In this document: piece after piece, positions 1 through 64,000 of the stretch | Numbering within the stretch: the first letter of the stretch is position 1 | Layout: the number at the start of each line of letters is the position of its first letter | NCBI GenBank assembly: GCA_963756245.1 | Contig: CAVWOI010000025.1 | Coordinates: 6,245-70,244, forward strand | Origin: an uncultured Alphaproteobacteria bacterium | GTDB taxonomy: Bacteria; Pseudomonadota; Alphaproteobacteria; Rhizobiales; Xanthobacteraceae | Length of the DNA: 64,000 bases | Reading direction: 5' to 3' | The notes under the pieces: model-generated | The model's database searches: none | What the model was told of the DNA's origin: nothing | The model's input: only the letters and a program-made list of their open reading frames with translations | Program-made: the position numbers and the translations under genes

Positions 1-74
1 CCTGTTCAGCGCCCGCATGTGCCGTTGTCTGACAAGAATAGCGTGGTGGTGAAGGAGGCGGCGCCAGGCCCGCC

Positions 75-599
75 TCAAACCATCTTGAGCGGGATCGCGC
101 CGAGGAAATCACGCTTGCCGATGTCCACGCCGCAATGACGCAGGATCGCGTAGGCGGCGGTGCAATGAAAATAGAAGTTCGGCAGCATGAAGTGGTTGAG
201 ATAGTCGTCGCCCTTCATCTGGCCTTTGTTGGTGCCGCCGAGCGGAAACGTGATCTCGCGATCAGCCGCGGCGTCGATCTGCTTGCGATCGAGCGTCTTG
301 AGAAAGGCGACGGTTTTCGCGATGCGCTCCTTGAGCTGCGCGATCGTCGTCTCGTTGTCTTCGTAGCTCGGCGCCTCGACGCCGGCGAGACGCGCCGAAC
401 CACGTCTGGCTCCATCGGTCGCGACCTGGATCTGGCGCGTGAGATCGAACATGTCCGGCGCCAGGCGGGAACGCAGCAGCACGGCGGGGTCGATTTTCTT
501 CGCCGTGGCGAAGGCTTCCGCCTTGTCGAGAATGGCCGAGAGCGCGTTGAGATTGATTTCGAAAACCGGCAGCGCGGCTTGGGACATTGAAAAGGGCAT
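75..599 (-). CDS. DUF1993 family protein
   Basis: 174-aa ORF. Sequence (MPFSMSQAALPVF..NLNALSAILDKAEAF..) and length match my recollection of the DUF1993 helical-bundle family. Overlapping ORFs look like GC shadows. Confidence 0.7.
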   Translation of the reverse strand: MPFSMSQAALPVFEINLNALSAILDKAEAFATAKKIDPAVLLRSRLAPDMFDLTRQIQVATDGARRGSARLAGVEAPSYEDNETTIAQLKERIAKTVAFLKTLDRKQIDAAADREITFPLGGTNKGQMKGDDYLNHFMLPNFYFHCTAAYAILRHCGVDIGKRDFLGAIPLKMV

Positions 600-644
600 G
601 GGCGGTTCCTTTGGTTGGGGTGCCGGGTCTTATCGGCAAAGCAA

Positions 645-681
645 ATTTAAAAACGAAGATGGCCGGGATAAGCCCGGCCAT
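645..681 (-). terminator. Rho-independent terminator downstream of rpsU
   Basis: Perfect 9-bp stem atggccggg/cccggccat (659-681), followed on the minus strand by tcttcgttttt. Confidence 0.6.
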
Positions 682-748
682 GACGAATGAATACGCATAA
701 TCCAGACAAGCGAAGCGACGGTATCGGGCGCCGCAACTGTTCCGCGAT

Positions 749-1045
749 TCAAAAACGCGGCGGGCGCGGTGCGCGCGGCGGGCCGCCTCGTCCGGCGGCG
801 CCGCCGGGGCCGGCGCCGGGAACGACCCGGGGCTTCATCGGCAGCAAGCCTTCGCGCTGCAGCTTCTTGCGGGCGAGCTTGCGGGCGCGGCGGATGGCTT
901 CGGCCTTCTCGCGCACCCGCTTCTCGGAGGGCTTCTCGTAATGGCCGCGCAGCTTCATCTCGCGAAACACGCCTTCACGCTGCATCTTCTTCTTCAGCAC
1001 TCTCAGCGCCTGGTCGACATTGTTGTCACGGACGAGAACCTGCAC
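749..1045 (-). CDS. rpsU: 30S ribosomal protein S21 with Pro/Gly/Arg-rich C-terminal tail
   Basis: [67 protein letters not shown] is canonical S21. Start placed at GTG 1045 (usual N-terminus) rather than the longest ORF start at 1090. Confidence 0.9.
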
Positions 1046-1124
1046 GCGGCGTTCCTCTTCGATCGAGCGGTTGATGGGGCCGATGGCCAAGGCGCTCGGG
1101 CCTTTGGCGCATGGAGATATAGCG

Positions 1125-1331
1125 TCAGTCGGGGTAGTCGCTCAATAGCGACCGCAGTGCCGCTTTGCCGGCGCGGTTGGCTGCCGTCATCGACTCGAAA
1201 AAAACCTCGGAGTGCTCGATCGGACTGGTCCGGCCGGCGCGATAAATCTCCCAGCGCCACGGTTTCGGCGGCGGCGCCCGGTTCTTTACGACAACCGAAA
1301 AGTCGTCATGATCGATCATGGCCAAGGACAT
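1125..1331 (-). CDS. hypothetical protein
   Basis: [69 protein letters not shown] at 1331 chosen because the upstream part of the longest ORF runs into AT-rich promoter-like DNA. Confidence 0.5.
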
Positions 1332-1469
1332 TAGCACATAATATGGTATAATTGGCCGATAAAAAGGTCGTTTGAAAATAAAATAAAGCCCGTGCTTGTT
1401 TAATAACCTTGCTGGCCCCAAGAATGGGGCACGAAAAACTACTCAAATCTATTTTTGAAGGGAAATACT

Positions 1470-1589
1470 ATGCCAGACCCGCAACCCGGCGCCGCGACCA
1501 GCTTTGCCACCAAAACGGTCTATTTTCTGTTCGCTGCGGTGTTCGTGGTCTTCGTCGCCATGCTGACGCTGACGGTTCTCCACCCCTAG
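1470..1589 (+). CDS. candidate 39-aa single-pass membrane protein (below ORF-track cutoff)
   Basis: ATG preceded by gaaggga. Product MPDPQPGAATSFATKTVYFLFAAVFVVFVAMLTLTVLHP has one clear hydrophobic helix. Sits after an AT-rich divergent promoter region. Confidence 0.3.
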   Translation: MPDPQPGAATSFATKTVYFLFAAVFVVFVAMLTLTVLHP

Positions 1590-1668
1590 CTAGCCGGCCG
1601 GCAGCGCATCGTGCGGTTTCGAACCGGTCACGCGCACCATCGCTTGCTGCCTACGGCAGGGACATTGG

Positions 1669-1932
1669 TCAGGATGCCTTGGCCGGCGCTTCCACCAGGG
1701 TGTGGCTGTATTCGACGCTGTCATAGACCGACACTTGAACGATCGGGTAGCCCTTCTTGATCACCAGCGCCGCGGATTGCGCGGCTTCCGCCGTCGTATA
1801 GGAACCCTTGGTCTGGCGGTCGACCTGGAGCCAATAGCGGCCGGCCTCCGGGCGCTTGCGCTGTGACGGCGCTTCGTCGGCTTCTTTGTCGGAATCGTCC
1901 TTTACCGGCATTTTGATCTGGCGCGAGGCCAT
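1669..1932 (-). CDS. hypothetical protein
   Basis: 87-aa ORF with protein-like composition (..GRYWLQVDRQTKGSYTTAEAAQSAALVIKKGYPIVQVSVYD..). No family recognised. Confidence 0.5.
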   Translation of the reverse strand: MASRQIKMPVKDDSDKEADEAPSQRKRPEAGRYWLQVDRQTKGSYTTAEAAQSAALVIKKGYPIVQVSVYDSVEYSHTLVEAPAKAS

Positions 1933-2055
1933 TCGTTGCTCCTTTGCGGGGGATGACCCTCATATAGAGGCTTCAGGCCGCAGCCGCCAGTGGTTTCGGC
2001 TCTGCTAAACTCGGCGCCGGGTTTTGGCGAAGGCGTGAGGGAGCGAACCGGACCG

Positions 2056-3027
2056 ATGCGCAGACTCGTTTTGGCGATGACTGTTCTTGCCGCGATATCC
2101 GGATTTTCCGGCAGCGCGGCGGCACAATCTTTTCCGTCCCGGCCCATTACCATGATCGTGCCGTTCGCCGCCGGCGGCCCGACCGACGCGATCGCGCGCG
2201 TCATCGGCGAGCGCATGGGCCAGTCGCTCGGGCAACCGGTCGTCATCGAGAACGTCACCGGCGCCGGCGGAACCATCGCCGCCGGCCGCGTCGCCCGCGC
2301 CGCGCCCGACGGCTACACCCTCGACCTCGCCACCTGGTCGACGCACGTGGTGACGCCGGTGCTCTATCAATTGCAATACGACGTCTTCCGCGATTTCGAT
2401 CCGGTGGCGTGGCTGACGCAGACGCCGTTGCTTTTAGTTTCCAAGAAAGAAATTCCGGCGAAGGATTTGAAGGAATTGGTTGGCTGGCTGAAGAGCGATG
2501 CCAATCCCGTGCTGCTCGGCAGCGCCGGCGGCACCGATCAGGTGGCCGGCTTTTTGCTCCAGCAGCAAACCGGCGCAAAAATCCAGGTCGTGCCGTATCG
2601 CGGGCTGGCGCCGGCGATGCAGGATCTGTTGGCGGGGCGCATCGATTTATTGTTCGACCAGCCATCCGACGCGATGCCGCAGATTCGCAACGGCACGATC
2701 AAAGGCTATGCCGTCACCCGATCGAGCCGCGCCGCGGTCGCGCCCGATATTCCCACCGTCGACGAGGCGGGCTTGCCGGGCCTGCACATCACGCCGTGGC
2801 ATTCGCTATGGGTGCCGAAGGGCACGCCGCCGGCGGTGATTGCCAAGCTCAATGCCGCCGCCATGGACGCGCTGGCCGATGCCGCCGTGCGCAACCGTCT
2901 CGCCACTATCGGTCAGGAAGTCGTGCCGCGCGAGCAAGAGACGCCGGCGGCGCTTGCCGCCTATTACAAGTCCGAAACCGATACCTGGTGGTCGATCATC
3001 AAGGCGGCCGGCATCAAGGCGGAGTAG
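2056..3027 (+). CDS. Bug-family tripartite tricarboxylate transporter substrate-binding protein (TctC-like)
   Basis: Signal peptide MRRLVLAMTVLAAISGFSGSAAAQ, then the typical Bug start FPSRPITMIVPFAAGGPTD. Start moved to ATG 2056. Confidence 0.85.
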   Translation: MRRLVLAMTVLAAISGFSGSAAAQSFPSRPITMIVPFAAGGPTDAIARVIGERMGQSLGQPVVIENVTGAGGTIAAGRVARAAPDGYTLDLATWSTHVVTPVLYQLQYDVFRDFDPVAWLTQTPLLLVSKKEIPAKDLKELVGWLKSDANPVLLGSAGGTDQVAGFLLQQQTGAKIQVVPYRGLAPAMQDLLAGRIDLLFDQPSDAMPQIRNGTIKGYAVTRSSRAAVAPDIPTVDEAGLPGLHITPWHSLWVPKGTPPAVIAKLNAAAMDALADAAVRNRLATIGQEVVPREQETPAALAAYYKSETDTWWSIIKAAGIKAE

Positions 3028-3049
3028 GTGCGGTTGCCTGACCGGCCAG

Positions 3050-3316
3050 CTACGCAAATCGCTCCTTCGCTCTCTCGCGCGCTTTCGCCGCTTCCAGCTC
3101 GCGGTTCTTTGCCGGGCTCGCCGTCTCCAGCGATTGCAGGAGGCGGCGGGCCGCGTCCGTGACCTCGTCGACGGCGCGGGCGAACGCCGCTTCATTGGCG
3201 CGGGACGGCTGCGTAAATCCGCTCAGCTTGCGGACGAACTGCAGCGCCGACGCGCGGACTTCCTCGTCCGTAGCCGGCGGCTCGAAATTAAAGAGTGTGC
3301 GTATATTCCGGCACAT
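3050..3316 (-). CDS. DUF2277 family protein
   Basis: MCRNIRTLFNFEPPATDEEVRASALQFVRKLSGF.. matches the N-terminus I recall for DUF2277. Confidence 0.6.
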   Translation of the reverse strand: MCRNIRTLFNFEPPATDEEVRASALQFVRKLSGFTQPSRANEAAFARAVDEVTDAARRLLQSLETASPAKNRELEAAKARERAKERFA

Positions 3317-3346
3317 GGTCCCTCCGTTCTCTGCCGCTCACCAGTT

Positions 3347-3742
3347 TCATTGCGGCAGCATCCGATCTTCCGCCTTAAAATACTTTCGCGCATGGGCGAC
3401 GAGCTGCGCGTCGCTCGGGTGATCGACGGTCTCGATCCCGACAATGATCTTCATCAATTGGGGATCGTGCTGGCTGATGTGCTTGACCAATTCGGTCTTG
3501 GCATTGGCGGGGCCGGTCACCAGAACCGCGCCGGCGTCGGCGATCGATTGCGCGACCGCCTGGAGGAACTCGTGATCCTCCGCTGCGTGGCCGCTGCCGA
3601 TGGAGTTCGCCTTGTGGTGGATGTGTCTGGTCGGATGATCCGGGTGCAGCACCAGCCGCTCGACGTCGGTTGGGCTGAAATGAAACACGCGTGCTTCATG
3701 GTGATCGATCCACACGACGGCATGAAAGTGATGGCTGCTCAC
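3347..3742 (-). CDS. conserved hypothetical protein (family I recall annotated as 'translational machinery protein')
   Basis: 131-aa ORF MSSHHFHAVVWIDHHEARVFHF... Coding looks good. The functional label is from memory only. Confidence 0.55.
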   Translation of the reverse strand: MSSHHFHAVVWIDHHEARVFHFSPTDVERLVLHPDHPTRHIHHKANSIGSGHAAEDHEFLQAVAQSIADAGAVLVTGPANAKTELVKHISQHDPQLMKIIVGIETVDHPSDAQLVAHARKYFKAEDRMLPQ

Positions 3743-3777
3743 GGGAACTCTCCTTTGGCCCGTACGGGGCTATTCGA

Positions 3778-4182
3778 TCAAGCATCGACGATCATCTTGC
3801 CGATCGGCCACAGCGCGATGCCGGCGAGTTTCAGATGCGCCCAGGCGAACGGGATGCCGATGATGGTCACGGCCAGCAGAATGGCGGTGAGCAGATGGCC
3901 GAGCGCCAGCCACCAGCCGGCCAGCACCAGCCACACGATGTTGCCGAGGAGCCCGAACGGCCCGGTGCCGATATCGTGGGTTCCCAAATGCTCGGCCCGC
4001 GATACCGCCCTGCGGCCGAACGGCAGCAGCGCATAGGAGGCGATATTGAACGCCGCGCGCGCCCAGGGCAGGCCGATGATGGTGATCGCCATGATGATGG
4101 CTGCGACAATCCATCCCGCCGCCATCCAGAGGCCGCCGAACACAATCCACAGCAGATTGAGCAAAAAGGACAAAGGGGACAT
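3778..4182 (-). CDS. YccF domain inner-membrane protein
   Basis: Two repeated YccF-like hydrophobic modules (NLLWIVFGGLWMAAGW...IIGLPWA ; NIVWLVLAGWWLALGH...IIGIPFA). Confidence 0.85.
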   Translation of the reverse strand: MSPLSFLLNLLWIVFGGLWMAAGWIVAAIIMAITIIGLPWARAAFNIASYALLPFGRRAVSRAEHLGTHDIGTGPFGLLGNIVWLVLAGWWLALGHLLTAILLAVTIIGIPFAWAHLKLAGIALWPIGKMIVDA

Positions 4183-4415
4183 GAGGTTTCGTCACGGGTT
4201 TGGAGTAATGTACCGATGGGGTGATTCGTTGGTGATTTAACGATGAGGGTAGGTATTTGCTAGACCGCGGGAGATGATCCATGGCCGTCAGTCAGCTTTT
4301 CATCGGACCGACAGCGGAACCTGCGCTCAATACCAAAACTGCCTCGGTTCATCGCTTGGGGCAACAACCGACGACGGCGGTCGAGCGGATCGATCGGCTG
4401 GCTCTGCCGCAAATC

Positions 4416-5348
4416 ATGACGGCGGTGCAAATCAACCAGCTGGGACCGCCGCAGATTATTTCTCTCGAACGCGTCGACGTGCCGGAGCCGCAGGAGCTGC
4501 AGGTTCTGGTGCGGGTGTGCGCCGCCGGGGTCGGGCCTTGGGATGCCCTGGTGCGCACCGGCAAGAGCGGCCTGCCGCTGACACCGCCGTTGACGCTGGG
4601 TTGCGAAATCTCCGGCATCGTCGAAAAGGTCGGCGCCAATACCACCGGCTTCGCGCCGGGCGACGAGGTGTTCGGCGCCACCAATCCGCTTTTCATCATG
4701 GGCTACGCCGAATATGCCGCCGTTTCGGCGCGCATGATCGCGAAAAAGTCGGCGGCGCTGTCGCACGTCGAGGCCGCGGCGATGCCGGTGGTCGGCGTGA
4801 TGGCATGGCAAATGCTGTTCGATCACGCCGCCCTGCGCGAAGGCCAGACCGTGGTCATCCACGGCGGCGCCGGCAATGTCGGCGCCTATGCGGTGCAGCT
4901 GGCGCGGGCGAAAAAACTCCACGTCATCGCCACCGTCCGTAACGGCGATGCCGACTATGTGCGCGGGCTGGGCGCCCACGAGGTGGTCAACACCGAGACC
5001 GAAAACCTGACGAATTTCGCGCGGCGCGCCGACGCGGTGATCGATACGGTCGGCGGCCCGGCGCAGGATCAATTGTTTGCCTTCATCAAGCCCGGCGGCA
5101 TCATCGTCTCCTCGGTGTCGCGGCCGAATGTGCAGCTGGCGCAAAAACGTCGCGTGCGCGCCGACTATTTCATCGTCGACGTCAATACCGCGCAACTGGC
5201 GCGGCTCGCCCAGATGCACGACAAGAACGAGCTGGTCGTTCCGGTCGGCAGCGTGCTGCCGCTCGCCGAGGCGCGCGCCGCCCACGAAATGCTCGACGGC
5301 ACGCGCGCCCATAAACGCGGCAAGATCGTGCTCCGCGTCGGCGGATAA
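4416..5348 (+). CDS. NADPH:quinone oxidoreductase / zinc-type alcohol dehydrogenase superfamily (MDR) protein
   Basis: MTAVQINQLGPP..LVRVCAAGVGPWD..VVIHGGAGNVGAYAVQLA..GKIVLRV are typical MDR/quinone-reductase strings. Start at ATG 4416. Confidence 0.85.
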   Translation: MTAVQINQLGPPQIISLERVDVPEPQELQVLVRVCAAGVGPWDALVRTGKSGLPLTPPLTLGCEISGIVEKVGANTTGFAPGDEVFGATNPLFIMGYAEYAAVSARMIAKKSAALSHVEAAAMPVVGVMAWQMLFDHAALREGQTVVIHGGAGNVGAYAVQLARAKKLHVIATVRNGDADYVRGLGAHEVVNTETENLTNFARRADAVIDTVGGPAQDQLFAFIKPGGIIVSSVSRPNVQLAQKRRVRADYFIVDVNTAQLARLAQMHDKNELVVPVGSVLPLAEARAAHEMLDGTRAHKRGKIVLRVGG

Positions 5349-5360
5349 TTTCTCAACCGT

Positions 5361-5483
5361 GTTTCCCGGGCGCAGCGCAGCACGAAGTGGTGCGCTGCAG
5401 ACCCGGGATCGTAACAAACTCAGAGTCCTTTACGATCCCGGATCAGCGGTGCATCACTTCGTGCTGCACCGCATCCGGGAAAC
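5361..5483. repeat. REP-like inverted pair (family A)
   Basis: gtttcccgggcgcagcgcagcacgaagtggtgcgctgcagacccgggatcgtaa (5361-5414) and its near reverse complement (5430-5483). Each arm is itself a hairpin. Confidence 0.8.
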
Positions 5484-5494
5484 GAAACAAATAA

Positions 5495-6721
5495 TCAGAA
5501 AAACGCCTGGATGCCCGTCTGCGCGCGGCCGAGAATCAGCGCGTGGATGTCGTGGGTGCCCTCGTAGGTGTTGACGGTCTCGAGATTGCACAGCACGCGC
5601 ATGACGTGGAATTCCTCGGCGATGCCGTTGCCGCCGTGCATGTCGCGGGCGAGGCGGGCGATCTCCAGCGCCTTGCCGCAATTGTTGCGCTTGAGCAACG
5701 AGATCGCCGGCGGCGACGCCTTGCCCTGATCGATCAGCCGCGACAGGCGCAGCGCCGCGTGCAAGCCGAGCGCGATCTCGGTCTGCATGTCGGCGAGTTT
5801 TTTCTGCACCAGCTGATTGGCGGCGAGCGGCCGGCCGAACTGCTTGCGGGTCAGCACATAATCGCGGGCGCGGTGCCAGCAGAACTCGGCGGCGCCGATC
5901 GCGCCCCAGGCGATGCCGGCGCGCGCCACGTTGAGGCAGCCGAACGGGCCGGCTAGGCCGGACACGTTCGGCAACAGATTGTCTTCGGGCACGACCGCGC
6001 CTTCGAGCACGACCTCGCCGGTGATCGAGGCGCGCAGCGACAGCTTGCCTTCGATTTTCGGCGTGGAAAATCCCTTGGTGCCACGCTCGACGAGGAAGCC
6101 GCGGATCCTGCCGTCGAGCTTTGCCCAGATGATGGCGACGTCGGCCACCGGCGCATTGGTGATCCAGGTTTTGGCGCCGGTGAGGGAAAAGCCGCCCGGC
6201 ACTTTCTCGGCGCGCGTCACCATCGAGCCGGGATCGGAGCCGTGGTCCGGCTCGGTGAGGCCGAAGCAGCCGAGCAATTCGCCGGTCGCCATCTTCGGCA
6301 GATATTTGCGGCGCTGCGCTTCGGAGCCATAGGCATAGATCGCCTGCATGGCGAGCGAGGACTGCACCGACATCGCCGAGCGGAAGCCGGAATCCACCCG
6401 CTCGAGCTCGCGCGCGATCAGCCCGTAGCAGACATAGCCGAGGCCGGCGCCGCCGTATTCTTCCGGGATCGTCGAGCCCAACAGCCCGAGCTCGCCCATC
6501 TCGCGAAAAATCGCCGGGTCGGTCTTGCCGTCGCGATTGGCGGCGATGACGCGGGGAAACAGCTTCTCCTGGGCATAGTCGCGCGCGGTGTCGCGCACCA
6601 TGCGCTCTTCCTCGGTCAGCTCGCTTTCGAGGTCGAGCGGATCGTCCCACTTGAACGCGGCGTCCTTGATCTGGGCGCTTTTCGGCTGGCTTTTTTGCGT
6701 TTTCTCCGCAACCTGGGTCAT
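5495..6721 (-). CDS. gcdH: glutaryl-CoA dehydrogenase
   Basis: 408 aa. Acyl-CoA dehydrogenase fold with GcdH-typical strings ([37 protein letters not shown]). Confidence 0.9.
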
Positions 6722-6901
6722 CGCGCGTCTCCTCGGGTAACCGCCGCGGCAAGCTTAGGAGCCTCGTCCGGCAGCGGCAAGCGGCTGTCCGGAATCAAAT
6801 TAATATGTCTCCGCCTGATCGGGTGGCGGCCTTTCAATATAATTCGTCTCCGCCCCAAGCCGTTGCCGCATCGGCGGCGTTCCGCTATCTAAACCCTTAA
6901 C

Positions 6902-6978
<77 letters not shown>

Positions 6979-7009
6979 ATATGCGAAAGCCAATTGGTGG
7001 CCGCACGCG

Positions 7010-7372
7010 ATGCCCGAGACGCGTCTCAGTATCCGCCTCGACCTGACCAGCGGCGATCGTATCGGCCCGGGAAAGATCGCGCTTTTGGAGGCGATCCAGG
7101 CAACCGGCTCGATATCCGCGGCCGCGCGCAAGGTCGGGATGTCATATCGTCGTGCGTGGCTTTTGGTCGAACAGATCAATGCGGCTCTGCAGGAGCCTGC
7201 GGTCACCTCCGCAGCAGGCGGGCGGCAGGGTGGCGGCGCGGTCGTGACACCCGTGGGGAACCGGATCATTGAAATCTATCGCTCCATTGAAACGACAGCG
7301 CAGAAGTCCGCTACGGGAGAATTTCGGGCTGTAGAGAAGATCGTCCGTAAGGCCAGGCGCCGGACAAAATAA
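7010..7372 (+). CDS. ModE-N-terminal-like winged-helix regulator (no Mop domains)
   Basis: [39 protein letters not shown] is the ModE/LysR-type HTH signature. At 120 aa it has the DNA-binding half only. Confidence 0.75.
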
Positions 7373-7512
7373 GGCGCCGTCGGCGATCTTTTTTCTTGCC
7401 CACCAGCGCGTGCCGCAGGATCGGTCAAACCTTGCTCACACTTGCGGCTTCGTGCGAAACGACGCATTGAACGGACGCCTGCAGTCAGGTCGAGATCAGG
7501 GAAGCAAGTAGA

Positions 7513-8511
7513 ATGGCAAACGATAGCAGTCTCCCAACACGTTCGCTGGGCTCATCAGGCATCCAAACGTCCGCGATCGGACTTGGATGCATGTCGCTGT
7601 CAGGCGTTTATGGCGCCAGTAACGACGAGGAAGGGATCGCCCTTATTGGCGAGGCGCTGGATCGAGGCATAACGTTGCTCGATACCTCGGACGCATACGG
7701 AGCCGGGCACAATGAGGAGCTCGTCGGCAAGGCCATCAAGGGGCGCCGCTCCGAATTGGTCTTGGCGACCAAGTTCGGCAATGTCGGCGGACGCGGCGGC
7801 AAGATCGCCGATGGCCGTCCGGAATATGTCATCAGCTCTTGCGAGGCCAGTCTCAAGCGGTTGGGCGTCGAGGTCATCGATCTGTACTACCAGCACCGCA
7901 TCGATCCGGACGTTCCGATCGAAGACACCGTCGGCGCGATGGCCCGGTTGGTCGAACAAGGCAAGGTCCGAGCGCTCGGCCTGAGCGAGGCTCGGCCGGA
8001 AACCATTCGTCGCGCTCACGCCGTGCACGAGATTGCGGTCGTGCAAAACGAGTTCTCGTTGCTGTATCGCGCCGAGGCCGAAGAGACGCTGCGCACGACG
8101 CGCGCGCTCAAGATCGGCTTTGTCGCTTATTCCCCGCTCGGACGCGGCTTGCTGACCGGCGTGGTCGAGGATCCGACCGGCATGTCCGACGGCGACACGC
8201 GGCGGCGACACCCGCGCTTCGCGACGGAAAACATCAATCACAACCTGTCACTGGTCCGCGGCATCGAAGAGATCGCCCAGGAAAAGCGCTGCACGCTCGG
8301 CCAACTCGCCTTGGCCTGGCTGCTGGCTCAGGGAAAAGACATCGTGCCGATCCCGGGCACCAAGAAAAGCAAAAGGCTTGCGGAGAACATCGGTGCGCTC
8401 GCGGTCGAATTGACCGCAGACGACCTCGCGCAAATCGCCGACTCAATTCCGGTCGGCGCCGCCGCCGGCCTGCGCTACCCGGAAGGTCTGATGAAGAGCC
8501 TCTATCTCTGA
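7513..8511 (+). CDS. aldo/keto reductase
   Basis: [48 protein letters not shown] are classic AKR motifs. Confidence 0.9.
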
Positions 8512-8638
8512 GGACTTCAACGATGAGGCGCGCGTTTCGGCGGCGAGAAGTTTGATCCGGCGCAGAGAGGGAAGGGGAGGATTGGATGCGGTGGAGAAAA
8601 TAAGTGCTTTCAATGCAGGCTGAACAATACGTCGCGTC

Positions 8639-9823
8639 GTGGCGAAGCGGAGAACAATGGTGATGGGGCGAGGCGGGATTACCATACTTGTCGGCACGAC
8701 GAAGGGTGCTTTCTTGATATCCGGCGGCAGCGACAGGCAGGGTTGGACCGTCAACGGGCCATTCTGCGACGGCTGGCCCATCAACCACATCATCGGTGAC
8801 CCTGCCACAGGCGTGCTGTGGGCCGGCGGGGGTGGCGAATGGCACGGCGCCGGTGTGTGGCGCTCCGAAGACTCGGGCGCGACCTGGCAAGTTGCCAAGC
8901 TCACAAAGGGTTTGATCGACGACTGGGCGGCCACCGATCCGCAACTCGCAGCCACGATGAACTGGACCGCGCGGCCGCTGCCATTCGCGGATCAGTTCTC
9001 GCAGATCTGGTCGCTGGGCTATGCCCACGGGGCGCTATATGCCGGAACCAAACCGGCCAGGCTGCTTTCGAGTCGAGACGGCGGCAAAAGTTGGGAAGAA
9101 GTTCAAGGGCTGCGTGACCATCCGTCTGCCGGTAGTTGGAACCCTGGCGGAGCCGGATTGGTTTTGCATACGATTTTGTCTGATCCGGCGAATGCCAAAA
9201 AGCTCTGGGTCGGGATTTCGGCCGCTGGCGTCTTTGCAACAGAGGATGGCGGCAGCACCTGGGAACGTCGCAATCGACTTTCAAATACCAAGCCCAGCAC
9301 TGAACACAGCCATCCCGCGGCGCCCCGCGACGGCGAAATCGGACATTGCGTCCACAACATGATGCGGGCACCAGGCACTGCTGACTTGCTTTATCAGCAA
9401 AATCATCACGGCGTCTGGCGTTCTGCCGATGGCGGCCGGAGTTGGGACGACATCACGCATGGTCTTCCGTCAACGTTTGGCTTTCCGATCTGCGTTCATC
9501 CGCGGGACCCGGAAACTGTCTGGACCGTGCCTCTGAACGGTGACATGGCGGGACGTTTTCCGCCCGATGCCGCGGCGGCTGTCTGGCGCTCAAGAGACGG
9601 CGGCGAGACCTGGCAGGCGATGCGCGATGGATTGCCACAGGAAGCCTGCTACTTCACCGTTCTTCGGCAGGCAATGGCGCGTGATGAACACGAGCCGGTG
9701 GGCCTCTACCTCGGCACGAATAGTGGTTCAGTCTTTGCCAGTCCCGACGAGGGTGAGAACTGGCACGAGATCGCGCGGCATCTCCCGACCATCCTGAGCA
9801 TTGAAGCGCTCGACCGTCGATAG
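8639..9823 (+). CDS. BNR/Asp-box repeat beta-propeller protein (sialidase-fold, function unknown)
   Basis: Six Asp-box motifs (SEDSGATW, SRDGGKSW, TEDGGSTW, SADGGRSW, SRDGGETW, SPDEGENW). No signal peptide. Exact start uncertain. Confidence 0.8.
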   Translation: MAKRRTMVMGRGGITILVGTTKGAFLISGGSDRQGWTVNGPFCDGWPINHIIGDPATGVLWAGGGGEWHGAGVWRSEDSGATWQVAKLTKGLIDDWAATDPQLAATMNWTARPLPFADQFSQIWSLGYAHGALYAGTKPARLLSSRDGGKSWEEVQGLRDHPSAGSWNPGGAGLVLHTILSDPANAKKLWVGISAAGVFATEDGGSTWERRNRLSNTKPSTEHSHPAAPRDGEIGHCVHNMMRAPGTADLLYQQNHHGVWRSADGGRSWDDITHGLPSTFGFPICVHPRDPETVWTVPLNGDMAGRFPPDAAAAVWRSRDGGETWQAMRDGLPQEACYFTVLRQAMARDEHEPVGLYLGTNSGSVFASPDEGENWHEIARHLPTILSIEALDRR

Positions 9824-9939
9824 CCGACAGCGCAAGCGGGCAGCTTGGTGATCGGGGATGGGATGTCCGCCATGGGCCAAAACAGACTTTTGCGCCCATT
9901 CCGGATATTAGACCCCGATCAGTCCCTTCGGAGGCGCCG

Positions 9940-10755
9940 ATGCGCCGAATTGTCACTTTTCTATTCGTGATTTTTGCAATCAACGCTGCGCACGCCGACG
10001 AGCGGTTTATCACTCTTAGCTCGACCACATCGACGCAAGATTCCGGTCTATTTGGATACATCCTGCCGATCTTCAAGGCTGCGACGGGCATTGAAGTTCA
10101 TGTCGTGGCGGTCGGTACCGGACAGGCGCTTGCCATCGGCCAGCGCGGCGACGCGGACGCGCTTCTGGTCCATGATCGGCCGGGCGAGGATAAGTTCGTC
10201 GCCGAAGGCTACGGCATCGATCGGCGCGATGTGATGTACAATGACTTTGTCATCGTCGGGCCGAGCACCGATCCAGCGGCTATTCGGGGATTCAGGGATG
10301 CGAAGAAAGCGCTCGCGCAAATCGCCGCCGCCAAGGCGCCGTTCGCCAGCCGCGGCGACGACAGCGGCACCAATCGGATGGAGCTTCGCCTGTGGAAATC
10401 GGCCGGCATCGCGCCGGACCCGCATAGCGGCTGGTATCGCGATCTCGGCCAGGGCATGGGGCCGACGCTCAACATCGCCGCCGGCATGAACGCCTACACG
10501 CTGACCGATCGCGCCACCTGGGCCAATTTCAAGAACCGGCAGAGCCTCGAAATTCTGGTCGAAGGCGACACGGTCCTGCTCAATCCTTACGGCAGCATCC
10601 TGGTCAATCCGGCTAAATGGTCACACGTAAAGATCGCCGACGCGAAGATTTGGCACGAATGGCTCACGACCAAACCCGGGCTCGACGTGATCACGTCATA
10701 CAAGATCAACGGCGAAGAATTGTTCTTTCCGCCGCCCAAGGAAGCCACGCATTAG
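9940..10755 (+). CDS. TupA-like tungstate/oxyanion ABC substrate-binding protein
   Basis: Signal peptide, then LSSTTSTQDSGLFGYILPIF (TupA-type TTTS..SGL anion-binding motif) and GTGQALAIGQRGDADALLVH. Confidence 0.8.
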   Translation: MRRIVTFLFVIFAINAAHADERFITLSSTTSTQDSGLFGYILPIFKAATGIEVHVVAVGTGQALAIGQRGDADALLVHDRPGEDKFVAEGYGIDRRDVMYNDFVIVGPSTDPAAIRGFRDAKKALAQIAAAKAPFASRGDDSGTNRMELRLWKSAGIAPDPHSGWYRDLGQGMGPTLNIAAGMNAYTLTDRATWANFKNRQSLEILVEGDTVLLNPYGSILVNPAKWSHVKIADAKIWHEWLTTKPGLDVITSYKINGEELFFPPPKEATH

Positions 10756-11450
10756 CCGTCCTTCAGCGCTCGGCCGAAATAGAGACTGATCGCGCTCACC
10801 GCCATCGACAGCACGATCAAAATCATGCCGAGCGCAAGCGCAAGGCTCAGATCGCCCTTGCTGGTTTCGAGCGCAATGGCGGTCGTCATGGTGCGGGTGT
10901 AACCGCGGATATTGCCGCCGACGATGATGATCGCGCCGACCTCGGCGATCGCACGGCCGAAAGCTGCGAGCCATGCGGTCAGTATCCCGTCACGGCCGAT
11001 CGCCATGAGCGGGCCGAGCGTACGAGCGCGCGATGCGCCATCGACCAGCATCGCATCGCCATAAGTGCGCCAATGCCCGACCGTGTTGCGGTGAACAAGC
11101 GCGATCACAATCGGCGTGCCGAGCGCGCATTGCGCGATGACCATGGCGGTCGGTGTGAACAGAATGCCGAACGAGCCAAGCGGACCCGAGCGCGACAGAA
11201 GGAGGTAAACCGCCAGTCCAACCACGACGGGCGGCAAGCCTAGCAGCGCATTGGCAATCACGATCAGCGCGCCGCGACCGCGAAAACGGTAGACGGCAAG
11301 CGCCGTCCCGAGCGGCGCGCCGATGACCAGCGCGCAGAGGCTCGCTGTCAGGCTGACTTTGAGCGAGAGGATGACGATCTCGCGTAAGCCGGCATCGTTG
11401 CTCGCGATCAGCGTCAGCGCCGTGCCTATCGCAGTCGAAAAATCGCTCAT
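10752..11450 (-). CDS. TupB-like ABC transporter permease
   Basis: 232 aa, multi-pass. EAA-like loop region (..DGASRARTLGPLMAIGRDGILTA..) and the GGNIRGYTRTMTTAIALETSKGD string typical of tungstate/CysTW-type permeases. Confidence 0.8.
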   Translation of the reverse strand: MSDFSTAIGTALTLIASNDAGLREIVILSLKVSLTASLCALVIGAPLGTALAVYRFRGRGALIVIANALLGLPPVVVGLAVYLLLSRSGPLGSFGILFTPTAMVIAQCALGTPIVIALVHRNTVGHWRTYGDAMLVDGASRARTLGPLMAIGRDGILTAWLAAFGRAIAEVGAIIIVGGNIRGYTRTMTTAIALETSKGDLSLALALGMILIVLSMAVSAISLYFGRALKDG

Positions 11451-11634
11451 GCCGAATCCCAGCCGATGTAATATAAGCGTTTCATGAGAACGATGGCCGG
11501 CGCATTTCTTCTCTTGCCCAAGCCGCCATAGTCGTCCGTCTCCCGGAAGCCCGCGTTTCGGGGATTAAGCTGCTGTCCCAATCGGCTAGAATGTCAAAGA
11601 GCGCGTTCAGAAAACCATCGCCCGGGCCCTCAGC

Positions 11635-12768
11635 GTGAAGCGCATCACAAGATTCTGGAAGAGCCTTCGCGCCCTCGGTCGTCATCGCCGCGTCCAGCTG
11701 GCGCTTTCGATCAGGGTGACGATTTCCGCCCTGGTCGCTCTTGCGCTTGCGCAATTGCTGCAACTTCCTCTGCCGTTGTGGGCGGTCCTGACCGCCGTCA
11801 TCGTGACGCAGATGAGCGTCGGACGGTCGATGAAGGCGACGTTCGATTATCTCGCGGGGACGCTGGGCGGCGCGATCTACGGCGGCGCCATCGGCGTCCT
11901 GATCCCGCATGGGAGCGAAATCGCGCTGCTCGCGGTTCTCGCCCTCGCCGTGGCCCCGCTGGCCTTCCTCGCGGCGATAAACCCCAGATTCTCCGTCGCG
12001 CCGGTCACCGCCATCATCGTGCTTTTGATTCCGATAATGACGCAAGCGAGCCCGCTCGCTTCGGCGCTTGATCGCGTCATGGAGGTCGCGCTCGGGGGCG
12101 TCACCGGGTTGATCGTTTCGTTTCTCCTGTTGCCGTCAAACGCTCATTCGTTGGTGGTCGCGGCGGCCGCCCGAACGCTTAATCAGATGGCGCGGGCTCT
12201 TGGCGAACTCCTTGCAGGCTTGACCCACGGTCTCGACATGGATGCGCTTCACCGCATTCAGGACGGTATCGGTCAGGCTTTGGTGCAAATGAATGCGGTG
12301 GGCGCCGAAGCCGAGCACGAGCGGTCGGCAGGCGTTGCCATCGGGCCCGACACCGGGCCGCTGTTGCGCACGCTGCTGCGGTTGCGCCACGACCTTGTGA
12401 TGGTCGGAAGGGCGGCCATCACGCCGCTGCCCGAAGCCTTGGCAACGCGGCTCGCATCGCCGATCGCGAATCTCGGCGCGGCCTTTGCCGATTATTTGCG
12501 GGCGAGTGGGGTGGCGCTGCTGGCGGGTCGCGGCCCGCCTTCGCTCAATGCCGTGGAATCGGCGCTTGATGCCTTTTCCGGCGAAATGGCTGCGCTCCGT
12601 CGCGAGGGTCTCACGCGCAGTCTTTCCGCCGATGCGGCGGAACACTTCTTCGCACTCGGCTTTGTGCTCGAGCAGATGCACAACAACGTCAAGGATCTCG
12701 AACGCTGCGTCGCTGATTGGGCTGGATCGCCCAAGCAAGCAGGGCGCGACAACAGCAAGTCCGATTGA
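11635..12768 (+). CDS. FUSC-family (aromatic acid exporter-like) membrane protein
   Basis: N-terminal half with about 6 hydrophobic helices, then a long helical cytoplasmic half. Pattern matches FUSC/ArAE family members. Confidence 0.7.
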   Translation: MKRITRFWKSLRALGRHRRVQLALSIRVTISALVALALAQLLQLPLPLWAVLTAVIVTQMSVGRSMKATFDYLAGTLGGAIYGGAIGVLIPHGSEIALLAVLALAVAPLAFLAAINPRFSVAPVTAIIVLLIPIMTQASPLASALDRVMEVALGGVTGLIVSFLLLPSNAHSLVVAAAARTLNQMARALGELLAGLTHGLDMDALHRIQDGIGQALVQMNAVGAEAEHERSAGVAIGPDTGPLLRTLLRLRHDLVMVGRAAITPLPEALATRLASPIANLGAAFADYLRASGVALLAGRGPPSLNAVESALDAFSGEMAALRREGLTRSLSADAAEHFFALGFVLEQMHNNVKDLERCVADWAGSPKQAGRDNSKSD

Positions 12769-12777
12769 TCCCGGTGC

Positions 12778-13059
12778 TCAGCGTGGCCCAAATACCGACC
12801 CCGGACTTCCCGGCGAAACCGGCGTCTCGGGCGACTGCGGTACCGTGTATGGAATCGACGGATTGAAGGTCGGTCCTGGCGTTGAGGGGGCACCTTCCAG
12901 CGTTGGCGATGGGCCGGAGAGGCCACGTATTGCGCCGGCCCCATGGCCGCCGGCAGCCTTGCCTTGCGCCTGGGCCTGTCCGACTGTCGCGAGCGCGCCG
13001 AACAAGACCATGCATGCGGCCAGGGACAACGCCGTCCGCTCAATTCTTCGCTTACGCAT
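12778..13059 (-). CDS. small secreted Pro/Gly-rich protein
   Basis: MRKRRIERTALSLAACMVLFGALATVGQAQA signal peptide, then a low-complexity P/G/S-rich mature part. Confidence 0.4.
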   Translation of the reverse strand: MRKRRIERTALSLAACMVLFGALATVGQAQAQGKAAGGHGAGAIRGLSGPSPTLEGAPSTPGPTFNPSIPYTVPQSPETPVSPGSPGSVFGPR

Positions 13060-13236
13060 TTGCGATCTCCATTGAGCCTGTCGCCTGCACTTGGAGATAA
13101 GCACTGGGACCTAAGCGCGCCAGCCGCGACCGCGACGCCGAGCGCCGATGCCTTCCAACGCTGAAGATTCGACCCGCACGCCGGCGGAAACCCTCTAGAC
13201 TCGCCACCGCGCGGGCATACATTTGCTGGCCGATGC

Positions 13237-14403
13237 ATGAGGCCAATGACTGACGAACGCGTCCTGCCCGCCAGGAGTGGTTTGATGGCTTATCGTTTCC
13301 TCCCGAGGAAAACCGCGATCGCCGCGGTTATCTTGAGCATCGGCTGCGCGGCCGCCGTGGCGCAGACGCCGCCCCCGCCGCCGGCGGTCACCGTGAGCCC
13401 GGTGGCCAATCGTCAAGTCACCGAGACCGGCGACTTCGTCGGCCGCGTGGTAGCGATCGACAAGGTCGACGTCGTCGCGCGCGTTGCGGGTTTCATCGAG
13501 CAGCGCAATTTCACCGAGGGCCAGCTGGTCAAGACCGGAGACCTGCTGTTTCGTATCGAACAGGACACCTACAAGGCGGCGGTCGATCAGCAGAACGCCA
13601 ATCTCGCCAAGGCCAAGGCCACCGAGGTCAACGCCAACCTGCAGCTGCAGCGCAGCCAGACGCTGGTCAAAAACCAGAACGTCCCGCAAGCCACCGTCGA
13701 TCAGAACGAGGCCACCGAGCTGGCCGCACAGGCCGACGTGTTGCAGGCCCAGGCGCTGCTCGAGCAGGCCAAGATCAATCTCGCCTACACGGAAATTCGC
13801 TCGCCGATCGACGGACGGATCGGCATTGCCAATTTCACCATCGGCAATCTCGTCGGCCCGACGTCCGGAAAGCTGGCGACCATCGTCAGCCAGAATCCGA
13901 TCTACGTCACCTTCCAGGCCAGCGAAGCCGACATCATCGAATACCGGCATCGGGTGGCCGCGTCGGCCGACAAGAGCCCGCGCGTCACCATCCACATCAA
14001 GCTGCCCGACGGCTCGATCTATCCGTATGCCGGCGTGACCAACTTTCTCGATGTTCAGGTCGAGGCCGAGACCGATACCGTCGTGGTGCGGGCGCAACTG
14101 CCGAATCCGGATGGGTTGTTGATCCCCAGCGGCATTGTCGGCGTCGTGGTCGAACGCGGCGCGCCGCATAGCTCCCTGGTCGTCGCCCAGTCCGCCGTCC
14201 AGCTCGACCAGGCCGGGCACTATGTCATGGTGGTCGACGACGCCAAGAAGGTCGAATTGCGGCGCATCACCACCGGCAGCGATCAGGGGCGCGACGTCGT
14301 CGTGACCAACGGGCTCAAGGAGGGCGAGCTCGTCATCGTCGAGGGGATTCAGAAAGTCCATCCCGGACAAATCGTGGCGGCGACCGTGGCGCCGGGAAAT
14401 TAA
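13237..14403 (+). CDS. RND efflux periplasmic adaptor (membrane fusion protein)
   Basis: Lipobox LSIGC, coiled-coil hairpin region and beta-barrel strings typical of AcrA/MexA. True start may be ATG 13285 (MAYRF..). Confidence 0.9.
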   Translation: MRPMTDERVLPARSGLMAYRFLPRKTAIAAVILSIGCAAAVAQTPPPPPAVTVSPVANRQVTETGDFVGRVVAIDKVDVVARVAGFIEQRNFTEGQLVKTGDLLFRIEQDTYKAAVDQQNANLAKAKATEVNANLQLQRSQTLVKNQNVPQATVDQNEATELAAQADVLQAQALLEQAKINLAYTEIRSPIDGRIGIANFTIGNLVGPTSGKLATIVSQNPIYVTFQASEADIIEYRHRVAASADKSPRVTIHIKLPDGSIYPYAGVTNFLDVQVEAETDTVVVRAQLPNPDGLLIPSGIVGVVVERGAPHSSLVVAQSAVQLDQAGHYVMVVDDAKKVELRRITTGSDQGRDVVVTNGLKEGELVIVEGIQKVHPGQIVAATVAPGN

Positions 14404-14406
14404 CGG

Positions 14407-17400
14407 ATGTTTTCCGGCATTTTCATCGACCGGCCGCGGTTCGCCGTCGTCATTGCGATCGTCATCACGCTGGCCGGCGCGATCGCGATCTCGGCGATCC
14501 CGATCGCGCAATTCCCCGATATCGTGCCGCCGCAGGTCACGCTGACCGCCAACTATCCCGGCGCCGACGCCGAAGTGGTCGAGACCACCGTGGCGCAACC
14601 GATCGAAGAACAGGTCAACGGCGTCGACAATGCGATCTATTACCAGTCCGCCAGCGGCTCCGACGGCAGCTATACGCTCAACGTGACGTTCGCCCTCGGC
14701 ACGGATCCGGACATCGACACCGTCAACGTGCAGAACCGCGCCAGCCTCGCCATCCCGCAGCTTCCCGACGAGGTGTCGCGCTCCGGCCTGTCGGTGCGCA
14801 AGAAATCCGCAGCCCTGCTTCAGGTCATCAATATCTACTCTCCGAAGAACACCTTCGACGCCGTCTATCTGAGCAACTACGCGACCATCAACATCATCGA
14901 CGCGTTGGCGCGGATCAAAGGCGTCGGCCAGGTCACCTTGTTCGGACCGCTCGATTATTCGCTGCGCATCTGGCTCGATCCGGATCGCCTGACCCAGCTC
15001 AACCTGACGCCGAACGACGTCATCGCGGCGGTGCAGAACCAGAACGTTCAGGCGGCGCTCGGCCGCGTCGGCGCCGCGCCGACCGGACGCGAGCAGCAGC
15101 TCCAGATCAACATCAAGACCAAGGGCAGGCTGACGCGGCCGGAGGAATTCGCCGGCATCATCCTGCGCGCCAATCCCGACGGTTCGGTGATCCGGATCGA
15201 CGACGTGGCGAGAGTCGAAATGGGGGCGCGATCGCAGGATCGCTACAGCCGCTTCAACGGCGCTCCGGCCGCCGCGATCGGCATCTACCAGTCGCCGGGC
15301 TCCAATGCGGTCGACGTGGCCAAGCAGGTCACCAACACCATGAACACGCTGGCGACGCGCTTCCCGGCCGATCTCGCCTATACGATGTTCTTCGATACCA
15401 CCGTCTTCGTCACCTCGACCATCGTCGAGGTGGTGCGTACGCTCGCCATCGCCATCGTCCTCGTCGGCATCGTGGTGTTCCTGTTTCTCGGCAAGGTGCG
15501 GACCACGCTGATCCCGCTGGTCGCGGTGCCGGTGTCGATCATCGGCACGTTCGCCGTGCTGCTGATCATCGGCTATTCGGCCAACACGGTGTCGCTGCTG
15601 GCGCTGGTGCTCGCCATCGGCATTGTCGTCGACGATGCCATCGTGGTGGTCGAGAACATCGAGCGGGTCATCGAGGAGGAGCCGGAGCTCAGCGTGCCGG
15701 ACGCCTGCAAAAAGGCGATGACCGAGATCACCGGCCCGATCCTCGCCATTACCTTCGTGCTGTTGTCGGTGTTCGTGCCGGTGGCCTTCATTCCCGGCAT
15801 CAGCGGCCAGCTGTTCCGCCAATTCGCGGTGGCGGTCTCGGTGGCGATGCTGATCTCGGCGCTCAACGCGCTGACGCTCTCTCCCGCGCTGTGCGCGGTG
15901 CTGCTCAAGCGCGGCCAGCGCAGTGGCGGTGTTATGCGCTACGTGCTGGACGGCATCGACAAGGTTCGCGGCGGCTACGTGGCGGCGGTGCGCCGGCTGT
16001 CGCGGGTGGCGTTGCTCAGTGTCCTGGTCGTTGCCGGCATTCTGGCGGCGTCGGTGCTGCTGTTCCGCGTCACGCCGCAGAGTTTCTTGCCGGACGAGGA
16101 CCAGGGCGCGATCTTCGCCGCCTTGCGGCTGCCGGAAGGCGCTTCCGTCGTTCGCACCGAGGCGGTGGTCAAGCAGGTCGAGGACATCGTCAAGCCGATC
16201 CCCGGCGTCGAAGGCGTGCTGTCGGTGGTCGGGTTGAATTTCATCGACTATGTGGCGGCGTCGAACCAGGCGTTTTTCGTCATTCGGCTGAAACCTTACG
16301 AGGTGCGCAACGATCCGGCGCAGAGCGCCAACGCGATCATTGCGCGGCTGCGGCCGCAACTGGCGGCGATCGAAGGCGCCATCGCTTTTCCGTTCAACCT
16401 GCCGCCGATCCTTGGCTTGGGCAATACCGGCGGTTTCCAATATGTGTTGGAGGCCCTGCAGGGCCAGTCGCCCACCGACGTCGCCGCCGTGTTGCGGGCA
16501 CTGATCGTGGCGGCGAACAGCCGGCCCGAGCTTGCCGCGGTGTTCAGCACCTATGCGGCCGACACGCCGCAGATCTATCTCGATATCGATCGCGACAAGG
16601 CGCAGGTGCTGGGCGTCAAGATTAGCGACATCTTTGCCGCGCTGCAATCGACGCTGGGTAGCTTCTACGTCAACGACTTCAATGTTTTCGGCCGCACCTG
16701 GCAGGTCAACATCCAGGCCGACACGCCGTTTCGCCAGCGCGCCGATGATATCGAACGCATCTATGTGCGCAACGCCACCGGCGGCATGGTGCCGATCCGC
16801 GCGCTGGCGGTGGCCAAGCTGGTGCAGGGGCCGCAGACCGTGGTGCGCTACAACGGCTACCGCGGCGCCGTGGTGAATGGCGCGCCGAAAGCGCCCTTCA
16901 GTTCCGGCCAGGCGCTGGCCGCGATGGAGAGCATATCGGCAACGACGCTGCCGGGCGGCTACACCTACGAATGGACCGGGACGGCGTTCCAGGAGAAAGC
17001 CGCGGCCGGACGTACGGGAATCGTGCTCGGGCTCGCCATTCTGTTCGCTTACCTGTTTCTGGTCGCGCTTTACGAAAGCTGGAATATTCCGGTTCCCGCT
17101 TTGCTGTCGGTCAGCGTCGGCATTCTCGGCGCGCTCGCCGCGGTGAAGATCGCCGGGCTGAGCTTCGACGTCTACGCACAGATTGGTCTTGTCTCGCTCA
17201 TCGCGCTGGCCGCCAAGAACGGCATATTGATCGTCGCCTTCGCGGTGGAACAGCGCGGCCTCGGCAAGGACGCCGTCGCGGCCGCCGTCGAAGCCGCGGC
17301 ATTGCGCTTTCGTCCCGTGATGATGACGAGCTTTGCCTTCATCTTCGGGCTGTTTCCGCTGGTGATCGCCAAAGGCGCGGGCGCGGCGTCGCGCCAGGCG

Positions 17401-17607
17401 GTGGGCACGCCGGTCTTCGGTGGCATGATCGCGGCGGCGGTTTTCGGCGTCTTTCTCATTCCGCTGCTTTTCATCGTCGCCGAACGCTTGCGGACGCGGA
17501 CCCCGGGCACTGGTCAGCCGTCGCCGCATATCCGGCCGCCCGCTATCTACCCGGCATTGCGCCGACTTTGGCGCCGCTCACTGCGGGCGCTTCGGGCGCG
17601 ATCCTGA
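14407..17607 (+). CDS. RND efflux permease (HAE-1, AcrB/MexB family)
   Basis: 1,066 aa. [20 protein letters not shown].. N-terminus and 12-TM architecture with two large loops. Starts 4 nt after the adaptor gene. Confidence 0.95.
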
Positions 17608-17880
17608 TCTTTGCAGATGCAAGAGCTTGACGTTGAGAGCCGTCAACCACGTGAGGTCCCAGGCGTCGGCGAGGTTTTGCGGATCGCGAACTTTGGTCGT
17701 CGTGTAAGCGGCGTCGATCCCGGCATGATAAATATCGTCGGAAATATCGCGGAGCGCGTGGACGACCTGCAGGCCGCTCAAGCCTTTGGCGTTTTTGGCC
17801 AAGGTTTTCCAGAGGCTGGCGCGGAAGTCCGCTAGATCCCGCAACGGGCTTTTGGACTTGTTCAGCGATCGCGATGACAT
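17578..17880 (-). CDS. hypothetical protein
   Basis: 100-aa ORF from ATG 17880 ([19 protein letters not shown]..). Its 3' end overlaps the RND gene end convergently. No family recognised. Confidence 0.4.
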
Positions 17881-17881
17881 C

Positions 17882-17917
17882 GTATCCACAAGCAACTGTG
17901 TATCCACAAGCAACTGT
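17882..17917. repeat. perfect 18-bp tandem duplication
   Basis: gtatccacaagcaactgt occurs twice back to back, immediately upstream of ATG 17880 on the minus strand. Confidence 0.95.
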
Positions 17918-17983
17918 AAAAAACGACAACGCGAGCCGCCGCCCGAGAGTTCCCATAAGCCGGATTGCCGTCCGCATCGGGAC

Positions 17984-18781
17984 TTATTCGCCCTTCCACT
18001 GCGGCGGGCGCTTGTTCAAAAACGCGTCCAGGCCTTCGCGAAAATCGCGGCTCATATAGCACATCAGGATCAAATCCTCGCCCTCGTCGCGGGTCAGCCG
18101 CCGCTGCAGGCGGGCCAGCGCCTGTTTGGTGGCGTTGAGCGTGAGCGGCGCGTTGCCGGCGATCAGCGTTGCCAATTCGCCGGCGCGCCGCTCCAGCGCC
18201 GCGAGGTCTTCGACGACCTCGTTGAGCAGGCCGACGCCGGCGGCTTCTTCGGCGCCAATGAGCCGCGCGGTGAAAATCAGATCCTTCACCCGCGCCGGTC
18301 CGACCAGCGCGGTGAGCCGGCTGATATTCGACATCGACAGGCAATTGCCCAGCGTGCGCGCGATCGGAAAGCCGAATTTGGTGCTTTTGGTGCCGATGCG
18401 CATGTCGCAGCACGCCGCGATCCCGGCGCCGCCGCCGGTGCAGGCGCCGTTGATCGCGGCAATCGTCGGCACGCGGCAGGCCTCGAGCATGCCGAGCACG
18501 CGATCGATGCGGGCCTCGTAGTCGAGCGCGTGCTGCGGCGTGGTGAATTCGCGGAACTGGTTGATGTCGGTGCCGGCGGCGAAGGCCTTGTCGCCGGCGC
18601 CCTGGAACACCAGCACCTTGATCGTACGGTCGCCATCGGCCTCCTCGCAAATCTGTGCCAGCCGTTCGTACATCGCGAACGTGAAGGCATTTCGGGCCTG
18701 TGGCCGGTTGAACGTCACCCGGCCGATGCCTTCGCGTTGATCAAAAAGGATGTCGTTTGACGGTGCGTTTGACTGATTCAT
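17984..18781 (-). CDS. enoyl-CoA hydratase/isomerase (crotonase) family protein
   Basis: VLVFQGAGDKAFAAGTDI, IAAINGACTGGGAGIAACCDMRI are crotonase oxyanion-hole motifs. Confidence 0.9.
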   Translation of the reverse strand: MNQSNAPSNDILFDQREGIGRVTFNRPQARNAFTFAMYERLAQICEEADGDRTIKVLVFQGAGDKAFAAGTDINQFREFTTPQHALDYEARIDRVLGMLEACRVPTIAAINGACTGGGAGIAACCDMRIGTKSTKFGFPIARTLGNCLSMSNISRLTALVGPARVKDLIFTARLIGAEEAAGVGLLNEVVEDLAALERRAGELATLIAGNAPLTLNATKQALARLQRRLTRDEGEDLILMCYMSRDFREGLDAFLNKRPPQWKGE

Positions 18782-18898
18782 GATCTTTGACCCGTTGCTT
18801 GGCGCGTGCAGCCACGATTGGTAACCAACTCGTTAACGCAACGGCAACGATTTTCACAGACCATGCGGGCTTCTACGGAAGGTTGAGACTTTTCCGCC

Positions 18899-20242
18899 AT
18901 GACGAAAACCGATCCGGTACAGGCCTTCGAGGCGCGCTTCAAGATGTACGGCCTCGACGGCCGGGCGCTCGACATCCTCGCCGAAGTCTGGCCGGTGATC
19001 GAACCGACGCTGGACCAGGCGATCGCCGAGATCATCACCGCGATCCGCTTCCTGCCCCGCGTTGGCGAGATCGTCGCCAGGAACGCGGAGCTCTACAAAA
19101 AACTCGAAGCCGCGCATTTCCGCGCGCTGCTCGGCGGCAAGCTTGACGGCGCTTACGCCGAATCGTGCCGGCACACCGTGGCGCAGGAGGCGGCGATCGG
19201 GCTCGATGCCCGCGTGCGCTCTACCGCCGGCAGTTACGTGCTCAAGGCGGCGCTCGATGCGCTGGCGCGCAAGTATTGGTTTTCCGCCGCGAAAGTCGCC
19301 GAGCGCGGCCGGGTCGTGTCGCAGGCCATCAGCTTCGACGTCGCCAACGCCATGACCTTGCATCGCCAGGCCGCCGAGCAGGCGAGCGCGGCACGGCGCG
19401 GCGCCATCGACGACGCGATCACGGAATTTGCCGGCGCCATCGGCGAAGTGGTCGAGGCGATCAAGGAAGCCTCGGGCTCGCTGACCGCGACCTGCTCGAC
19501 GCTCAACCAGGTCGCCGACGATACCCGCGGCCGCATGGCCTCGGCATCGTCGGCTTCGGCCGAGACCACGCAACGCATGGCGGCGACGGTGGCCGCCACC
19601 GAAGCGTTGTCGGAATCCATCGACGAGATCGGCCAGCAGTCGACCCGCGGCTTGAGCATGGCGCAGTCGGCGGCGACCGACGCCGCGCGCACGCAAGACG
19701 TCATCCGCTCGCTCGACGACGCCGCCGAGCGCATCGGCTCCGTGGTCGGCGCGATTTCGGCGATCGCGGCGCAGACCAATCTGCTGGCGCTCAACGCCAC
19801 CATCGAGGCGGCGCGCGCCGGCGAAGCCGGCAAGGGCTTTGCCGTGGTCGCCGCCGAAGTGAAGACGCTCGCCAACCAGACCTCGCGCGCCACCGACGAC
19901 ATCTCGCACCAGGTCGCCGCCATCCAGGACGCGACCAAGCGCTCGGTCGAGGAAATCTCCTCGATCGCGCGCGCCATCGGCGAGCTCACCGGCGTCTCGA
20001 CCAGCATCGCGTCGGCGGTGCAGGAGCAGGCGGCGACGACCAGCGCCATTGCCGAAAGCATTCAGGACGCCGCCGGCCACACCTCGCAAGCCTCGAGCGA
20101 AATCGGCTCCGCCGCCGAGGCGGTGACCCGCGGCGACGGCGCCGTCGGCGAAATCACCACCTGGACGGCGCGGCTGTCGGCGCGCGCCCACGATCTGGAA
20201 ACCAAGGTGGCGACCTTCTTCACCCGCGTCCGCGCGGCCTAA
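18899..20242 (+). CDS. soluble methyl-accepting chemotaxis protein with globin-coupled-sensor-like N-terminal domain
   Basis: No TM segments. C-terminal MCP signalling hairpin ([35 protein letters not shown]). The N-terminal ~160 aa follow the layout of globin-coupled sensor N-termini. Confidence 0.85.
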
Positions 20243-20243
20243 C

Positions 20244-20481
20244 CCTTTCCGCCCCCGCGAAGCGGGGGAGGGGGACCGCCCGAAGGGCGGTGGAGGGGGC
20301 GCAGGACTCAACGCGACGCAAGAGTCTTGGTGAGGTCCAAACATTTTCGCTCGCTCGCTTCTTATTGCTACGAAATCTTCCGCAACGATAACGAAGCTTA
20401 GAGTCCCGCGCCCCCTCCACCACGGTTCGCTCGCTTCGCGAGCTCCAGTGGTCCCCCTCCCCCGCTTCGCGGGGGCGGAAA
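20244..20481. repeat. long imperfect inverted repeat (REP/MITE-like, family B)
   Basis: Arms ctttccgcccccgcgaagcgggggagggggaccgcc..ggtggagggggcgc (20245-20302) and gcgccccctccacc..ggtccccctcccccgcttcgcgggggcggaaag (20408-20481), around a ~100-bp spacer. Confidence 0.8.
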
Positions 20482-20564
20482 GAAAAGCGGTCTCGTTCTC
20501 GCGATGCATCCGCATCCGAGTTTTGCGCAAGCCAGTGCCACGTGTTCGCCTCCAAAAAAATAAG

Positions 20565-20660
20565 GGGAGGCAGAGCGCCGAAAGGCGCAGATCCTGGGCC
20601 GCATCATCGGATGCGGCGCGCGCTGAGCGCAGCGCGCTCGCCTTTCGGCGCCCTACCACG
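20565..20660. repeat. palindromic element (family B-linked)
   Basis: gagcgccgaaaggcg ... cgcctttcggcgccc outer stem, enclosing ccgcatc atcg gatgcgg and gcgcgctgagcgcagcgcgc inner palindromes. Confidence 0.7.
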
Positions 20661-21056
20661 GCTCTGACCGCGGCGCCGAAGCGCCGCAGCTCAGTCCAGG
20701 CCGCGCTTCACGCGATGCAGCGCGCAGGCGTTACCCGCGCCTTGGCATCGCGCTTAAGCGAAGCACCTCGCGCGCCGGTCGTAATGCCGGCGGGGTCGAT
20801 GCCCGGACCGCCCGGGAGCGGAAGTGACGAGCTTCCGCCCGCAGGAACCGCACCCGCCCCGTCAGTCGGCGTCACCGGTTGACGTCCCCTTACGGTGGGC
20901 GGGATCAGGCCCGGTAATGCAATCGCGCCGCCCATGTCAAATGATTCGTTGCGCGCGAATTTGTCTCGATAATTCGCGCGGTTAGGCGCCGCGCTTTTTT
21001 GCGCGGCGAACGCCGGCGCTTATCGCGCGCAGAGACGGCAAAGATTCGCAACGCTA

Positions 21057-21086
21057 GGATGGGTAGAGCGAAGCGAAACCCATCAC
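21057..21086. repeat. REP half-element (family C)
   Basis: ggatgggtagagcgaagcgaaacccatcac. Same family as the inverted pair at 25755-25836. Confidence 0.75.
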
Positions 21087-21133
21087 TTTCTAGACGAGCC
21101 GCCGTGGGTTAAAATAAATGTGGAGATCGTGCG

Positions 21134-21346
21134 ATGGACGCAACGCTGATTTTGATCGATAGCGCAGCAGAACTGGGCCGCGCCCGCGCGCTCGTCGAAC
21201 GGCTATGGGATTCAAACGATCCGGCCGACATCGAACGGCTGCAGGCGCAAGCGCGTCTGATCGAAGTCTATGAGGAGAGCAAATGGCCGCGGCGGCCGGC
21301 GAGCACCGCAGCGCTGATCCGACACCTGATGGATCAATATTCGTAG
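21134..21346 (+). pseudogene. truncated HigA-like antitoxin (N-terminal half only, HTH lost)
   Basis: 70-aa ORF. ARALVERLWDSNDPADIERLQAQARLIEVYEE...LIRHLMDQY parallels E. coli HigA (..ALELVDHLLLNDPENPLLDL..ITAWEE...VIRTLMDQYGLT..). It stops where the HTH should begin, at the edge of a REP element. Confidence 0.55.
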
Positions 21347-21431
21347 CCCGGAGTGAGCGCAGCGAAATCCGGGAACGCCAGTCCAGCTCGCGACGGCGGC
21401 CCCGGATTTCACTTCGTTCAATCCGGGCTAC
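21343..21431. repeat. REP inverted pair (family D)
   Basis: gtagcccggagtgagcgcagcgaaatccggg (21343-21373) and cccggatttcacttcgttcaatccgggctac (21401-21431). Confidence 0.85.
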
Positions 21432-21436
21432 GCTCG

Positions 21437-21766
21437 CTAGTCCGTCAACGCGGTCAGCATCTTTGCGGCGCGGCTCAATTCGTTGTTGTTGAGCTTGGAC
21501 AGCTGAATGTTGATCCGCTGCAGCAGCCGGCCGCGCTCGCCGGTCGGCACCGTCATGGTGCCGGCGCTGAACAGAACGGCTTCCGGGACTTCGAGAACGC
21601 GCGCGATCTTCTCAATTGATTCGAAGGACGGCGCCACGTTGCCGCGCTCGATCTTGCCGACCATGGCGACCGACAGTTCGAGTGCATCCGCGAGCTCGCG
21701 CTGGTTCATGTCCCGCGCTTTGCGGTAATGGCGCACGTTGGCTCCGAACGACTCTCTCAAGGTCAC
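21437..21766 (-). CDS. XRE-family HTH transcriptional regulator
   Basis: NVRHYRKARDMNQRELADALELSVAMVGKIERGNVAPSFESIEKIARVLEV is a Cro/C1-type HTH. Start at GTG 21766, 5 nt after ggaggtg. Confidence 0.8.
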   Translation of the reverse strand: MTLRESFGANVRHYRKARDMNQRELADALELSVAMVGKIERGNVAPSFESIEKIARVLEVPEAVLFSAGTMTVPTGERGRLLQRINIQLSKLNNNELSRAAKMLTALTD

Positions 21767-21901
21767 GGCGCACCTCCGCCGCGAACCTGATCTAGCGCTA
21801 TTTCCGCGCAAGCGATTGCAGGTAGATAATTGTAATAATAGTGACTTGAAAGTACGCTTTATACAATTTATAGCTTATCAATACACGCGGGAGGAGGCCC
21901 C
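21767..21901. promoter_or_regulatory. AT-rich divergent promoter/operator region between the two XRE genes
   Basis: Local AT-rich block 21815-21885. Inverted heptamers aattgta (21828-21834) and tacaatt (21862-21868). Near-palindrome tatacaatttata. Confidence 0.4.
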
Positions 21902-22297
21902 GTGCAGGGCTCGCGCAAAACAGATGCTTACGACCGCGAGGTCGGCCTGCGGGTGCGTACGCTGCGCATATCCCGCCGCATGTCGCAAAGCGACCTCGGC
22001 GAAAGGCTCGGCATCACTTTCCAGCAGATTCAGAAATACGAAAACGGCGCGAACCGCATCGGCGCCGGGCGTCTGCAACGCATCGCCGAGATTTTCGAGG
22101 TGCCGGTCGCGGCGCTGTTTGGGGCGAGCCGGCGCGAGGGCAGGGCAGGCGTCGACCCCTTCGAAGGGCTGCGCACCCCGGGCGCGGTGCAACTGCTCGA
22201 AGCCTACGGCCGCATCGGCGACCGCGTGATCCGCCGCGCGTTCCTGCGCTTTGCCGAGCAAGTGGCCGTGACCTCGCAGCGATCAAGCCGCCGTTAG
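21902..22297 (+). CDS. XRE-family HTH transcriptional regulator
   Basis: GLRVRTLRISRRMSQSDLGERLGITFQQIQKYENGANRIGAGRLQRIAEIFEVPVAALF is an HTH family abundant in Rhizobiales. GTG start preceded by gggaggagg. Confidence 0.8.
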   Translation: MQGSRKTDAYDREVGLRVRTLRISRRMSQSDLGERLGITFQQIQKYENGANRIGAGRLQRIAEIFEVPVAALFGASRREGRAGVDPFEGLRTPGAVQLLEAYGRIGDRVIRRAFLRFAEQVAVTSQRSSRR

Positions 22298-22457
22298 AGA
22301 CCGGAGCATGCGCACCCCATTCGCCCCGCTTCGCGGCGGCGGATGAGCGCGATCACCCTCGCAACGTGACGCAACAGAGGGCGCAGCAAAATCCGAATGC
22401 AGCAGTGCCGCCCTCGATAGCGGCCCCGAACTTCGCTGCGATCAATCAGAGCTATTT

Positions 22458-25400
22458 TCAATCAGTCTTAAGCTTTGATATAAGTTGATCCTTCTTATAA
22501 TCCTGTAGTTGTTTGCTAATGAATTTGCTTCTCTCGGCACCGCGCGCGCCCGTTACGTCTGCACTAAGGTCCGCCATTAAGCGCCGGTATTGTGTGTCTA
22601 GAGCTTCGTCTTGCAATGGAAAGCGCACATATCCGTCAAGCAATTTTACAAATAGCGATTCGCAAAAGAATTGACGCTCGTCCAGCGAATTCCTGAGCGA
22701 CTCTACTCGCCGGATAAATTCAGGCAAACGCAAATCTAGATACAAGCCCTCATTTAAGAATCTAATTGTGATCGATTCATTCCCGGCCGGGCTTCTCTCG
22801 GCCAACATCAGACGGAGCTTCTCGGTTCCCAAATTATCTCTAAGCAACGCGGACACTAGATTGGGTATTCCCACGAGCAGAGAGCGAAGCACAAACGGCT
22901 TCATTTCGCCAAAAACCTTTCCAAGATTTATCGTGGCCCCGCCCACTTTCAGATCAGTATCGAACGCGGTTCGTAACATCACAATTACATAGCCGATGAG
23001 ACGGCCCCATGCATTTAAAATAATACTCAAGTGGTGCGACTTTTTCTCAGCTCCAATCTCTTCAAGGTTCTTTAGCGCAATGGTATAGACGCGCAGGGTG
23101 GTGAACCATTCTATTGCTACGGAACCAACCTCGGGGCGAGCCAACTCTCTGGGTTTAACTGCTACCTCCGGCCCCTCGTGGTGGTCGAGTAATTCATCCC
23201 TTTCCTTATCTGTGAGTTCCCTTTCAAGTAACTGTTCCGTTACGGATGCAAACATAGCTTCAATACTCTTGTCCCTCGGTAACTCAAATCCATCTACCAT
23301 CGGCAAGCCGGGGAGGCCTGGAAATTCTTTGCCCAAGCGTTCGTCGACATCTAAAAATCTTTTTTCCAATGCTTCAATTATTTCATCGTCAAAACGCTTT
23401 AGACCACAATATATATCTATCTCTTGCGGAAAACGGTGCGCCGAATTGATAATATCCAACTCGAAGTCTCTGCTTATTACCATCCGTTGCGCGGCAAAAT
23501 ATGCAAGAAACATATCATGTTGAAACTGCACGTTGTTGCCCACCAGTGAAAAAAGGCGGGCATCGCAGAAACTCCTGATTAACCCCTGAATATCCTGTTC
23601 GAATCCAATTTCGTTTAGATACGTAGCGCACCAGGAGTAGATTTGGGCGAAATCTACCGAATATACGTTCGTTTCTGTCATTCTTTGAGCAAGATACGCG
23701 AGGAGGCCAACTCTATTGTGGTAGTCAAAGACCTCGCGCCTTGCGTCCAGCTTGGCTTTTCCGAGAACTTTCTCGACAAAATTTTCCACAAGCGATGCTG
23801 TGTTTGTCGGCTGGAATGACGCGTCCTGTTCAAATACTCGAAACAGCAAACTTAGATAGACCGGTGTTAGCGGTAAGCCCAATTGTCGAAACCGAGCGAT
23901 GATTTGATCCAAAGCCACGTCGATGTTGACGGATAGTGGGGGCTTCGATCTTCGAATGAATTCCCTGACCTGTGACCGAGAGTAGGCTTGAACGTGAAGG
24001 GTGTCGGTAATGTTGGGAAACTCTAGCTCTAACAAAGCATCAATCTTTCCGCTGAATGTGCTTCGTACCAATATGATAAATTGGTTGCGATGAAAATTCT
24101 CCACTAATTTCCTAATGAACTCATTTTGCTCCGTATTAGTCGGGCTGACGTTTTCGAATATGATTAGCGCAAGACCCTCGGCCAATATTACATCAAGGCT
24201 CCTGCCGAGGGAGGTAAGGTCGGGCGCTTGGGCTTTTAGCAGTCCGATGAAAGACGCGGGATAGTTTCGGAGATTAGCGCAGTCTATTATGAGCGGTAGA
24301 CGAGGGGTAGTCGTCGTGCTGCCTTTCAGCAAGTAGTTCAATGCGATTTGTCTCGCCAGGCTTGTTTGCCCATGTTCAAAAGGGCAAAATATAAGCACGT
24401 TATTTTTGTAATCCAAAATGCGTTCGAATAAGACTCTCGTGTAAGTAAAGGGGTCTGTCGATGTTTGCTCCTCTTTCTTTGTCACGTCGATTCGAGCGAG
24501 CGGCGGACAGACGAAAACATCCGATAGTTTCTTACCAGTAGTTGTTTCGTTGAAATAATCTAGCTTCTCTACAAGAGCCACCTCAGCAAGCCATCGACGA
24601 TATCTCTTGAGATTTATCCTGAGTGGCTGATTAACCCAAAAGTTCTTTGACTCGGTGTTAACATAGAAAACTCCCTGAGGCGCGACGTTTTCGCCAACCC
24701 GAAATGCGCGTTGGTTGTCGAAATACGTTTGAAAGGTCACCTCGACACGAGTGCGATCTGGAGCAAGAGAAATTATGCAATACCCATTCAAATAATTTCT
24801 GCTAGAAAATAAAGATGGAGCTTGGACGAACGCCGTGCTCCCGAGAGGCGATGTTAGCGTTGCCGGTTCTGCCCGATGCAAGTGTCCAAAAAGATGAATC
24901 TTTGACTTATGATTAATTGTCCTTTGTAGTTCTGAGGCGCTGTCGTCCTGAAACCAGGCAAGCGGGTGATGTTGCAGCGAAATAATGTGCCTATCAGCAA
25001 GAACTTTCCCAAATGCCTCATTTAATGCGAGATCCGGAAAATTGAGCCGTCCGTGCTCATTACCCTTCAGAGATGCGACGGAAAACGCGGAGCTATTTAA
25101 TGCCACAAATGCGAGTTTAGCAGTTGGAAAATCCCAAATATTATAGAAGGGGTTGGATTTTGCAGCCTGCGTAGCCGAAAGTGATTTCATAAACTGGGCA
25201 TACGCATCGACCTTCTGGCGAACCAATACTGGAACTTTGCCTGCAGCGTATAAATCGTTGAAATACTTGTGATCGCCCAACCTCGTGCCGATCATATCCA
25301 ATTCTGAGGGCAGATCTTCGCAAGCTTTGCGACTTACATCATGATTTCCCGAGCCAAAAACAAAGCTATCTAGATCAATCGATGTGGTTTCAAGAATCGG

Positions 25401-25613
25401 AATTAAAAGCATCTCCATGAAATAATCATAGGCTTGATCTTCATCTGGATCATTTACGAGGTCTCCAGAAAAAACAACATAATGCGGTGCTAAATCGGTA
25501 TCGCATATTTGTGCGAGGTCCTTGATGAATGCGTCAAGGACAATTTTTTGGTCAGTCGCATGGCGACGAGTTATATGGGCGTCGCTCAAACACAGTATGT
25601 TTATGCGCTCCAC
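22458..25613 (-). CDS. metallophosphoesterase-NACHT/STAND-like fusion protein (candidate defence protein)
   Basis: Uninterrupted 1,051-aa ORF in AT-rich DNA. GTG start preceded by an aggggggac SD-like run. Domain motifs are listed in the sub-features and finding 1. Confidence 0.85.
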   Translation of the reverse strand: MERINILCLSDAHITRRHATDQKIVLDAFIKDLAQICDTDLAPHYVVFSGDLVNDPDEDQAYDYFMEMLLIPILETTSIDLDSFVFGSGNHDVSRKACEDLPSELDMIGTRLGDHKYFNDLYAAGKVPVLVRQKVDAYAQFMKSLSATQAAKSNPFYNIWDFPTAKLAFVALNSSAFSVASLKGNEHGRLNFPDLALNEAFGKVLADRHIISLQHHPLAWFQDDSASELQRTINHKSKIHLFGHLHRAEPATLTSPLGSTAFVQAPSLFSSRNYLNGYCIISLAPDRTRVEVTFQTYFDNQRAFRVGENVAPQGVFYVNTESKNFWVNQPLRINLKRYRRWLAEVALVEKLDYFNETTTGKKLSDVFVCPPLARIDVTKKEEQTSTDPFTYTRVLFERILDYKNNVLIFCPFEHGQTSLARQIALNYLLKGSTTTTPRLPLIIDCANLRNYPASFIGLLKAQAPDLTSLGRSLDVILAEGLALIIFENVSPTNTEQNEFIRKLVENFHRNQFIILVRSTFSGKIDALLELEFPNITDTLHVQAYSRSQVREFIRRSKPPLSVNIDVALDQIIARFRQLGLPLTPVYLSLLFRVFEQDASFQPTNTASLVENFVEKVLGKAKLDARREVFDYHNRVGLLAYLAQRMTETNVYSVDFAQIYSWCATYLNEIGFEQDIQGLIRSFCDARLFSLVGNNVQFQHDMFLAYFAAQRMVISRDFELDIINSAHRFPQEIDIYCGLKRFDDEIIEALEKRFLDVDERLGKEFPGLPGLPMVDGFELPRDKSIEAMFASVTEQLLERELTDKERDELLDHHEGPEVAVKPRELARPEVGSVAIEWFTTLRVYTIALKNLEEIGAEKKSHHLSIILNAWGRLIGYVIVMLRTAFDTDLKVGGATINLGKVFGEMKPFVLRSLLVGIPNLVSALLRDNLGTEKLRLMLAERSPAGNESITIRFLNEGLYLDLRLPEFIRRVESLRNSLDERQFFCESLFVKLLDGYVRFPLQDEALDTQYRRLMADLSADVTGARGAERSKFISKQLQDYKKDQLISKLKTD
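22461..23468 (-). other. domain: unassigned helical C-terminal region (aa ~716-1051)
   Basis: Leu/Glu/Arg-rich, helix-like. I can see no TPR, WD40, LRR or other repeat periodicity. Confidence 0.4.
23469..24431 (-). other. domain: NACHT/STAND-like module with degenerate Walker A (aa ~395-715, approximate)
   Basis: NVLIFCPFEHGQTSLARQIA (P-loop position), GLALIIFENV (Walker-B-like), LHVQAYSRSQVREFIRR, LPLTPVYLSLLF, NNVQFQHDMFLAYFAAQ. Confidence 0.6.
24684..25613 (-). other. domain: calcineurin-like metallophosphoesterase (aa 1 to ~310)
   Basis: All five MPP motifs in order: LCLSDAH, FSGDLVND, GSGNHD, SLQHHP, LFGHLH. Confidence 0.8.
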
Positions 25614-25754
25614 GGGGAAGTCCCCCCTATCTCTGGTCGGGATTACTTTCGCGAATTTCGCTGAAGTCTATCGAGGATTATTCGTCATGTCTCGAATCTC
25701 AATTATTACCCACAGGGTGGCCTTGCCTCGCGTAGTCCGAATTAAAGCGGGCCC

Positions 25755-25836
25755 GTAGGAGGGGTAGAGCGCAGCAAAACCCGTCATCTTTGTGCCGGGG
25801 AGCGGTGGGTTTCGCTGCGCTCTACCCACCCTACGA
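25755..25836. repeat. REP inverted pair (family C), also a likely yidC terminator hairpin
   Basis: cgtaggaggggtagagcgcagcaaaacccgtcat (25755-25788) and ggtgggtttcgctgcgctctacccaccctacg (25805-25836). Confidence 0.85.
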
Positions 25837-25865
25837 AGCTACGGAGCGCGTCGGCGTGTGAAAAA

Positions 25866-27749
25866 CTACTCCGCCGGTGTCTTCGGCTTCGGCCGCGCGA
25901 ACGTGCGCTTCAGATTATCCCACAGCTCGATCTTGGCGCCGTTCTTGTGCATGATCACGCTCTGCTGCAGCACCGAGAGCGAGTTGTTCCAGGCCCAGTA
26001 GATCACCAGGCCGGCGGGGAAACTCGCCAGCATGAAGGTGAAGATCAGCGGCATCCAGTTGAAGATCATCTGCTGGGTCGGATCGGGCGGCGCCGGGTTG
26101 AGCTTCATCTGCACCCACATGGTCACGCCCATGATCGCCGGCCAGAAGCCGAGATGCAGGTACGAGCCGAACATCGGGATGATGGTGGGGTCGAACGGGA
26201 TCAGGCCGCCGAGGGTGAAAATGTTGGTCGGGTCTTGCGCCGAAAGATCGTGGATCCAGCCGAAGAACGGCGCGTGCCGCATCTCGATGGTGATGAACAG
26301 CACCTTGTAGAGCGAGAAGAACACCGGGATCTGGATGGCGATCGGCAGGCAGCCGGCCAGCGGATTGATCTGCTCCTTCTTGTAGAGCTCCATCATCGCC
26401 TGCTGCTGCTTCATCTTGTCGTCGGCGTAACGCTCCTTGATCATCGCCATCTGCGGCTGCACCGCCTTCATCTTCGCCATCGAGGCGTAGGATTTATTGG
26501 CGAGCGGGAAGAACAGGAATTTGACAATCACGGTGACGATCAGGATGGCGATGCCGAAATTGCCGACCAGATGGAAGAAGTAGTCGATGGCGAGAAACAT
26601 CGGCTTGGTGATGAAGTAGAACCAGCCCCAGTCGATCAACAGATCGAAATGGTTGAGCCCCAGTTGCTGATTGTAGCCGGGCGCGCCGCCGATCGGGAAA
26701 TTGATGCCGACCACGGACACTTCCTTGGCGCCGGCGAACAGCCGCGCGTCGGCCGCGCCGGTCGCGCCGGGCGCGACGGTCTGCGGCGCCGCCAGATAAT
26801 CGGTCTGGTAGATGTTTACGCCGCCGCTTTCGGCCGCGGAAAAGCGGGCGCGGACCTTTGCGTCGGTGTCGGGCAACAGCGTCGCCGCCCAGTATTTGTC
26901 GGTGATGCCGAGCCAGACATTGGTGGCGTCCCAGCTCTCGCTCTTCTTTTCGTCGATCTTTTTGTAGGTTTCGGTCTGCAAGCCCTGGTCGCCGATCACG
27001 CCGATCAGGCCTTCATGCAGAATGTAATAGCCCTGCACCTTCGGCGTGCCGTGGCGCGAGATCAGCGCGTAGGGAAACAGCGTGACCGGATTGTCGCCTT
27101 TGTTCTGTACCTGGTCTTTGAGGGTGAACAGATAATGGTCGTCGATCGCGATGGTGCGGCGGAAAATCAAGCCGGCGCCGTTGTCATAAGTCAGGGTCAC
27201 CGGGTGGTCGATGTCGAGCGCGCCGGAGCCTTCTTGCTGCCACACCGTGTCCGGTCCCGGCATCGCCGCGGTGGCGCCGGCGGCGGGCACCCAGCCGAAC
27301 TCGGCGTAGTACGCGTCGGGCGCGCCCGACGGCGAGAACAACTCGATCGCTGGCGAAGCCGGATCGATGGTCTCGCGATAGCGCTCGAGCGCGAGATCGT
27401 CGATGCGGCCGCCCTTGAGATTGATGCTGCCGCGCAGCGTCGGCGTTGCGATGGCGATGCGCGGCGAAGCGGCGATCACCGCATCGCGCGATGCGGTCGA
27501 GACCGTGGGCGCGGCCGTGCCGGGAACCGGCGGCGGGGTGGCTGAGCCGGGTGCAGCGCCGGGTGTGGCGCCAGGCTCCGCCGCATTCGGCTGCGTGGTG
27601 CCCGGTTGCGTCTGCGCCTGTTCCTGCTGCTTGATCAGCGCCTGCTCGCGCTGCTTTTGCATCTGCGGATAGCCGACGAGAAATTGCCAGCCGACCACGA
27701 CGATCAGCGACAGCACGATGGCAATGATGGTGTTCTTGTGATCGCCCAT
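25866..27749 (-). CDS. yidC: membrane protein insertase YidC
   Basis: 627 aa. N-terminal TM, large periplasmic domain, and a conserved C-terminal 5-TM core (..MKAVQPQMAMIKERYADDKMKQQQAMMELYKKEQINPLAGCLP..). Confidence 0.95.
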   Translation of the reverse strand: MGDHKNTIIAIVLSLIVVVGWQFLVGYPQMQKQREQALIKQQEQAQTQPGTTQPNAAEPGATPGAAPGSATPPPVPGTAAPTVSTASRDAVIAASPRIAIATPTLRGSINLKGGRIDDLALERYRETIDPASPAIELFSPSGAPDAYYAEFGWVPAAGATAAMPGPDTVWQQEGSGALDIDHPVTLTYDNGAGLIFRRTIAIDDHYLFTLKDQVQNKGDNPVTLFPYALISRHGTPKVQGYYILHEGLIGVIGDQGLQTETYKKIDEKKSESWDATNVWLGITDKYWAATLLPDTDAKVRARFSAAESGGVNIYQTDYLAAPQTVAPGATGAADARLFAGAKEVSVVGINFPIGGAPGYNQQLGLNHFDLLIDWGWFYFITKPMFLAIDYFFHLVGNFGIAILIVTVIVKFLFFPLANKSYASMAKMKAVQPQMAMIKERYADDKMKQQQAMMELYKKEQINPLAGCLPIAIQIPVFFSLYKVLFITIEMRHAPFFGWIHDLSAQDPTNIFTLGGLIPFDPTIIPMFGSYLHLGFWPAIMGVTMWVQMKLNPAPPDPTQQMIFNWMPLIFTFMLASFPAGLVIYWAWNNSLSVLQQSVIMHKNGAKIELWDNLKRTFARPKPKTPAE

Positions 27750-28205
27750 TCAATGCTCGTGCGGTTTTTGGCGCGATTGGCGTTTTGCCGGCCGCGGCGA
27801 ACTTGGCTGAGATAGGGACCGTTCGCGGGCGCCACCAGTCGCCCGGCGCGATTCATCGCGCGACGGGAGCGTGTTCCGTTCCGGGTCGTGAATCCGGCCG
27901 AGCGCCGCATCGAGGTCCTGCCGCATCTGCCCGAACGGCGCCGCCAATGCGGCGCGCCGCCCGATCAGCACGTAATCGTGGCCGTCATGCATGCCGCCGC
28001 CTTGCGAAAGCCGCACCATCTCGCGCAGCCGGCGCTTTACCCGGTTGCGTTCCACCGCATTGCCGACCTGCCGCGACACCGTAAATCCGATGCGCACCGG
28101 GCCGGCCTCGGCGCGGCGGCGCGCCTGCACCACGAAGGCGCCGACCGACGCCCGCAAGCCCGCCGCGGCGGCACGAAAGTCCGTCCGGCGCCTCAACCGC
28201 TCCAT
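27750..28205 (-). CDS. rnpA: ribonuclease P protein component
   Basis: MERLRRRTDFRAAAAG..VRIGFTVSRQVGNAVERNRVKRRLREMVR is the RnpA signature. Its TGA stop abuts the yidC ATG. Carries a long basic C-terminal tail. Confidence 0.85.
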   Translation of the reverse strand: MERLRRRTDFRAAAAGLRASVGAFVVQARRRAEAGPVRIGFTVSRQVGNAVERNRVKRRLREMVRLSQGGGMHDGHDYVLIGRRAALAAPFGQMRQDLDAALGRIHDPERNTLPSRDESRRATGGARERSLSQPSSPRPAKRQSRQKPHEH

Positions 28206-28254
28206 GGTTGCGGCAGACATGGTAGCGGCAGACATGACAGCGGATGAAATGCGA

Positions 28255-28389
28255 TCACGCACTGAGCCGCTTGCGGCCTTGCGCGCGGCGGGCCGCCAGC
28301 ACCCTGCGGCCGCCCTTGGTCGCCATCCGGGCGCGAAAGCCGTGACGGCGCTTGCGCACCAATTTGCTCGGCTGGTAGGTCCGTTTCAC
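28255..28389 (-). CDS. rpmH: 50S ribosomal protein L34
   Basis: (V)[43 protein letters not shown], 44 aa from GTG 28389. It is hidden at the end of a long shadow ORF in the track. Confidence 0.95.
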
Positions 28390-28600
28390 GGGAATGATCT
28401 CCGACAGCGCCCGGTCTCGCCGCAAACAAAGCGGCGTCAATTCAATCGGCGCGCGATGGCGCGGCTTATACGAAAGCCCTCCCGGTCCGTCAATGTGACC
28501 GCCCGAGCCTCGGGGTAGGCCGCTAAGCCCCTGTAATGTATCGTTTTCGCGTAACTCCTTGTTGCCCTGTATAGAGGTATCGCGCGGATGTGTGAGGCCG

Positions 28601-30025
28601 ATGACGCAAGAGCTTAAGCAAGAGCTTAAACCGGACATCTGCGTCATCGGCGCCGGCGCCGCCGGCCGTGCCGCGGCGTCTGCGGCCGCCGCCTTCGGCG
28701 TGCCGGTGGTGCTGATCGAGAAAGGCACTCCGGGTAGCGGCGGCGGCGTGACGGCGGCGGCGCTCGCCGCAACCGCCGAGCGCGCCCATATCATCCGCAA
28801 TGCCGCCCATTTCGGCCTCAAGGCGGCGCGCTTCGGCGTCGATTTCGCCGCCGTGAAGGCGCATCTGCGCGACGTCGCCAAGAGCGCCGCGCCGATTGAA
28901 GCGCGCGAGCGCTTGGCCGGCCTCGGCGTGCGTATCGTCGACGGCACGGCGCGGTTCTTGGATGCGCGCACCGTCGCCGCCGGCGACGTCACCATCGCGG
29001 CGCGCCGCTTCGTCGTCGCCACCGGCTCGTCGCCGGCGCTGCCGGCGATCCCCGGCTTGGCCGACACGCCGCATCTCACCAGCGACACCGTGTTCGATCT
29101 CGCCGACTGCCCGCGCCATCTCATCGTCATCGGCGCCGGCTCTGTCGGCCTCGAACTGGCGCAAATTTTTCGGCGGCTCGGCGCCGAGGTCACCGTTCTC
29201 GAAGCGGCGACGCCGCTTGCCAGCGACGATCCCGAATGCGCCGCCATCGTGCTCGACGCGCTCGAACGCGAAGGCATCACCTTGCGCATCGGCATCGCCA
29301 TCGCGCAGGTGCGGCGCGTGCTGGCGCGGGTCGAGATCGACATCGCGACGCCCGACGGGCCTGAGACCGTCACCGGCAGTCATATTCTGGTCGCCGCGGG
29401 GCGCCGGCCGAATGTCGAAGACCTCGATCTCGATCGAGCCGGCATCCGCTACGAGCCGCACGGCATCGATGTGGACCGCCGGCTGCGCACCACCAACAAG
29501 CGCGTCTACGCCATCGGCGATGTCACCATCGGGCCGAAATCCACCCATCTCGCCACCTATCATGCGGAACTCGTGGTGCGGCACGCGCTGTTCCGCCAGC
29601 GGGTCGGCGTCGACCCTCACACCATACCGACCGTGACCCATACCGACCCGGAACTCGCCCAGGTCGGCTTCCTGGAGGACGAGGCTCGGGCGCAAGCCGG
29701 CGTCATCCGCGTGCTGCGCGCGCCCTATCGCGAGAACGACCGGGCGCTGGCCACGGAAGCGACCAATGGCCACATCAAGGTCATCACCGACCGCAGGGGA
29801 GACATTCTGGGCGCCACCATCGTCGGGGCCGGCGCCGGCGAAATGATCGCCGCCTGGACCTTGGCGATCACGCAAAAGCTCAATATCCGCGCCTTTGCCG
29901 GCCTGATCGTGCCCTATCCGGCCTATGGGGAGGTGGGAAAACGCGCCGCCATGACATATTTCATGCGGGGTTTGACGAGTACTCAGGTGCGTCGCATCAT
30001 AGGGTGGCTGCGCCGTCTTGGCTGA
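28601..30025 (+). CDS. pyridine nucleotide-disulfide oxidoreductase family flavoprotein lacking the redox-active Cys pair
   Basis: FAD fold [14 protein letters not shown] fold [15 protein letters not shown], dimerisation-domain string [10 protein letters not shown]. The usual GGTC..GC motif position reads [13 protein letters not shown]. Confidence 0.8.
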
Positions 30026-30050
30026 TGCGAGATTTGGCTGAAAGCAAGAC

Positions 30051-31556
30051 TTGTTGACGGAAAACAAGACCGCGCCGAGGCTTACGCGAATGGGTGATGA
30101 TACTGCCACCCGGCCGGGGTCGGTCCGGGTGCCACGCTTTGGGCTTTCGGGAAAGCTCCTCGTCCTCACGATCCTGTTCGTGATGATCGCGGAAGTGCTG
30201 ATCTATGTGCCGTCGGTGGCCAATTTCCGCGTCACCTGGCTCAAGGACCGGCTGCAGACCGGCTACACCGCTGCGCTGGTGCTCGACGCCGCGCCCAACG
30301 GCATGGTGCCCGACAGCCTCGCCAAGGAGATTCTCGACTCGATCGGCGCCCGCGCCGTCGCCATGAAGATGGGCGAGCGCCGCCGCATGCTGGCCATCGA
30401 CGACATGCCGCCGGCGGTCGACGATACTTTCGACATGCGCAGCGCCAGCGCGGTCGATGCCATCGTCGATGCGTTCAAGATCATGCTCAACGACCGCCCC
30501 TATGTGATGCGGGTGGTCGGCCCGGCGCCGATGGGCGGCGAATATATCGAATTGATCATGAACGAGCGGCCGCTGCGCCGCGCCATGCTGCGCTATTCGT
30601 GGGACATTCTGCTGTTGTCGCTGGTGATTTCCATCATCACCGCGACTTTGGTCTATCTGGCGCTGCATTACATGTTCGTGCGCCCGATGCGCCGCGTCAC
30701 CGGCAACATGATGGCGTTCCGCGCCGATCCGGAAAATCCCGACCGCATCATCGCGCCGTCGGCGCGCGCCGACGAGATCGGCGTCGCCGAGCGCGAGCTC
30801 GCCACCATGCAGAGCGAGCTGGCCTCGATGCTGCATCAGAAGAACCGGCTCGCAGCGCTCGGGCTCGCGGTGTCGAAGATCAATCACGATCTGCGCAACC
30901 TCTTGGCCTCGGCGCAGCTGTTTTCCGACCGGCTGGCGAACTTGCCCGATCCCACGGTGCAGCGTTTTGCGCCGAAACTGATGCGGGCGCTGGAGCGCGC
31001 CATCGCGTTCTGCCAATCGACCTTGTCCTACGGCCGCCTGCAGGAGCCGCCGCCGGAGCGCCGGCAACTTCTGCTCGAGCCGCTGGTCGAGGAGGTGCAC
31101 GAGACGCTCAATCTCGGTCCCGACGCGCCGGTGCGCTGGATCAGCGCGGTCGAGCGCGGGCTGATCGTCGAAGCCGATTACGATCAGCTGTTCCGCATCC
31201 TGCTCAACCTGGCGCGCAACGCGGTGCAGGCCATGGAGAGCCGTCCGACGCGCGACCCCGGCCGCGACCAGATCCGCATCACCGGCCGCCGCGAAGGCGC
31301 CGTGGTGGTGATCGAAGTGTCCGACACCGGGCCGGGCTTTTCCGAGAAAGCGCGCGACCATTTGTTCGAAGCCTTCCAGGGCTCGACCCGCACCGGCGGC
31401 ACCGGGCTCGGCCTGGCGATCGCCGCCGAATTGGTGCGCGCCCACGGCGGCGAGATCCGCCTGGTCGAAGGCACCATCGGCGCGACGCTCCGCCTCACCA
31501 TCCCCGACCGCGCCGTCGAATTGAGCGCACACCGCGGCGCCCGCGCCCACGGTTAA
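30051..31556 (+). CDS. sensor histidine kinase
   Basis: Two TM segments. H-box LGLAVSKINHDLRNLL. N, G1 and G2 boxes (LLNLARNAVQAM, VSDTGPGF, GGTGLGLAI). Start uncertain (TTG 30051 or ATG 30090). Confidence 0.85.
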   Translation: MLTENKTAPRLTRMGDDTATRPGSVRVPRFGLSGKLLVLTILFVMIAEVLIYVPSVANFRVTWLKDRLQTGYTAALVLDAAPNGMVPDSLAKEILDSIGARAVAMKMGERRRMLAIDDMPPAVDDTFDMRSASAVDAIVDAFKIMLNDRPYVMRVVGPAPMGGEYIELIMNERPLRRAMLRYSWDILLLSLVISIITATLVYLALHYMFVRPMRRVTGNMMAFRADPENPDRIIAPSARADEIGVAERELATMQSELASMLHQKNRLAALGLAVSKINHDLRNLLASAQLFSDRLANLPDPTVQRFAPKLMRALERAIAFCQSTLSYGRLQEPPPERRQLLLEPLVEEVHETLNLGPDAPVRWISAVERGLIVEADYDQLFRILLNLARNAVQAMESRPTRDPGRDQIRITGRREGAVVVIEVSDTGPGFSEKARDHLFEAFQGSTRTGGTGLGLAIAAELVRAHGGEIRLVEGTIGATLRLTIPDRAVELSAHRGARAHG

Positions 31557-31581
31557 GGACAACGGCTGAGGACAATCGACG

Positions 31582-31752
31582 ATGCTTGCGACGCGAATTA
31601 TCGGCTGGATCAGCTTCTTCTTTATCGTCGGATTTCTGATCTACGGATTTCGCCAGGGTTTCCGCGCCAAGGCCGAAGCCAAGAAAAATCTTGCGCCTCC
31701 GGCCAGTAGTCCGGGCGGCAATTCCGGCGGCGACAGCGGCCGTTCGTCATGA
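31582..31752 (+). CDS. candidate 56-aa membrane protein (below ORF-track cutoff)
   Basis: MLATRIIGWISFFFIVGFLIYGFRQGFRAKAEAKKNLAPPASSPGGNSGGDSGRSS: one TM helix plus a disordered tail. Lies directly after the kinase gene. Confidence 0.35.
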   Translation: MLATRIIGWISFFFIVGFLIYGFRQGFRAKAEAKKNLAPPASSPGGNSGGDSGRSS

Positions 31753-31819
31753 GCCTCGCCGGCCGGCGCCGCGGCCGCCGCTTGCCAATAAGCGGCGAAG
31801 CCTATAGCTAAAACCCGCC

Positions 31820-31896
31820 GCGCCCGTAGCTCAGCTGGATAGAGCACCAGACTACGAATCTGGGGGTCAGGAGTTCGAATCTCTTCGGGCGCGCCA
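31820..31896 (+). tRNA. tRNA-Arg (anticodon ACG)
   Basis: Acceptor gcgcccg/cgggcgc, anticodon stem ccaga/tctgg, loop ctACGaa, T-loop ttcgaat, encoded CCA. Confidence 0.9.
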
Positions 31897-31910
31897 GCAC
31901 TTAACCGTAC

Positions 31911-31944
31911 TTGTTGGGAACGTGTTGGGAATGCTTGTTGGGAG
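31911..31944 (+). promoter_or_regulatory. three direct repeats (putative integrase arm-type sites)
   Basis: ttgttggga (31911-31919), gtgttggga (31922-31930), ttgttggga (31936-31944), just inside the tRNA-proximal junction. Confidence 0.4.
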
Positions 31945-31991
31945 TTATGGTTTCCTGTTTTGTTTACGGGTAAACGGCATTCCCGCGTAGT

Positions 31992-32326
31992 CTAATCATC
32001 AACAGCTTTCTTGCGATTTGCCACGCGTGCGCGGGCGACCCGACGAGTCGTTTCGATACTCGGCGTGATGTAGTGGCGCTTCGTCGTCTGAATATTGCTG
32101 TGCTGCAAATGCTCGGACGTGTCCTCTAGCAACACGCCGGATTGCCGCGCTTCAGTAGCCCCCCGTGACGCGCTTTCATGTTCCAAACGCCCTTTGGAAC
32201 GCTGCACGCGTCGGCCAACTCGCGATATACCGCATTGTAGTGGCGCTGCTGAAACGGACTGCCGCCGTCGTCAACCGCTACTGGACCATGGCGTTCGGCT
32301 TCCGGCATGGCCGCAAGCGCGTGCAT
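31992..32326 (-). pseudogene. tyrosine recombinase (phage-type integrase) C-terminal fragment, frameshifted
   Basis: Two frames together read ..VWNMKARHGG / ATEARQSGVLLEDTSEHLQHSNIQTTKRHY.., resembling the hDLRHt..T and LGHssi.tT..Y boxes. The N-terminal two thirds are absent. Confidence 0.6.
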
Positions 32327-32427
32327 AAACAGGGGATATAAGACCTATTACTAAAGGTTGTGGAATTGGTTAGAGTGTGTTGACGCCAGCGACGGCCGCT
32401 GAGCCGTATAATAAAGGGGACGACACA

Positions 32428-32742
32428 ATGACGAAAACTAATGTCTCGATGATGGGCGCGACGCTCATGCTCGCTATGGCGGCACTCACCGGCTCCGCCG
32501 CTGCGACGAAGCAAAGCACCGTTGTTTCGGGCTGTGTTGCCCGCGGCACCGAATGCCACATCTCGGCTTCGGGAGACGGCTTGAACTATTGCTTCGATAA
32601 CTCAAATGGTACCCAGTGCGTGCATTGCCCCGGCGACCTTTTGCAAAACAACGACTGCACCATGGCGCTCACTACCCGACGCGGTGCCAAGACAATTGAA
32701 GGCATCATGAAGGCCCCCGTCGCACGCAATCTCTCCCGCTAA
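32428..32742 (+). CDS. small secreted cysteine-rich protein
   Basis: RBS aaagggga, signal peptide MTKTNVSMMGATLMLAMAALTGSAAA, mature ~78 aa with 6 Cys (C..C, C, C..C, C). Confidence 0.5.
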   Translation: MTKTNVSMMGATLMLAMAALTGSAAATKQSTVVSGCVARGTECHISASGDGLNYCFDNSNGTQCVHCPGDLLQNNDCTMALTTRRGAKTIEGIMKAPVARNLSR

Positions 32743-33048
32743 TCTCGTCTTGTTGCACGCTTCATTTGGGGCGGGTCGATTTCCATAATATCGCCAGGCG
32801 CGAAGCCGTCACCTGTGGCGGACGAGTACCGTGGCCACTTTGGGGAGTATTTCGGCCGCGCCCGCAGAGAAGTGGCGAGGCAGTTAATGACCCGGAGCGG
32901 ACGTTGAGAGTCGGCCCTCGCCGGTTCAAGCTTGGTCGGTTGTTTGAATGGGGGGTTGCCTGGCGACACTGCCACTGGTGCAGGCGCCGGCGCTAAACTA
33001 ATGTTCCAGCGGGATTGCTTGGTGAGTGTGGTCGAAAGCTTAATCTCA

Positions 33049-33699
33049 ATGTTCTATGAGCCTCGAAAGAAGAACCACGGTCTGCCGCACGATCCGTACA
33101 ATGCAATCGTCGGCCCGAGACCGATCGGCTGGATTACGTCAATTAACGCGAAGGGCGACATCAATCTCGCGCCTTATTCTTACTTCAATAGCGTTTCCAC
33201 CGATCCACCGATGGTCATGTTCGCGAGCGATGGCCGCAAAGACACGATCGACTTCGTCGAGGAAACCGGAGAATTTGTTTGCAATCTCGCAGTCTGGGAT
33301 TTGCGAGCGCATGTCAAAGACACGTCACTGACCTTTGCCCGCGGAATAAACGAAATGGAGGTCGTCGGCCTGGAGGCGACGCCCTCTGTTCTGGTCAAGC
33401 CGCCACGAGTGAAAGCTTCACCATGCGCGCTGGAATGCAAGTGGTTGCAAACGGTCCAGCTCAAAGATATCGACGGCAATCCCGCCCCACGGTTCATTGC
33501 ATTCGGTCAAGTGATTGGCATTCACATCGACGAGAGTTTCATTAAAGACGGCCTTCTCGATACCGGCGCAATGAAGCCAATCGCGCGCGCGGGTTATCAG
33601 GAATACTTCGTTACTACAGCCGACGCGCGCTTTTTTCTCAAATTTACTGAAGCGCACAAGATGCGTGCGCAATCCCATGCTAAGAAAACCGAAGAATAA
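33049..33699 (+). CDS. flavin reductase-like (FMN-binding split-barrel) protein
   Basis: IVGPRPIGWITSINAKGDINLAPYSYFN..DPPMVMFA..KDT..ETGEFVCNL is typical of the Flavin_Reduct family. Start at ATG 33049. Confidence 0.8.
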   Translation: MFYEPRKKNHGLPHDPYNAIVGPRPIGWITSINAKGDINLAPYSYFNSVSTDPPMVMFASDGRKDTIDFVEETGEFVCNLAVWDLRAHVKDTSLTFARGINEMEVVGLEATPSVLVKPPRVKASPCALECKWLQTVQLKDIDGNPAPRFIAFGQVIGIHIDESFIKDGLLDTGAMKPIARAGYQEYFVTTADARFFLKFTEAHKMRAQSHAKKTEE

Positions 33700-33861
33700 T
33701 GGATTTCGGTACGGCAGGTCGCCTATTGGTCTTTCTCGACAGCGACAGGAGAGACCCGGCGTGGGCGCTTTTGGCCCATCTCGGCCGCGCCGACAGTCTG
33801 CCTCCGCGTCTGGTATCGGGAGTCTAGCTGCCACGCTCAGTCGATGGTCGGGTGCTGGCTG

Positions 33862-33903
33862 CGAATCTGGGGGTCAGGAGTTGGAATCTCTTCGGGCGCG
33901 CCA
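33862..33903 (+). repeat. direct repeat of tRNA-Arg(ACG) 3' end (att-like)
   Basis: cgaatctgggggtcaggagttGgaatctcttcgggcgcgcca matches 31855-31896 at 41 of 42 positions. Confidence 0.9.
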
Positions 33904-34281
33904 ATCGGCATGTCCACGCCGCCAAAAGCGGGCGCGCACATAAGGTCCGATCACTTTCCGGGAAGCTCGGTCGATTGTCGCCCATGGACCGGCTTTGCAA
34001 TTCAACCATGGCGCGCCAACCGTTTGTTAACCCTACTATATTAGCTAATAGGGTCACCACGCCCACGGCTACAATCGTGAATCCGTCTGTCACCCGGCAA
34101 CTTTCCAGAGGCGATTGTTCGTCATCACCTGCAAATCGGTTGATCGTCTTTATGCGGTCGCTCGGATCGTCCTCACGCCGCACCACAGCAACGGGCGTCG
34201 CGGTCAGCTCCCTGCAACGGATAAACGGGGCCTTGGCCATCACGCGAACGGTGGCAGCCTGTTCCAGGATATCGGGCAAAA

Positions 34282-35448
34282 ATGGCTCTATTGAATAAAC
34301 TCGACATGGAGCAGCTTCCTGCATCTCGGTTTTTGACAGCGCTCGTTCTCATGCAAGTCCCAATTTTGGGGCTGATGTGTTGGCTGCTCTTGGGCAGCCC
34401 GTTTACGAACATCTTGGCTGCCGCACTCGTCGTTGTCGAGACCGCGATCGTCACCGGGACCGTCGCTACCGTCCGCAGCGTGCTCGCCCAGACGCGAATC
34501 GCACGGCAGCAAGCGAAAACCTCGGCGGCCGACCTGGTCGGGCTGACGGCAATCGCAAAAAAGCGTGAGGACGAGTTGTCCGCGAGGACGATGCATGCGC
34601 AGCAACTCAGTGATCTTGTCGCTCGCTTTGAGCGAGAGATGGGTGAGACCCTCAATATCTTGCATGCAGCGCAACGAGACTTGCGTAAGAACGTGGACAG
34701 ATTCGGCGTGGCGACCGCCCGTGCGAGCGCTCAATCCATCACTGCTGCAGTCGCCTCCGAGGAAACGATCAACACGGTGAACTCGGCGGCGAAGGCGGGT
34801 GAAGTACTTGCGCAGACGATCGCGGAAGTCGGCGCCAACACCGCGCAATGCTCTCAGCTGGCTGCCGACGCGGTGACCGAGGCCGAGTTGACGAACACGA
34901 CAATCAATGAAATGGCCGCAGTCGCCAATGAAATCGGGAAAGTGACCGATCTCATCAACGCGATCGCGGGACAGACGAATTTGTTGGCGCTGAATGCGAC
35001 CATCGAGGCCGCCCGCGCCGGCGAGGCGGGCCGGGGCTTTGCCATAGTCGCGCAAGAAGTCAAGGCCCTGGCGGGACAGACGGCAACCGCGACACAGGAC
35101 ATCGCGACGCGGATCGCTGCGATGCAAAGCGCAACCGGGCGATGCGTTAATGCGATTCAGGGGATCTCGGCAACGATTCAAAAGCTCAACGAATTTGCTG
35201 CACGAATAGCAAATACCGTAGAGGAGCAAGCTGCGTCGGCGCGCGAAATCGCGGGAAACGTTCACGCCGCCGCAAGCAGCGTCGGCCATGTGAACCAGGC
35301 AATTACTGATATCGAGGCGATCTCGGATCAGACGGCGGTAGCCGCTAACGGGCTCCACGCCACGGCGCGCGACGTATCAAATCAAACCGAGATAATACGG
35401 GAACGTGTGCGCGCTTTCGCCAAGGAAGTTCACGTCGTGCCGGCATGA
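34282..35448 (+). CDS. methyl-accepting chemotaxis protein without recognisable ligand-binding domain
   Basis: Two closely spaced N-terminal TM helices, then directly coiled coil and the MCP hairpin ([35 protein letters not shown]). Confidence 0.85.
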
Positions 35449-35472
35449 CGACGATTGCCAATGGAGAATGAG

Positions 35473-35916
35473 ATGACACCTGAACAAGTCAAAATCGTGC
35501 GTCTTACGTTCGCACAGGCCATGAATCGAAAGGTCGAAGTAGGCATGATTTTCTACGAACGCCTGTTTGCAATCGCCCCGGATACTAAAGCGCTTTTCAA
35601 GGGCGATATTGAAGAACAATCGCGAAAGCTGATGGACACTTTGGCAATTGCCATAAGCAACCTGCGCGATACGCCCGCGTTGGTCGGCGTACTCGAAGCG
35701 TTGGCGCACAGACATGTGGCTTATGGAGTGCGCGCGGAGCACTACGACAAGGTTGGCGAGGCTCTGCTTTGGACCTTGGAGAAGGTCTTCGGCGCGGCGT
35801 TCACGGGCGAGGTGCGCAACGCCTGGGTTACGCTCTATCGCATCGTTGCCGAAACAATGCTGAAGGCGACAGCTGGTACGACGCAAGCTCGGGAAGGACG
35901 CAGCGCGTCTGCTTAA
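35473..35916 (+). CDS. single-domain globin
   Basis: MTPEQVKIVRLTFAQA.., LFAIAPDTKALFKGD, LEALAHRHVAYGVRAEHYDKVGEALLWTLEKVFG (proximal-His F-helix/G-helix strings). ATG 35473 is 6 nt after ggag. Begins 25 nt after the MCP stop. Confidence 0.75.
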   Translation: MTPEQVKIVRLTFAQAMNRKVEVGMIFYERLFAIAPDTKALFKGDIEEQSRKLMDTLAIAISNLRDTPALVGVLEALAHRHVAYGVRAEHYDKVGEALLWTLEKVFGAAFTGEVRNAWVTLYRIVAETMLKATAGTTQAREGRSASA

Positions 35917-35919
35917 GCA

Positions 35920-36351
35920 TCAGTCGGCGACGGCTATCGAATTGAGCTCGCACCAGTCGCGCAACGCTCGCTCGGTCGCTTTCGATTCAAAATCGTGCCA
36001 ACGATCAACGGCGTGTCGTCGCCCCAGCAAGGTGCGGAATTTCGGGTAGGCGCCTCTTTTGCCGAAGATATGCCGAATCTCATCGAAGTCGTTTGGCAGA
36101 ACTTCACGCGCAAAGGCCAGCACCAGCGGCTTGCCAAGGCCGAGTTCTCTTTTATTGGGGATCGCGACGTATTTCTCATCATCCTCGATGTCATCGGGCA
36201 GCTTGTCGTTCAACTCGTCCAGGTCGGAGAATTCGGAGCGCCAATAGATCTTGCCCGTCTGCCTGCACAGAATGGCCTCGTGTTCGCCGGTTGCGCCTTC
36301 CATGCTGACGAATTCCAAGGCCTGGAATATGTCCTGAAAACTGATGCGCAT
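35920..36351 (-). CDS. hypothetical protein (acidic, 143 aa)
   Basis: Clean ORF with protein-like composition. Vaguely resembles the UPF0158 family but I cannot confirm that. Confidence 0.5.
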   Translation of the reverse strand: MRISFQDIFQALEFVSMEGATGEHEAILCRQTGKIYWRSEFSDLDELNDKLPDDIEDDEKYVAIPNKRELGLGKPLVLAFAREVLPNDFDEIRHIFGKRGAYPKFRTLLGRRHAVDRWHDFESKATERALRDWCELNSIAVAD

Positions 36352-36913
36352 TGGTCTGCCGGCCGAAGGTGACAGAGGTTGCTTCGGTCGTTTGACGGAT
36401 CTGTGAAGTTCGAGAACCGCACGACCTTATCACAACGCAATATATTCAAGCGTTGGCCAGATAGAACTGAGAAATTGCAGCGGCCGCGCGTTTTTGGCGC
36501 CGGTCCACACGCCCGGTCGCGATAATCGCGCCCCCCTGATCGGCTCGGCGCGTCGCAGATTCTTGAACACTATGGTTTCCATGGAATGGAATGTCCGGCC
36601 GGCAGCCGTGAGACGCTCATTCCTCGCCGGTAAGACAGGTAAAGCAGTAAGAAGCATTCAGGAGCGTAACAAGTCCGGCCATGGGCGAGCCGCCGGCGAT
36701 TTCCAAGACCTCATCGGAATGAGTGAAATCGAGGGCGGCTTCGTCCGCCGGATCACTGTTTGATATCAGGTCATTCATGGCACCACGCCGTTTTCGCGTC
36801 GATCAACTTGTTCTGCGCCAGGATAAAGACAGTAAGCGCGTAGACCTGCTGGTCAGTCAAGGATCGGCGTCGCCTCGTCTTGGGCGCGCAAACCGGCTCA
36901 CCCACTTGCTCAC

Positions 36914-37333
36914 TCATTTGGCTTCGGCCGCCCCCGCGACCAGAGCCGCAAGAGCCTTGGTCAAAGGTTGGACGTTCGTCGCGACGCTTTCGCCGAGATG
37001 GTGCCGCTGCGCAATCCAGCTCGGCTCATCGTAGGCCAGCCACACCTTGCCGTCGGCATCCTGGTAGACCAGCGCCTTCAACGGCAGATCGATGCCGACG
37101 AGCTGGTTCGCTTGCATCAGGGGCGTACCGCCGCGCGCATTGCCGAAGATCAGAAGCTCGGTCGGGCGCAGCGGCATGCCGACCTCGGCGGCGCCCGCGG
37201 CGTGATCGATGCGCGCGAACACGGTCAAGCCTTTGGCTTTGACCTCGGCCGCAAGGCGATCCATCGTTTCCCTTGCGCCAAGATTGCTCTGAACGATGGC
37301 GAGTCCGTCCGTGGTCATAGCGCCGTCTCCCAT
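36914..37333 (-). CDS. DUF302 domain protein
   Basis: ..RETMDRLAAEVKAKGLTVFARIDHAAGAAEVGMPLRPTELLIFGNARGGTPLMQ..IDLPLKALVYQD is the DUF302 pattern. Start at ATG 37333. Confidence 0.75.
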   Translation of the reverse strand: MGDGAMTTDGLAIVQSNLGARETMDRLAAEVKAKGLTVFARIDHAAGAAEVGMPLRPTELLIFGNARGGTPLMQANQLVGIDLPLKALVYQDADGKVWLAYDEPSWIAQRHHLGESVATNVQPLTKALAALVAGAAEAK

Positions 37334-37534
37334 GGCGAGTTGCGATCCAAGGAAGAATATCGCGGGATAGGCACCGCGAAAACGAGTACTCTGCGGCGGA
37401 GCCGTCCGTGATCGGGGGAAAATATGAGGTCCAGGCCGATGGGCTTGGAATAGCAGCAGCGCAGGACTGGCGGTGCTAGCCCGACCCAGCCGCGCGAACC
37501 GCAATTGACAGTCGAACAGCGAAGGAGAGGTTCA

Positions 37535-38305
37535 ATGGATCGCCGTACATTCATGAGTGCCACGGTCGCTGCCGCCGCAAGCTCGCTTCTGGCGGAGCCC
37601 GCACTTGCGCAGCCGGTCCCCAAGGCCAAAAATGTCGTCCTGGTGCACGGTCTCTTTGCCGACGGGTCGAGCTGGTCGGAAGTGATTCCGCGGCTGCAGG
37701 CCGCGGGGCTCAACGTGACCTCCGTGCAAAACCCGCTGACGACGCTGCCCGAAGCAGTCGATGCAGCGCTTCGCGTGCTGGCGCGGCAGGATGGGCCCAC
37801 GGTTCTGGCCGGGCATTCGTTTTCCGGAATGATCGTCACCGACGCCGGCGTGCATCCGAACGTCTCGGCGGTTGTCTATGTGGCGGCGCGGGCGCCGGAT
37901 GCCGGCGAGGATTACCCGACGCTGGCCAAGAAGTTTCCAACGCCGCCTGCGTCAGCCGGCATCGTCTTCGACGGCGATGAAGGCCGCCTCAGCGAGGCGG
38001 CCTTCCTGCATGATTTCGCCGGCGACTTGCCGGAAGCGAAGGCCAAGGCGCTCTATGCGGTTCAGTGGCCGTTCCACAAAACCTTGCTCGCCGGCAAAAC
38101 CACGCACGCGGCATGGCGGACGAAGCCGAGCTGGTACGCCGTTTCCATCGACGATCGGACGATCGACCCCGACCTCGAACGCTTCATGGCCAAGCGCATG
38201 GGAGCGAAAACGATCGAGGTCAAGGCGAGCCACGTTTCGCTGATATCGCAACCCGAAACGATCGCGAACCTGATTCTGGAAGCGGCCGGACAGACAAAGT
38301 CCTGA
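37535..38305 (+). CDS. alpha/beta hydrolase with Tat-type signal peptide
   Basis: RBS gaaggagagg. MDRRTFMSATVAAAASSLLAEPALA, then VVLVHGLFADGSSW and nucleophile elbow GHSFSG. Confidence 0.8.
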   Translation: MDRRTFMSATVAAAASSLLAEPALAQPVPKAKNVVLVHGLFADGSSWSEVIPRLQAAGLNVTSVQNPLTTLPEAVDAALRVLARQDGPTVLAGHSFSGMIVTDAGVHPNVSAVVYVAARAPDAGEDYPTLAKKFPTPPASAGIVFDGDEGRLSEAAFLHDFAGDLPEAKAKALYAVQWPFHKTLLAGKTTHAAWRTKPSWYAVSIDDRTIDPDLERFMAKRMGAKTIEVKASHVSLISQPETIANLILEAAGQTKS

Positions 38306-38311
38306 TCGCGA

Positions 38312-38365
38312 AAAAGGCCGCCCTCGGACTTGATCCGAGGGCGAACTTTCGAAAAGATCATGCCC
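38312..38365. repeat. REP-like element (family F)
   Basis: Hairpin gccctcggacttgatccgagggc, then ..ttcgaaaagatcatgcc. A related copy is at 48445-48507. Confidence 0.6.
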
Positions 38366-38479
38366 GAACAAACAACCGGGCTTTGCTTCGATTTCACCGA
38401 GACGAATCAAAGTCCGGGCCGGCGGCGCCGCAGGTGTTTGCAGGCTTAAGCGCAATGCGATGAAGGCCGGAGGTATGCC

Positions 38480-39067
38480 GTGAGCAGTGCCGAAACAGGC
38501 TCGCAATCAACGCCACCGGCGTCGCCGCCGGCCGCGCCACTCTTGCCGCACCGCCTGAGTTTTTGGATCAGGGAGCTGCCGTTCGCCCTGGTATTGATCC
38601 TCACCACACTCGGCATCGCCTATACGAGCTTTTCCAAGCAGCCGATCGTCGGCTTCTGGGAGCTGCTCGCGCCGCTGATCGCGCTGGTCTGCATCGGCTC
38701 CGGATGGCCGAGCGCTGCCGACAGAACGGCGCGGCTGACATTGATCGGCTCGCAAGCGCTGCACTGGCTTGCCTTCATCGTGGTGATGAACATGCTGTTG
38801 CTGCCGAGCGTGCAGCGGAATTTCACCGCCAATTCGACCGCGCTCGCGGTCTTCACCTTGCTGGCGCTCGGCACCTTCACCGCGGGCCTGCAGGTGTTCT
38901 CCTGGCAAGTGTGCAGCCTGGGCCTGGTCATGGCCTTGGCCGTGCCGGCCATTGCCTGGATCGAGAATTCGGCGCTGATCGTCGTCGTGATCTTCGCCAT
39001 GATGCTCGCTGTCGGTATTCTGGTGTGGTGGCATTGGCGCAGAAGCGCGGCCGCCGATTCCCGCTGA
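38480..39067 (+). CDS. integral membrane protein, unknown function
   Basis: 195 aa with 5-6 hydrophobic helices after a Pro/Ala-rich N-terminus. Confidence 0.6.
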   Translation: MSSAETGSQSTPPASPPAAPLLPHRLSFWIRELPFALVLILTTLGIAYTSFSKQPIVGFWELLAPLIALVCIGSGWPSAADRTARLTLIGSQALHWLAFIVVMNMLLLPSVQRNFTANSTALAVFTLLALGTFTAGLQVFSWQVCSLGLVMALAVPAIAWIENSALIVVVIFAMMLAVGILVWWHWRRSAAADSR

Positions 39068-39195
39068 AGCCGATAGCGAATGCACCGTGTATCGGTAGCT
39101 GCGGTATTTGCGGCGCTCGATAACGGCGCTCGCCGCGAATTGCGGAAACCGGATACGACCATATGTCCGGGATATAGCAGGTCGGAGGATCTCAC

Positions 39196-41517
39196 ATGAA
39201 ATTCGGCGTCGGCCAGCCCGTGCGGCGGCATGAGGATTTGCGGCTCATTACCGGACACGGCCGCTACACCGACGATGTCGTGCTGCCGCGGATGACGCAG
39301 GCCTTCGTGCTGCGCGCGCCGGTGGCGCACGCGCACATCAAACGGATCGATGCGAGCGCGGCGCGGCGCATGCCGGGCGTGGTGTTCGTCGGAACCGGAG
39401 AGGATGTGCGCGCCGACGGTCTCGGCGACGTGCCCTGCACGGTCCCGCTCATGAGCCGCGACGGCAAGCCGCGGCACGATACGCCGCGGCCGGTGCTGGC
39501 GCTCGGCAAGGTGCGCCATGTCGGCCAGCCGGTGGCGCTGGTGGTCGCCGAGAGTTTGGCCGCGGCGCGGGACGCCGCGGAAGCGATCGAGGTCGAATAC
39601 GACACGCTGCCGGCGGTGACCGACGCCAAAGCTGCCATCGGCCCCGGCGCGGCGCAACTGTTCGAGCATATCCCGGGCAACATCGTGTTCGACTGGGACA
39701 ACGACACCGGCAACGTCAAAGCGACGGACGCCGCGTTCGCCAAGGCGGCGCACGTCGTCACGCTCGACCTTCTCAACAACAGGGTCGTGGTCAATTCCAT
39801 GGAGCCGCGCAATGCCATCGCCGATTACGATCCGGCAAGCGGCCGCTCGACGCTCTACACCGCGACCCAGGGCGCGCATTTCGTGCGCGATCCGCTCGCC
39901 GAGCTGGTGCTGAAATTGCCGAAGGACAAGCTGCGCCTGATCACGCCCAATGTGGGCGGCGGGTTCGGCATGAAGGCCTTCGTCTATCCCGAGCATGCGC
40001 TCGTGGTCTGGGCGAGCCGCAAGATCGCGCGGCCGGTGAAGTGGCAGGAGGATCGCTCGGAGGGTTTCGTTTCCGACAATCAGGGCCGCGATCACGTCAC
40101 CCGCGCCGAGCTGGCGCTCGACGCCAAGGGCCGCTTCCTCGGCCTGCGGGTTTCGATCCTGGCCAATATCGGCGCCTACCTGTCGCCGTTCGGCTGCTTC
40201 GTGCCGACGCGCTCGACCGACCTGGTGTCCGGCCTCTATGCGATCGGCGCGATCCACATCAACGTCAAAGGCGTGTGCACCAACACCGTGCCGGTCTGCG
40301 CCTATCGCGGCGCCGGGCGGCCCGAGGCCGCCTATCTGCTCGAGCGCCTGGTCGACGCCGCGGCGCGCGAGCTCGGCAAGAGCCCCGACGCCATCCGTCG
40401 GATCAATTTCGTGCCGCCGTCGGCGATGCCTTACACGTCGGCGACCAAACTCATGCTCGATTCCGGCGAATTCGAAAAGGTCATGGACCTGTGCATGGAC
40501 GCGGCCGAATGGCCGACATTCGCCAAGCGGCGCAAGCAAAGCGAGCGCGGCGGCAAGCTGCGCGGCATCGGCATGGCGACCTATACCGAACGCTGCGGCG
40601 GCGGATTCCCCGAAACCGCGTCGATCGAGTTCAAGGACGATAAGGTCGAGCTGGTCATGGGCAACCAGGAATACGGCACCGGCCTCGTCACCGCCTACAA
40701 ACAGATCGTTTCCGGCCAGCTCGGCATCGATGCCGATCGCATCGACATCATCATGGGCGACACCGACCGCACGCCGTCGGGGCTCACCGGCGGCTCGCGC
40801 GCGCTCGCGGTTGCCGGTTCGGCGCTGTACGAGGCGGGCAAGACGATCATCGACAAGGGCACGCAACTTGCCGCGCACCTGCTCGAAGTCTCGGCGCAGG
40901 ACGTTGCTTTCGCCGACGGGACTTTCAGCGTGCCCGGCACCGACCTGCGCCTCGATATTCTCGAAGTCGCGAAAGCGGCGCGCGATCCGGCGAAACTGCC
41001 CGCCGGCATGGCGCCCGGCCTGGACACCACTCACGTCCGCGTGCCGCCGGCGCAGACCTTTCCCAACGGCTGCCACATCGTCGAGGTCGAGATTGATCCC
41101 GACAGCGGCGCCACGACAATCGCGCGCTACACCGTGGTCGACGATTTCGGCCGCATCATCAATCCGCTGCTGCTCGAGGGCCAGGTCCACGGCGGCATCG
41201 TGCAGGGCATCGGCCAGGCGCTCTTGGAGCACGCGGTCTATGACGGCGACAGCGGCCAACTGTTGTCCGGCTCGTTCATGGACTACGCCATGCCGCGCGC
41301 CGGCGATCTGCCGAATTTCGCGTTCTCGACTCACAACGTGCCGGCGACCTCGAACCCGCTCGGCGTCAAAGGCGCCGGCGAGGCCGGCGCTGTCGGCGCG
41401 CCGCCCGCGGTCATCAACGCCATCGTCGACGCGCTCAACCGCCGCACCGGCGCGCGCCACATCGACATGCCGGCCACGCCGCGGCGGGTGTGGGAGGTGC
41501 TGAACGCCACGCACTAG
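39196..41517 (+). CDS. xanthine dehydrogenase-family molybdopterin-binding subunit (form II CoxL-like)
   Basis: 773 aa. GxGRYTDD-like N-terminus (GHGRYTDD), active-site loop [14 protein letters not shown] (the AYRGAGR form II signature), C-terminal GVKGAGEAG. Confidence 0.9.
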
Positions 41518-41701
41518 GCTGCCACCTTAAAAAGATGCGGTGCTGGGCGTTGCATCTTCTCGGCCGCACCACCTTTGCAGGCGACAACCTGTCTTTCCTC
41601 ATGCCGGTGCGGCGGCTGAAAATTGCGCTATAAAGACCCCATTGCCGGCAGGGTCCATTGCGGCGCGACGCGCCGTAGCGAGCGCGTTCGAGGAGCACAT
41701 C

Positions 41702-43231
41702 ATGGCGTTCAAGCTGAAGCGTAGGTCGTTCTTGCAACTGGCAGCGGGGGCCGCGGCCGGCATGTCCGCGCCATTGACGCGCGCCCGCGCTGCGGCCGGC
41801 GATGCGGCGACTATCGGCTGGCCGAACGACGTGCCGTCGTGGGACCCCAATCAGCGGTTTACGCCCGACGCGCAGCCGATCTTCAAGGCGGTGTTCGATC
41901 AGCCGCTCGACCAGGACCCACAGCTGAAATTGATTCCGCACCTGATCAAGAGCTGGAATCTCGCGCCGGACGGCTTGAGCATGGCGGTCGAGTTGCGCGA
42001 CGACGTGACGTTCCACAACGGCGACAAGATGACCACGGAGGATTTTCGCTACACGTTCTTCGAGCGCATCAAAGCCGGCCTAAAGCTTGACACCGCGAAT
42101 TCCTGGAAGAAGGTCGATGACATCGTCATCGAATCGCCCACCAAAGCGACCATGAAATTCAACGCGCCGGCGCCGACCGCGCCGCAATGGATGGCGTTCC
42201 TCGGCAGCTACATGGTGCCGAAGACATATATCGAAACGGGCGGCCTCGATAATTTTTTGAAAAATCCGGTCGGCACCGGGCCGTACAAGCTCGCCGAATA
42301 CGAATTGAATTCGCGCATCGTGCTGGAGCGCTACGACGGCTATTGGGGCCCGAAGCCGAAAATCGCCCGCGTCACCATCGAAATCATCAAGGACACCTCG
42401 GCGCGGGTGGCGGCGATCCAATCTGGCCAGACCGACTTCACCATCAATGTGCCGGTGCGCGAGGCCGAGCGCTTCCAGAAGGAGCCGGGGCTCTCAGCCG
42501 AGCTCGATCCGATCACGCGGGTGATTTTGATCCAGATGCGTGCCGATCTCGCCTTCGCCGATAAGAACGTGCGGCTCGCCGCCCATCACGCCATCGACAA
42601 GGCGGCGCTGTCGAAAGCGTTCTACGGCGGCGCCGCGGTGCCGCTCTCGGTGCTGGCGACGCCGGGCACGCCCGGCTATCTGACGGATTTTTCGTTCAAG
42701 TACGACCCTGCTTTGGCCAAGGAGCTTCTGGCCAAATCGAATTTCTCGCCGGCCAACCCGGTGAAGATCGGCTTTGCCACCACCAACGGCCAGTTCCCGA
42801 GCGACTACGATATCGCGCGCGCCATCGTGCAGATGTGGAAGCAGGTCGGCATCGAGGCCGATCTGCAGGTCATCGAATATGCCAAATATTTCGAGCTCAA
42901 CCGCGGGGCCAAATTGCCGGAGACGACGCTCTATAGCTGGGACAACGCCACCGGCGATCCGGAGATCTTCTCCGGCTACCAGCTCAATCCGAAAATGTCG
43001 TTCTCGCCGTGGAAGGACGAGGATATCGGCAATCGGGTGCTGGCGCTGTTCGGCATCGCCGACTACGACAAGCGCATCGCCGGGTATCGCGATCTGGAAC
43101 GCTACGCGGTGGAAAACGGCGCCACCGTGCCGCTGCTGCAGAGCGTGGTGACGATCGTGCGCAAGAAGAACCTGGCTTACACCAAATATGCCAATGGCTG
43201 GGTGCTGCCGCAGACGTTGCGGTGGAGCTAA
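41702..43231 (+). CDS. ABC transporter substrate-binding protein, family 5 (peptide/opine/nickel type)
   Basis: Tat-like signal MAFKLKRRSFLQLAAGAAAGMSAPLTRARA. Family 5 SBP strings (WDPNQ.., VTFHNGDKMTTEDF, GTGPYKL). Confidence 0.9.
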   Translation: MAFKLKRRSFLQLAAGAAAGMSAPLTRARAAAGDAATIGWPNDVPSWDPNQRFTPDAQPIFKAVFDQPLDQDPQLKLIPHLIKSWNLAPDGLSMAVELRDDVTFHNGDKMTTEDFRYTFFERIKAGLKLDTANSWKKVDDIVIESPTKATMKFNAPAPTAPQWMAFLGSYMVPKTYIETGGLDNFLKNPVGTGPYKLAEYELNSRIVLERYDGYWGPKPKIARVTIEIIKDTSARVAAIQSGQTDFTINVPVREAERFQKEPGLSAELDPITRVILIQMRADLAFADKNVRLAAHHAIDKAALSKAFYGGAAVPLSVLATPGTPGYLTDFSFKYDPALAKELLAKSNFSPANPVKIGFATTNGQFPSDYDIARAIVQMWKQVGIEADLQVIEYAKYFELNRGAKLPETTLYSWDNATGDPEIFSGYQLNPKMSFSPWKDEDIGNRVLALFGIADYDKRIAGYRDLERYAVENGATVPLLQSVVTIVRKKNLAYTKYANGWVLPQTLRWS

Positions 43232-43253
43232 TCGTTGCGGTGGAGTTAAACAT

Positions 43254-43354
43254 TGTCATGCCCCGCGAATGCGGGGCACCCAGTAACCGCGAGCGATGCA
43301 GACCAATTCGAGCCGCCTCGTTTACTGGATCATCCGCTTTCGCGGGTGATGACA
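43254..43354. repeat. REP inverted pair (family E)
   Basis: tgtcatgccccgcgaatgcggggcacccagtaa (43254-43286) and ttactggatcatccgctttcgcgggtgatgaca (43322-43354). Same family as 63124-63208. Confidence 0.85.
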
Positions 43355-43360
43355 GGTAAG

Positions 43361-44377
43361 ATGACCGCAATCGTCCTCAAGCTCATCGCCCGCCGCCTGC
43401 TGGCGGCGATTCCGATCCTGCTGATCGTTTCGGCGCTGTTGTTCTGCATCCTGCGGCTGTTGCCGGTCGATCCCGCCGCGATGTCGCTGCCGCCGAACGC
43501 GACGATTACCGAAATCGAAGACAAGCGCCGCGAGATGGGCCTCGATAAGCCCTTGCCGCAGCAATATTTGATCTGGCTATCCGACGCACTGCACGGCGAC
43601 TTCGGCCGCTCCATTGCGCTGCGCCGCGACGCCGGATCGCTGGTCGCCGCCACCTTGCCGGCGACGATCCAGCTTGCCGCCTGCGCCATGGCGATCGCGG
43701 CGATGCTGGGCCTCGGCGGCGGTCTGCTGTTGTTCCGCCTGCGTGGCACGCTGTTCGAGCCGGTGGCGGACCTCGCCTCGATCGTGCTGCTGTCGATTCC
43801 GGAATTTCTCTGGGGACTTATCCTGTTGTTCGTGTTCGGCGTGATGCTGCAATGGCTGCCGTTCACCGGACAAGTGTCGCCGGGGCTGCCGCTGCCGCAT
43901 ATCACCGGATTCCTGCTGCTCGATTCGCTGCTGGTCGGGCGCTTCGACGTGTTCTGGAGCGCCTGCCAGCATCTGATCCTTCCTGCGGTCGCGCTCGGGC
44001 TCGCGTTCTCGCCGACCATCATGCGGGTGCTGCGCTCCAGCCTGTTCGACGTTTATCTGGAGGATTACATCCTGCAGGCGCGGCTGCGCGGCCTCACCGA
44101 GCGGCATATCCTGCTCGGCCACGCGCTCAAGAACGCCTCGCTGCCGACGCTTACGCTCGCCGGCGTGCAATTCGGCATTCTGTTCTCCGGCACGCTGTTG
44201 GTCGAGGTGATCTATTCCTATCCGGGCATGGGCAATCTGATGGTCGACGCCGTGCGCAACGCCGACCTGCCGCTCATTCAGGCCATCGGGCTCACCTATT
44301 GCATCGTCGTCCTGCTGGTCAACACGGCGGTCGACAGTCTTTACGTCGTGCTCAATCCGAAGCTGCGGGTGCGCTGA
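43361..44377 (+). CDS. ABC transporter permease (DppB/OppB-like)
   Basis: MTAIVLKLIARRLLAAIPILLIVSALLF is the canonical DppB N-terminus. Start set after the REP element. Confidence 0.9.
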   Translation: MTAIVLKLIARRLLAAIPILLIVSALLFCILRLLPVDPAAMSLPPNATITEIEDKRREMGLDKPLPQQYLIWLSDALHGDFGRSIALRRDAGSLVAATLPATIQLAACAMAIAAMLGLGGGLLLFRLRGTLFEPVADLASIVLLSIPEFLWGLILLFVFGVMLQWLPFTGQVSPGLPLPHITGFLLLDSLLVGRFDVFWSACQHLILPAVALGLAFSPTIMRVLRSSLFDVYLEDYILQARLRGLTERHILLGHALKNASLPTLTLAGVQFGILFSGTLLVEVIYSYPGMGNLMVDAVRNADLPLIQAIGLTYCIVVLLVNTAVDSLYVVLNPKLRVR

Positions 44378-45234
44378 TGGGAAGCGCCATGTCCCGTTCG
44401 CTGCACTCGCCCCGGGTTTTGATCGCGCTCGGCATGATTTTCTGTATCGGCATTTGCGCGGTGTTCGCCGGCTGGATCGCGCCGCACGATCCCGGCGACC
44501 AGAACCTGCTGGCGATCCTGCAGCCACCGGCCTGGGTCGACGGCGGCGACCTGAATTATCCGCTGGGCACCGACAGCCTCGGCCGCTGCGTGCTGTCGCG
44601 GCTGATTTTTGGCGCGCGCACCGCGATGCTGGTGGCGCTGTTCGCCTCGCTGGGCGCCATGATCATCGGCACCATCCTGGCGCACATTTCCGGCTATTTC
44701 GGCGGCGCCGTGGACTGGCTGATCGGCCGCCTGGTCGACGTCTGGATGTCGTTTCCGCCGGTGATCCTGTCGCTGATCCTCATGGTCGGGCTCGGCGTTG
44801 GCCTGAGCAAAGTGATCCTCGCCATCGTGCTGGTGGACTGGACGCGGTTTTGCCGCGTGCTGCGCAGCGAAGTGCTGATCGTGACCCGGCATGATTATGT
44901 CGCCGCCGCCAGGCTCCTCGGCTTCAGCCATTGGCAAACCATCGTCCGCGAGGTGCTGCCGGCTACGACGCCGCTCTTGATCACGCTCGTCAGCCTGGAA
45001 ATGGCGATCGCGGTCGTGGTCGAGGCGATCTTGTCCTTCATCGGGCTGGGTGTCGGCGCCAACACGCCGGCCTGGGGCCAGATGATCGCCGACGCGCGGC
45101 AATACGTCTATCAGTCGCCGTGGAATCTGCTGCTGCCGATTTTGGCGATTTTTCTGACCGTCACGGCGTTCAATCTGCTCGGCGACGGGCTACGCCGCAC
45201 GCTCGACGTCCGGCTTGCGGAAACCGGACACTGA
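44377..45234 (+). CDS. ABC transporter permease (DppC/OppC-like)
   Basis: Its ATG overlaps the preceding TGA. ..WIAPHDPGDQNLL..PLGTDSLGRCVLSRLIFGAR.. is typical DppC. Confidence 0.9.
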   Translation: MGSAMSRSLHSPRVLIALGMIFCIGICAVFAGWIAPHDPGDQNLLAILQPPAWVDGGDLNYPLGTDSLGRCVLSRLIFGARTAMLVALFASLGAMIIGTILAHISGYFGGAVDWLIGRLVDVWMSFPPVILSLILMVGLGVGLSKVILAIVLVDWTRFCRVLRSEVLIVTRHDYVAAARLLGFSHWQTIVREVLPATTPLLITLVSLEMAIAVVVEAILSFIGLGVGANTPAWGQMIADARQYVYQSPWNLLLPILAIFLTVTAFNLLGDGLRRTLDVRLAETGH

Positions 45235-45236
45235 TC

Positions 45237-47096
45237 ATGCTGGCGCTGCAAGCCAAAGATCTTACCGTGAGTGCCCGCATCGACGGCGCAATTGTGCCGG
45301 CGATCCGAGCGCTGTCGTTCGATCTGCCGGCGGGAAAAATCCTTGGGCTCGTCGGCGAATCCGGCGCCGGCAAATCCATGGTCGGCCGCGCCATCGCGCA
45401 GCTCTTGCCGGCCGGTTTTGCGATCACTTCGGGTTCGCTGCTGTTCGAGGGCAAAAACCTCGTGGACATGGCGCCGGGCGCGCGGCGCGCGCTGCTCGGC
45501 CGCGCCATCGCCTTCATCCCGCAGGCGCCGATGACCTCGCTCAATCCGGTGCGCACCATCGGCGCGCAATTCGACGAGCATTTGGCACGGCTCGGCGAGC
45601 GCAGCCGCGGCACGCGCCGCGACCGCGCGGTCGCCATGCTGACGGCCGCAAAACTGCCGCGCGCCGGCGAACTGCTGACGCAATATCCGCATCAATTGTC
45701 CGGCGGCATGTGCCAGCGCGTGTTGATCGCGCTGGCGTTTTCCGGCGATCCGCGCCTGGTCATTGCCGACGAGCCGACCACCGCGCTCGACGTCACCATG
45801 CATCCGCCGATCCTGGCGCTGATCGCCGACATGCAGCGCGCGCACGGCACCGCGGTCATCTTCATCACCCACGACCTGCGGCTTGCCGCGCAGCTGTGCG
45901 ACCAGGTCACCGTGATGTATGCCGGCCGCGCCGTCGAGAGCGGGCCGGCGCGCGCCGTGCTGTCCACGCCGGCGCATCCCTATACGCGCTGCCTGCAGCT
46001 CGCCAATCCGTCGCTGCGCGCGGAGCGGCGCGCGCTTTACGTCATGCCGGACCAGATGCCGAGCCTACGCCAGCTCAAAAACCTGTCCGGCTGTCATTTC
46101 GCGCCGCGCTGTCCGCTGGTCGCCGAAGAATGCCGCCGCGATGAGCCGCCGAACATGGCGCTTGCCGCCGATCATCATGTCGCCTGCATCCGCGCCGCGG
46201 CGACGCGGACCATCGCGGCAACCGCCGGCGATAGCACTGCGGCGGGCGCCGCCGGGCGACCGTTGCTGCAGGTGGAAGCTTTGCAAAAGCACTATGCGAC
46301 CGGCGGCGGAATGTTCGCCGGCGCGCGCCATGTTGCCGCGGTGAAGCAGGCGACATTCAGCATTGCCGAGAACGAATTCGTCGCTTTGGTCGGCGAGAGC
46401 GGCAGCGGCAAGAGCACCATTGCCAAAATGCTGGTCGGCTTGGAGCGGCCGACGGCGGGAAAAATTCTGCTCAATGGCGAGGACCTGACCGAGCCGTCGC
46501 TGCGCAGCCGCGCGCGAAACGCGGCGAACCTGCAGATGGTGTTCCAGGACCCGCAATCGGCGCTCAATCCGCGGCGGCGGGTGGCGAGCATCGTTACGCA
46601 AGCGATGGAGGCCGGCAGCCGGCACTCGAGGTGGGACGAGCGTTTGGCGCGGACCAGGGAGCTGCTTGCCGAGGTCGGCCTATCAGCCGATTTTGCCGCG
46701 CGGCTGCCCGGCCAATTGTCGGGCGGCCAGCGTCAGCGCATCAACATCGCGCGCGCGCTGTGCACGCTGCCGAAAATTTTGGTTGCCGACGAAATCGTGT
46801 CGGGCCTCGATGTCTCGATCCAGGCGCAGCTTCTCAATCTCCTCGCCCGGCTGCGCGCCGAGCTCGGCTTCGCCATGCTGTTCATCTGCCACGACCTGTC
46901 CGTGGTGCGCCACCTGTGCAGCCGCGTGCTGGTGATGTATGGCGGCGAGATCGTCGAGGAGGGCGCCGTCGAGAAAGTTTTCACCGATCCGCAACACGCC
47001 CATACGCGGGCGCTGTTGTCGTCGGTGCCGCCGGACGAGCCCGAGGCGGCGTGGCCGTCGCTGCGGGGAAGCGCGAGCCAGGGCCTAAGCTCTTAA
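45237..47096 (+). CDS. ABC transporter ATP-binding protein, fused DppD/DppF-type double ATPase
   Basis: Two Walker A sites (GESGAGKS, GESGSGKS), two signature motifs (LSGGMCQR, LSGGQRQR), two Walker B sites (LVIADEPT, ILVADEIV). Confidence 0.9.
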   Translation: MLALQAKDLTVSARIDGAIVPAIRALSFDLPAGKILGLVGESGAGKSMVGRAIAQLLPAGFAITSGSLLFEGKNLVDMAPGARRALLGRAIAFIPQAPMTSLNPVRTIGAQFDEHLARLGERSRGTRRDRAVAMLTAAKLPRAGELLTQYPHQLSGGMCQRVLIALAFSGDPRLVIADEPTTALDVTMHPPILALIADMQRAHGTAVIFITHDLRLAAQLCDQVTVMYAGRAVESGPARAVLSTPAHPYTRCLQLANPSLRAERRALYVMPDQMPSLRQLKNLSGCHFAPRCPLVAEECRRDEPPNMALAADHHVACIRAAATRTIAATAGDSTAAGAAGRPLLQVEALQKHYATGGGMFAGARHVAAVKQATFSIAENEFVALVGESGSGKSTIAKMLVGLERPTAGKILLNGEDLTEPSLRSRARNAANLQMVFQDPQSALNPRRRVASIVTQAMEAGSRHSRWDERLARTRELLAEVGLSADFAARLPGQLSGGQRQRINIARALCTLPKILVADEIVSGLDVSIQAQLLNLLARLRAELGFAMLFICHDLSVVRHLCSRVLVMYGGEIVEEGAVEKVFTDPQHAHTRALLSSVPPDEPEAAWPSLRGSASQGLSS

Positions 47097-47118
47097 ATGC
47101 GCCTGAGAGACCTACGGC

Positions 47119-47811
47119 ATGAGCGTGCACGAAAATCTCGCCGTTCTCCTGTTGCCGGGCATGGACGGCACCGGTGAGCTGCTGGCGGCGTTGGTCACGC
47201 GATTGTCCGCCTATCGTCCGGTCCAAGTGATCGCATACCCGAACCGGCTATCGCTCGGTTATGTCGAACTGTTGGACTATGTCGTGAGCCGAGCGCCAAA
47301 AGATCCCTTCGTGGTCGTTGGCGAGTTGTTTTCCGGGCCGATCGCGATTGAGCTCGCCGCTTCGCTGGCCCGCGTCGTCGGACTGGTTCTGGCGTCCAGT
47401 TTTGCCCGTCATCCAATGCCCTCACTCCTCGCCCCGCTGGCGCGGATCATCGACATGGCATGGGTTCCCGACAGCATCGCAGTCGCTGCGCTTCTGGGAT
47501 CGAAGGCAACGCCGAAACTCAGGGCGCATCTCATCCAAGTGCTGGCCCGCCTGCCGCGGGAGCTCATCCGCGTTCGCGCATTCGAAGCTCTTCGGGTGGA
47601 TAAACGAAATCGCCTTCGTGAGGTCCAATGTCCCATGCTGTGCTTGCACGGGCGCCTGGATCGACTGGTCGGGAAAAAATGTGTCGATGAAATTTTATCG
47701 GCAAAGCCGGAGTGTCAAGTTCGTTGGTTTGAGGCGCCTCACATGCTACTGGAGACGCACCCGGACGCCGCGGCGGACGCCATCAACCAATTCTGCCTGC
47801 GCCTGAGTTGA
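47119..47811 (+). CDS. alpha/beta hydrolase fold protein with substituted nucleophile elbow
   Basis: LLLPGMDGTGELL N-terminus. Elbow position reads GELFSG instead of G-x-S-x-G. C-terminal ..CLHGRLD..H.. pattern. Confidence 0.65.
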   Translation: MSVHENLAVLLLPGMDGTGELLAALVTRLSAYRPVQVIAYPNRLSLGYVELLDYVVSRAPKDPFVVVGELFSGPIAIELAASLARVVGLVLASSFARHPMPSLLAPLARIIDMAWVPDSIAVAALLGSKATPKLRAHLIQVLARLPRELIRVRAFEALRVDKRNRLREVQCPMLCLHGRLDRLVGKKCVDEILSAKPECQVRWFEAPHMLLETHPDAAADAINQFCLRLS

Positions 47812-48049
47812 CGGAACGCTTATCGGCGACGCGGAAAACCGAATATGCGCCAGCCTGGAGGGGAAGGCGGTCGCGGCCGAAGGTAGACATGCATCGTAAG
47901 AAGGGCGCCGGGTGCGAGCAACAGCACGATGGCCATCAGATAGGACATCTTTCGCGCCGCGCGGCTGGATTGCGACTCGACAATGAACATTGACGGACCC
48001 TCAAGCTGCCGGGACAAGGCGGCGGCCGATATGGGACGATCGCACAGCT

Positions 48050-48247
48050 TTATCTTTTCTCCCGAGCATCGTTAAATCGTCGTATTTCGCGCCCGATGTC
48101 GTCGAACACTTGAGCCAACGAGCGGCCATCTCGGGTTGTCAGAGATTTCCGAATTTGGCGACCGTGCCAGATCGCCGCGACGAAGAACATGAAAAACGGC
48201 AGAAACGCCGCGATCAAACTGACATACCAAGGGACGGTGTTGTTCAT
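48050..48247 (-). CDS. small membrane protein (hypothetical)
   Basis: MNNTVPWYVSLIAAFLPFFMFFVAAIWHGRQIRK..: one TM helix plus a basic tail. Confidence 0.35.
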   Translation of the reverse strand: MNNTVPWYVSLIAAFLPFFMFFVAAIWHGRQIRKSLTTRDGRSLAQVFDDIGREIRRFNDAREKR

Positions 48248-48444
48248 CGCCGATCTCCACCAAGCGTAACCAACGAATGCGCGAACGCCGCTACATCGTC
48301 CTTAAGGAGTTAATTCAAAACGTATCGACTGTTTGGGATGTGCGCTCCGGGTCGTTGGCGGTCGTGTCGAGCGAGCCGTTGAACTCGAACTTTAGTCAAT
48401 ATTCAAAACGGCCCATGCCCGGTCACGCCCGGGGGCGTGATCCC

Positions 48445-48507
48445 GAAAAGGACTGTCACCGGACTTGATCCGGTGCTGGAAATCGGCTTTCGGACAAGAT
48501 CATGCGC
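48445..48507. repeat. REP-like element (family F)
   Basis: ..caccggacttgatccggtg..ttcggacaagatcatgcgc. Shares the gacttgatcc hairpin loop and aagatcatgc tail with 38312-38365. Confidence 0.55.
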
Positions 48508-48658
48508 GAACGGGAAGTCCATGGTCCGGTCCGATTCGGTTGCCGCGGATCGGGGGCTGGGGCGCGGACTTATCGGCCAGCGGCCGGCGTTTATCGCGGC
48601 TTTTCGAAAAGTTTAACCTTTGAAACTACGATTGGCGGCCGTATCGCCGGATCGCGCT

Positions 48659-48889
48659 ATGCCCGAAGACCAGGATATGACGGCGCTCTGCCCCAAGTGC
48701 GGGGAGCCACTGATCTATGTCACCTCGGTGCCGCACCCGAAATCTCCCGCAATGCAGCGCACCACGTTCGTCTGCTACCCATGCAATCGCACCTGGAGCT
48801 ACGCGCTGGCGCCGGCCATGGCCGAAGCTTATGCCGCCAGCGCTCCGACGGCCGCCGGTCACGGCCCGGATCACGCCGCCGACGCCTGA
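48659..48889 (+). CDS. small zinc-ribbon protein (hypothetical)
   Basis: CPKCG...(27 aa)...CYPCN four-Cys ribbon. Its 3' end overlaps the ior gene end convergently by 19 nt. Confidence 0.4.
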   Translation: MPEDQDMTALCPKCGEPLIYVTSVPHPKSPAMQRTTFVCYPCNRTWSYALAPAMAEAYAASAPTAAGHGPDHAADA

Positions 48890-51800
48890 GTATCTTTGCC
48901 GCGCAGCAGCGCCAAAAGCTCGGCCTCGCACGCCTTGGCGCTTTCGACATTGCGCGCCTTGATGTGGCCGAAGCCGCGGATTTTTGCCGGTAGCGAAGCG
49001 ATCTCGATCGCGAGCGCGTGATTGTCCGGGCTGAGCGAAGCCGAAAGCTCGCCAAGGAGCGCTACGTAATCGGCGATCAAGCGCCGCTCCATGCGGCGTT
49101 CCCGGGTGTAGCCGAAAATGTCGAGCGCCGTGCCGCGCAACGGGCGCAGCCGCGTCAGAAGCTTGAAGACGTGGCGCATCCAGGGGCCGAAGGCACGCTT
49201 CTTCGGCTCGCCGGTCGTTGGATCGCGGCGCGCCAGGAGCGGCGGCGCCAGATGATAGGCAAAGGTGAAATCGCCTTCGAACTGGCGCTGCAGCTTTTTG
49301 ATAAAGGCGCCGTCGGTGTAGAGCCGCGCCACTTCGTATTCGTCCTTGTAGGCCATCAGCGTGAACAGGTTGCGCGCCACGGCCTCGGCCAGGCCGGACA
49401 AACCGCGGGCGAGCTTTGCTTCGGCGATGCGAACCGTCCGCACCGCGTCGCGATAGCGTTGCGCGTAAGCGGCGCTCTGATAACTTTTAAGAAAAGCGGC
49501 GCGGTGCTCCACCAGGGCGTCGAGGTCCTGCGGTTCGGGCGTCGCATCGTCGCGCAACGCGCCGCGCACCAGCGCTTCGACCTGGGCGCGGTCGTAGGCC
49601 GCGAGGCGGCCGAAGCCAAAACTACGTTTGTTGGTGTCGACCGCGACGCCATTCAGCTCGATAGCGCGCGCGATGGCCGCGAGCGTAAGCGGCACACAAC
49701 CTTTCTGGAAGGCATAGCCCAGCATGAACAGATTGGCGGCGATGGAATCGCCCATCAGCGCCGCGGCCAGCCCAGTGGCGTCGATGCTGTCGGCGCCGCC
49801 GTCGCCCGTCGCCGTTTTGATGGCGTGGAGCATTTTGGCGGTCTCGAAATCGATGTCCGGCTTGAACATGAAGGCCGCGGTCGGCTGCGCGTGGCTGTTG
49901 ATGATGGCCTTGGTAGCGCCGGTCTGGAGGCGCGACAGCGCCGCCGGGCTCGCCGCCACCACCGGATCACAGGCCAGCAGCACATCGGCGCCGCCCGAGG
50001 CGACGCGCACCGCGTAAAGGTCTTCCGGCCGCGGCGCCAGCCGCACATGGCTCATCACCGCACCGTTTTTTTGCGCAAGCCCGCTGATGTCGAGCACGGT
50101 GCAGCCTTTGCCTTCGAGATGCGCCGCCATGCCGATGAGCGCGCCCAGCGTAACGACGCCGGTGCCGCCGACGCCGGTGACGAGGATGCCATAGGGCCGC
50201 TCGAGCGGCGGCGCTTTCGGCTCCGGCAAATTGGCCAACAGGCTGTCATTCGCCGCGAGCCCGCCGAGCTTGCGCGGCGTGGCGCCGCGCACGGTGACAA
50301 AGCTTGGGCAAAAGCCCTTGAGGCAGGAAAAATCCTTGTTGCAGCTCGATTGATCGATGCGGCGCTTGCGGCCGAACTCGGTCTCGACCGGCAGCACGGC
50401 GATGCAGTTCGATTTGTCCGAGCAATCGCCGCAGCCTTCGCAGACCGCGTCGTTGATGAAGACACGCTCGGGCGGATCGGGAAATTTTCCGCGTTTGCGG
50501 CGGCGCCGCTTTTCCGCGGCGCAGGTCTGGTCGTAGATCAGCACCGTGAGGCCGGCGATGTCGCGCAGCTCGCGCTGCACGGCGTCGAGATCGTCGCGAT
50601 GGCGGATGGCGACGCCCGCGGGGAAGCCGGCATGCTTCGGATATTTGCCCGGCTCGTCGGCAACGACGACGACGCGGCGCGCGCCTTCGGCCAGCACCTG
50701 CTGGGCGATCTGCGCCACGGTCATCGCGCCTTCCACCGGCTGGCCGCCGGTCATGGCGACCGCGTCGTTGTAGAGAATCTTGTAGGTGATATTGACGCCC
50801 GCGGCGGCGGCGGCACGGATCGCCATCAGGCCGCTATGGGCATAGGTGCCGTCGCCGAGATTCTGGAAAACGTGGCGCTCGGTGGTGAACGGCGCTTGGC
50901 CGATCCAGTTGACGCCTTCGCCACCCATGTGGGTCAGCGTGGCGGTGTGGCGGTCGGGCATGAACAGCGCCATGCTGTGGCAGCCGATGCCGGCCATGGC
51001 GCGGCTGCCTTCCGGCACCCGCGTCGAGGTGTTGTGCGGACAGCCCGCGCAGAAAAACGGCGTGCGCTGTATGCTCGACACTGGTTGCGCCGGTCGCTCG
51101 AAGGCTTCGAGCTGCGCCAGGCGTTCGTCGAATTGCCGATCGACTTGAGAGGTGTCGCCGAGCCGTCTCAAGCGCGCGACGATGGCGCGCGCCACCATGG
51201 TCGGCGTCAGCTCGCCGGTTGAAGGAAGAAGCACCGCGCCGGCCTCATCGGTCTTGCCGACGATGCTCGGCCGGCGCGACGCCTCGACATTGTAGAGGAG
51301 TTTTACCAGCTGGTTCTCGACGAAGCCGCGCTTCTCTTCGACGACCAGAATGTCTTTGACGCCTCGCGCGAAGGCCAGCGCGCCTTGCGGCTCCAGCGGC
51401 CACGCCAGCGCGACTTTATAGACACGGATGCCGAGCGCGGCGGCGCGCTGTTCGGTGATGCCGAGCTCGCTCAGCGCCTGTCGCACGTCCAGATAGGCCT
51501 TGCCGGTGGTGACGATGCCGAGCCGCGGTTGCGGCGAATCGATCACCACGCGGTCGAGGCCGTTTGCGCGCGCGAATGCCTGCGCTGCGGCGAGCTTTGG
51601 GCCGTGCAGGCGGCGCTCCTGCTCGACCGCCCAATCCATGCCGCCGCGCGGCCAGCGGATGTGCAGCCCGCCCGGCGGCATGGCGAAATCGCTCGGCGTC
51701 GTCACAGCAACGCGTTGCGGATCGACGTAGACCGACGCGGAGCTGTCGACCGCTTCGCTCGCCGCCTTGAACGCCACCCAGCATCCGGAAAACCGCGACA

Positions 51801-52368
51801 GCGCGAAACCGAACAGCCCGAGATCGAGATAATCCTGGATCGTCGCCGGATTGAGGATCGGCATCATCGCCGCCTCGAACGCCTGTTCGCACTGATAAGC
51901 GGTGGTGGTGCTTTGCGCGCCGTGATCGTCGCCGGCGATCGCCAGCACGCCGCCATGCGGCGCGGTGCCGGCCCAATTGGCGTGGCGCAGCACGTCGAGC
52001 GAGCGGTCGACGCCGGGGCCTTTGCCGTACCAGATGCCGAACACGCCATCGACCGTGGCGCCGGGAAACAGGCCGACCTGCTGGCTGCCCCACACCGCGG
52101 TCGCGGCGAGGTCTTCGTTCAGCCCGGGCTGGAAGCGGATGTCGTTGTTCTCGAGCAGCGCCTTGGCCTGCCACAGCGCGCTGTCGTAGGTGCCGAGCGG
52201 CGAGCCGCGATAGCCGGAGATGAAGCCCGCGGTATTGAACCCGGCAGCGCGGTCGCGCGCGCGCTGCATGAGCGGCAGCCGCACCAGCGCCTGAATGCCG
52301 GAAAGATAGATGCGTCCGGATTGGAGGGTGTATTTGTCCTCCAGGTTTACGCGGGCCAATGCCACCAA
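48871..52368 (-). CDS. indolepyruvate ferredoxin oxidoreductase family protein (fused alpha/beta)
   Basis: 1,165 aa. N-terminus LEDKYTLQSGRIYLSGIQALVRLPL, TPP-binding region, two 4Fe-4S-like Cys clusters (CEGCGDC.., C..C), C-terminal IorB-like half. Confidence 0.9.
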   Translation of the reverse strand: MVALARVNLEDKYTLQSGRIYLSGIQALVRLPLMQRARDRAAGFNTAGFISGYRGSPLGTYDSALWQAKALLENNDIRFQPGLNEDLAATAVWGSQQVGLFPGATVDGVFGIWYGKGPGVDRSLDVLRHANWAGTAPHGGVLAIAGDDHGAQSTTTAYQCEQAFEAAMMPILNPATIQDYLDLGLFGFALSRFSGCWVAFKAASEAVDSSASVYVDPQRVAVTTPSDFAMPPGGLHIRWPRGGMDWAVEQERRLHGPKLAAAQAFARANGLDRVVIDSPQPRLGIVTTGKAYLDVRQALSELGITEQRAAALGIRVYKVALAWPLEPQGALAFARGVKDILVVEEKRGFVENQLVKLLYNVEASRRPSIVGKTDEAGAVLLPSTGELTPTMVARAIVARLRRLGDTSQVDRQFDERLAQLEAFERPAQPVSSIQRTPFFCAGCPHNTSTRVPEGSRAMAGIGCHSMALFMPDRHTATLTHMGGEGVNWIGQAPFTTERHVFQNLGDGTYAHSGLMAIRAAAAAGVNITYKILYNDAVAMTGGQPVEGAMTVAQIAQQVLAEGARRVVVVADEPGKYPKHAGFPAGVAIRHRDDLDAVQRELRDIAGLTVLIYDQTCAAEKRRRRKRGKFPDPPERVFINDAVCEGCGDCSDKSNCIAVLPVETEFGRKRRIDQSSCNKDFSCLKGFCPSFVTVRGATPRKLGGLAANDSLLANLPEPKAPPLERPYGILVTGVGGTGVVTLGALIGMAAHLEGKGCTVLDISGLAQKNGAVMSHVRLAPRPEDLYAVRVASGGADVLLACDPVVAASPAALSRLQTGATKAIINSHAQPTAAFMFKPDIDFETAKMLHAIKTATGDGGADSIDATGLAAALMGDSIAANLFMLGYAFQKGCVPLTLAAIARAIELNGVAVDTNKRSFGFGRLAAYDRAQVEALVRGALRDDATPEPQDLDALVEHRAAFLKSYQSAAYAQRYRDAVRTVRIAEAKLARGLSGLAEAVARNLFTLMAYKDEYEVARLYTDGAFIKKLQRQFEGDFTFAYHLAPPLLARRDPTTGEPKKRAFGPWMRHVFKLLTRLRPLRGTALDIFGYTRERRMERRLIADYVALLGELSASLSPDNHALAIEIASLPAKIRGFGHIKARNVESAKACEAELLALLRGKDTQASAA

Positions 52369-52539
52369 AGCGTCTCCCGTTATCGGCTCAGCGAAGGGAG
52401 TTTATGGCACGGATGCGGCCGGCGCGAGGAGCGCAAATAAGTGCGCCGGGCGGCGCTGCCATGCCGGGGCGCGCATGCATAATCGAGCGATGCCATCGGC
52501 TATTCTTCATCGCCTGAGATGGCGATGTTCCAACAAAGC

Positions 52540-52562
52540 TTTGGCAGAAAATAGCAAGACGC
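52540..52562 (-). promoter_or_regulatory. 23-bp motif copy 1 (upstream of ior)
   Basis: tttggcagaaaatagcaagacgc. It is 21/23 identical to 54193-54215, in the same orientation, and both copies are upstream of minus-strand genes. Confidence 0.45.
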
Positions 52563-52696
52563 GCCCGCAACCCGCGTGGCAATAAGGCCGCCCCGCCGAT
52601 GCCGGCGTATTGCCGTCCGGCGAGGACAGCATTGCGGCCTTGATCTTCCGCGGGCGAGCATCGCGCCGCCCGGCTGCGAACAGCGGACTTGTTCAC

Positions 52697-53023
52697 ATGA
52701 TGCAATTGTCAGGTACGATTTTGACCAAGAGAAACGGGCCTTTGGGGCGCCTCAATAATGCCTATGTGGGTCTCGCGCTCGTGCCGGAAGCCGGCGATGG
52801 CTCGAAGACCATCACGCTCAAACGCTACGGCGACTATGACGTGCGGTTGATCGATTTTTCGCAAGGCCGATCGACCGCGGACTGTCTCTTCTGGCTCGAG
52901 CTCTATTGCCACACGACCCGGTCGTCGCTCGACAGCTGCCGCTGCGACGATCTCGAAGACGCCGAGGCCGCGGCCGACCATCTCGTGTCGCGCGCCAAAC
53001 AGCTGCACGACGGCACCGCGTAG
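52697..53023 (+). CDS. hypothetical protein
   Basis: 108-aa ORF from ATG 52697 (MMQLSGTILTKRNGPLGRL..). No family recognised. Confidence 0.4.
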   Translation: MMQLSGTILTKRNGPLGRLNNAYVGLALVPEAGDGSKTITLKRYGDYDVRLIDFSQGRSTADCLFWLELYCHTTRSSLDSCRCDDLEDAEAAADHLVSRAKQLHDGTA

Positions 53024-53052
53024 CGCGCCGGGCGGCAAAATTTGGTGCCTCG

Positions 53053-54189
53053 CTAAGCTTGGGTCGAACGCTTTGCCGCCGGCGGGGGTTCAGTAGAGAT
53101 CTGCGCGCGTGCCTCGCGCGGCGTCTTGCCGGTCCACCGCTTGAACGCGTGGGTGAACGCGCTGACCTCTTGATAGCCGAGCAGCCACGCGATCTTGGAA
53201 ATCGACAGGCTTTGGTCGGTCAGATAGCGCTCGGCGAGATCGGACCTCAGCTGTTCCAAAACCTCGGAAAAAGTGTGGCCCTCCAACGACAGCCGCCGCG
53301 CAAATGTCCGTTGGCTCAATCCCAGCCGGGGCGCGATTTCGCCGGCCCGGCCTTTGCCGTGCGGCAATAACGGCACGATCGTGTTCTCGACGCTCGAGCG
53401 GAACGAGCTGCGGCTCGACGGCCGGCGCGACAGCGCGTCGTCGAAATAGGAAATCAAGAGCTTGTTCAGATAGGGGTCGGCGCTGACGACGGGCATGGTC
53501 TTGATGGCGGTCGCGAATACGATTTCGTCGGCCGCCGCGCCGAACTCGACCCCGTTGCCGAAAAATTCCACAAATTCCGCGGGAATGCTTTCTCGATGGT
53601 GGGCAAATCGCACGCGGCTTGGCACCAGGCGAAGGCCGGTCAGCTGCCGGCACAGGCGGACCAGCATCGTCATCACGAATTCCATCTGATGCCGATCCAG
53701 GTGACGGCTGACGCCGACATAGTCGATCGTCAAGGCGACGTCGCCGTTGTCGATATATTTAAGCGATATGCCTTCGTTGACGATCGAGCTGTATCGCGCG
53801 CCGCGTTTGAGCGCGTCGCCCATGATGTCCGACGATGCCAACACATAATGGAGCCAGCCCAGCTCGCGAAGATCGAACGGCTGGGCAAGATGGAATCCCA
53901 GAAAATCGTCCTGGACGGCGGCGGCAGCGAGATTGAGAAACCGGATTTGGTCGCGGACCCGCAGCCGCGCGTCGGGATTTTCAATTTCGGCAACGGTCAG
54001 ATGCGCCTTTTTCAGTACCGGCTCGAGCTCCACGCCGGCTTGCTTGGCGTGGGCGTAGGCGAGCCGCGTTATGCCGCCGCCGGCGGTCGGCAGCGGGTCG
54101 CGGCGTGTGGCCTCGGGATCATGCACGACGTCACCTTCAGCGTTTCCGGCGATCGATCGTCTCCAGCCCGCATTGGCATGGGCGGACAT
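53053..54189 (-). CDS. AraC-family transcriptional regulator (with AraC-type N-terminal ligand-binding domain)
   Basis: C-terminal double HTH (..RLGLSQRTFARRLSLEGHTFSEVLEQLR..ISKIAWLLGYQEVSAFTHAFKRWTGKTPREAR). True start may be the internal GTG (VVHDPEA). Confidence 0.85.
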   Translation of the reverse strand: MSAHANAGWRRSIAGNAEGDVVHDPEATRRDPLPTAGGGITRLAYAHAKQAGVELEPVLKKAHLTVAEIENPDARLRVRDQIRFLNLAAAAVQDDFLGFHLAQPFDLRELGWLHYVLASSDIMGDALKRGARYSSIVNEGISLKYIDNGDVALTIDYVGVSRHLDRHQMEFVMTMLVRLCRQLTGLRLVPSRVRFAHHRESIPAEFVEFFGNGVEFGAAADEIVFATAIKTMPVVSADPYLNKLLISYFDDALSRRPSSRSSFRSSVENTIVPLLPHGKGRAGEIAPRLGLSQRTFARRLSLEGHTFSEVLEQLRSDLAERYLTDQSLSISKIAWLLGYQEVSAFTHAFKRWTGKTPREARAQISTEPPPAAKRSTQA

Positions 54190-54192
54190 GGT

Positions 54193-54215
54193 TTTGGCAG
54201 ATTATAGCAAGACGC
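54193..54215 (-). promoter_or_regulatory. 23-bp motif copy 2 (immediately upstream of the AraC gene)
   Basis: tttggcagattatagcaagacgc. Read on the minus strand it is gcgtcTTGCTATAATctgccaaa, which includes a TATAAT hexamer. Confidence 0.45.
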
Positions 54216-54306
54216 CGGCGGAAGTCGCGCATATCAAGCCGCTTCCGCCGTCGCAAAAAGCGTCGCAACCGAACCAGCACAAAGCGCTGACCCAAACAAA
54301 CAACAG

Positions 54307-54717
54307 ATGGGCGAGCCAGGCGGTCGCGATAATTCCGGAGCTTTCGTGCCTTCACTGCCGAAAAAAATCGTAGCGATCGTCGATGACGATGCCGAGATGC
54401 TGGAGGCCGTGGCGGCTCTGCTGTCGGCATTCGGCTATGGCACGGAAACCTTCGATTCAGCGGAAGCCTTCCTCATTGCGGCCGCGACCAGCCAGGCCAG
54501 TTGCCTCGTCACCGACATTCAGCTCGGCGACATTTCCGGCGTCGAACTGGTGCATCAATTGTTGGCGGATGGTTACAAATATCCAACCATATTCATAACG
54601 GCGTTCGACGACGAGACGATCAGGCGGAAAGTCGCGGCCGTCGGCGGCATTGCATTCTTGACCAAGCCGTTTCCGTCGAATGTGTTGATCGAGGCGATCG
54701 TTAAGGCGATAGGGTAG
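54307..54717 (+). CDS. stand-alone response regulator receiver protein
   Basis: KIVAIVDDDAEMLEAV..CLVTDIQLGDISGVEL..PTIFITAFDD..FLTKPF gives the receiver acidic pocket, phospho-Asp and Lys. No output domain. Confidence 0.8.
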   Translation: MGEPGGRDNSGAFVPSLPKKIVAIVDDDAEMLEAVAALLSAFGYGTETFDSAEAFLIAAATSQASCLVTDIQLGDISGVELVHQLLADGYKYPTIFITAFDDETIRRKVAAVGGIAFLTKPFPSNVLIEAIVKAIG

Positions 54718-54829
54718 GCGCGCTTGCGCGCAGTGTCGTTTCGTAAAGAGTAGGCCACATTCCGGCGTCCGATACTGGACCAAAGTCCAACGCGACGATC
54801 ACTTTGTTGCGACAGCGGTTTTCGCTGCC

Positions 54830-54863
54830 TCCTGACAGCAGACATTTTCTCCTGACAGCAGAC
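54830..54863 (+). promoter_or_regulatory. 14-bp direct repeat pair
   Basis: tcctgacagcagac at 54830-54843 and again at 54850-54863 (20-bp register), about 60 bp upstream of the 54923 gene. Confidence 0.3.
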
Positions 54864-54922
54864 TTGGCCTGCGCCATGATGCGCCGACGCCCCGGAGGCG
54901 GGACGCCAAATCGAGGACAATC

Positions 54923-55612
54923 GTGACCGACTTTGTCTATGAGATCGCCTGCAGCGGCGATCGCGCGCACGAGCAGGCGGTGCAGGCGTGGGCGGAGCGG
55001 CACGCCGCGCCGGCCTGGACGGCGCTGCCCGGATTGTCCGCCGTCGATCTTTACCAGCCGATCCACGGTGGCACCCACGATCCGTTCAACGACGACGGCC
55101 CCGGGCCATTGTTGATGGCCATGCTGCAATTTCCGACAAAAGAAAAACTGCAAGCCGGCCTGTCCGATCCGCGTTTTGGGCAAAGCCTTGCCGGAATGCC
55201 CCTTGCCGCCACCGGCACGGGTTTCGAACGGCGGTTCTTTCCGGTCGCCGGCGCGCCAGATCCGGGGCCGCTGCGCGCGCCGTTCTCCTATGTGGTGCGC
55301 TACCACCATCCAGCGGAGAACGTGGCGGAATTCGTCTCTCATTATGTCGCCGACCATCCGCCGATCCTCGGCAAGCTGCCGCAGATCAGATCGGTGCTGT
55401 GCTATTTGCCGATCGACGCCGGCGCGTCCGGCATCCTGCCGCCGGCTAATTACATGATCGGCAATGAAGTCGCGTTCGACTCGCCCGAAGCCTTCAATGC
55501 CGCGATGGCGTCGCCGGTGCGCCACGAGTTGCGTGCGCACTTTCACAGCTTTCCGAAATTCACCGGAAAAAACACGCATTATCCGATGATGCGGCGGCAA
55601 TTGACGCCGTGA
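54923..55612 (+). CDS. EthD-like / dimeric alpha-beta barrel duplicated protein (tentative)
   Basis: 229 aa, GTG start. The second half (FSYVVRYHHPAENVAEFVSHYVADHPPILGKLPQIR..) resembles EthD/TIGR02118-type proteins. The assignment is tentative. Confidence 0.45.
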   Translation: MTDFVYEIACSGDRAHEQAVQAWAERHAAPAWTALPGLSAVDLYQPIHGGTHDPFNDDGPGPLLMAMLQFPTKEKLQAGLSDPRFGQSLAGMPLAATGTGFERRFFPVAGAPDPGPLRAPFSYVVRYHHPAENVAEFVSHYVADHPPILGKLPQIRSVLCYLPIDAGASGILPPANYMIGNEVAFDSPEAFNAAMASPVRHELRAHFHSFPKFTGKNTHYPMMRRQLTP

Positions 55613-55618
55613 GCCGCA

Positions 55619-56410
55619 TCACCATCGGCCCTGCATATATTCCTCAATGCACGCCGCCGACGCCTTGGCATAGGTGCCGCGGCGGCTGATCACCGAGCCG
55701 GTGAGCCGGTGCAAAGCCAGCGCCATCTCGGCGGCCTTCGCGGTCACCGCGATGCCGCTGAGCACGAGCGCGCCATCGATGACGAACGGACATTCGCGCG
55801 CGAACAACAGCATCGGCAGGCCGCCGGCCGGCAGGATGACCTCGGCGCCGTCGGCCACCATGGGCCGCACTTGCTCGATGAATTCGGCGCGGACTTGCGC
55901 ATAGCTCTCAGCGTCGGTGAAGGCGCGCATGAAGCTGCCGAGGTCGGCGCGGATGGCGCGCACGCCGACCACCCGCTGGTCGAGCCCGTGCGCCATCACC
56001 TGGCGCTCGTGCCAGGTGATGAAGCTCGGGTCGATGGTCACGAGACCGATGCGGCCGCCCATGGCGAGCGCGGCCAGAAGGTTGGCCTCGCCGAGCCCGA
56101 TCACCGGGATGTCCACCGCGCCGCGGATTTCCAAAAGGCCCGGCTCCTGGAAATGGCCGATGACGAAGGCGTCGTAGCCATCGCGCTCCGCGTCGATGGC
56201 GTGGCGGATCACCTGCGCGGCGCAGCGGAATTCCGTCAGCGGGTGGAAGTGACGATCGGGAGGGTCGAGGCCGTGGACTTCGAACTGGATATCCGGCGCC
56301 GCAACTTGGCGCAGAAACGCTTGCAGCCGTTCGATATAAGGCGCCTGCTCGACCGGATGGACGAAGCTCTGGTACCAGATGCGAGCCGGTCGGGATGATG
56401 ATTCAGCCAT
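55619..56410 (-). CDS. Asp/Glu/hydantoin racemase family protein
   Basis: 264 aa from ATG 56410. GYDAFVIGHFQEPGL..VIGLGEA..ILPAGGLP layout is typical of hydantoin-racemase-like proteins. Confidence 0.65.
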   Translation of the reverse strand: MAESSSRPARIWYQSFVHPVEQAPYIERLQAFLRQVAAPDIQFEVHGLDPPDRHFHPLTEFRCAAQVIRHAIDAERDGYDAFVIGHFQEPGLLEIRGAVDIPVIGLGEANLLAALAMGGRIGLVTIDPSFITWHERQVMAHGLDQRVVGVRAIRADLGSFMRAFTDAESYAQVRAEFIEQVRPMVADGAEVILPAGGLPMLLFARECPFVIDGALVLSGIAVTAKAAEMALALHRLTGSVISRRGTYAKASAACIEEYMQGRW

Positions 56411-56466
56411 GTGCGGTCCCCGCGCTGCAAACATTTTGCGTTGCGATCTAACACGAGACGACGGCG

Positions 56467-56913
56467 ATGGACGATATTTTCTATGAGGACGTCAACCCCG
56501 GCGCCGTCCTGCGCGCCGGGCCTTACGTGATCCCGGAGCAGGAGCTGCTGGATTTCGCCGCGGCCTGGGACCCATTGCCGATCCACGTCGACAAGGATTA
56601 CGCCGCCCGGCACGGCGGCATTACCGCGCCGGGACTTTATCTGCTCGCGGTCAAGATGCGTCTCATCCACCGCTTGCCGTTCCGCCGCACCGTCATCGCC
56701 GGCTTCGGCCTCGATGAGGTGCGCTTCCATCGTCCGGCGCATCCCGGCGACGCGTTGACGCTCGAGCTGACCTGGCGCGACAAGCGGCGCTCGCAATCAA
56801 AGCCCGATCGCGGCATCGTCAGCGGCCATCACGCGCTGGTCGATGCGGCCGGCGAAACGGTCATGAGCCATCTCGATACGATCCTGATGCGGCTGCGCAA
56901 CCCGGAGCGCTGA
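56467..56913 (+). CDS. MaoC-like (R)-specific dehydratase, hot-dog fold
   Basis: DFAAAWDPLPIHVDKDYAA..GGITAPG..VRFHRPAHPGD is the MaoC dehydratase pattern. Confidence 0.8.
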   Translation: MDDIFYEDVNPGAVLRAGPYVIPEQELLDFAAAWDPLPIHVDKDYAARHGGITAPGLYLLAVKMRLIHRLPFRRTVIAGFGLDEVRFHRPAHPGDALTLELTWRDKRRSQSKPDRGIVSGHHALVDAAGETVMSHLDTILMRLRNPER

Positions 56914-56916
56914 GGA

Positions 56917-58521
56917 TCAGCGGCGGCCCAGTGCGCTCTCGCGATCCCAGGTGCGGGCGGTGACGCCGCGGTCGCGGAGCTTGAATTTCTGCACCTTGCC
57001 GTTCTCCGTCACCGGCAATGCGTCGACGAATTCGATGAAACGCGGCACCGCGAAATAAGCCAGCCGCGGCCGGCAGAATTCGCAGAGCGCGTGTTCGGTG
57101 AGGGGACTGTCAGGCCGCCGGACGATGGCGGCCATGACCTCGTCTTCGGCGAGCTCGGACGGCACCGGAAAGACCGCCGCATTATCGACGTCCGGGTGAC
57201 TGAGCAGCACCTGCTCCACTTCGAATGACGAAACATTCTCGCCACGGCGGCGGATGGCATCCTTGAGCCGGTCGACGAAGCGGTAATAGCCGTTCGCATC
57301 GCGCACGGCGCGGTCGCCGGTGTGAAACCAGCCGTCGCGGAAGGCCTCGGCGGTCTGGTCGGGCAGGGCGAAATAGCCGGTGGCGAAAGCCAGCGGCTCA
57401 TGGGAGCGCAGCACAAGCTCGCCGGGCTCGCCATCGGCCGCATCCTTGCCGTCATCTTTGCCGTCCTGGCCGGCGATGCGCGCATCGAAGCCGGCGCACA
57501 CTTGACCCATGCAGCCGGGACGGGGCTCCGCCAGGATGCCGCCGATGACGAAATTGGTCTCGGTCGAGCCGTAACCGTCGATCAGGCGGATGCCGGTGCG
57601 CTGTTCGAACGCGGTGAGCAGATGCGCGGGCACGCCGGGCGCCAGCGCGAGGCGGACGGCGTGCGCACGCTCGTCGGGCGACGGCTCACGCGACAGCAGG
57701 ATCGGCACCATGGCACCGAGCAGATAGGTGATGCTGGCGCGATGCGCGATCAGGGTCTGCCAGAACCGCGAGGCGGAAAAACGCGGCGCGGCCACCAGCG
57801 TCGCGCCGGTCAGCAAAGCCTGATGGAACGTGCCCAGCGCGTTGGTATGAAACAGCGGCAGTGTCGTGCACAGCACGTCGCTCTCGCCAAGCCCGAGATT
57901 GCGGACGCCATGAAATCCCCACCAGAAATATTGCGCATGCGGACAGCACACGCCTTTCGATGGGCCGGTCGTCCCTGATGTATAGAGGATCGCGACGGTC
58001 TGCGCCGGATCGATCGCGGCGGCGGCAAGCGCGTCGTTGCGAGGCGGAATGCCGGTCACCTCGATGCGATCGAATGACGCCGGCGCACCGCGCCCGATCA
58101 GCCATATCCGCTCCAACGCCACGCCGCTCAAGTCGACATGGCGCAACGCTTCAAGCAGTTCCGCTTCGATCACGAGGAGCCGTGCGCCGGAATTGTTCAG
58201 GATGTGGCGAAGCTGCGGCCCGCGCGCCGCGATATTGATCGGCACCGCGATCGCGCCGAGCCAGGCGCAGCCGAGATAGGCTTCGAGAAATTCCGGCCGG
58301 TTCGAGCACATGATGGCGACGCGGTCGCCCGGACGAATTCCCGCGGCGGCCAGCGTTGCGGCAAAGCGCGCGGCGATGTCGGGGGCTTCGTCAAAGCGCC
58401 AGTTCGCGCCGGCGCATCTGAACAATGTACGGTCGCCGTAACGGCGCGCCTGCCGTTGCAGCATCGCCGGCAGGGTGCGGTCGCCGGCCGGGAATGCAGC
58501 GAGAATATCGTCGGCGCTCAT
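56917..58521 (-). CDS. AMP-dependent acyl-CoA synthetase/ligase
   Basis: ILYTSGTTGPSKGV (A3 motif), GYGSTE, WFHTGD, KVQKFKLR. Start ATG 58521 overlaps the stop of the upstream cyclase gene (ATGA). Confidence 0.85.
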   Translation of the reverse strand: MSADDILAAFPAGDRTLPAMLQRQARRYGDRTLFRCAGANWRFDEAPDIAARFAATLAAAGIRPGDRVAIMCSNRPEFLEAYLGCAWLGAIAVPINIAARGPQLRHILNNSGARLLVIEAELLEALRHVDLSGVALERIWLIGRGAPASFDRIEVTGIPPRNDALAAAAIDPAQTVAILYTSGTTGPSKGVCCPHAQYFWWGFHGVRNLGLGESDVLCTTLPLFHTNALGTFHQALLTGATLVAAPRFSASRFWQTLIAHRASITYLLGAMVPILLSREPSPDERAHAVRLALAPGVPAHLLTAFEQRTGIRLIDGYGSTETNFVIGGILAEPRPGCMGQVCAGFDARIAGQDGKDDGKDAADGEPGELVLRSHEPLAFATGYFALPDQTAEAFRDGWFHTGDRAVRDANGYYRFVDRLKDAIRRRGENVSSFEVEQVLLSHPDVDNAAVFPVPSELAEDEVMAAIVRRPDSPLTEHALCEFCRPRLAYFAVPRFIEFVDALPVTENGKVQKFKLRDRGVTARTWDRESALGRR

Positions 58522-59408
58522 CGCTGTTTCTTTGGGCGCCTCTTCTGGACGCCGCCTTTCTTCGCGACGGTTTTTGCAACTGTCTTGGCGCCGGCCTTTT
58601 TTCCGGCGCGCGCGGGTGCGTTCGCCGACGACGGCACCAGCGCCAGCACGCGCAACGGGCTGCCGCTGCCGTCCTTGATCTTCAGCGGCGCGGCAAAGAT
58701 CACCGCGCCGGTCGGCGGCAACAGGTCGAGATTGGTCAGGCATTGCAGGCCGAACCGGCCGGAGCCGTGCATATAGTAGTGACACGGATAGGGCGGCTTG
58801 AGATGAAAAGCCTGTCCGGCATCGGTGCCGATGGCCTCCGAGCCAAAACCCAAAACCTGGCGCTCGTCGACGAGGAATTTCACGGCGTCGGTATCGGGTC
58901 CCGGCGTGTGCTGGCCGGTGGCGTCAATGTTCTGGTAGGCGACGGGATCGGTGCGCTTCGACCAGTCGGTGCGCATCAGGATCCACGATCCCGCCGGGAT
59001 GCGGCCGTGACGGCGCTCCCACTGGCGCAGAAAATCGGCGCTGAGCAGGAAGTCGGCGTCGGCGGCAGCTTCGCGCGAGCAGTCGATGACGCAGGCGGGC
59101 GCGACGAAGCGCTCAGCCGATATCGTATCGGTCGAGTTGTCGGGCAGATGCCGGCCCGAAATCCAGTGGATCGGCGCGTCGAAATGCGTGCCGGTATGTT
59201 CGCTGCAGGAGAAATTGTTCCAGTACCAGCCCGGCCCGCGCGCGTCGTAGCGCGACGCTTCCTCGATGCGGAACGGCCACGCCTGTCCCATTTCGGGCGG
59301 CAGCACGATTTGTGGAAATTCCGGCGACAGCGTCTGCGTGAGGTCGACGACGCGGATGCGTCCTGCCGCGAGATCGGCGATCAGTTGCAGCAGCACGGGC
59401 TCACTCAT
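58518..59408 (-). CDS. putative cyclase / kynurenine-formamidase-like hydrolase with Lys/Ala-rich basic C-terminal tail
   Basis: SEHTGTHFDAPIHW (HxGTHxDxPxH metal motif). The last ~45 aa read ..ARAGKKAGAKTVAKTVAKKGGVQKRRPKKQR. Confidence 0.8.
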   Translation of the reverse strand: MSEPVLLQLIADLAAGRIRVVDLTQTLSPEFPQIVLPPEMGQAWPFRIEEASRYDARGPGWYWNNFSCSEHTGTHFDAPIHWISGRHLPDNSTDTISAERFVAPACVIDCSREAAADADFLLSADFLRQWERRHGRIPAGSWILMRTDWSKRTDPVAYQNIDATGQHTPGPDTDAVKFLVDERQVLGFGSEAIGTDAGQAFHLKPPYPCHYYMHGSGRFGLQCLTNLDLLPPTGAVIFAAPLKIKDGSGSPLRVLALVPSSANAPARAGKKAGAKTVAKTVAKKGGVQKRRPKKQR

Positions 59409-59425
59409 CGCGCGTCCTTGTCAGA

Positions 59426-60679
59426 TCATTGCGGCGTGAGCGCAAGCTCGCGCTCCAGCGCTTTCGGATTGTCGCGCCAGCGCGCCAGCCAGTCTTGGGC
59501 GATGTCGCCGGGAAAAACATCTTCCGCGCCGCTCTTCAGCGCGCCGACGATGTCGGCCGCGAGCCGTTCCGGCGCGATCTTCGGCGGCGGCAGCGCCTGG
59601 CTCCACTCGTCGTCGATTGGCCCGGGAAAGACGTTGACGACGCGCACGCCGGCCGGCGCCAATTCGGCGCGCAGGCATTGCGCCAGCGACAGCGCGGCGG
59701 CCTTGGATGCCGAATAGGTGCCATGCGGCGGAAAGTTCGACAGCGCGAAGACCGACAGCAGGTTGACCCAGGCCACCGCGCTCGACTGGCCGTCGGCGCC
59801 GCGCGCGCGCATCGCCGGCGCGAATTCCTGCGCCAAGCGCAGCAGGCCGAAATAATTGATGTCCATCTCGGCGCGCGCCACCTCGATGCCTTCACGCGCC
59901 GCGATGCCGTAAGTGCGGTGATGATCCGCGGTGTTGATCAGGATGTCGACGCGGCCGCCGATCTCGCCGGCAAGATTTTTGACGGCGCGCGAATCGGTGA
60001 GATCGAGCGGCACCAGCGACACCTGCGGCAGCTGCGACAGGCGCTCGAAATCCGGCGGCTTCTTCCACGGCTCGGCGTGGCCGGCCCAGACCAGGTCGGC
60101 GCCCGCGGCAACGACGGCTTCGACCAGCGCCTGGCCGAGCGCCGTCTTGGCGTCGGTGATCAGGATTTTGCGGAATTTGGGATCGCAGGTCATTTCGCGA
60201 AGCTGGCGATCGTCGGCCATGTCGGGCGTGTCCTTCTGCGGCACCGCGATCAATGCGGCCTGGCCGGCTTTGTCGAGACCGGCGCGGACGTGCACGCGCG
60301 ATGGCGCGGGCGGGCAATCGCCGTGCACATGGGCGACGACGACCGGCCCGGTGTCGAGCTTGATGACGCCGAGCCGCCACGGCATGCGCTCGCGGTAGAA
60401 CAGTTCGTTGCTGTGATGCAGCGTCGTTTCTGAAACAAGCTCGCCGGCGCCATCCTGGGCGCGCCAGTCGAGCCGGTGCGACAGGCATTTGCGGCAGGCC
60501 TCGCGCGGCGGATATTGCACCGTGCCGCAGTCGCGGCAGACTTGCAGCTCGAGCTCACCGCGCGCCGCGGCGGCGGTCAGCCCGTGTGCGACACGGCTGC
60601 GGCCGCCCGGCGGCAGCGTCGGCACGCGCGTGCGCAGGATCGGATTTTTGCGCGGCGGCCGCACCAAAGGACGCGTCAT
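59426..60679 (-). CDS. DUF35 (Zn-ribbon + OB-fold) fused to short-chain dehydrogenase/reductase
   Basis: N-terminus has CRDCGTVQYPPREACRKC plus OB-fold strings. C-terminus has SDR YSASKAA (YxxxK) and NVFPGPIDD. The glycine-rich NAD motif is atypical (ITDAKTALGQA). Confidence 0.75.
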   Translation of the reverse strand: MTRPLVRPPRKNPILRTRVPTLPPGGRSRVAHGLTAAAARGELELQVCRDCGTVQYPPREACRKCLSHRLDWRAQDGAGELVSETTLHHSNELFYRERMPWRLGVIKLDTGPVVVAHVHGDCPPAPSRVHVRAGLDKAGQAALIAVPQKDTPDMADDRQLREMTCDPKFRKILITDAKTALGQALVEAVVAAGADLVWAGHAEPWKKPPDFERLSQLPQVSLVPLDLTDSRAVKNLAGEIGGRVDILINTADHHRTYGIAAREGIEVARAEMDINYFGLLRLAQEFAPAMRARGADGQSSAVAWVNLLSVFALSNFPPHGTYSASKAAALSLAQCLRAELAPAGVRVVNVFPGPIDDEWSQALPPPKIAPERLAADIVGALKSGAEDVFPGDIAQDWLARWRDNPKALERELALTPQ

Positions 60680-60695
60680 TGTTTATTTCCTTGGC

Positions 60696-61865
60696 TTATT
60701 GCCCCGCTGCGAGGATGGCGGCGCCGCTGCACAGGCCGCGATCGTAATTGATCATACCGAAGCCGCTCGCCAGACCAAGGCGCGCATCGGGCACCTTGGC
60801 GCCGAGCGATTGCCCGGTGATCTGCCGGATGACCTCGACCAGGCCGAGGAAACCGCCGGCCGCGCCGGCCTGGCCGCCGGAGAGTTGCCCGCCGGAGGTA
60901 TTGAGCGGAAACGAGCCGTCGGCGGTAAACGTGTTCCGCCGCACGAAGTCCGGGCCTTCGCCCTTCTGGCAAAAACCAAGATCCTCGATCTGCATGACAT
61001 TGATGACGGGATAGTCGTCATAGGCCGCGACGACGTCGATATCGCCGGGGCCGACGCCGGCCTGCGCATACATCTCGTCGCGGTCCAGCGCCCAGCCGCC
61101 GCGATACTGTATAGGATCGTCGGGGAAGGCATTGTGCCGCTCGATGGTGGCAAGGATGCGCGCATAGGGCAGGCCGCGTTTTTCGGCTTCGCCCCGGCGC
61201 AGCACCAGAAAGGCATCGGCGCCGGCGCAGGGCATGACGCAGTCGTAAAGCCGCAGCGGTTCGGCGATCACGCGCGCGGTCAGATAGTCGTCGAGCGTCA
61301 GCGGCTTCTTCATCATGGCGGTCGGAAACGTTAGCGCGTTGGCGCGCTGCGCCACGCAGAGCTTGCCGAAGTCTTCGGGCTTCGCACCATAAGTGCGCAT
61401 GTAATAGGCGGTGAGAAATGCGAAGCTCGCATTGGCGCCGCCCGAGCCGTAGGGATAGACGGCGTCGCGCGCGAACTGGCTGAAGGTCGCCAGATTCAGG
61501 CGGAACGAGTCGGTGTGATTGGTGTCGCCGGCGATGCAGGCGACGGCGTCGGCGTCGCCCGACTGCACCGCGCGCGCGGCGCGGCGCAGCGCAACGATGC
61601 CGCAGGCGCCGCCCATCGGAATATGGTCGAGCCAGCGCAAGGTGAGGCCGAGATGCTGGGTCAGGCCGACCGCGCTGTCCGGCGCCAACGTGAAGCTCGA
61701 CACGCACAGGCCGTCGATGCGATCTTTGGCGAGGCCCGAGCGCTTCAGCAGCGCGGCAAGAGCGCCGGCGAGAAACCAATGGGCGCCGTGGATCGAGTAG
61801 CGCACATACGGCAATGTCGTCGGGCAGGCGACGACCACGTCGTCGTAGGCGGCGCGCGAGCTCAT
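60696..61865 (-). CDS. thiolase-like (SCP-x / Ltp-type) protein
   Basis: 389 aa. GGACGIVALRRAARAVQSGDADAVACIAGD and C-terminal NTSGGQLSGGQAGAAGG (Gln where thiolases have the GHP His). Confidence 0.8.
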   Translation of the reverse strand: MSSRAAYDDVVVACPTTLPYVRYSIHGAHWFLAGALAALLKRSGLAKDRIDGLCVSSFTLAPDSAVGLTQHLGLTLRWLDHIPMGGACGIVALRRAARAVQSGDADAVACIAGDTNHTDSFRLNLATFSQFARDAVYPYGSGGANASFAFLTAYYMRTYGAKPEDFGKLCVAQRANALTFPTAMMKKPLTLDDYLTARVIAEPLRLYDCVMPCAGADAFLVLRRGEAEKRGLPYARILATIERHNAFPDDPIQYRGGWALDRDEMYAQAGVGPGDIDVVAAYDDYPVINVMQIEDLGFCQKGEGPDFVRRNTFTADGSFPLNTSGGQLSGGQAGAAGGFLGLVEVIRQITGQSLGAKVPDARLGLASGFGMINYDRGLCSGAAILAAGQ

Positions 61866-62043
61866 TCGATCCTGTTCATCGGCAGCGCTGCAGCCATCGC
61901 CAACTCCGGCTTCAACCTTGCGGAGGGAGTGTTAACAGCAAGCGCGGCAATGCGCCACGTTGGCCGGGTTTTGCCGGGCCGCCCCTGTCCGCGATCTTCA
62001 GTTTAAAGTAAAAGCCGCACACATTTCGAGTTCTTGAAAGCGC

Positions 62044-63105
62044 ATGCGGCCACACCGTTTAAAGCATCGCAGTTCCGGTCGATCGCTGCTCGACCGGCGG
62101 CGGTTCGCCGCTCTCGGGGCCGCAACGCTGGCATCGCTCGCCGCGCCGCGGCGGGCGCGTGCCGAGACCGCCGCCGAGTTCTATCGCGGCAAGACCGTCC
62201 GCGTCCTGGTCGGCTCGCCGCCCGGTGGCGGCTACGACATTTACGCGCGCCTGGTGACGCCGGTGCTGGCCGCAAAACTCGGCGCCACGGTGCTGGTCGA
62301 GAACAAGGACGGCAATGGCGGGCTCGCCGCGCTGGCGACGCTCTTGGTGCGGCCGGCCGACGGGCTGACGATCATGAATGGCAGCGCCGAAGCCGCCATC
62401 CTCAGCCAGATGCTGGTGCGGCCGGGCGCGACCTGGGACGTCACCAAGCTGAACTGGCTCGCCAAGCTGGCGTCGGCGCCAAAGCTGTGGTTCGTCGGCA
62501 AGGACGCGCGCTATCAGTCGATCGCCGCGGCGCTGCGAGCGGACCCGCTGACCTGGTCGGCGACCGGCCCGGCCGACGACATCAGCGACGTCCAGGCGAC
62601 GATCTCCTACGTGCTCGGGCTGAAGTCGAAAATCGTCACCGGCTATCGCGGCTCCGGCGACATGTCGCTCGCCGTCATCCGCAACGAAGTCAATTCCGGC
62701 CTCTTGTCGGCGGATTCGGCGCTGCTGCACATCGACCAGATCAAGCCGCTGGCGGTATTCGGCGCCAAGCGCTGGTCGCATCTACCCGACGTGCCGACCT
62801 TGCGCGAAGCCGCCACGTTGCCCGCCGACAAGACCTGGATCGTGAGTTTGCGCGAACAGATCGGCGAGGCGCAGCGCGCCATGGTGGCGGCGCCGGAGGT
62901 GCCGGCCGATCGCGTCGACTATTTGCGCGGCATCTTTGCCGAAGTGTTGACCGATCCGGCGGTGCTGGAAGAGGGCGCCAAGACCAATCGTGAGATCGAC
63001 TATATGTCGGGCGCGGATTTGCAGCGCCTGGTCGGCGATTTGATGCGGGCCGCCGGGCCGCGTCTGCCGGAATTTCATAAGATCGTGTTGGATACGTATT
63101 TTTGA
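62044..63105 (+). CDS. Bug-family tripartite tricarboxylate transporter substrate-binding protein
   Basis: Tat-like signal (RSLLDRRRFAALGAATLASLAAPRRARA), then FYRGKTVRVLVGSPPGGGYD, typical of Bug/TctC. Confidence 0.85.
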   Translation: MRPHRLKHRSSGRSLLDRRRFAALGAATLASLAAPRRARAETAAEFYRGKTVRVLVGSPPGGGYDIYARLVTPVLAAKLGATVLVENKDGNGGLAALATLLVRPADGLTIMNGSAEAAILSQMLVRPGATWDVTKLNWLAKLASAPKLWFVGKDARYQSIAAALRADPLTWSATGPADDISDVQATISYVLGLKSKIVTGYRGSGDMSLAVIRNEVNSGLLSADSALLHIDQIKPLAVFGAKRWSHLPDVPTLREAATLPADKTWIVSLREQIGEAQRAMVAAPEVPADRVDYLRGIFAEVLTDPAVLEEGAKTNREIDYMSGADLQRLVGDLMRAAGPRLPEFHKIVLDTYF

Positions 63106-63123
63106 TTGTCTGCGTCCCCTCAC

Positions 63124-63208
63124 TGTCATCATCCGCGAAGGCGGATGATCCAGTAATCGCCGATCCCGTTGGTGATTACTGGGTGCCCCGCCTTCGCGGG
63201 GCATGACA
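63124..63208. repeat. REP inverted pair (family E)
   Basis: tgtcatcatccgcgaaggcggatgatccagtaatc (63124-63158) and gattactgggtgccccgccttcgcggggcatgaca (63174-63208). Confidence 0.85.
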
Positions 63209-63214
63209 GCGCGC

Positions 63215-63826
63215 TTATATTTTGTACCCGAAAATATCGCAGCCGGTCAGGCTCTCGACATGCCGGCCGAAGCGGAATTTCAGCTCGGGGCCGTCGAACG
63301 GCGGCTGCTCGAGTTTCTGCTCGGCGTCCGAGAACGGCTCGACTTCGAGCACCACGAAGGTGTGCCCGGGCGCGTTCGCGGTTTTGAGCGCCGGTAAATC
63401 GCGTTCGAGCGTAGCGAGATCGCGAAACGCAAACACGCGTTCGAGGCCAAAGCCGCGCGCGATCGCCGCGTAGTCGTTGTCGGCGGCATTCGGCAGGCCG
63501 GCATTCGAGGTCGCGCCGTAGACGCGATTAGAGACCAAAAAGTGCGTGAGGTTCGGCAGGTTCATCTGCCGCTCGACCATCAGCATGCCCGGATTCATGG
63601 CGAAAGCGCCGTCGCCCATGAACGCCCAGATTTTCAGATCGGGTTGCGCCAGCGCCAGGCCCGAGGCGAACATGGTGGAGAGGCTCATCGAGGCGTCGAG
63701 ATAAAAACTCGCCACCGAATCGCGCGTCGCCGCCCACCAGGCCTGGCCGGAATTGCCCGCCGAGGTGATGACGATCTCGTCGGTGCGATGGCGCGCGATG
63801 GCGCGGAAGCATTCGACGTAATTCAT
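63215..63826 (-). CDS. thiamine-diphosphate enzyme, beta (TPP-binding) subunit of a split decarboxylase (sulfopyruvate/phosphonopyruvate decarboxylase-like)
   Basis: FMGDGAFAMNPG...N is the TPP GDG-(x)n-N motif. About 200 aa, matching the C-terminal TPP module only. Confidence 0.7.
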   Translation of the reverse strand: MNYVECFRAIARHRTDEIVITSAGNSGQAWWAATRDSVASFYLDASMSLSTMFASGLALAQPDLKIWAFMGDGAFAMNPGMLMVERQMNLPNLTHFLVSNRVYGATSNAGLPNAADNDYAAIARGFGLERVFAFRDLATLERDLPALKTANAPGHTFVVLEVEPFSDAEQKLEQPPFDGPELKFRFGRHVESLTGCDIFGYKI

Positions 63827-64000
63827 CAATGCCCCCCGCGTAAGAGGTCGCGCGTGAACAGCACCACCATCGGCCGCGAGAACGTGCGGGTGTGGTGGTA
63901 GCAGCGCGAGATCAGGCCGACGTCGTCGGGCTTTTCGATGATCTGATACGGCATGCTGATCGCATCCAGCACCGGCCGCAGATAAAGCCCATTGGAGATG
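63826..64000 (-). CDS. partial gene: probable alpha (pyrimidine-binding) subunit of the same split TPP decarboxylase
   Basis: Open frame running off the window (..ISNGLYLRPVLDAISMPYQIIEKPDDVGLISRCYHHTRTFSRPMVVLFTRDLLRGGH*). Its TGA overlaps the beta-subunit ATG (TGATG). Confidence 0.5.
   Translation of the reverse strand, partial: ISNGLYLRPVLDAISMPYQIIEKPDDVGLISRCYHHTRTFSRPMVVLFTRDLLRGGH

Follow-up and report, generated by a model that had tools for sequence, protein, structure and literature searches.

A putative metallophosphoesterase-STAND immune protein with a lysine-less Walker A motif, distantly related to DS-8, in an alphaproteobacterial hotspot

Closest described systems and their relation to the locus

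The combination of a metallophosphoesterase (MPP) with a STAND NTPase is already known: PDC-S60 is a catalogued form of it, bacterial NACHT proteins that carry it have been noted, and DS-8 is a validated example. DS-8 (WP_032203427.1; NCBIfam NF053861) is an MPP-NACHT antiphage protein of E. coli that was validated in the DefensePredictor study, where the mutations D52A, N84A, and K375A each abolished defense (Science 2026, PMC13092281). The preliminary description of our locus stated that no characterized example with an MPP effector was known. That statement is now outdated, given DS-8 (PMC13092281) and earlier computational lists in which bacterial NACHT proteins carry calcineurin-like effectors. 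Indeed, calcineurin-like phosphoesterases are listed among the N-terminal effectors of bNACHT proteins, and bNACHT01 cannot do without its Walker A lysine, since K115A/R abolishes activity (Kibby et al.). STAND modules with disrupted NTP-binding motifs have been described in conflict systems as iSTAND and iSTAND2 (Kaur et al. 2020/2021). PDC-S60 is a computational candidate system of PADLOC-DB v2.0.0, and a full-text literature search found no paper naming it. Literature searches for an anti-phage combination of metallophosphoesterase and NACHT returned no paper, and those on nSTAND4 returned nothing relevant.

The gene analyzed here lies in a stretch of 64,000 nucleotides (the window) and encodes a protein of 1,051 aa. 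This protein was compared with DS-8 through the first 399 aa of the latter (Table S8), further fragments, and a 635-aa protein from Citrobacter that is 81% identical to it, a set that excludes the C-terminal domains. Alignment with the DS-8 family by hhalign gave 99.95% (E 1.7e-37) over 640 columns at about 20% identity, and the NCBIfam model DS8_antiphage (NF053861) matched with E 4e-40 and 137.3 bits against an equivalog cut-off of 790. By these scores the window protein is a distant homologue of DS-8 and not an equivalog. Each is a single protein of ~1,000 aa in which an N-terminal MPP is followed by a NACHT-like STAND module and then by a C-terminal region, and D51 and N90 of the window protein sit where DS-8 has D52 and N84. 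However, DS-8 has a canonical Walker A motif, GDEFCGKS, with the required K375, whereas the window protein reads CPFEHGQT with Q416. Among PADLOC models the window protein matched the single-gene candidate system PDC-S60 through profile PDLC05051 (E 1.1e-75, 253 bits, aa 4-867 against profile positions 1-857 of 1027), leaving the last ~170 profile positions unmatched. Relatives with a canonical Walker A motif score 256-388 bits on PDC-S60 profiles, and the best-matching sub-models differ: DS-8 relatives fit PDLC05050, the window protein PDLC05051.

With bNACHT proteins and eukaryotic NLRs the window protein shares the predicted NBD-HD-WHD fold and the tripartite order of effector, NTPase, and C-terminal region. 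It differs from bNACHT proteins in having no D[GAS]hDE signature, no Pfam NACHT match, no PADLOC bNACHT match, and no Walker A lysine, and Pfam assigns its family to nSTAND_NTPase4. The logic of a single defense protein built on a STAND module with an N-terminal effector is also that of Avs (AVAST) proteins, and Avs4 (8dgf) was matched structurally (E 1.6e-5), but this match is weaker than those to NLRs, the window protein has no TPR-type sensor, and no Avs profile was found among PADLOC matches at E<=1. As in iSTANDs, the NTP-binding motif of the STAND module is disrupted. On the one hand, iSTANDs are parts of multi-gene MoxR-vWA ternary systems with eroded motifs; on the other hand, the window protein is a stand-alone effector fusion in which only the lysine and the first glycine are replaced and the remaining pocket is conserved.

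An AT-rich gene in a strain-variable hotspot

The gene is a complete, single, uninterrupted ORF (22458..25613, minus strand) with a GTG start and a TGA stop, coding for the MPP, the STAND NTPase, and the helical C-terminal domain. A Shine-Dalgarno-like GGGGGG run (25622..25627, minus strand) precedes the GTG (25613-25611) by 8 nt, in agreement with the earlier reading of the sequence, and the start fits the homologues, whose N-termini read M-[EG]-R-I-N-I-L. A promoter/terminator scan, which is uninformative for an alphaproteobacterium, gave no site of either kind on the coding strand and hence no sigma-70-like promoter. The AT-richness previously estimated by eye was borne out, with a G+C content per 500 nt of 0.43-0.48 inside the gene and 0.60-0.70 in the flanks; the whole gene has 46% G+C and a GC3 of 0.48, against 0.77-0.89 in nine neighboring genes. 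As judged from pN and pS (pN 0.15-0.23 versus pS 0.79-0.91 across domains, given instead of dN/dS because synonymous sites are saturated), purifying selection acts on every domain, including the nucleotide-binding domain (NBD).

The gene occupies a strain-variable hotspot (20242..25859) between two core genes, yidC (25866-27749, minus strand) and a protoglobin-MCP gene (18899-20242, plus strand). This slot is about 91 nt long in one relative (L010), is empty in L010-12, and is occupied by an AbiEii module in L007-9. The accessory-type surroundings of the preliminary description were all recovered, namely two XRE/HTH_3 genes (21437-21811, minus strand; 21902-22297, plus strand), a truncated HigA-like ORF (21134-21346), and REP-like palindromes. 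Of the latter, one (25754..25835) lies between the yidC stop and the MPP-STAND gene and is also found in L007, and a degenerate element (22376..22454), 72% identical to a copy at 21352-21430, directly follows the stop codon. The XRE genes were considered as system partners and rejected, as their GC3 is host-like (0.81-0.82) and part of one remains in L007, which lacks the MPP-STAND gene. No other recognized defense gene adjoins the MPP-STAND gene in the window. Its product is a singleton in clustering at 90% protein identity, and the cluster of the adjacent YidC has 47 members. The MPP-STAND gene is real, horizontally acquired foreign DNA.

At E<=1e-30 the family numbers 3,905 clusters; its top 150 align end to end with a uniform architecture. 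The preliminary description had made its reading depend on a lack of synteny: homologues are non-syntenic, and the slot lacks an MPP-STAND gene in relatives with the same flanks. One homologue follows groEL and two follow rpoD; others were located in an integrase/AIPR island, close to SIR2_2, close to a primase/AAA_25 pair, and on plasmids beside an IS, a TA pair, and an integrase. Several adjoin mobile or defense genes. No neighbor is conserved beside the homologues (L001, L002, L004, L005, L013, L014, L015, and the window), and the MPP-STAND gene therefore appears to work as a single gene. Of the four closest homologues, an IS-interrupted one and a frameshifted one are pseudogenes; a search for related loci with a 5-sequence alignment retrieved the IS-interrupted homologue only. 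No relatives were found in phage genomes.

Effector, STAND module, and C-terminal domain

The N-terminal domain (aa 1-300; 24714..25613, minus strand) is a predicted calcineurin-like metallophosphoesterase effector with all metal and catalytic residues, as indicated by PF00149, AF2, Foldseek, and family invariance. PF00149 matches aa 5-247 with 35.6 bits against a gathering score (GA) of 21.5. The five MPP motifs reported earlier occur in order (D11/H13, D51, N90/H91, H215, H244/H246), and their residues are invariant in all 153 full-length family representatives having a residue at those columns. The beta-sandwich was modeled with confidence (AF2 pLDDT 93.4, pTM 0.92). With PF00149 above GA, a pLDDT of 93, and every site residue present, the phosphoesterase looks intact, as had been proposed. 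A linker between effector and NTPase (aa 301-395; 24429..24713, minus strand; AF2, hhalign to the DS-8 family) is predicted to supply beta strands that complete the MPP sandwich, followed by a helix.

Foldseek matched the MPP model to 148 PDB entries at E<=1e-3, and the best 50 listed all belong to the MPP superfamily. The closest folds are Rv0805, Lmo2642, SMPDL3A/B, and GpdQ (E 1e-11 to 1e-8), and purple acid phosphatase (PAP) was also matched; SMPDL3A/B was the best match for the DS-8 authors (PMC13092281). The top fold match, 9a6c_B (YydB), was left out of functional inference as an integrative model of an uncharacterized protein; nothing functional was found in the literature on YydB/YydD. 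In PDB sequence profiles, Rv0805/Icc (3e-5) came ahead of SbcD (5e-4). The likeliest substrate is a small molecule derived from a nucleotide (a cyclic or linear nucleotide, or ATP-like), a nucleic acid being less likely.

Nucleases are the commonest effectors of STAND proteins, and within the same immune architecture the MPP might instead be a nuclease of the Mre11/SbcD type, which would degrade the DNA of phage or host when activated. SbcD is matched by PDB sequence profiles (E 5e-4 to 1e-2) and Mre11, more weakly than the folds above, by Foldseek (E about 1e-6), and the PADLOC "Effector / Endonuclease" model PDLC00736 hits the MPP domain with 32 bits in the window protein and with up to 87-90 bits in relatives. 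However, the matches to Rv0805, Lmo2642, SMPDL3A/B, GpdQ, and purple acid phosphatase exceed those to the nucleases by 3-5 orders of magnitude, with TM-scores of 0.5-0.6 versus about 0.45, and a search of the window protein for an Mre11 capping domain or a DNA-binding domain found neither. We consider a nuclease effector unlikely, although it is the strongest competitor of a small-molecule phosphoesterase.

The STAND layout of P-loop NBD, helical domain, and winged helix is present in the AF2 model (pLDDT 81). The NBD spans aa 396-545 (23979..24428, minus strand; AF2, Foldseek, hhalign to the DS-8 family), and the helical and winged-helix part spans aa 546-715 (23469..23978, minus strand). In a Foldseek search with the model of aa 331-1051, the top 31 PDB matches are all NACHT NLRs (NOD2, NLRC4, NAIP, NLRP3, NLRP1), and ORC/Cdc6 and Avs4 were matched as well. 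A central NACHT/STAND module had been predicted, and the model does fit NACHT NLRs best. The strings on which that prediction was based, the P-loop string NVLIFCPFEHGQTS, the Walker B string GLALIIFENV, and the later ones, are all present in the translation, and NNVQFQHDMFLAYF sits within the Pfam nSTAND_NTPase4 match (aa 651-707).

The nSTAND_NTPase4 model (PF24406) scores 25.1 bits against a gathering score of 27 in the Pfam copy used; the precomputed annotation of the same protein names PF24406.2, and 10 of 12 relatives match the model (best E 1.5e-9). With Pfam NACHT (PF05729), the window protein gave no match at E<=1, whereas one of the 12 relatives did match (5.5e-4). The Walker B strand IIFENVS (aa 484-490; 24144..24164, minus strand) carries the acidic residue E487, at a position that is D or E in 152/152 relatives, but the NACHT signature D[GAS]hDE after Walker B is absent, the window protein reading E-N-V-S-P. 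By its motifs the module is probably Pfam nSTAND4 and is not a strict NACHT.

The remaining part (aa 716-1051; 22461..23468, minus strand) is modeled as an all-helical, family-specific domain and presumed to be the sensor. It had been described as helical with no nameable repeat, and no Pfam or PDB relative of it was found. Sensor domains are typically hypervariable; mean identity is 0.21 in this domain versus 0.23 in the NBD, which makes it marginally more variable, a difference that appears weaker than the hypervariability typical of sensors.

Walker A variation and the proposed mechanism

The Walker A position (CPFEHGQT, aa 410-417; 24363..24386, minus strand) does not match the canonical GxxxxGK[ST], as it reads C410-P-F-E-H-G415-Q416-T417. 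The P-loop string of the preliminary description thus stood, but the absence of both the first glycine and the lysine had gone unflagged. Q416 (codon CAA at 24366-24368) occupies the lysine position of canonical members and of DS-8 (K375). An alignment or sequencing artefact was rejected: the modeled residue is the first of helix alpha-1, K375 is its partner in the hhalign alignment, and Q recurs at this position in five other proteins, which come from independent samples. At the 50% clustering level, the top 150 family representatives include a lysine-less clade (Q/A/G(/R)) of about 21, and a second, independent lysine-less clade has 9. All 30 lysine-less (A/L/Q/G) members keep G415, T/S417, and the Walker B acid, and 26-28 of the 30 keep R546/R550. 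In members with Q the Walker B Asp is changed to Glu. A basic residue (K/R517, R517 in the window protein) is found at the sensor-1 position in 17/21 clade members versus 9/104 canonical members; its reading as convergent compensation was downgraded to a hypothesis, as the independent "L" clade does not have it. In terms of motifs, the lysine-less Walker A is a new feature relative to the DS-8 type.

Membership in the class of effector-STAND antiphage proteins with an MPP effector, as first proposed, is supported by the PDC-S60 match, the homology to DS-8, the predicted fold, and the location in a foreign hotspot. The window protein is probably a stand-alone, horizontally acquired MPP-STAND immune protein of the PDC-S60 type and a distant sister of DS-8. 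We infer its defense activity, trigger, oligomerization, substrate, and nucleotide dependence from the analogous DS-8, bacterial NACHT, and Avs proteins. The helical C-terminal domain would keep the protein autoinhibited and recognize an infection cue; upon release, the NACHT-like STAND module would change conformation and oligomerize, which would switch on the N-terminal binuclear metallophosphoesterase. The active MPP would then hydrolyze a phosphodiester or phosphoanhydride substrate and stop phage replication or the infected cell. Because the lysine is gone and the remaining pocket conserved, the STAND switch, with C410 and Q416 in place of Gly and Lys, is envisaged as still binding a nucleotide-like ligand, independently of canonical Lys-mediated hydrolysis. 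That a clade of MPP-STAND immune proteins works without the Walker A lysine is a tentative proposal, which we find possible yet doubtful. Either the phosphate-contacting basic residue may have been relocated to the sensor-1 position, or the NBD may be an oligomerization scaffold that is ligand-bound and non-hydrolyzing, or nucleotide-independent.

Loss of the lysine might also have inactivated the switch, leaving a non-functional or decaying relic whose ORF survives only through recent acquisition. Such a fate would fit the effects of K375A on DS-8 and of K115A/R on bNACHT01, the disruption of two of the four closest homologues, and the singleton status of the protein in the database. However, the lysine-less state marks two independent clades whose members retain the rest of the pocket, NBD pN relative to a 70% homologue is only 0.22 with synonymous sites saturated, and an uninterrupted 3.1-kb ORF in 46% G+C DNA is unexpected without selection, which makes decay improbable. 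Some STAND NTPases are transcriptional or signaling regulators, the MPP is similar to cNMP phosphodiesterases, and a chemotaxis-receptor gene adjoins the locus, but a non-immune regulator linking phosphodiesterase activity (e.g., cyclic-nucleotide turnover) to an endogenous ligand in host physiology is less probable still, given the foreign composition, the absence from close relatives with the same flanking genes, the homologues at unrelated insertion sites with mobile or defense neighbors, and the homology both to a PADLOC candidate and to a family in which one member is validated as antiphage.

As an immune protein of the PDC-S60 type, the MPP-STAND protein would represent a clean example of a defense-type gene carried as a single un-ameliorated AT-rich cassette in a hotspot flanked by core genes, outside a classical defense island. 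The substrate of its MPP effector could be a new immune-relevant nucleotide. The locus also documents a well-populated subfamily under purifying selection in which the Walker A lysine is replaced and the remaining nucleotide pocket kept, and it supplies the natural variants Q, A, G, L, and R for mechanistic work. To our knowledge, loss-of-function controls for STAND, NLR, and Avs proteins universally target the Walker A lysine. If the proposal for the lysine-less clade is true, a prokaryotic NLR-like immune switch can do without this residue, and the clade would be a natural system to separate nucleotide binding from activation; if these proteins still defend, models of nucleotide use by NLR-like switches would be constrained.

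An AT-rich gene in a hotspot beside yidC

The gene encoding a calcineurin-like metallophosphoesterase (MPP) joined to a STAND module occupies positions 22458-25613 on the minus strand as an uninterrupted ORF of 1,051 aa. Its GTG start, with a GGGGGG run 8 nt on the 5' side, is supported by the homologues, which start at the equivalent residue. The G+C content of the gene is 0.43-0.48 versus 0.60-0.70 outside, and G+C at third codon positions (GC3) is 0.48 versus 0.77-0.89 in nine neighbouring genes. Translation, G+C and GC3 thus bore out the ORF, the GTG start behind a G-run and the AT-rich composition reported in the preliminary description, and every sequence string quoted there was found in the translation. 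Two long ORFs, one of 1,444 aa antisense to acrB (13195-17529, minus strand) and one of 532 aa antisense to yidC (25947-27545, plus strand), were rejected as typical high-G+C shadow ORFs without a Pfam match.

The gene lies directly 3' of rpmH-rnpA-yidC on the same strand. DNA comparison with relatives delimited a variable interval between yidC and a protoglobin-MCP gene (20242-25859 in the window), which is a cargo hotspot among Xanthobacteraceae relatives. Specifically, the interval measures about 91 nt and carries no cargo in some relatives (loci L010-L012; L010 11894-11984), and in others (loci L007-L009; L007 11897-16778) it holds an 873-aa GH113/beta-helix gene and an AbiEii module. The window's interval contains two XRE genes, a HigA-like remnant and REP elements besides the MPP-STAND gene. 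The XRE genes were ruled out as partners of the system and are regarded as hotspot residents, since their GC3 is host-like (0.81-0.82) and part of one is kept in L007. The remnant is a 70-aa ORF (21134-21346, plus strand) ending in '...AALIRHLMDQYS' and cut by a REP element at 21342. It has no Pfam match but resembles the N-terminal half of HigA-type antitoxins; this truncated ORF fits the decayed higBA-like locus suggested earlier. REP-like palindromes are found on both sides of the MPP-STAND gene (25754-25835 and 22376-22454), and REP-like elements, of two related types, also occur in the hotspot at 21342-21432 and 21055-21110. Possible roles of these elements are as markers or mediators of cargo exchange, or as transcript terminators or stabilisers.

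Low G+C is shared by homologous genes at four other loci: in the window, L001, L002, L004 and L005 the gene has 42-48% G+C in hosts of 56-65%, and this composition persists although the window gene and its 70% identical homologue are saturated at synonymous sites. Two explanations are suggested: recent import from an AT-rich pool that has happened repeatedly, or selection acting against amelioration. The background of locus L013 itself has 48% G+C, and the more distant homologue at L014 has 57% in a 60% host.

Domain architecture and relation to DS-8

Pfam places an MPP domain at aa 5-247 (35.6 bits; gathering score 21.5), and residues D11, H13, D51, N90, H91, H215, H244 and H246 were invariant wherever the column was filled among 153 full-length relatives. 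The AlphaFold2 model of aa 1-330 was very confident (pLDDT 93.4, pTM 0.92). Its best structure match was B. subtilis YydB (integrative model), and the nearest solved folds were Rv0805, Lmo2642, SMPDL3A/B, GpdQ and purple acid phosphatases (E 1e-11 to 1e-8, TM 0.5-0.6). Because cNMP and nucleotide phosphodiesterases are the closest in fold, a small molecule derived from nucleotides would be the most likely substrate. A nuclease effector is the less probable reading, and we consider it unlikely: Mre11 was among the structure matches but ranked below those folds (E about 1e-6, TM about 0.45), and the PDB sequence-profile search gave the same order, with Rv0805/Icc (3e-5) ahead of SbcD (5e-4).

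In the model of the remaining protein (aa 331-1051; pLDDT 81, pTM 0.77), a P-loop nucleotide-binding domain (NBD) is followed by helical and winged-helix domains and by a long helical stretch. The 31 best PDB structure matches of this model were all NACHT NLRs (NOD2, NLRC4, NAIP, NLRP3 and NLRP1; E 3e-8 to 1e-5), followed by ORC/Cdc6 and Avs4. The Pfam NACHT model did not match the window protein, which reads E-N-V-S-P at the site of the D[GAS]hDE signature of NACHT proteins (Kibby et al.) and so falls outside NACHT in the strict sense. The family is instead placed in Pfam nSTAND_NTPase4, matched by 10 of 12 relatives; the window protein scored 25.1 bits (gathering score 27). The C-terminal ~336 aa are all-helical; Pfam recognised no domain there in 12 relatives, the PDB yielded no sequence relative, and the region aligns end to end throughout the family. 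Mean pairwise identity was 0.21 in this domain, 0.23 in the NBD and 0.29 in the MPP. Because its variability exceeds that of the other domains only marginally, this points weakly to a role as sensor.

The PADLOC profile of the candidate system PDC-S60 matched aa 4-867 (E 1.1e-75), and PDC-S60 models were also matched by relatives of DS-8. DS-8 (WP_032203427.1) is a single-protein MPP and NACHT system of E. coli, found and validated in the DefensePredictor study, in which defence was lost in each of the mutants D52A, N84A and K375A and the MPP was described as similar to SMPDL3A (PMC13092281). Profile-profile comparison (hhalign) of the window family with the DS-8 lineage gave 99.95% probability and E 1.7e-37 over 640 columns, reaching from the MPP to the winged helix. 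The NCBIfam equivalog model DS8_antiphage was matched with E 4e-40, but the score of 137 bits lies well under its cut-off of 790. The PDC-S60 match and the homology to DS-8 show that the protein had been rightly assigned to single-gene immune proteins with a phosphoesterase effector and a STAND module. The accompanying statement that no example with this effector had been characterised was out of date, since DS-8 has been validated and calcineurin-like phosphoesterases were already listed among the N-terminal effectors of bacterial NACHT proteins (Kibby et al.). The kind of architecture is therefore already known from PDC-S60 and DS-8, and the window protein is a distant member within a lysine-less subfamily.

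Replacement of the Walker A lysine

At the Walker A position the sequence is C410-P-F-E-H-G415-Q416-T417, in which CAA at 24366-24368 (minus strand) encodes Q416. In the model, strand beta-1 (aa 405-410) leads through a loop to helix alpha-1, which begins at Q416, and hhalign paired G415-Q416-T417 with G374-K375-S376 of DS-8; both identify Q416 as the lysine position. Among the 153 full-length representatives this column holds K in 105, R in 18, A in 12, L in 9, Q in 6 and G in 3. When a neighbour-joining tree was computed with the Walker A columns removed, the Q, A and G states and one R fell into a single contiguous clade of about 21 representatives, among them the window protein; a second clade of 9 was made up of the L state, and the other R states were scattered. 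We know of no characterisation of this lysine-less subfamily.

Judged by residue conservation, the remainder of the nucleotide pocket is retained in the 30 members with A, L, Q or G: G415, T/S417 and the Walker B acid occur in all 30, R550 in 28, R546 in 26 and Pro at 411 in 21. Walker B is Glu rather than Asp in all six Q-members. A basic residue (K/R) at the sensor-1 position 517 was found in 17/21 members of the Q/A/G clade versus 9/104 of the canonical-lysine group and 1/9 of the independent L clade. As this pattern represents a single evolutionary event, it suggests, but does not prove, compensation for the lost lysine. Compared with the 70% identical homologue, pS was saturated (0.79-0.91) and pN was 0.15-0.23 in every domain (0.22 in the NBD), which argues that the altered NBD is under purifying selection. 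Inactive STAND modules (iSTAND) have been described computationally. However, those are parts of multi-gene ternary systems with eroded motifs, whereas the window clade displays selective replacement.

Distribution, genomic sites and proposed mode of action

An exhaustive HMMER profile search over 1.84 billion representative proteins recovered 3,905 clusters of the MPP-STAND family (E-value of at most 1e-30), the best 150 of which matched end to end at about 1,000-1,100 aa. The 90% cluster of the window protein is a singleton, whereas that of the neighbouring YidC comprises 47 members. Full-length relatives (at least 80% of the query) were carried by 8 of 72,556 plasmids and a 67% match by a ninth, in Bacillus, Sinorhizobium, Sphingomonas, Paracoccus and Klebsiella hosts; none of 50,697 phage records contained a relative.

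No neighbouring gene was common to the homologue sites examined, which fits a single-gene system. The L001 homologue (1882-5043, 70% identity) follows groEL, and those at L004 (10001-11950, 73%) and L002 (7945-11046, 29%) follow dnaG-rpoD. The L005 homologue (9574-12727) adjoins an AIPR gene in an integrase/resolvase island, the L014 homologue is near a SIR2_2 gene and the L013 homologue near a primase/AAA_25 pair. At L015, QND29610.1 (8932-12156) lies on megaplasmid p_1 of S. meliloti RCAM1750, flanked by IS256, a Phd/VapC pair and an integrase. Members of the clade (L001, L002, L004 and the window) were repeatedly observed directly 3' of highly conserved housekeeping operons (groEL, dnaG-rpoD twice and rpmH-rnpA-yidC), outside classical defence islands. 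The two homologues at dnaG-rpoD share only 29-73% identity with the window protein.

Two of the four closest homologues are pseudogenes. The homologue at L004 and L006 is split by an IS3-family element (HTH_Tnp_1 and rve; L004 11978-13131), and that at L005 is frameshifted into ORFs of 151 and 908 aa. Such turnover by disruption is common in defence genes.

By analogy with DS-8, bNACHT and Avs proteins, an infection cue would be sensed by the C-terminal helical domain, the STAND module would next switch and oligomerise, and the N-terminal MPP would then be activated and hydrolyse its substrate. In the lysine-less clade, the switch would probably bind a nucleotide-like ligand and not rely on Lys-dependent hydrolysis. 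That a Walker A lysine has been lost naturally while the domain is under purifying selection is an anomaly that can be tested and is informative about mechanism. The S. meliloti relative is full-length with a K-to-R Walker A (SPQEYGRTT), and strain RCAM1750, a cultivable alphaproteobacterium, may provide an experimental model for family members with a non-canonical P-loop.

Follow-up and report, generated by a model that had tools for sequence, protein, structure and literature searches.

The prevailing view of STAND/NLR immune receptors, bacterial as well as human, is that they are activated when a nucleotide binds to a P-loop that contains a lysine. In the window analysed here, a stretch of 64,000 nucleotides from a contig of an uncultured alphaproteobacterium, one gene encodes a protein of this class in which the lysine is missing, and the locus therefore raises the question of whether its switch has been damaged, abandoned or remodelled. 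A preliminary description made from the window had pointed out the degenerate Walker A motif and had offered a functional variant or pseudo-NTPase and an inactivated relic as possible readings. From our comparison with the family, we consider it moderately probable that the protein represents a conserved, remodelled and probably hydrolysis-dead NACHT switch of a DS-8/PDC-S60 sensor-effector, inherited by an old branch of the family that lacks the lysine.

The query is a distant member of the DS-8/PADLOC PDC-S60 family. The PADLOC profile PDC-S60 aligns with residues 4-867 over profile positions 1-857 of 1027 (253.5 bits, E=1.1e-75; no curated cut-off is given for this profile). The NCBIfam model DS8_antiphage (NF053861) matches residues 9-712 with 137.3 bits (E=4.3e-40) and, since its curated whole-protein cut-off is 790 bits, the query is a homologue and not an equivalog. 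A single polypeptide of about 1000 residues contains, in this order, a metallophosphoesterase, a NACHT-type STAND module and a helical tail:

22458..25613, minus strand: whole gene of the DS-8/PDC-S60-family protein, 1051 amino acids, GTG start (open reading frame and translation)
24624..25613, minus strand: N-terminal calcineurin-like metallophosphoesterase, residues 1-330, the presumed effector
23979..24416, minus strand: STAND NBD core, residues 400-545 (AF2 secondary structure, NLRC4 profile, Foldseek)
23724..23978, minus strand: STAND helical domain, residues 546-630, which holds R546, R550, the GxP motif and N604
23454..23723, minus strand: winged-helix domain, residues 631-720 (Pfam nSTAND_NTPase4, AF2, alignment blocks)
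22461..23453, minus strand: C-terminal all-helical region, residues 721-1051, the presumed sensor (AF2 secondary structure)

In the N-terminal domain, Pfam Metallophos (PF00149) scores 35.6 bits against a gathering cut-off of 21.5. Profile comparison matches Rv0805, Icc and SbcD, and Foldseek matches SMPDL3A/B and purple acid phosphatase. The metallophosphoesterase motifs had been described as intact, and all five are indeed complete (D11-x-H13, G50-D51, G89-N90-H91-D92, H215-H216 and G243-H244-x-H246), with G50, D51, G89, N90, H91, H215, G243, H244 and H246 invariant or nearly so in a MAFFT alignment of 12 sequences. For the central module, the structural model indicates that the NACHT-related STAND fold of NBD, helical domain and winged helix is kept, with NBD strands at 405-411 (b1), 439-444 (b2), 482-489 (b3), 511-518 (b4) and 535-541 (b5). 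Foldseek matches this module to NLRP3, NAIP/NLRC4, NOD2, NLRP9, Avs4 and ORC/Cdc6, a domain profile matches NLRC4 (E=2e-5), and Pfam nSTAND_NTPase4 matches residues 651-707. Among 46 family members, nSTAND_NTPase4 matches 45 and Pfam NACHT matches 10; in the literature, we found no paper naming PDC-S60 or nSTAND4 in such a context. The winged-helix domain carries the NACHT-like motif V-Q-F-Q-H699-D-M-F-L-A704-Y-F-A-A (23490-23531, minus strand), whose pattern F-x-[HY]-x-x-F-x-x-[YF]-F-x-A we take to resemble that of animal NACHT NLRs. Such receptors (NLRC4, NLRP3, NOD2) gave the best structural and profile matches, with a Foldseek probability of 1.0, and share the NBD-HD-WHD order with the query, whereas they differ from it by a canonical GKS/T in Walker A, by LRR sensors and by CARD/PYD effectors. 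The C-terminal helical region is conserved along the whole family.

Two stretches of the NBD bear directly on the question of nucleotide handling:

24360..24386, minus strand: degenerate Walker A CPFEHGQTS, residues 410-418 (translation, alignments)
24150..24173, minus strand: Walker B strand LALIIFEN, residues 481-488 (alignments)

The P-loop site between NVLIF and SLARQIALNYL reads CPFEHGQTS, as first noted, and falls within the interval 24355-24400 given for it in the preliminary description; the family alignment places C410 in the column of the first glycine and Q416 in that of the invariant lysine, which is K375 in DS-8. The original alignment had been made by eye and Pfam NACHT has no match on the query, so that a canonical Walker A could in principle lie elsewhere or the module might not be a P-loop NTPase. 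Such a misalignment is scarcely conceivable: a regular-expression search of the 1051 residues found neither GK[ST], in line with the preliminary description, nor GxxxxGx[ST], and four independent alignments agree on the site with the strand-helix junction of the AF2 model. These are MAFFT of 12 sequences, MAFFT of 146 sequences, BLASTP against the published N-terminus of DS-8 (G374-K375 opposite G415-Q416) and the domain profile against NLRC4 (GkT opposite GKS); in addition, the fold and profile matches are themselves NACHT proteins. The conserved P411 was considered as an argument against a P-loop and was dropped, since a proline at the matching position is also present in the Walker A of AAA+ proteins (GPPGxGKT).

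The Walker B strand has to be read differently from the preliminary description, which had put a phenylalanine in place of the first aspartate. This was a misalignment by one residue: F486 is the last hydrophobic residue of the strand, the acid column, an aspartate throughout the 82 Lys-type members, is filled by E487, and the second, catalytic one by N488, an asparagine that 20 of the same 82 have as well. Walker B thus seems to have undergone a conservative change, D being replaced by E with N after it, and not to have been lost. Of the original observation, the degenerate Walker A stands and the reading of Walker B does not.

Whether the loss of the lysine is private to this copy can be answered from the family, which has about 2,900 matches; the counts given here come from 124 full-length representatives. 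In the Walker A lysine column, these carry K (82), R (18), A (12), Q (7), G (3), L (1) and V (1). One clade lacks the lysine in 22 of 22 members, which have Gln, Ala or Gly and in one case Arg, so that the state is clade-wide and not private to the query. The clade has a support of 100 in FastTree and an SH-aLRT of 99 in IQ-TREE (LG+C20, all diagnostic columns removed) and is nested among Lys- and Arg-type clades. Within this clade, the relatives of the query are all without the Walker A lysine, down to about 25% identity, and no close homologue of the query was found to carry GKS/T. As the protein has no other Walker A either, the proposed functional variant or pseudo-NTPase is supported, and since the loss is common to a whole old branch, what the query carries is an evolved variant rather than a broken gene copy. 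In Lys-type parts of the family, lysine was exchanged for arginine at least 15 times, which marks this position as unusually labile.

DS-8 itself (E. coli WP_032203427.1, working name MNAC) loses its defence through each of the substitutions D52A, N84A and K375A (DeWeirdt et al., Science 2026, PMC13092281). The query shares its architecture as a single polypeptide of about 1000 amino acids with significant homology over residues 4-867, has the counterparts of the catalytic residues D52 and N84 (D51 and N90) and is likewise a single-gene island. The two proteins differ in that they are only about 21% identical, the required K375 is Gln in the query, the first Gly is Cys, and Walker B reads E-N; moreover, the clade of the query gains R517 and R574 and loses R570, R611, R700 and E704. 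By analogy with DS-8, a relative on whose model it scores only 137 bits, the query would be a candidate for anti-phage defence, and as K375A kills DS-8, an uncompensated natural loss of this lysine could leave the protein without function.

The effect of K375A is also what speaks for the relic suggested at first, which would make the substitutions recent damage, private to a gene in decay. In addition, several individual family copies are disrupted (IS element, frameshift or stop codon), and one representative (P0067) has an independent, private K-to-A exchange inside a Lys-type clade without any coupled changes, which gives an example of how plain decay looks. For the query, however, a relic is so improbable that we discard it for this copy. 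The same state recurs in every representative of a deep clade, the open reading frame of 1051 amino acids is intact, and so is every effector motif. Compared with a gene 70% identical to it (P0003), dS is saturated at this distance and dN per domain is therefore given instead of dN/dS; it amounts to 0.23 for the whole gene and to 0.25 for the NBD, which evolves no faster than the other domains.

The clade has not simply lost residues. E413 (88-93%), G415 (100%), T417 (88-93%) and S418 (71-88%) are conserved in it, the acid at 487, R546 and R550 are each present in 100% of members, and P581 and N604 are also kept; R546 and R550 are conserved in all groups of the family. On the other hand, the family's conserved R570, R611, R700 and E704 are lost in the clade, while two basic residues are gained:

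24063..24065, minus strand: R517, at the tip of strand b4 in the sensor-1 region (alignment)
23892..23894, minus strand: R574, five residues before G579-x-P581 (alignment)

Lys or Arg occurs at 517 in 86% of the Lys-less clade versus 10% of Lys-type members, and at 574 in 100% versus 6%, the gain at 574 being paired with the loss of R/K at 570. Residue 517 lies within about two residues of the NACHT sensor-1 position, in a region around b4 where the NLRC4 alignment is weak, and both R517 and R574 would be close to the pocket as judged from secondary structure only. Gln416 is accompanied by Glu487 in seven of seven cases, and the sole reversal to Arg in the clade (P0007) has Asp at 487. An independent-pairs test of coevolution between 416 and 517/574 provided only 3-4 contrasts, which put significance out of reach. 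With so few independent events, we describe the coupling as clade synapomorphies only, which go back to essentially one event.

Taken together, we favour a mechanism in which the query would act as a solitary sensor-effector protein of the DS-8/PDC-S60 anti-phage family, with the metallophosphoesterase as effector, the central NACHT-type STAND module as oligomerisation switch and the C-terminal helical region as presumed sensor. Its P-loop (C410...G415-Q416-T-S) would be a state inherited within an old, monophyletic branch that gave up the canonical, Lys-dependent cycle of NTP hydrolysis and remodelled the pocket. At the P-loop and Walker B, this remodelling would comprise the exchange of Lys for Gln or Ala, the disappearance of the first Gly and the change of the second Walker B acid to Asn; elsewhere it would include the gain of R517 and R574 and the loss of R570, R611, R700 and E704. 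The module may still work as a conformational and oligomerisation switch without NTP hydrolysis, and we lean towards a nucleotide-like ligand that is held non-hydrolytically through G415, T417, S418, E487 and the arginines.

A less likely, though possible, alternative is a pure pseudo-NTPase that serves as a nucleotide-free scaffold, in which only trigger binding at the C-terminal sensor drives activation and oligomerisation, and the motif residues still present would contribute to folding. In favour of it, neither of the two P-loop signature residues is left, the second Walker B acid is missing as well, and four conserved residues of Lys-type members with a plausible nucleotide contact, R700 and E704 of the WHD motif, R570 and R611, were lost together. 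In the AF2 model of the query, strand b1 (405-411) is followed directly by a helix (412-433) without a phosphate-binding loop, whereas in the Lys-type homologue P0010 a five-residue loop separates strand and helix in the canonical way (pLDDT 80), a difference that favours a collapsed, empty site. However, confidence in the P-loop of the query is low (pLDDT 64) and the alignments behind these predictions are shallow, with 11-12 sequences; a profile-based second homologue search yielded almost no further sequences. The NBD also seems slightly relaxed in the clade, where the ratio of NBD identity to whole-protein identity is 0.84, as against 0.97 in Lys-type members. Against an empty scaffold, T417 at the Mg-ligand position, S418, G415, E413, the acid at 487 and R546/R550 are 71-100% conserved in a clade whose members are about 25% identical, and new conserved basic residues appeared at 517 and 574. 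This looks like remodelling of the pocket and not like its abandonment.

A more specific version of the remodelled switch, which we put forward as speculative and doubtful, is a "with-no-lysine" NACHT. In such a module, a nucleotide or a related phosphorylated ligand would still be bound, the positive charge that contacts the phosphate would have moved off the P-loop to R/K517 at the tip of the neighbouring strand b4 and to R/K574 on the helix that precedes GxP, and Gln416-Glu487 would replace the Lys-Asp contact. WNK kinases, whose catalytic lysine is absent from its usual motif and comes from an adjacent strand instead, provide a model for R517 or R574 standing in for K416, by analogy only since the fold is unrelated. 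If true, a STAND immune switch would have been rewired in nature so that it acts alone and without hydrolysis.

The loss of a canonical P-loop had been called unusual for the class, a statement that is only partly true. Among plant NLRs, naturally degenerate P-loops or a function independent of the P-loop are known from rice Pb1, Arabidopsis ADR1-L2 and others (PMC3478704), and in a 2026 preprint on KpAvs8, an antiviral STAND of the PD-lambda-4 family, Walker A and B are called degenerate, suggesting no ATPase activity (10.64898/2026.01.04.697583). Both are also precedents for a nucleotide-free scaffold. KpAvs8, compared here by description only, resembles the query as a bacterial antiviral STAND with degenerate Walker motifs; it differs in STAND family, effector and sensor, and the degeneracy is noted there for one homologue and not for a clade (10.64898/2026.01.04.697583). 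The plant proteins are likewise STAND immune receptors that work without the canonical P-loop mechanism, which is missing or dispensable, whereas they are eukaryotic NB-ARC proteins proposed to be helpers or scaffolds alongside other NLRs (PMC3478704).

The long-lived Lys-less branch, in which fold and effector have been retained along with a set of co-adapted residues, offers a simple and genetically tractable test of whether an NLR-type switch can work without canonical NTP binding, and by what means. Reciprocal swaps are possible, with Q416K in the query and, for DS-8, K375Q together with the coupled changes. For annotators, "DS-8-like" matches should be treated with caution, as they may include a mechanistically different subgroup.

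By analogy with paired and helper NLRs of plants (PMC3478704), the query could also be the sensor of a pair that depends on a P-loop-competent helper STAND encoded elsewhere, like P-loop-degenerate plant sensor NLRs. The genomic context makes this unlikely: the genome of the window (95% complete) has no second family member, and five loci of clade members (after yidC, after groEL, twice after dnaG-rpoD, and in an integrase/AIPR island) share no conserved neighbour gene. In contrast to the plant proteins, no partner is visible for the query, which retains its own intact effector domain. No relatives were found in a phage collection or in a protein search of a genome-contig collection. The plasmid relatives checked were of the Arg-type in Sinorhizobium meliloti and of the Lys-type in Bacillus thuringiensis, so that none of them provides a cultured, named organism with the Lys-less form.

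The gene is a single-gene insert with 46% GC in a genome of 64% GC, and its slot is bounded by repeats on both sides:

22376..22454, no strand assigned: REP-like palindromic element, directly 3' of the stop codon at the boundary of the low-GC island
25754..25835, no strand assigned: REP-like hairpin in the interval that separates the yidC stop from the gene start, at the opposite boundary of the variable slot

One member of the Lys-less clade adjoins AIPR and integrases. In the closest relative (G007), the hairpin at 25754..25835 is also kept, and the REP-bounded slot after yidC is occupied by an AbiEii toxin gene instead.

The open reading frame (3,156 nt, minus strand, window 22458-25613, GTG start) encodes a protein of 1051 aa in which Pfam recognises Metallophos at residues 5-247 and, slightly under threshold, nSTAND_NTPase4 at residues 651-707, while the PADLOC candidate family PDC-S60 matches residues 4-867 (1.1e-75). 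DS-8, a one-gene anti-phage system of E. coli (WP_032203427.1, 1014 aa), combines a metallophosphatase with a NACHT domain, and its defence is abolished by D52A, N84A or K375A, each alone (PMC13092281). The Walker A motif of DS-8 reads GDEFCGK375ST in the supplement, which prints residues 1-399 (PMC13092281), and BLASTP against these 399 residues pairs G415-Q416 of our protein with G374-K375. Against the NCBIfam DS8_antiphage equivalog, the protein scored 137 bits (4.3e-40) with a cut-off of 790 and is therefore a distant DS-8 relative rather than an equivalog. Broadly defined, the DS-8/PDC-S60 family includes this protein, which departs from DS-8 in two respects, the equivalog score and the essential lysine.

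The degenerate P-loop CPFEHGQTS, which the preliminary description had placed at 24355-24400, was recovered as residues 410-418 by translation of window 24360-24386 (minus strand), with the flanks named there, strand NVLIF before and helix SLARQIALNYL after it. All five metallophosphoesterase motifs, described as intact, are present as well. A regular expression search over the whole protein returned neither a GK[ST], as had been claimed, nor a GxxxxGx[ST], and a misalignment of Walker A is excluded. The reading of Walker B had to be revised: in the strand LALIIFEN (residues 481-488, window 24150-24173, minus strand), the phenylalanine assigned to the first Asp, F486, ends the hydrophobic stretch of the strand, E487 fills the Asp column and, in the alignments, N488 sits in the second D/N column.

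With HMMER, 1.84 billion cluster representatives were searched exhaustively, giving 2,923 family matches at E ≤ 1e-3, of which 387 also passed E ≤ 1e-30. Our alignment comprises the best 150 of the 2,923 matches together with word-index matches and is biased towards the neighbourhood of the query; in this sample, G-x-x-E-x-G-K-[ST]-[ST] is the prevailing form of Walker A, and the Lys column of this motif in the 124 full-length sequences is occupied by K (82), R (18), A (12), Q (7), G (3), L (1) and V (1). In a FastTree phylogeny built without the P-loop and Walker B columns, 22 representatives form one clade (support 100) in which Lys occurs in 0/22. This Lys-less clade consists of a Gln subclade of eight members, including the query and the Arg-bearing P0007, and an Ala/Gly subclade of 14. 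The same 22 members were grouped by IQ-TREE (LG+C20 PMSF, 46 sequences, all diagnostic columns removed; SH-aLRT 99), nested in a 33-member clade (support 100) whose remainder is of the Lys/Arg type. Members of the Lys-less clade share only ~25-30% identity with the query, and the loss of the lysine is therefore old and inherited. The alignment of homologues proposed earlier for separating a functional variant from decay thus finds the non-Lys state common to the clade and not private to this copy, and the option of an inactivated relic is excluded. As a separate observation, Arg replaces the Walker A Lys in 18/124 representatives, within the part of the family that is otherwise canonical and with all other motifs kept (P0007, P0041, P0056, P0080, P0135 and others; L014 3932-7156 lies on a Sinorhizobium meliloti plasmid). 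On the tree, these replacements require no fewer than 15 changes, a tolerance that is unusual for a P-loop NTPase.

Residues kept and changed in the Lys-less clade (query numbering)
E413: kept in 88-93%
G415: kept in 100%
T417, position of the Mg-ligand Ser/Thr: kept in 88-93%
S418: kept in 71-88%
Acid at 487: kept in 100%
R546 and R550: kept in 100%
P581 (GxP motif) and N604: conserved
410: G in Lys-type members, varied in the clade
411: varied in Lys-type members, P in the clade
416: K in Lys-type members; Q, A or G in the clade
488: D in Lys-type members, N in the clade
517, tip of b4: D, T or S in Lys-type members, K/R in the clade (86% vs 10%)
570: R or K in Lys-type members, E or Q in the clade
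574: E in Lys-type members, R/K in the clade (100% vs 6%)
611: R or K in Lys-type members, N in the clade
634: K in Lys-type members, Q or R in the clade
700, winged-helix motif F-[RK]-Y-R-x-F-x-E-Y-F: R in Lys-type members, lost in the clade
704, same motif: E in Lys-type members, lost in the clade

The winged-helix motif of the query reads FQHDMFLAYF. Gln416 was paired with Glu487 in 7/7 cases, and P0007, the sole Arg reversion in the clade, has Asp at 487. The coupled changes are essentially one evolutionary event, and an independent-pairs test offers 3-4 contrasts, which puts significance out of reach. In contrast to the Lys-less clade, P0067, an independent K-to-A change within a Lys-type clade, shows none of the coupled changes, has lost E413 too and looks like plain decay.

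Comparison with the gene of P0003 (70% identical) gave saturated dS and a dN of 0.23 overall; the value for the nucleotide-binding domain, 0.25, lies within the 0.20-0.27 spanned by the other domains. At comparable overall divergence, the ratio of nucleotide-binding domain to whole-protein identity is 0.84 in the Lys-less clade vs 0.97 in Lys-type members, and the relative identity of the helical domain is higher in the Lys-less clade (1.26 vs 1.18). These figures indicate a nucleotide-binding domain that is slightly relaxed and not released. We infer that the Lys-less NACHT module still works and is under selection.

The AF2 model (mean pLDDT 80.6) runs from an N-terminal phosphoesterase sandwich through a five-stranded nucleotide-binding domain, a helical domain and a winged helix to an all-helical C-terminus.

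Predicted elements of the central module (AF2)
405-411, 439-444, 482-489, 511-518 and 535-541: strands b1 to b5 of the nucleotide-binding domain
546-617: helical domain
631-713: winged helix

Foldseek against the PDB matched the N-terminus to SMPDL3A/B and purple acid phosphatase, and the central part to NLRP3, NAIP/NLRC4, NOD2, NLRP9, Avs4 and ORC/Cdc6. A sequence profile built from the central module only also matched NLRC4 (E=2e-5), with GkT opposite GKS in Walker A and liDn opposite LLDG in Walker B.

Lacking both the Lys and the first Gly, and with Asn at the catalytic-acid position, the Lys-less branch probably has no canonical Lys-dependent hydrolysis cycle. We tend to favour binding of a nucleotide-like ligand without hydrolysis, because the Walker B acid, the Thr at the Mg-ligand position and two arginines are near-invariant and new basic residues lie near the predicted pocket. 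That the module binds no nucleotide and serves as an empty scaffold is itself somewhat doubtful and nearly as likely as ligand binding; it would fit the joint loss of R700, E704, R570 and R611 and the modelled loop of the query, in which helix a1 begins at residue 412 right after b1 with no loop between, and residues 411-420 have a pLDDT of 64 between flanks of 87-88. In the Lys-type homologue P0010, modelled likewise from an equally shallow alignment, the arrangement is canonical: b1 (407-412), then a loop of five residues (413-417), then the helix from K418 (pLDDT 80). The difference is a weak hint that the query does not retain the phosphate-binding loop conformation.

On the model of homologous antiviral STAND proteins, DS-8 among them, the helical C-terminal region would sense a phage cue, the NACHT module would then oligomerise, and oligomerisation would unleash the phosphoesterase. 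Plant immune STAND proteins with a degenerate P-loop are known (Pb1; ADR1-L2 function; PMC3478704), and a figure legend of a 2026 preprint calls the Walker motifs of KpAvs8 degenerate (10.64898/2026.01.04.697583). No account of a Lys-less clade inside the DS-8 family turned up in the literature searched. A helper-dependent arrangement, with the query acting like a 'sensor NLR', is unlikely because no partner is visible; the examined loci of the Lys-less clade share no conserved neighbour, and the query's own genome (95% complete) holds no second family member.

The gene by itself makes up an island of 46% G+C (genome ~64% G+C) immediately downstream of rpmH-rnpA-yidC, with a bounding REP-like hairpin on either side.

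Features around the island (window)
21055-21110 and 21342-21432: REP-like GC-rich palindromes
21437-21811 (-) and 21902-22297 (+): divergent XRE/HTH_3 regulator genes
22376-22454: REP-like palindrome bounding the island, right after the stop codon
25754-25835: REP-like palindrome bounding the island, between gene start and yidC

The palindromes (~80 nt, 72-90% alike) flank a variable cassette downstream of yidC. The closest relative among the genomes searched, G007 (90% identity across yidC), carries in the same REP-bounded slot ~1 kb with an AbiEii-toxin gene instead, and on this basis the slot appears to behave as a variable defence hotspot. In this slot of G007, equivalent to window 21441-25751, the AbiEii nucleotidyltransferase toxin gene (L009 2438-3121 (-), Pfam 1.2e-18) and a small upstream ORF take the place of the DS-8-like gene and the XRE pair. 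Genes of the Lys-less clade recur as low-GC single-gene inserts just downstream of highly conserved housekeeping operons: P0003 (L003) follows groEL (48% GC, flanks 62-65%), and P0008 (L005/L006) and P0005 (L007) follow dnaG-rpoD. No mobility genes were found at these inserts or at that of the window; P0004, likewise a single-gene insert, lies in an integrase/resolvase/AIPR island.

Individual copies are often broken. P0005 (L007 8001-12179) is interrupted by an IS3-type element after residue 649, and in P0004 (L004 5574-8727) a frameshift separates the phosphoesterase from the remainder. Only 1/24 same-genus genomes has a relative, a Lys-type copy 26% identical to the query with an internal TAA stop (L002 1297-4674). 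About 2 kb from the island, window 18899-20242 (+) encodes a methyl-accepting chemotaxis protein that is soluble and begins with a protoglobin-like domain (Pfam MCPsignal 5.7e-29, Protoglobin 5.9e-7).
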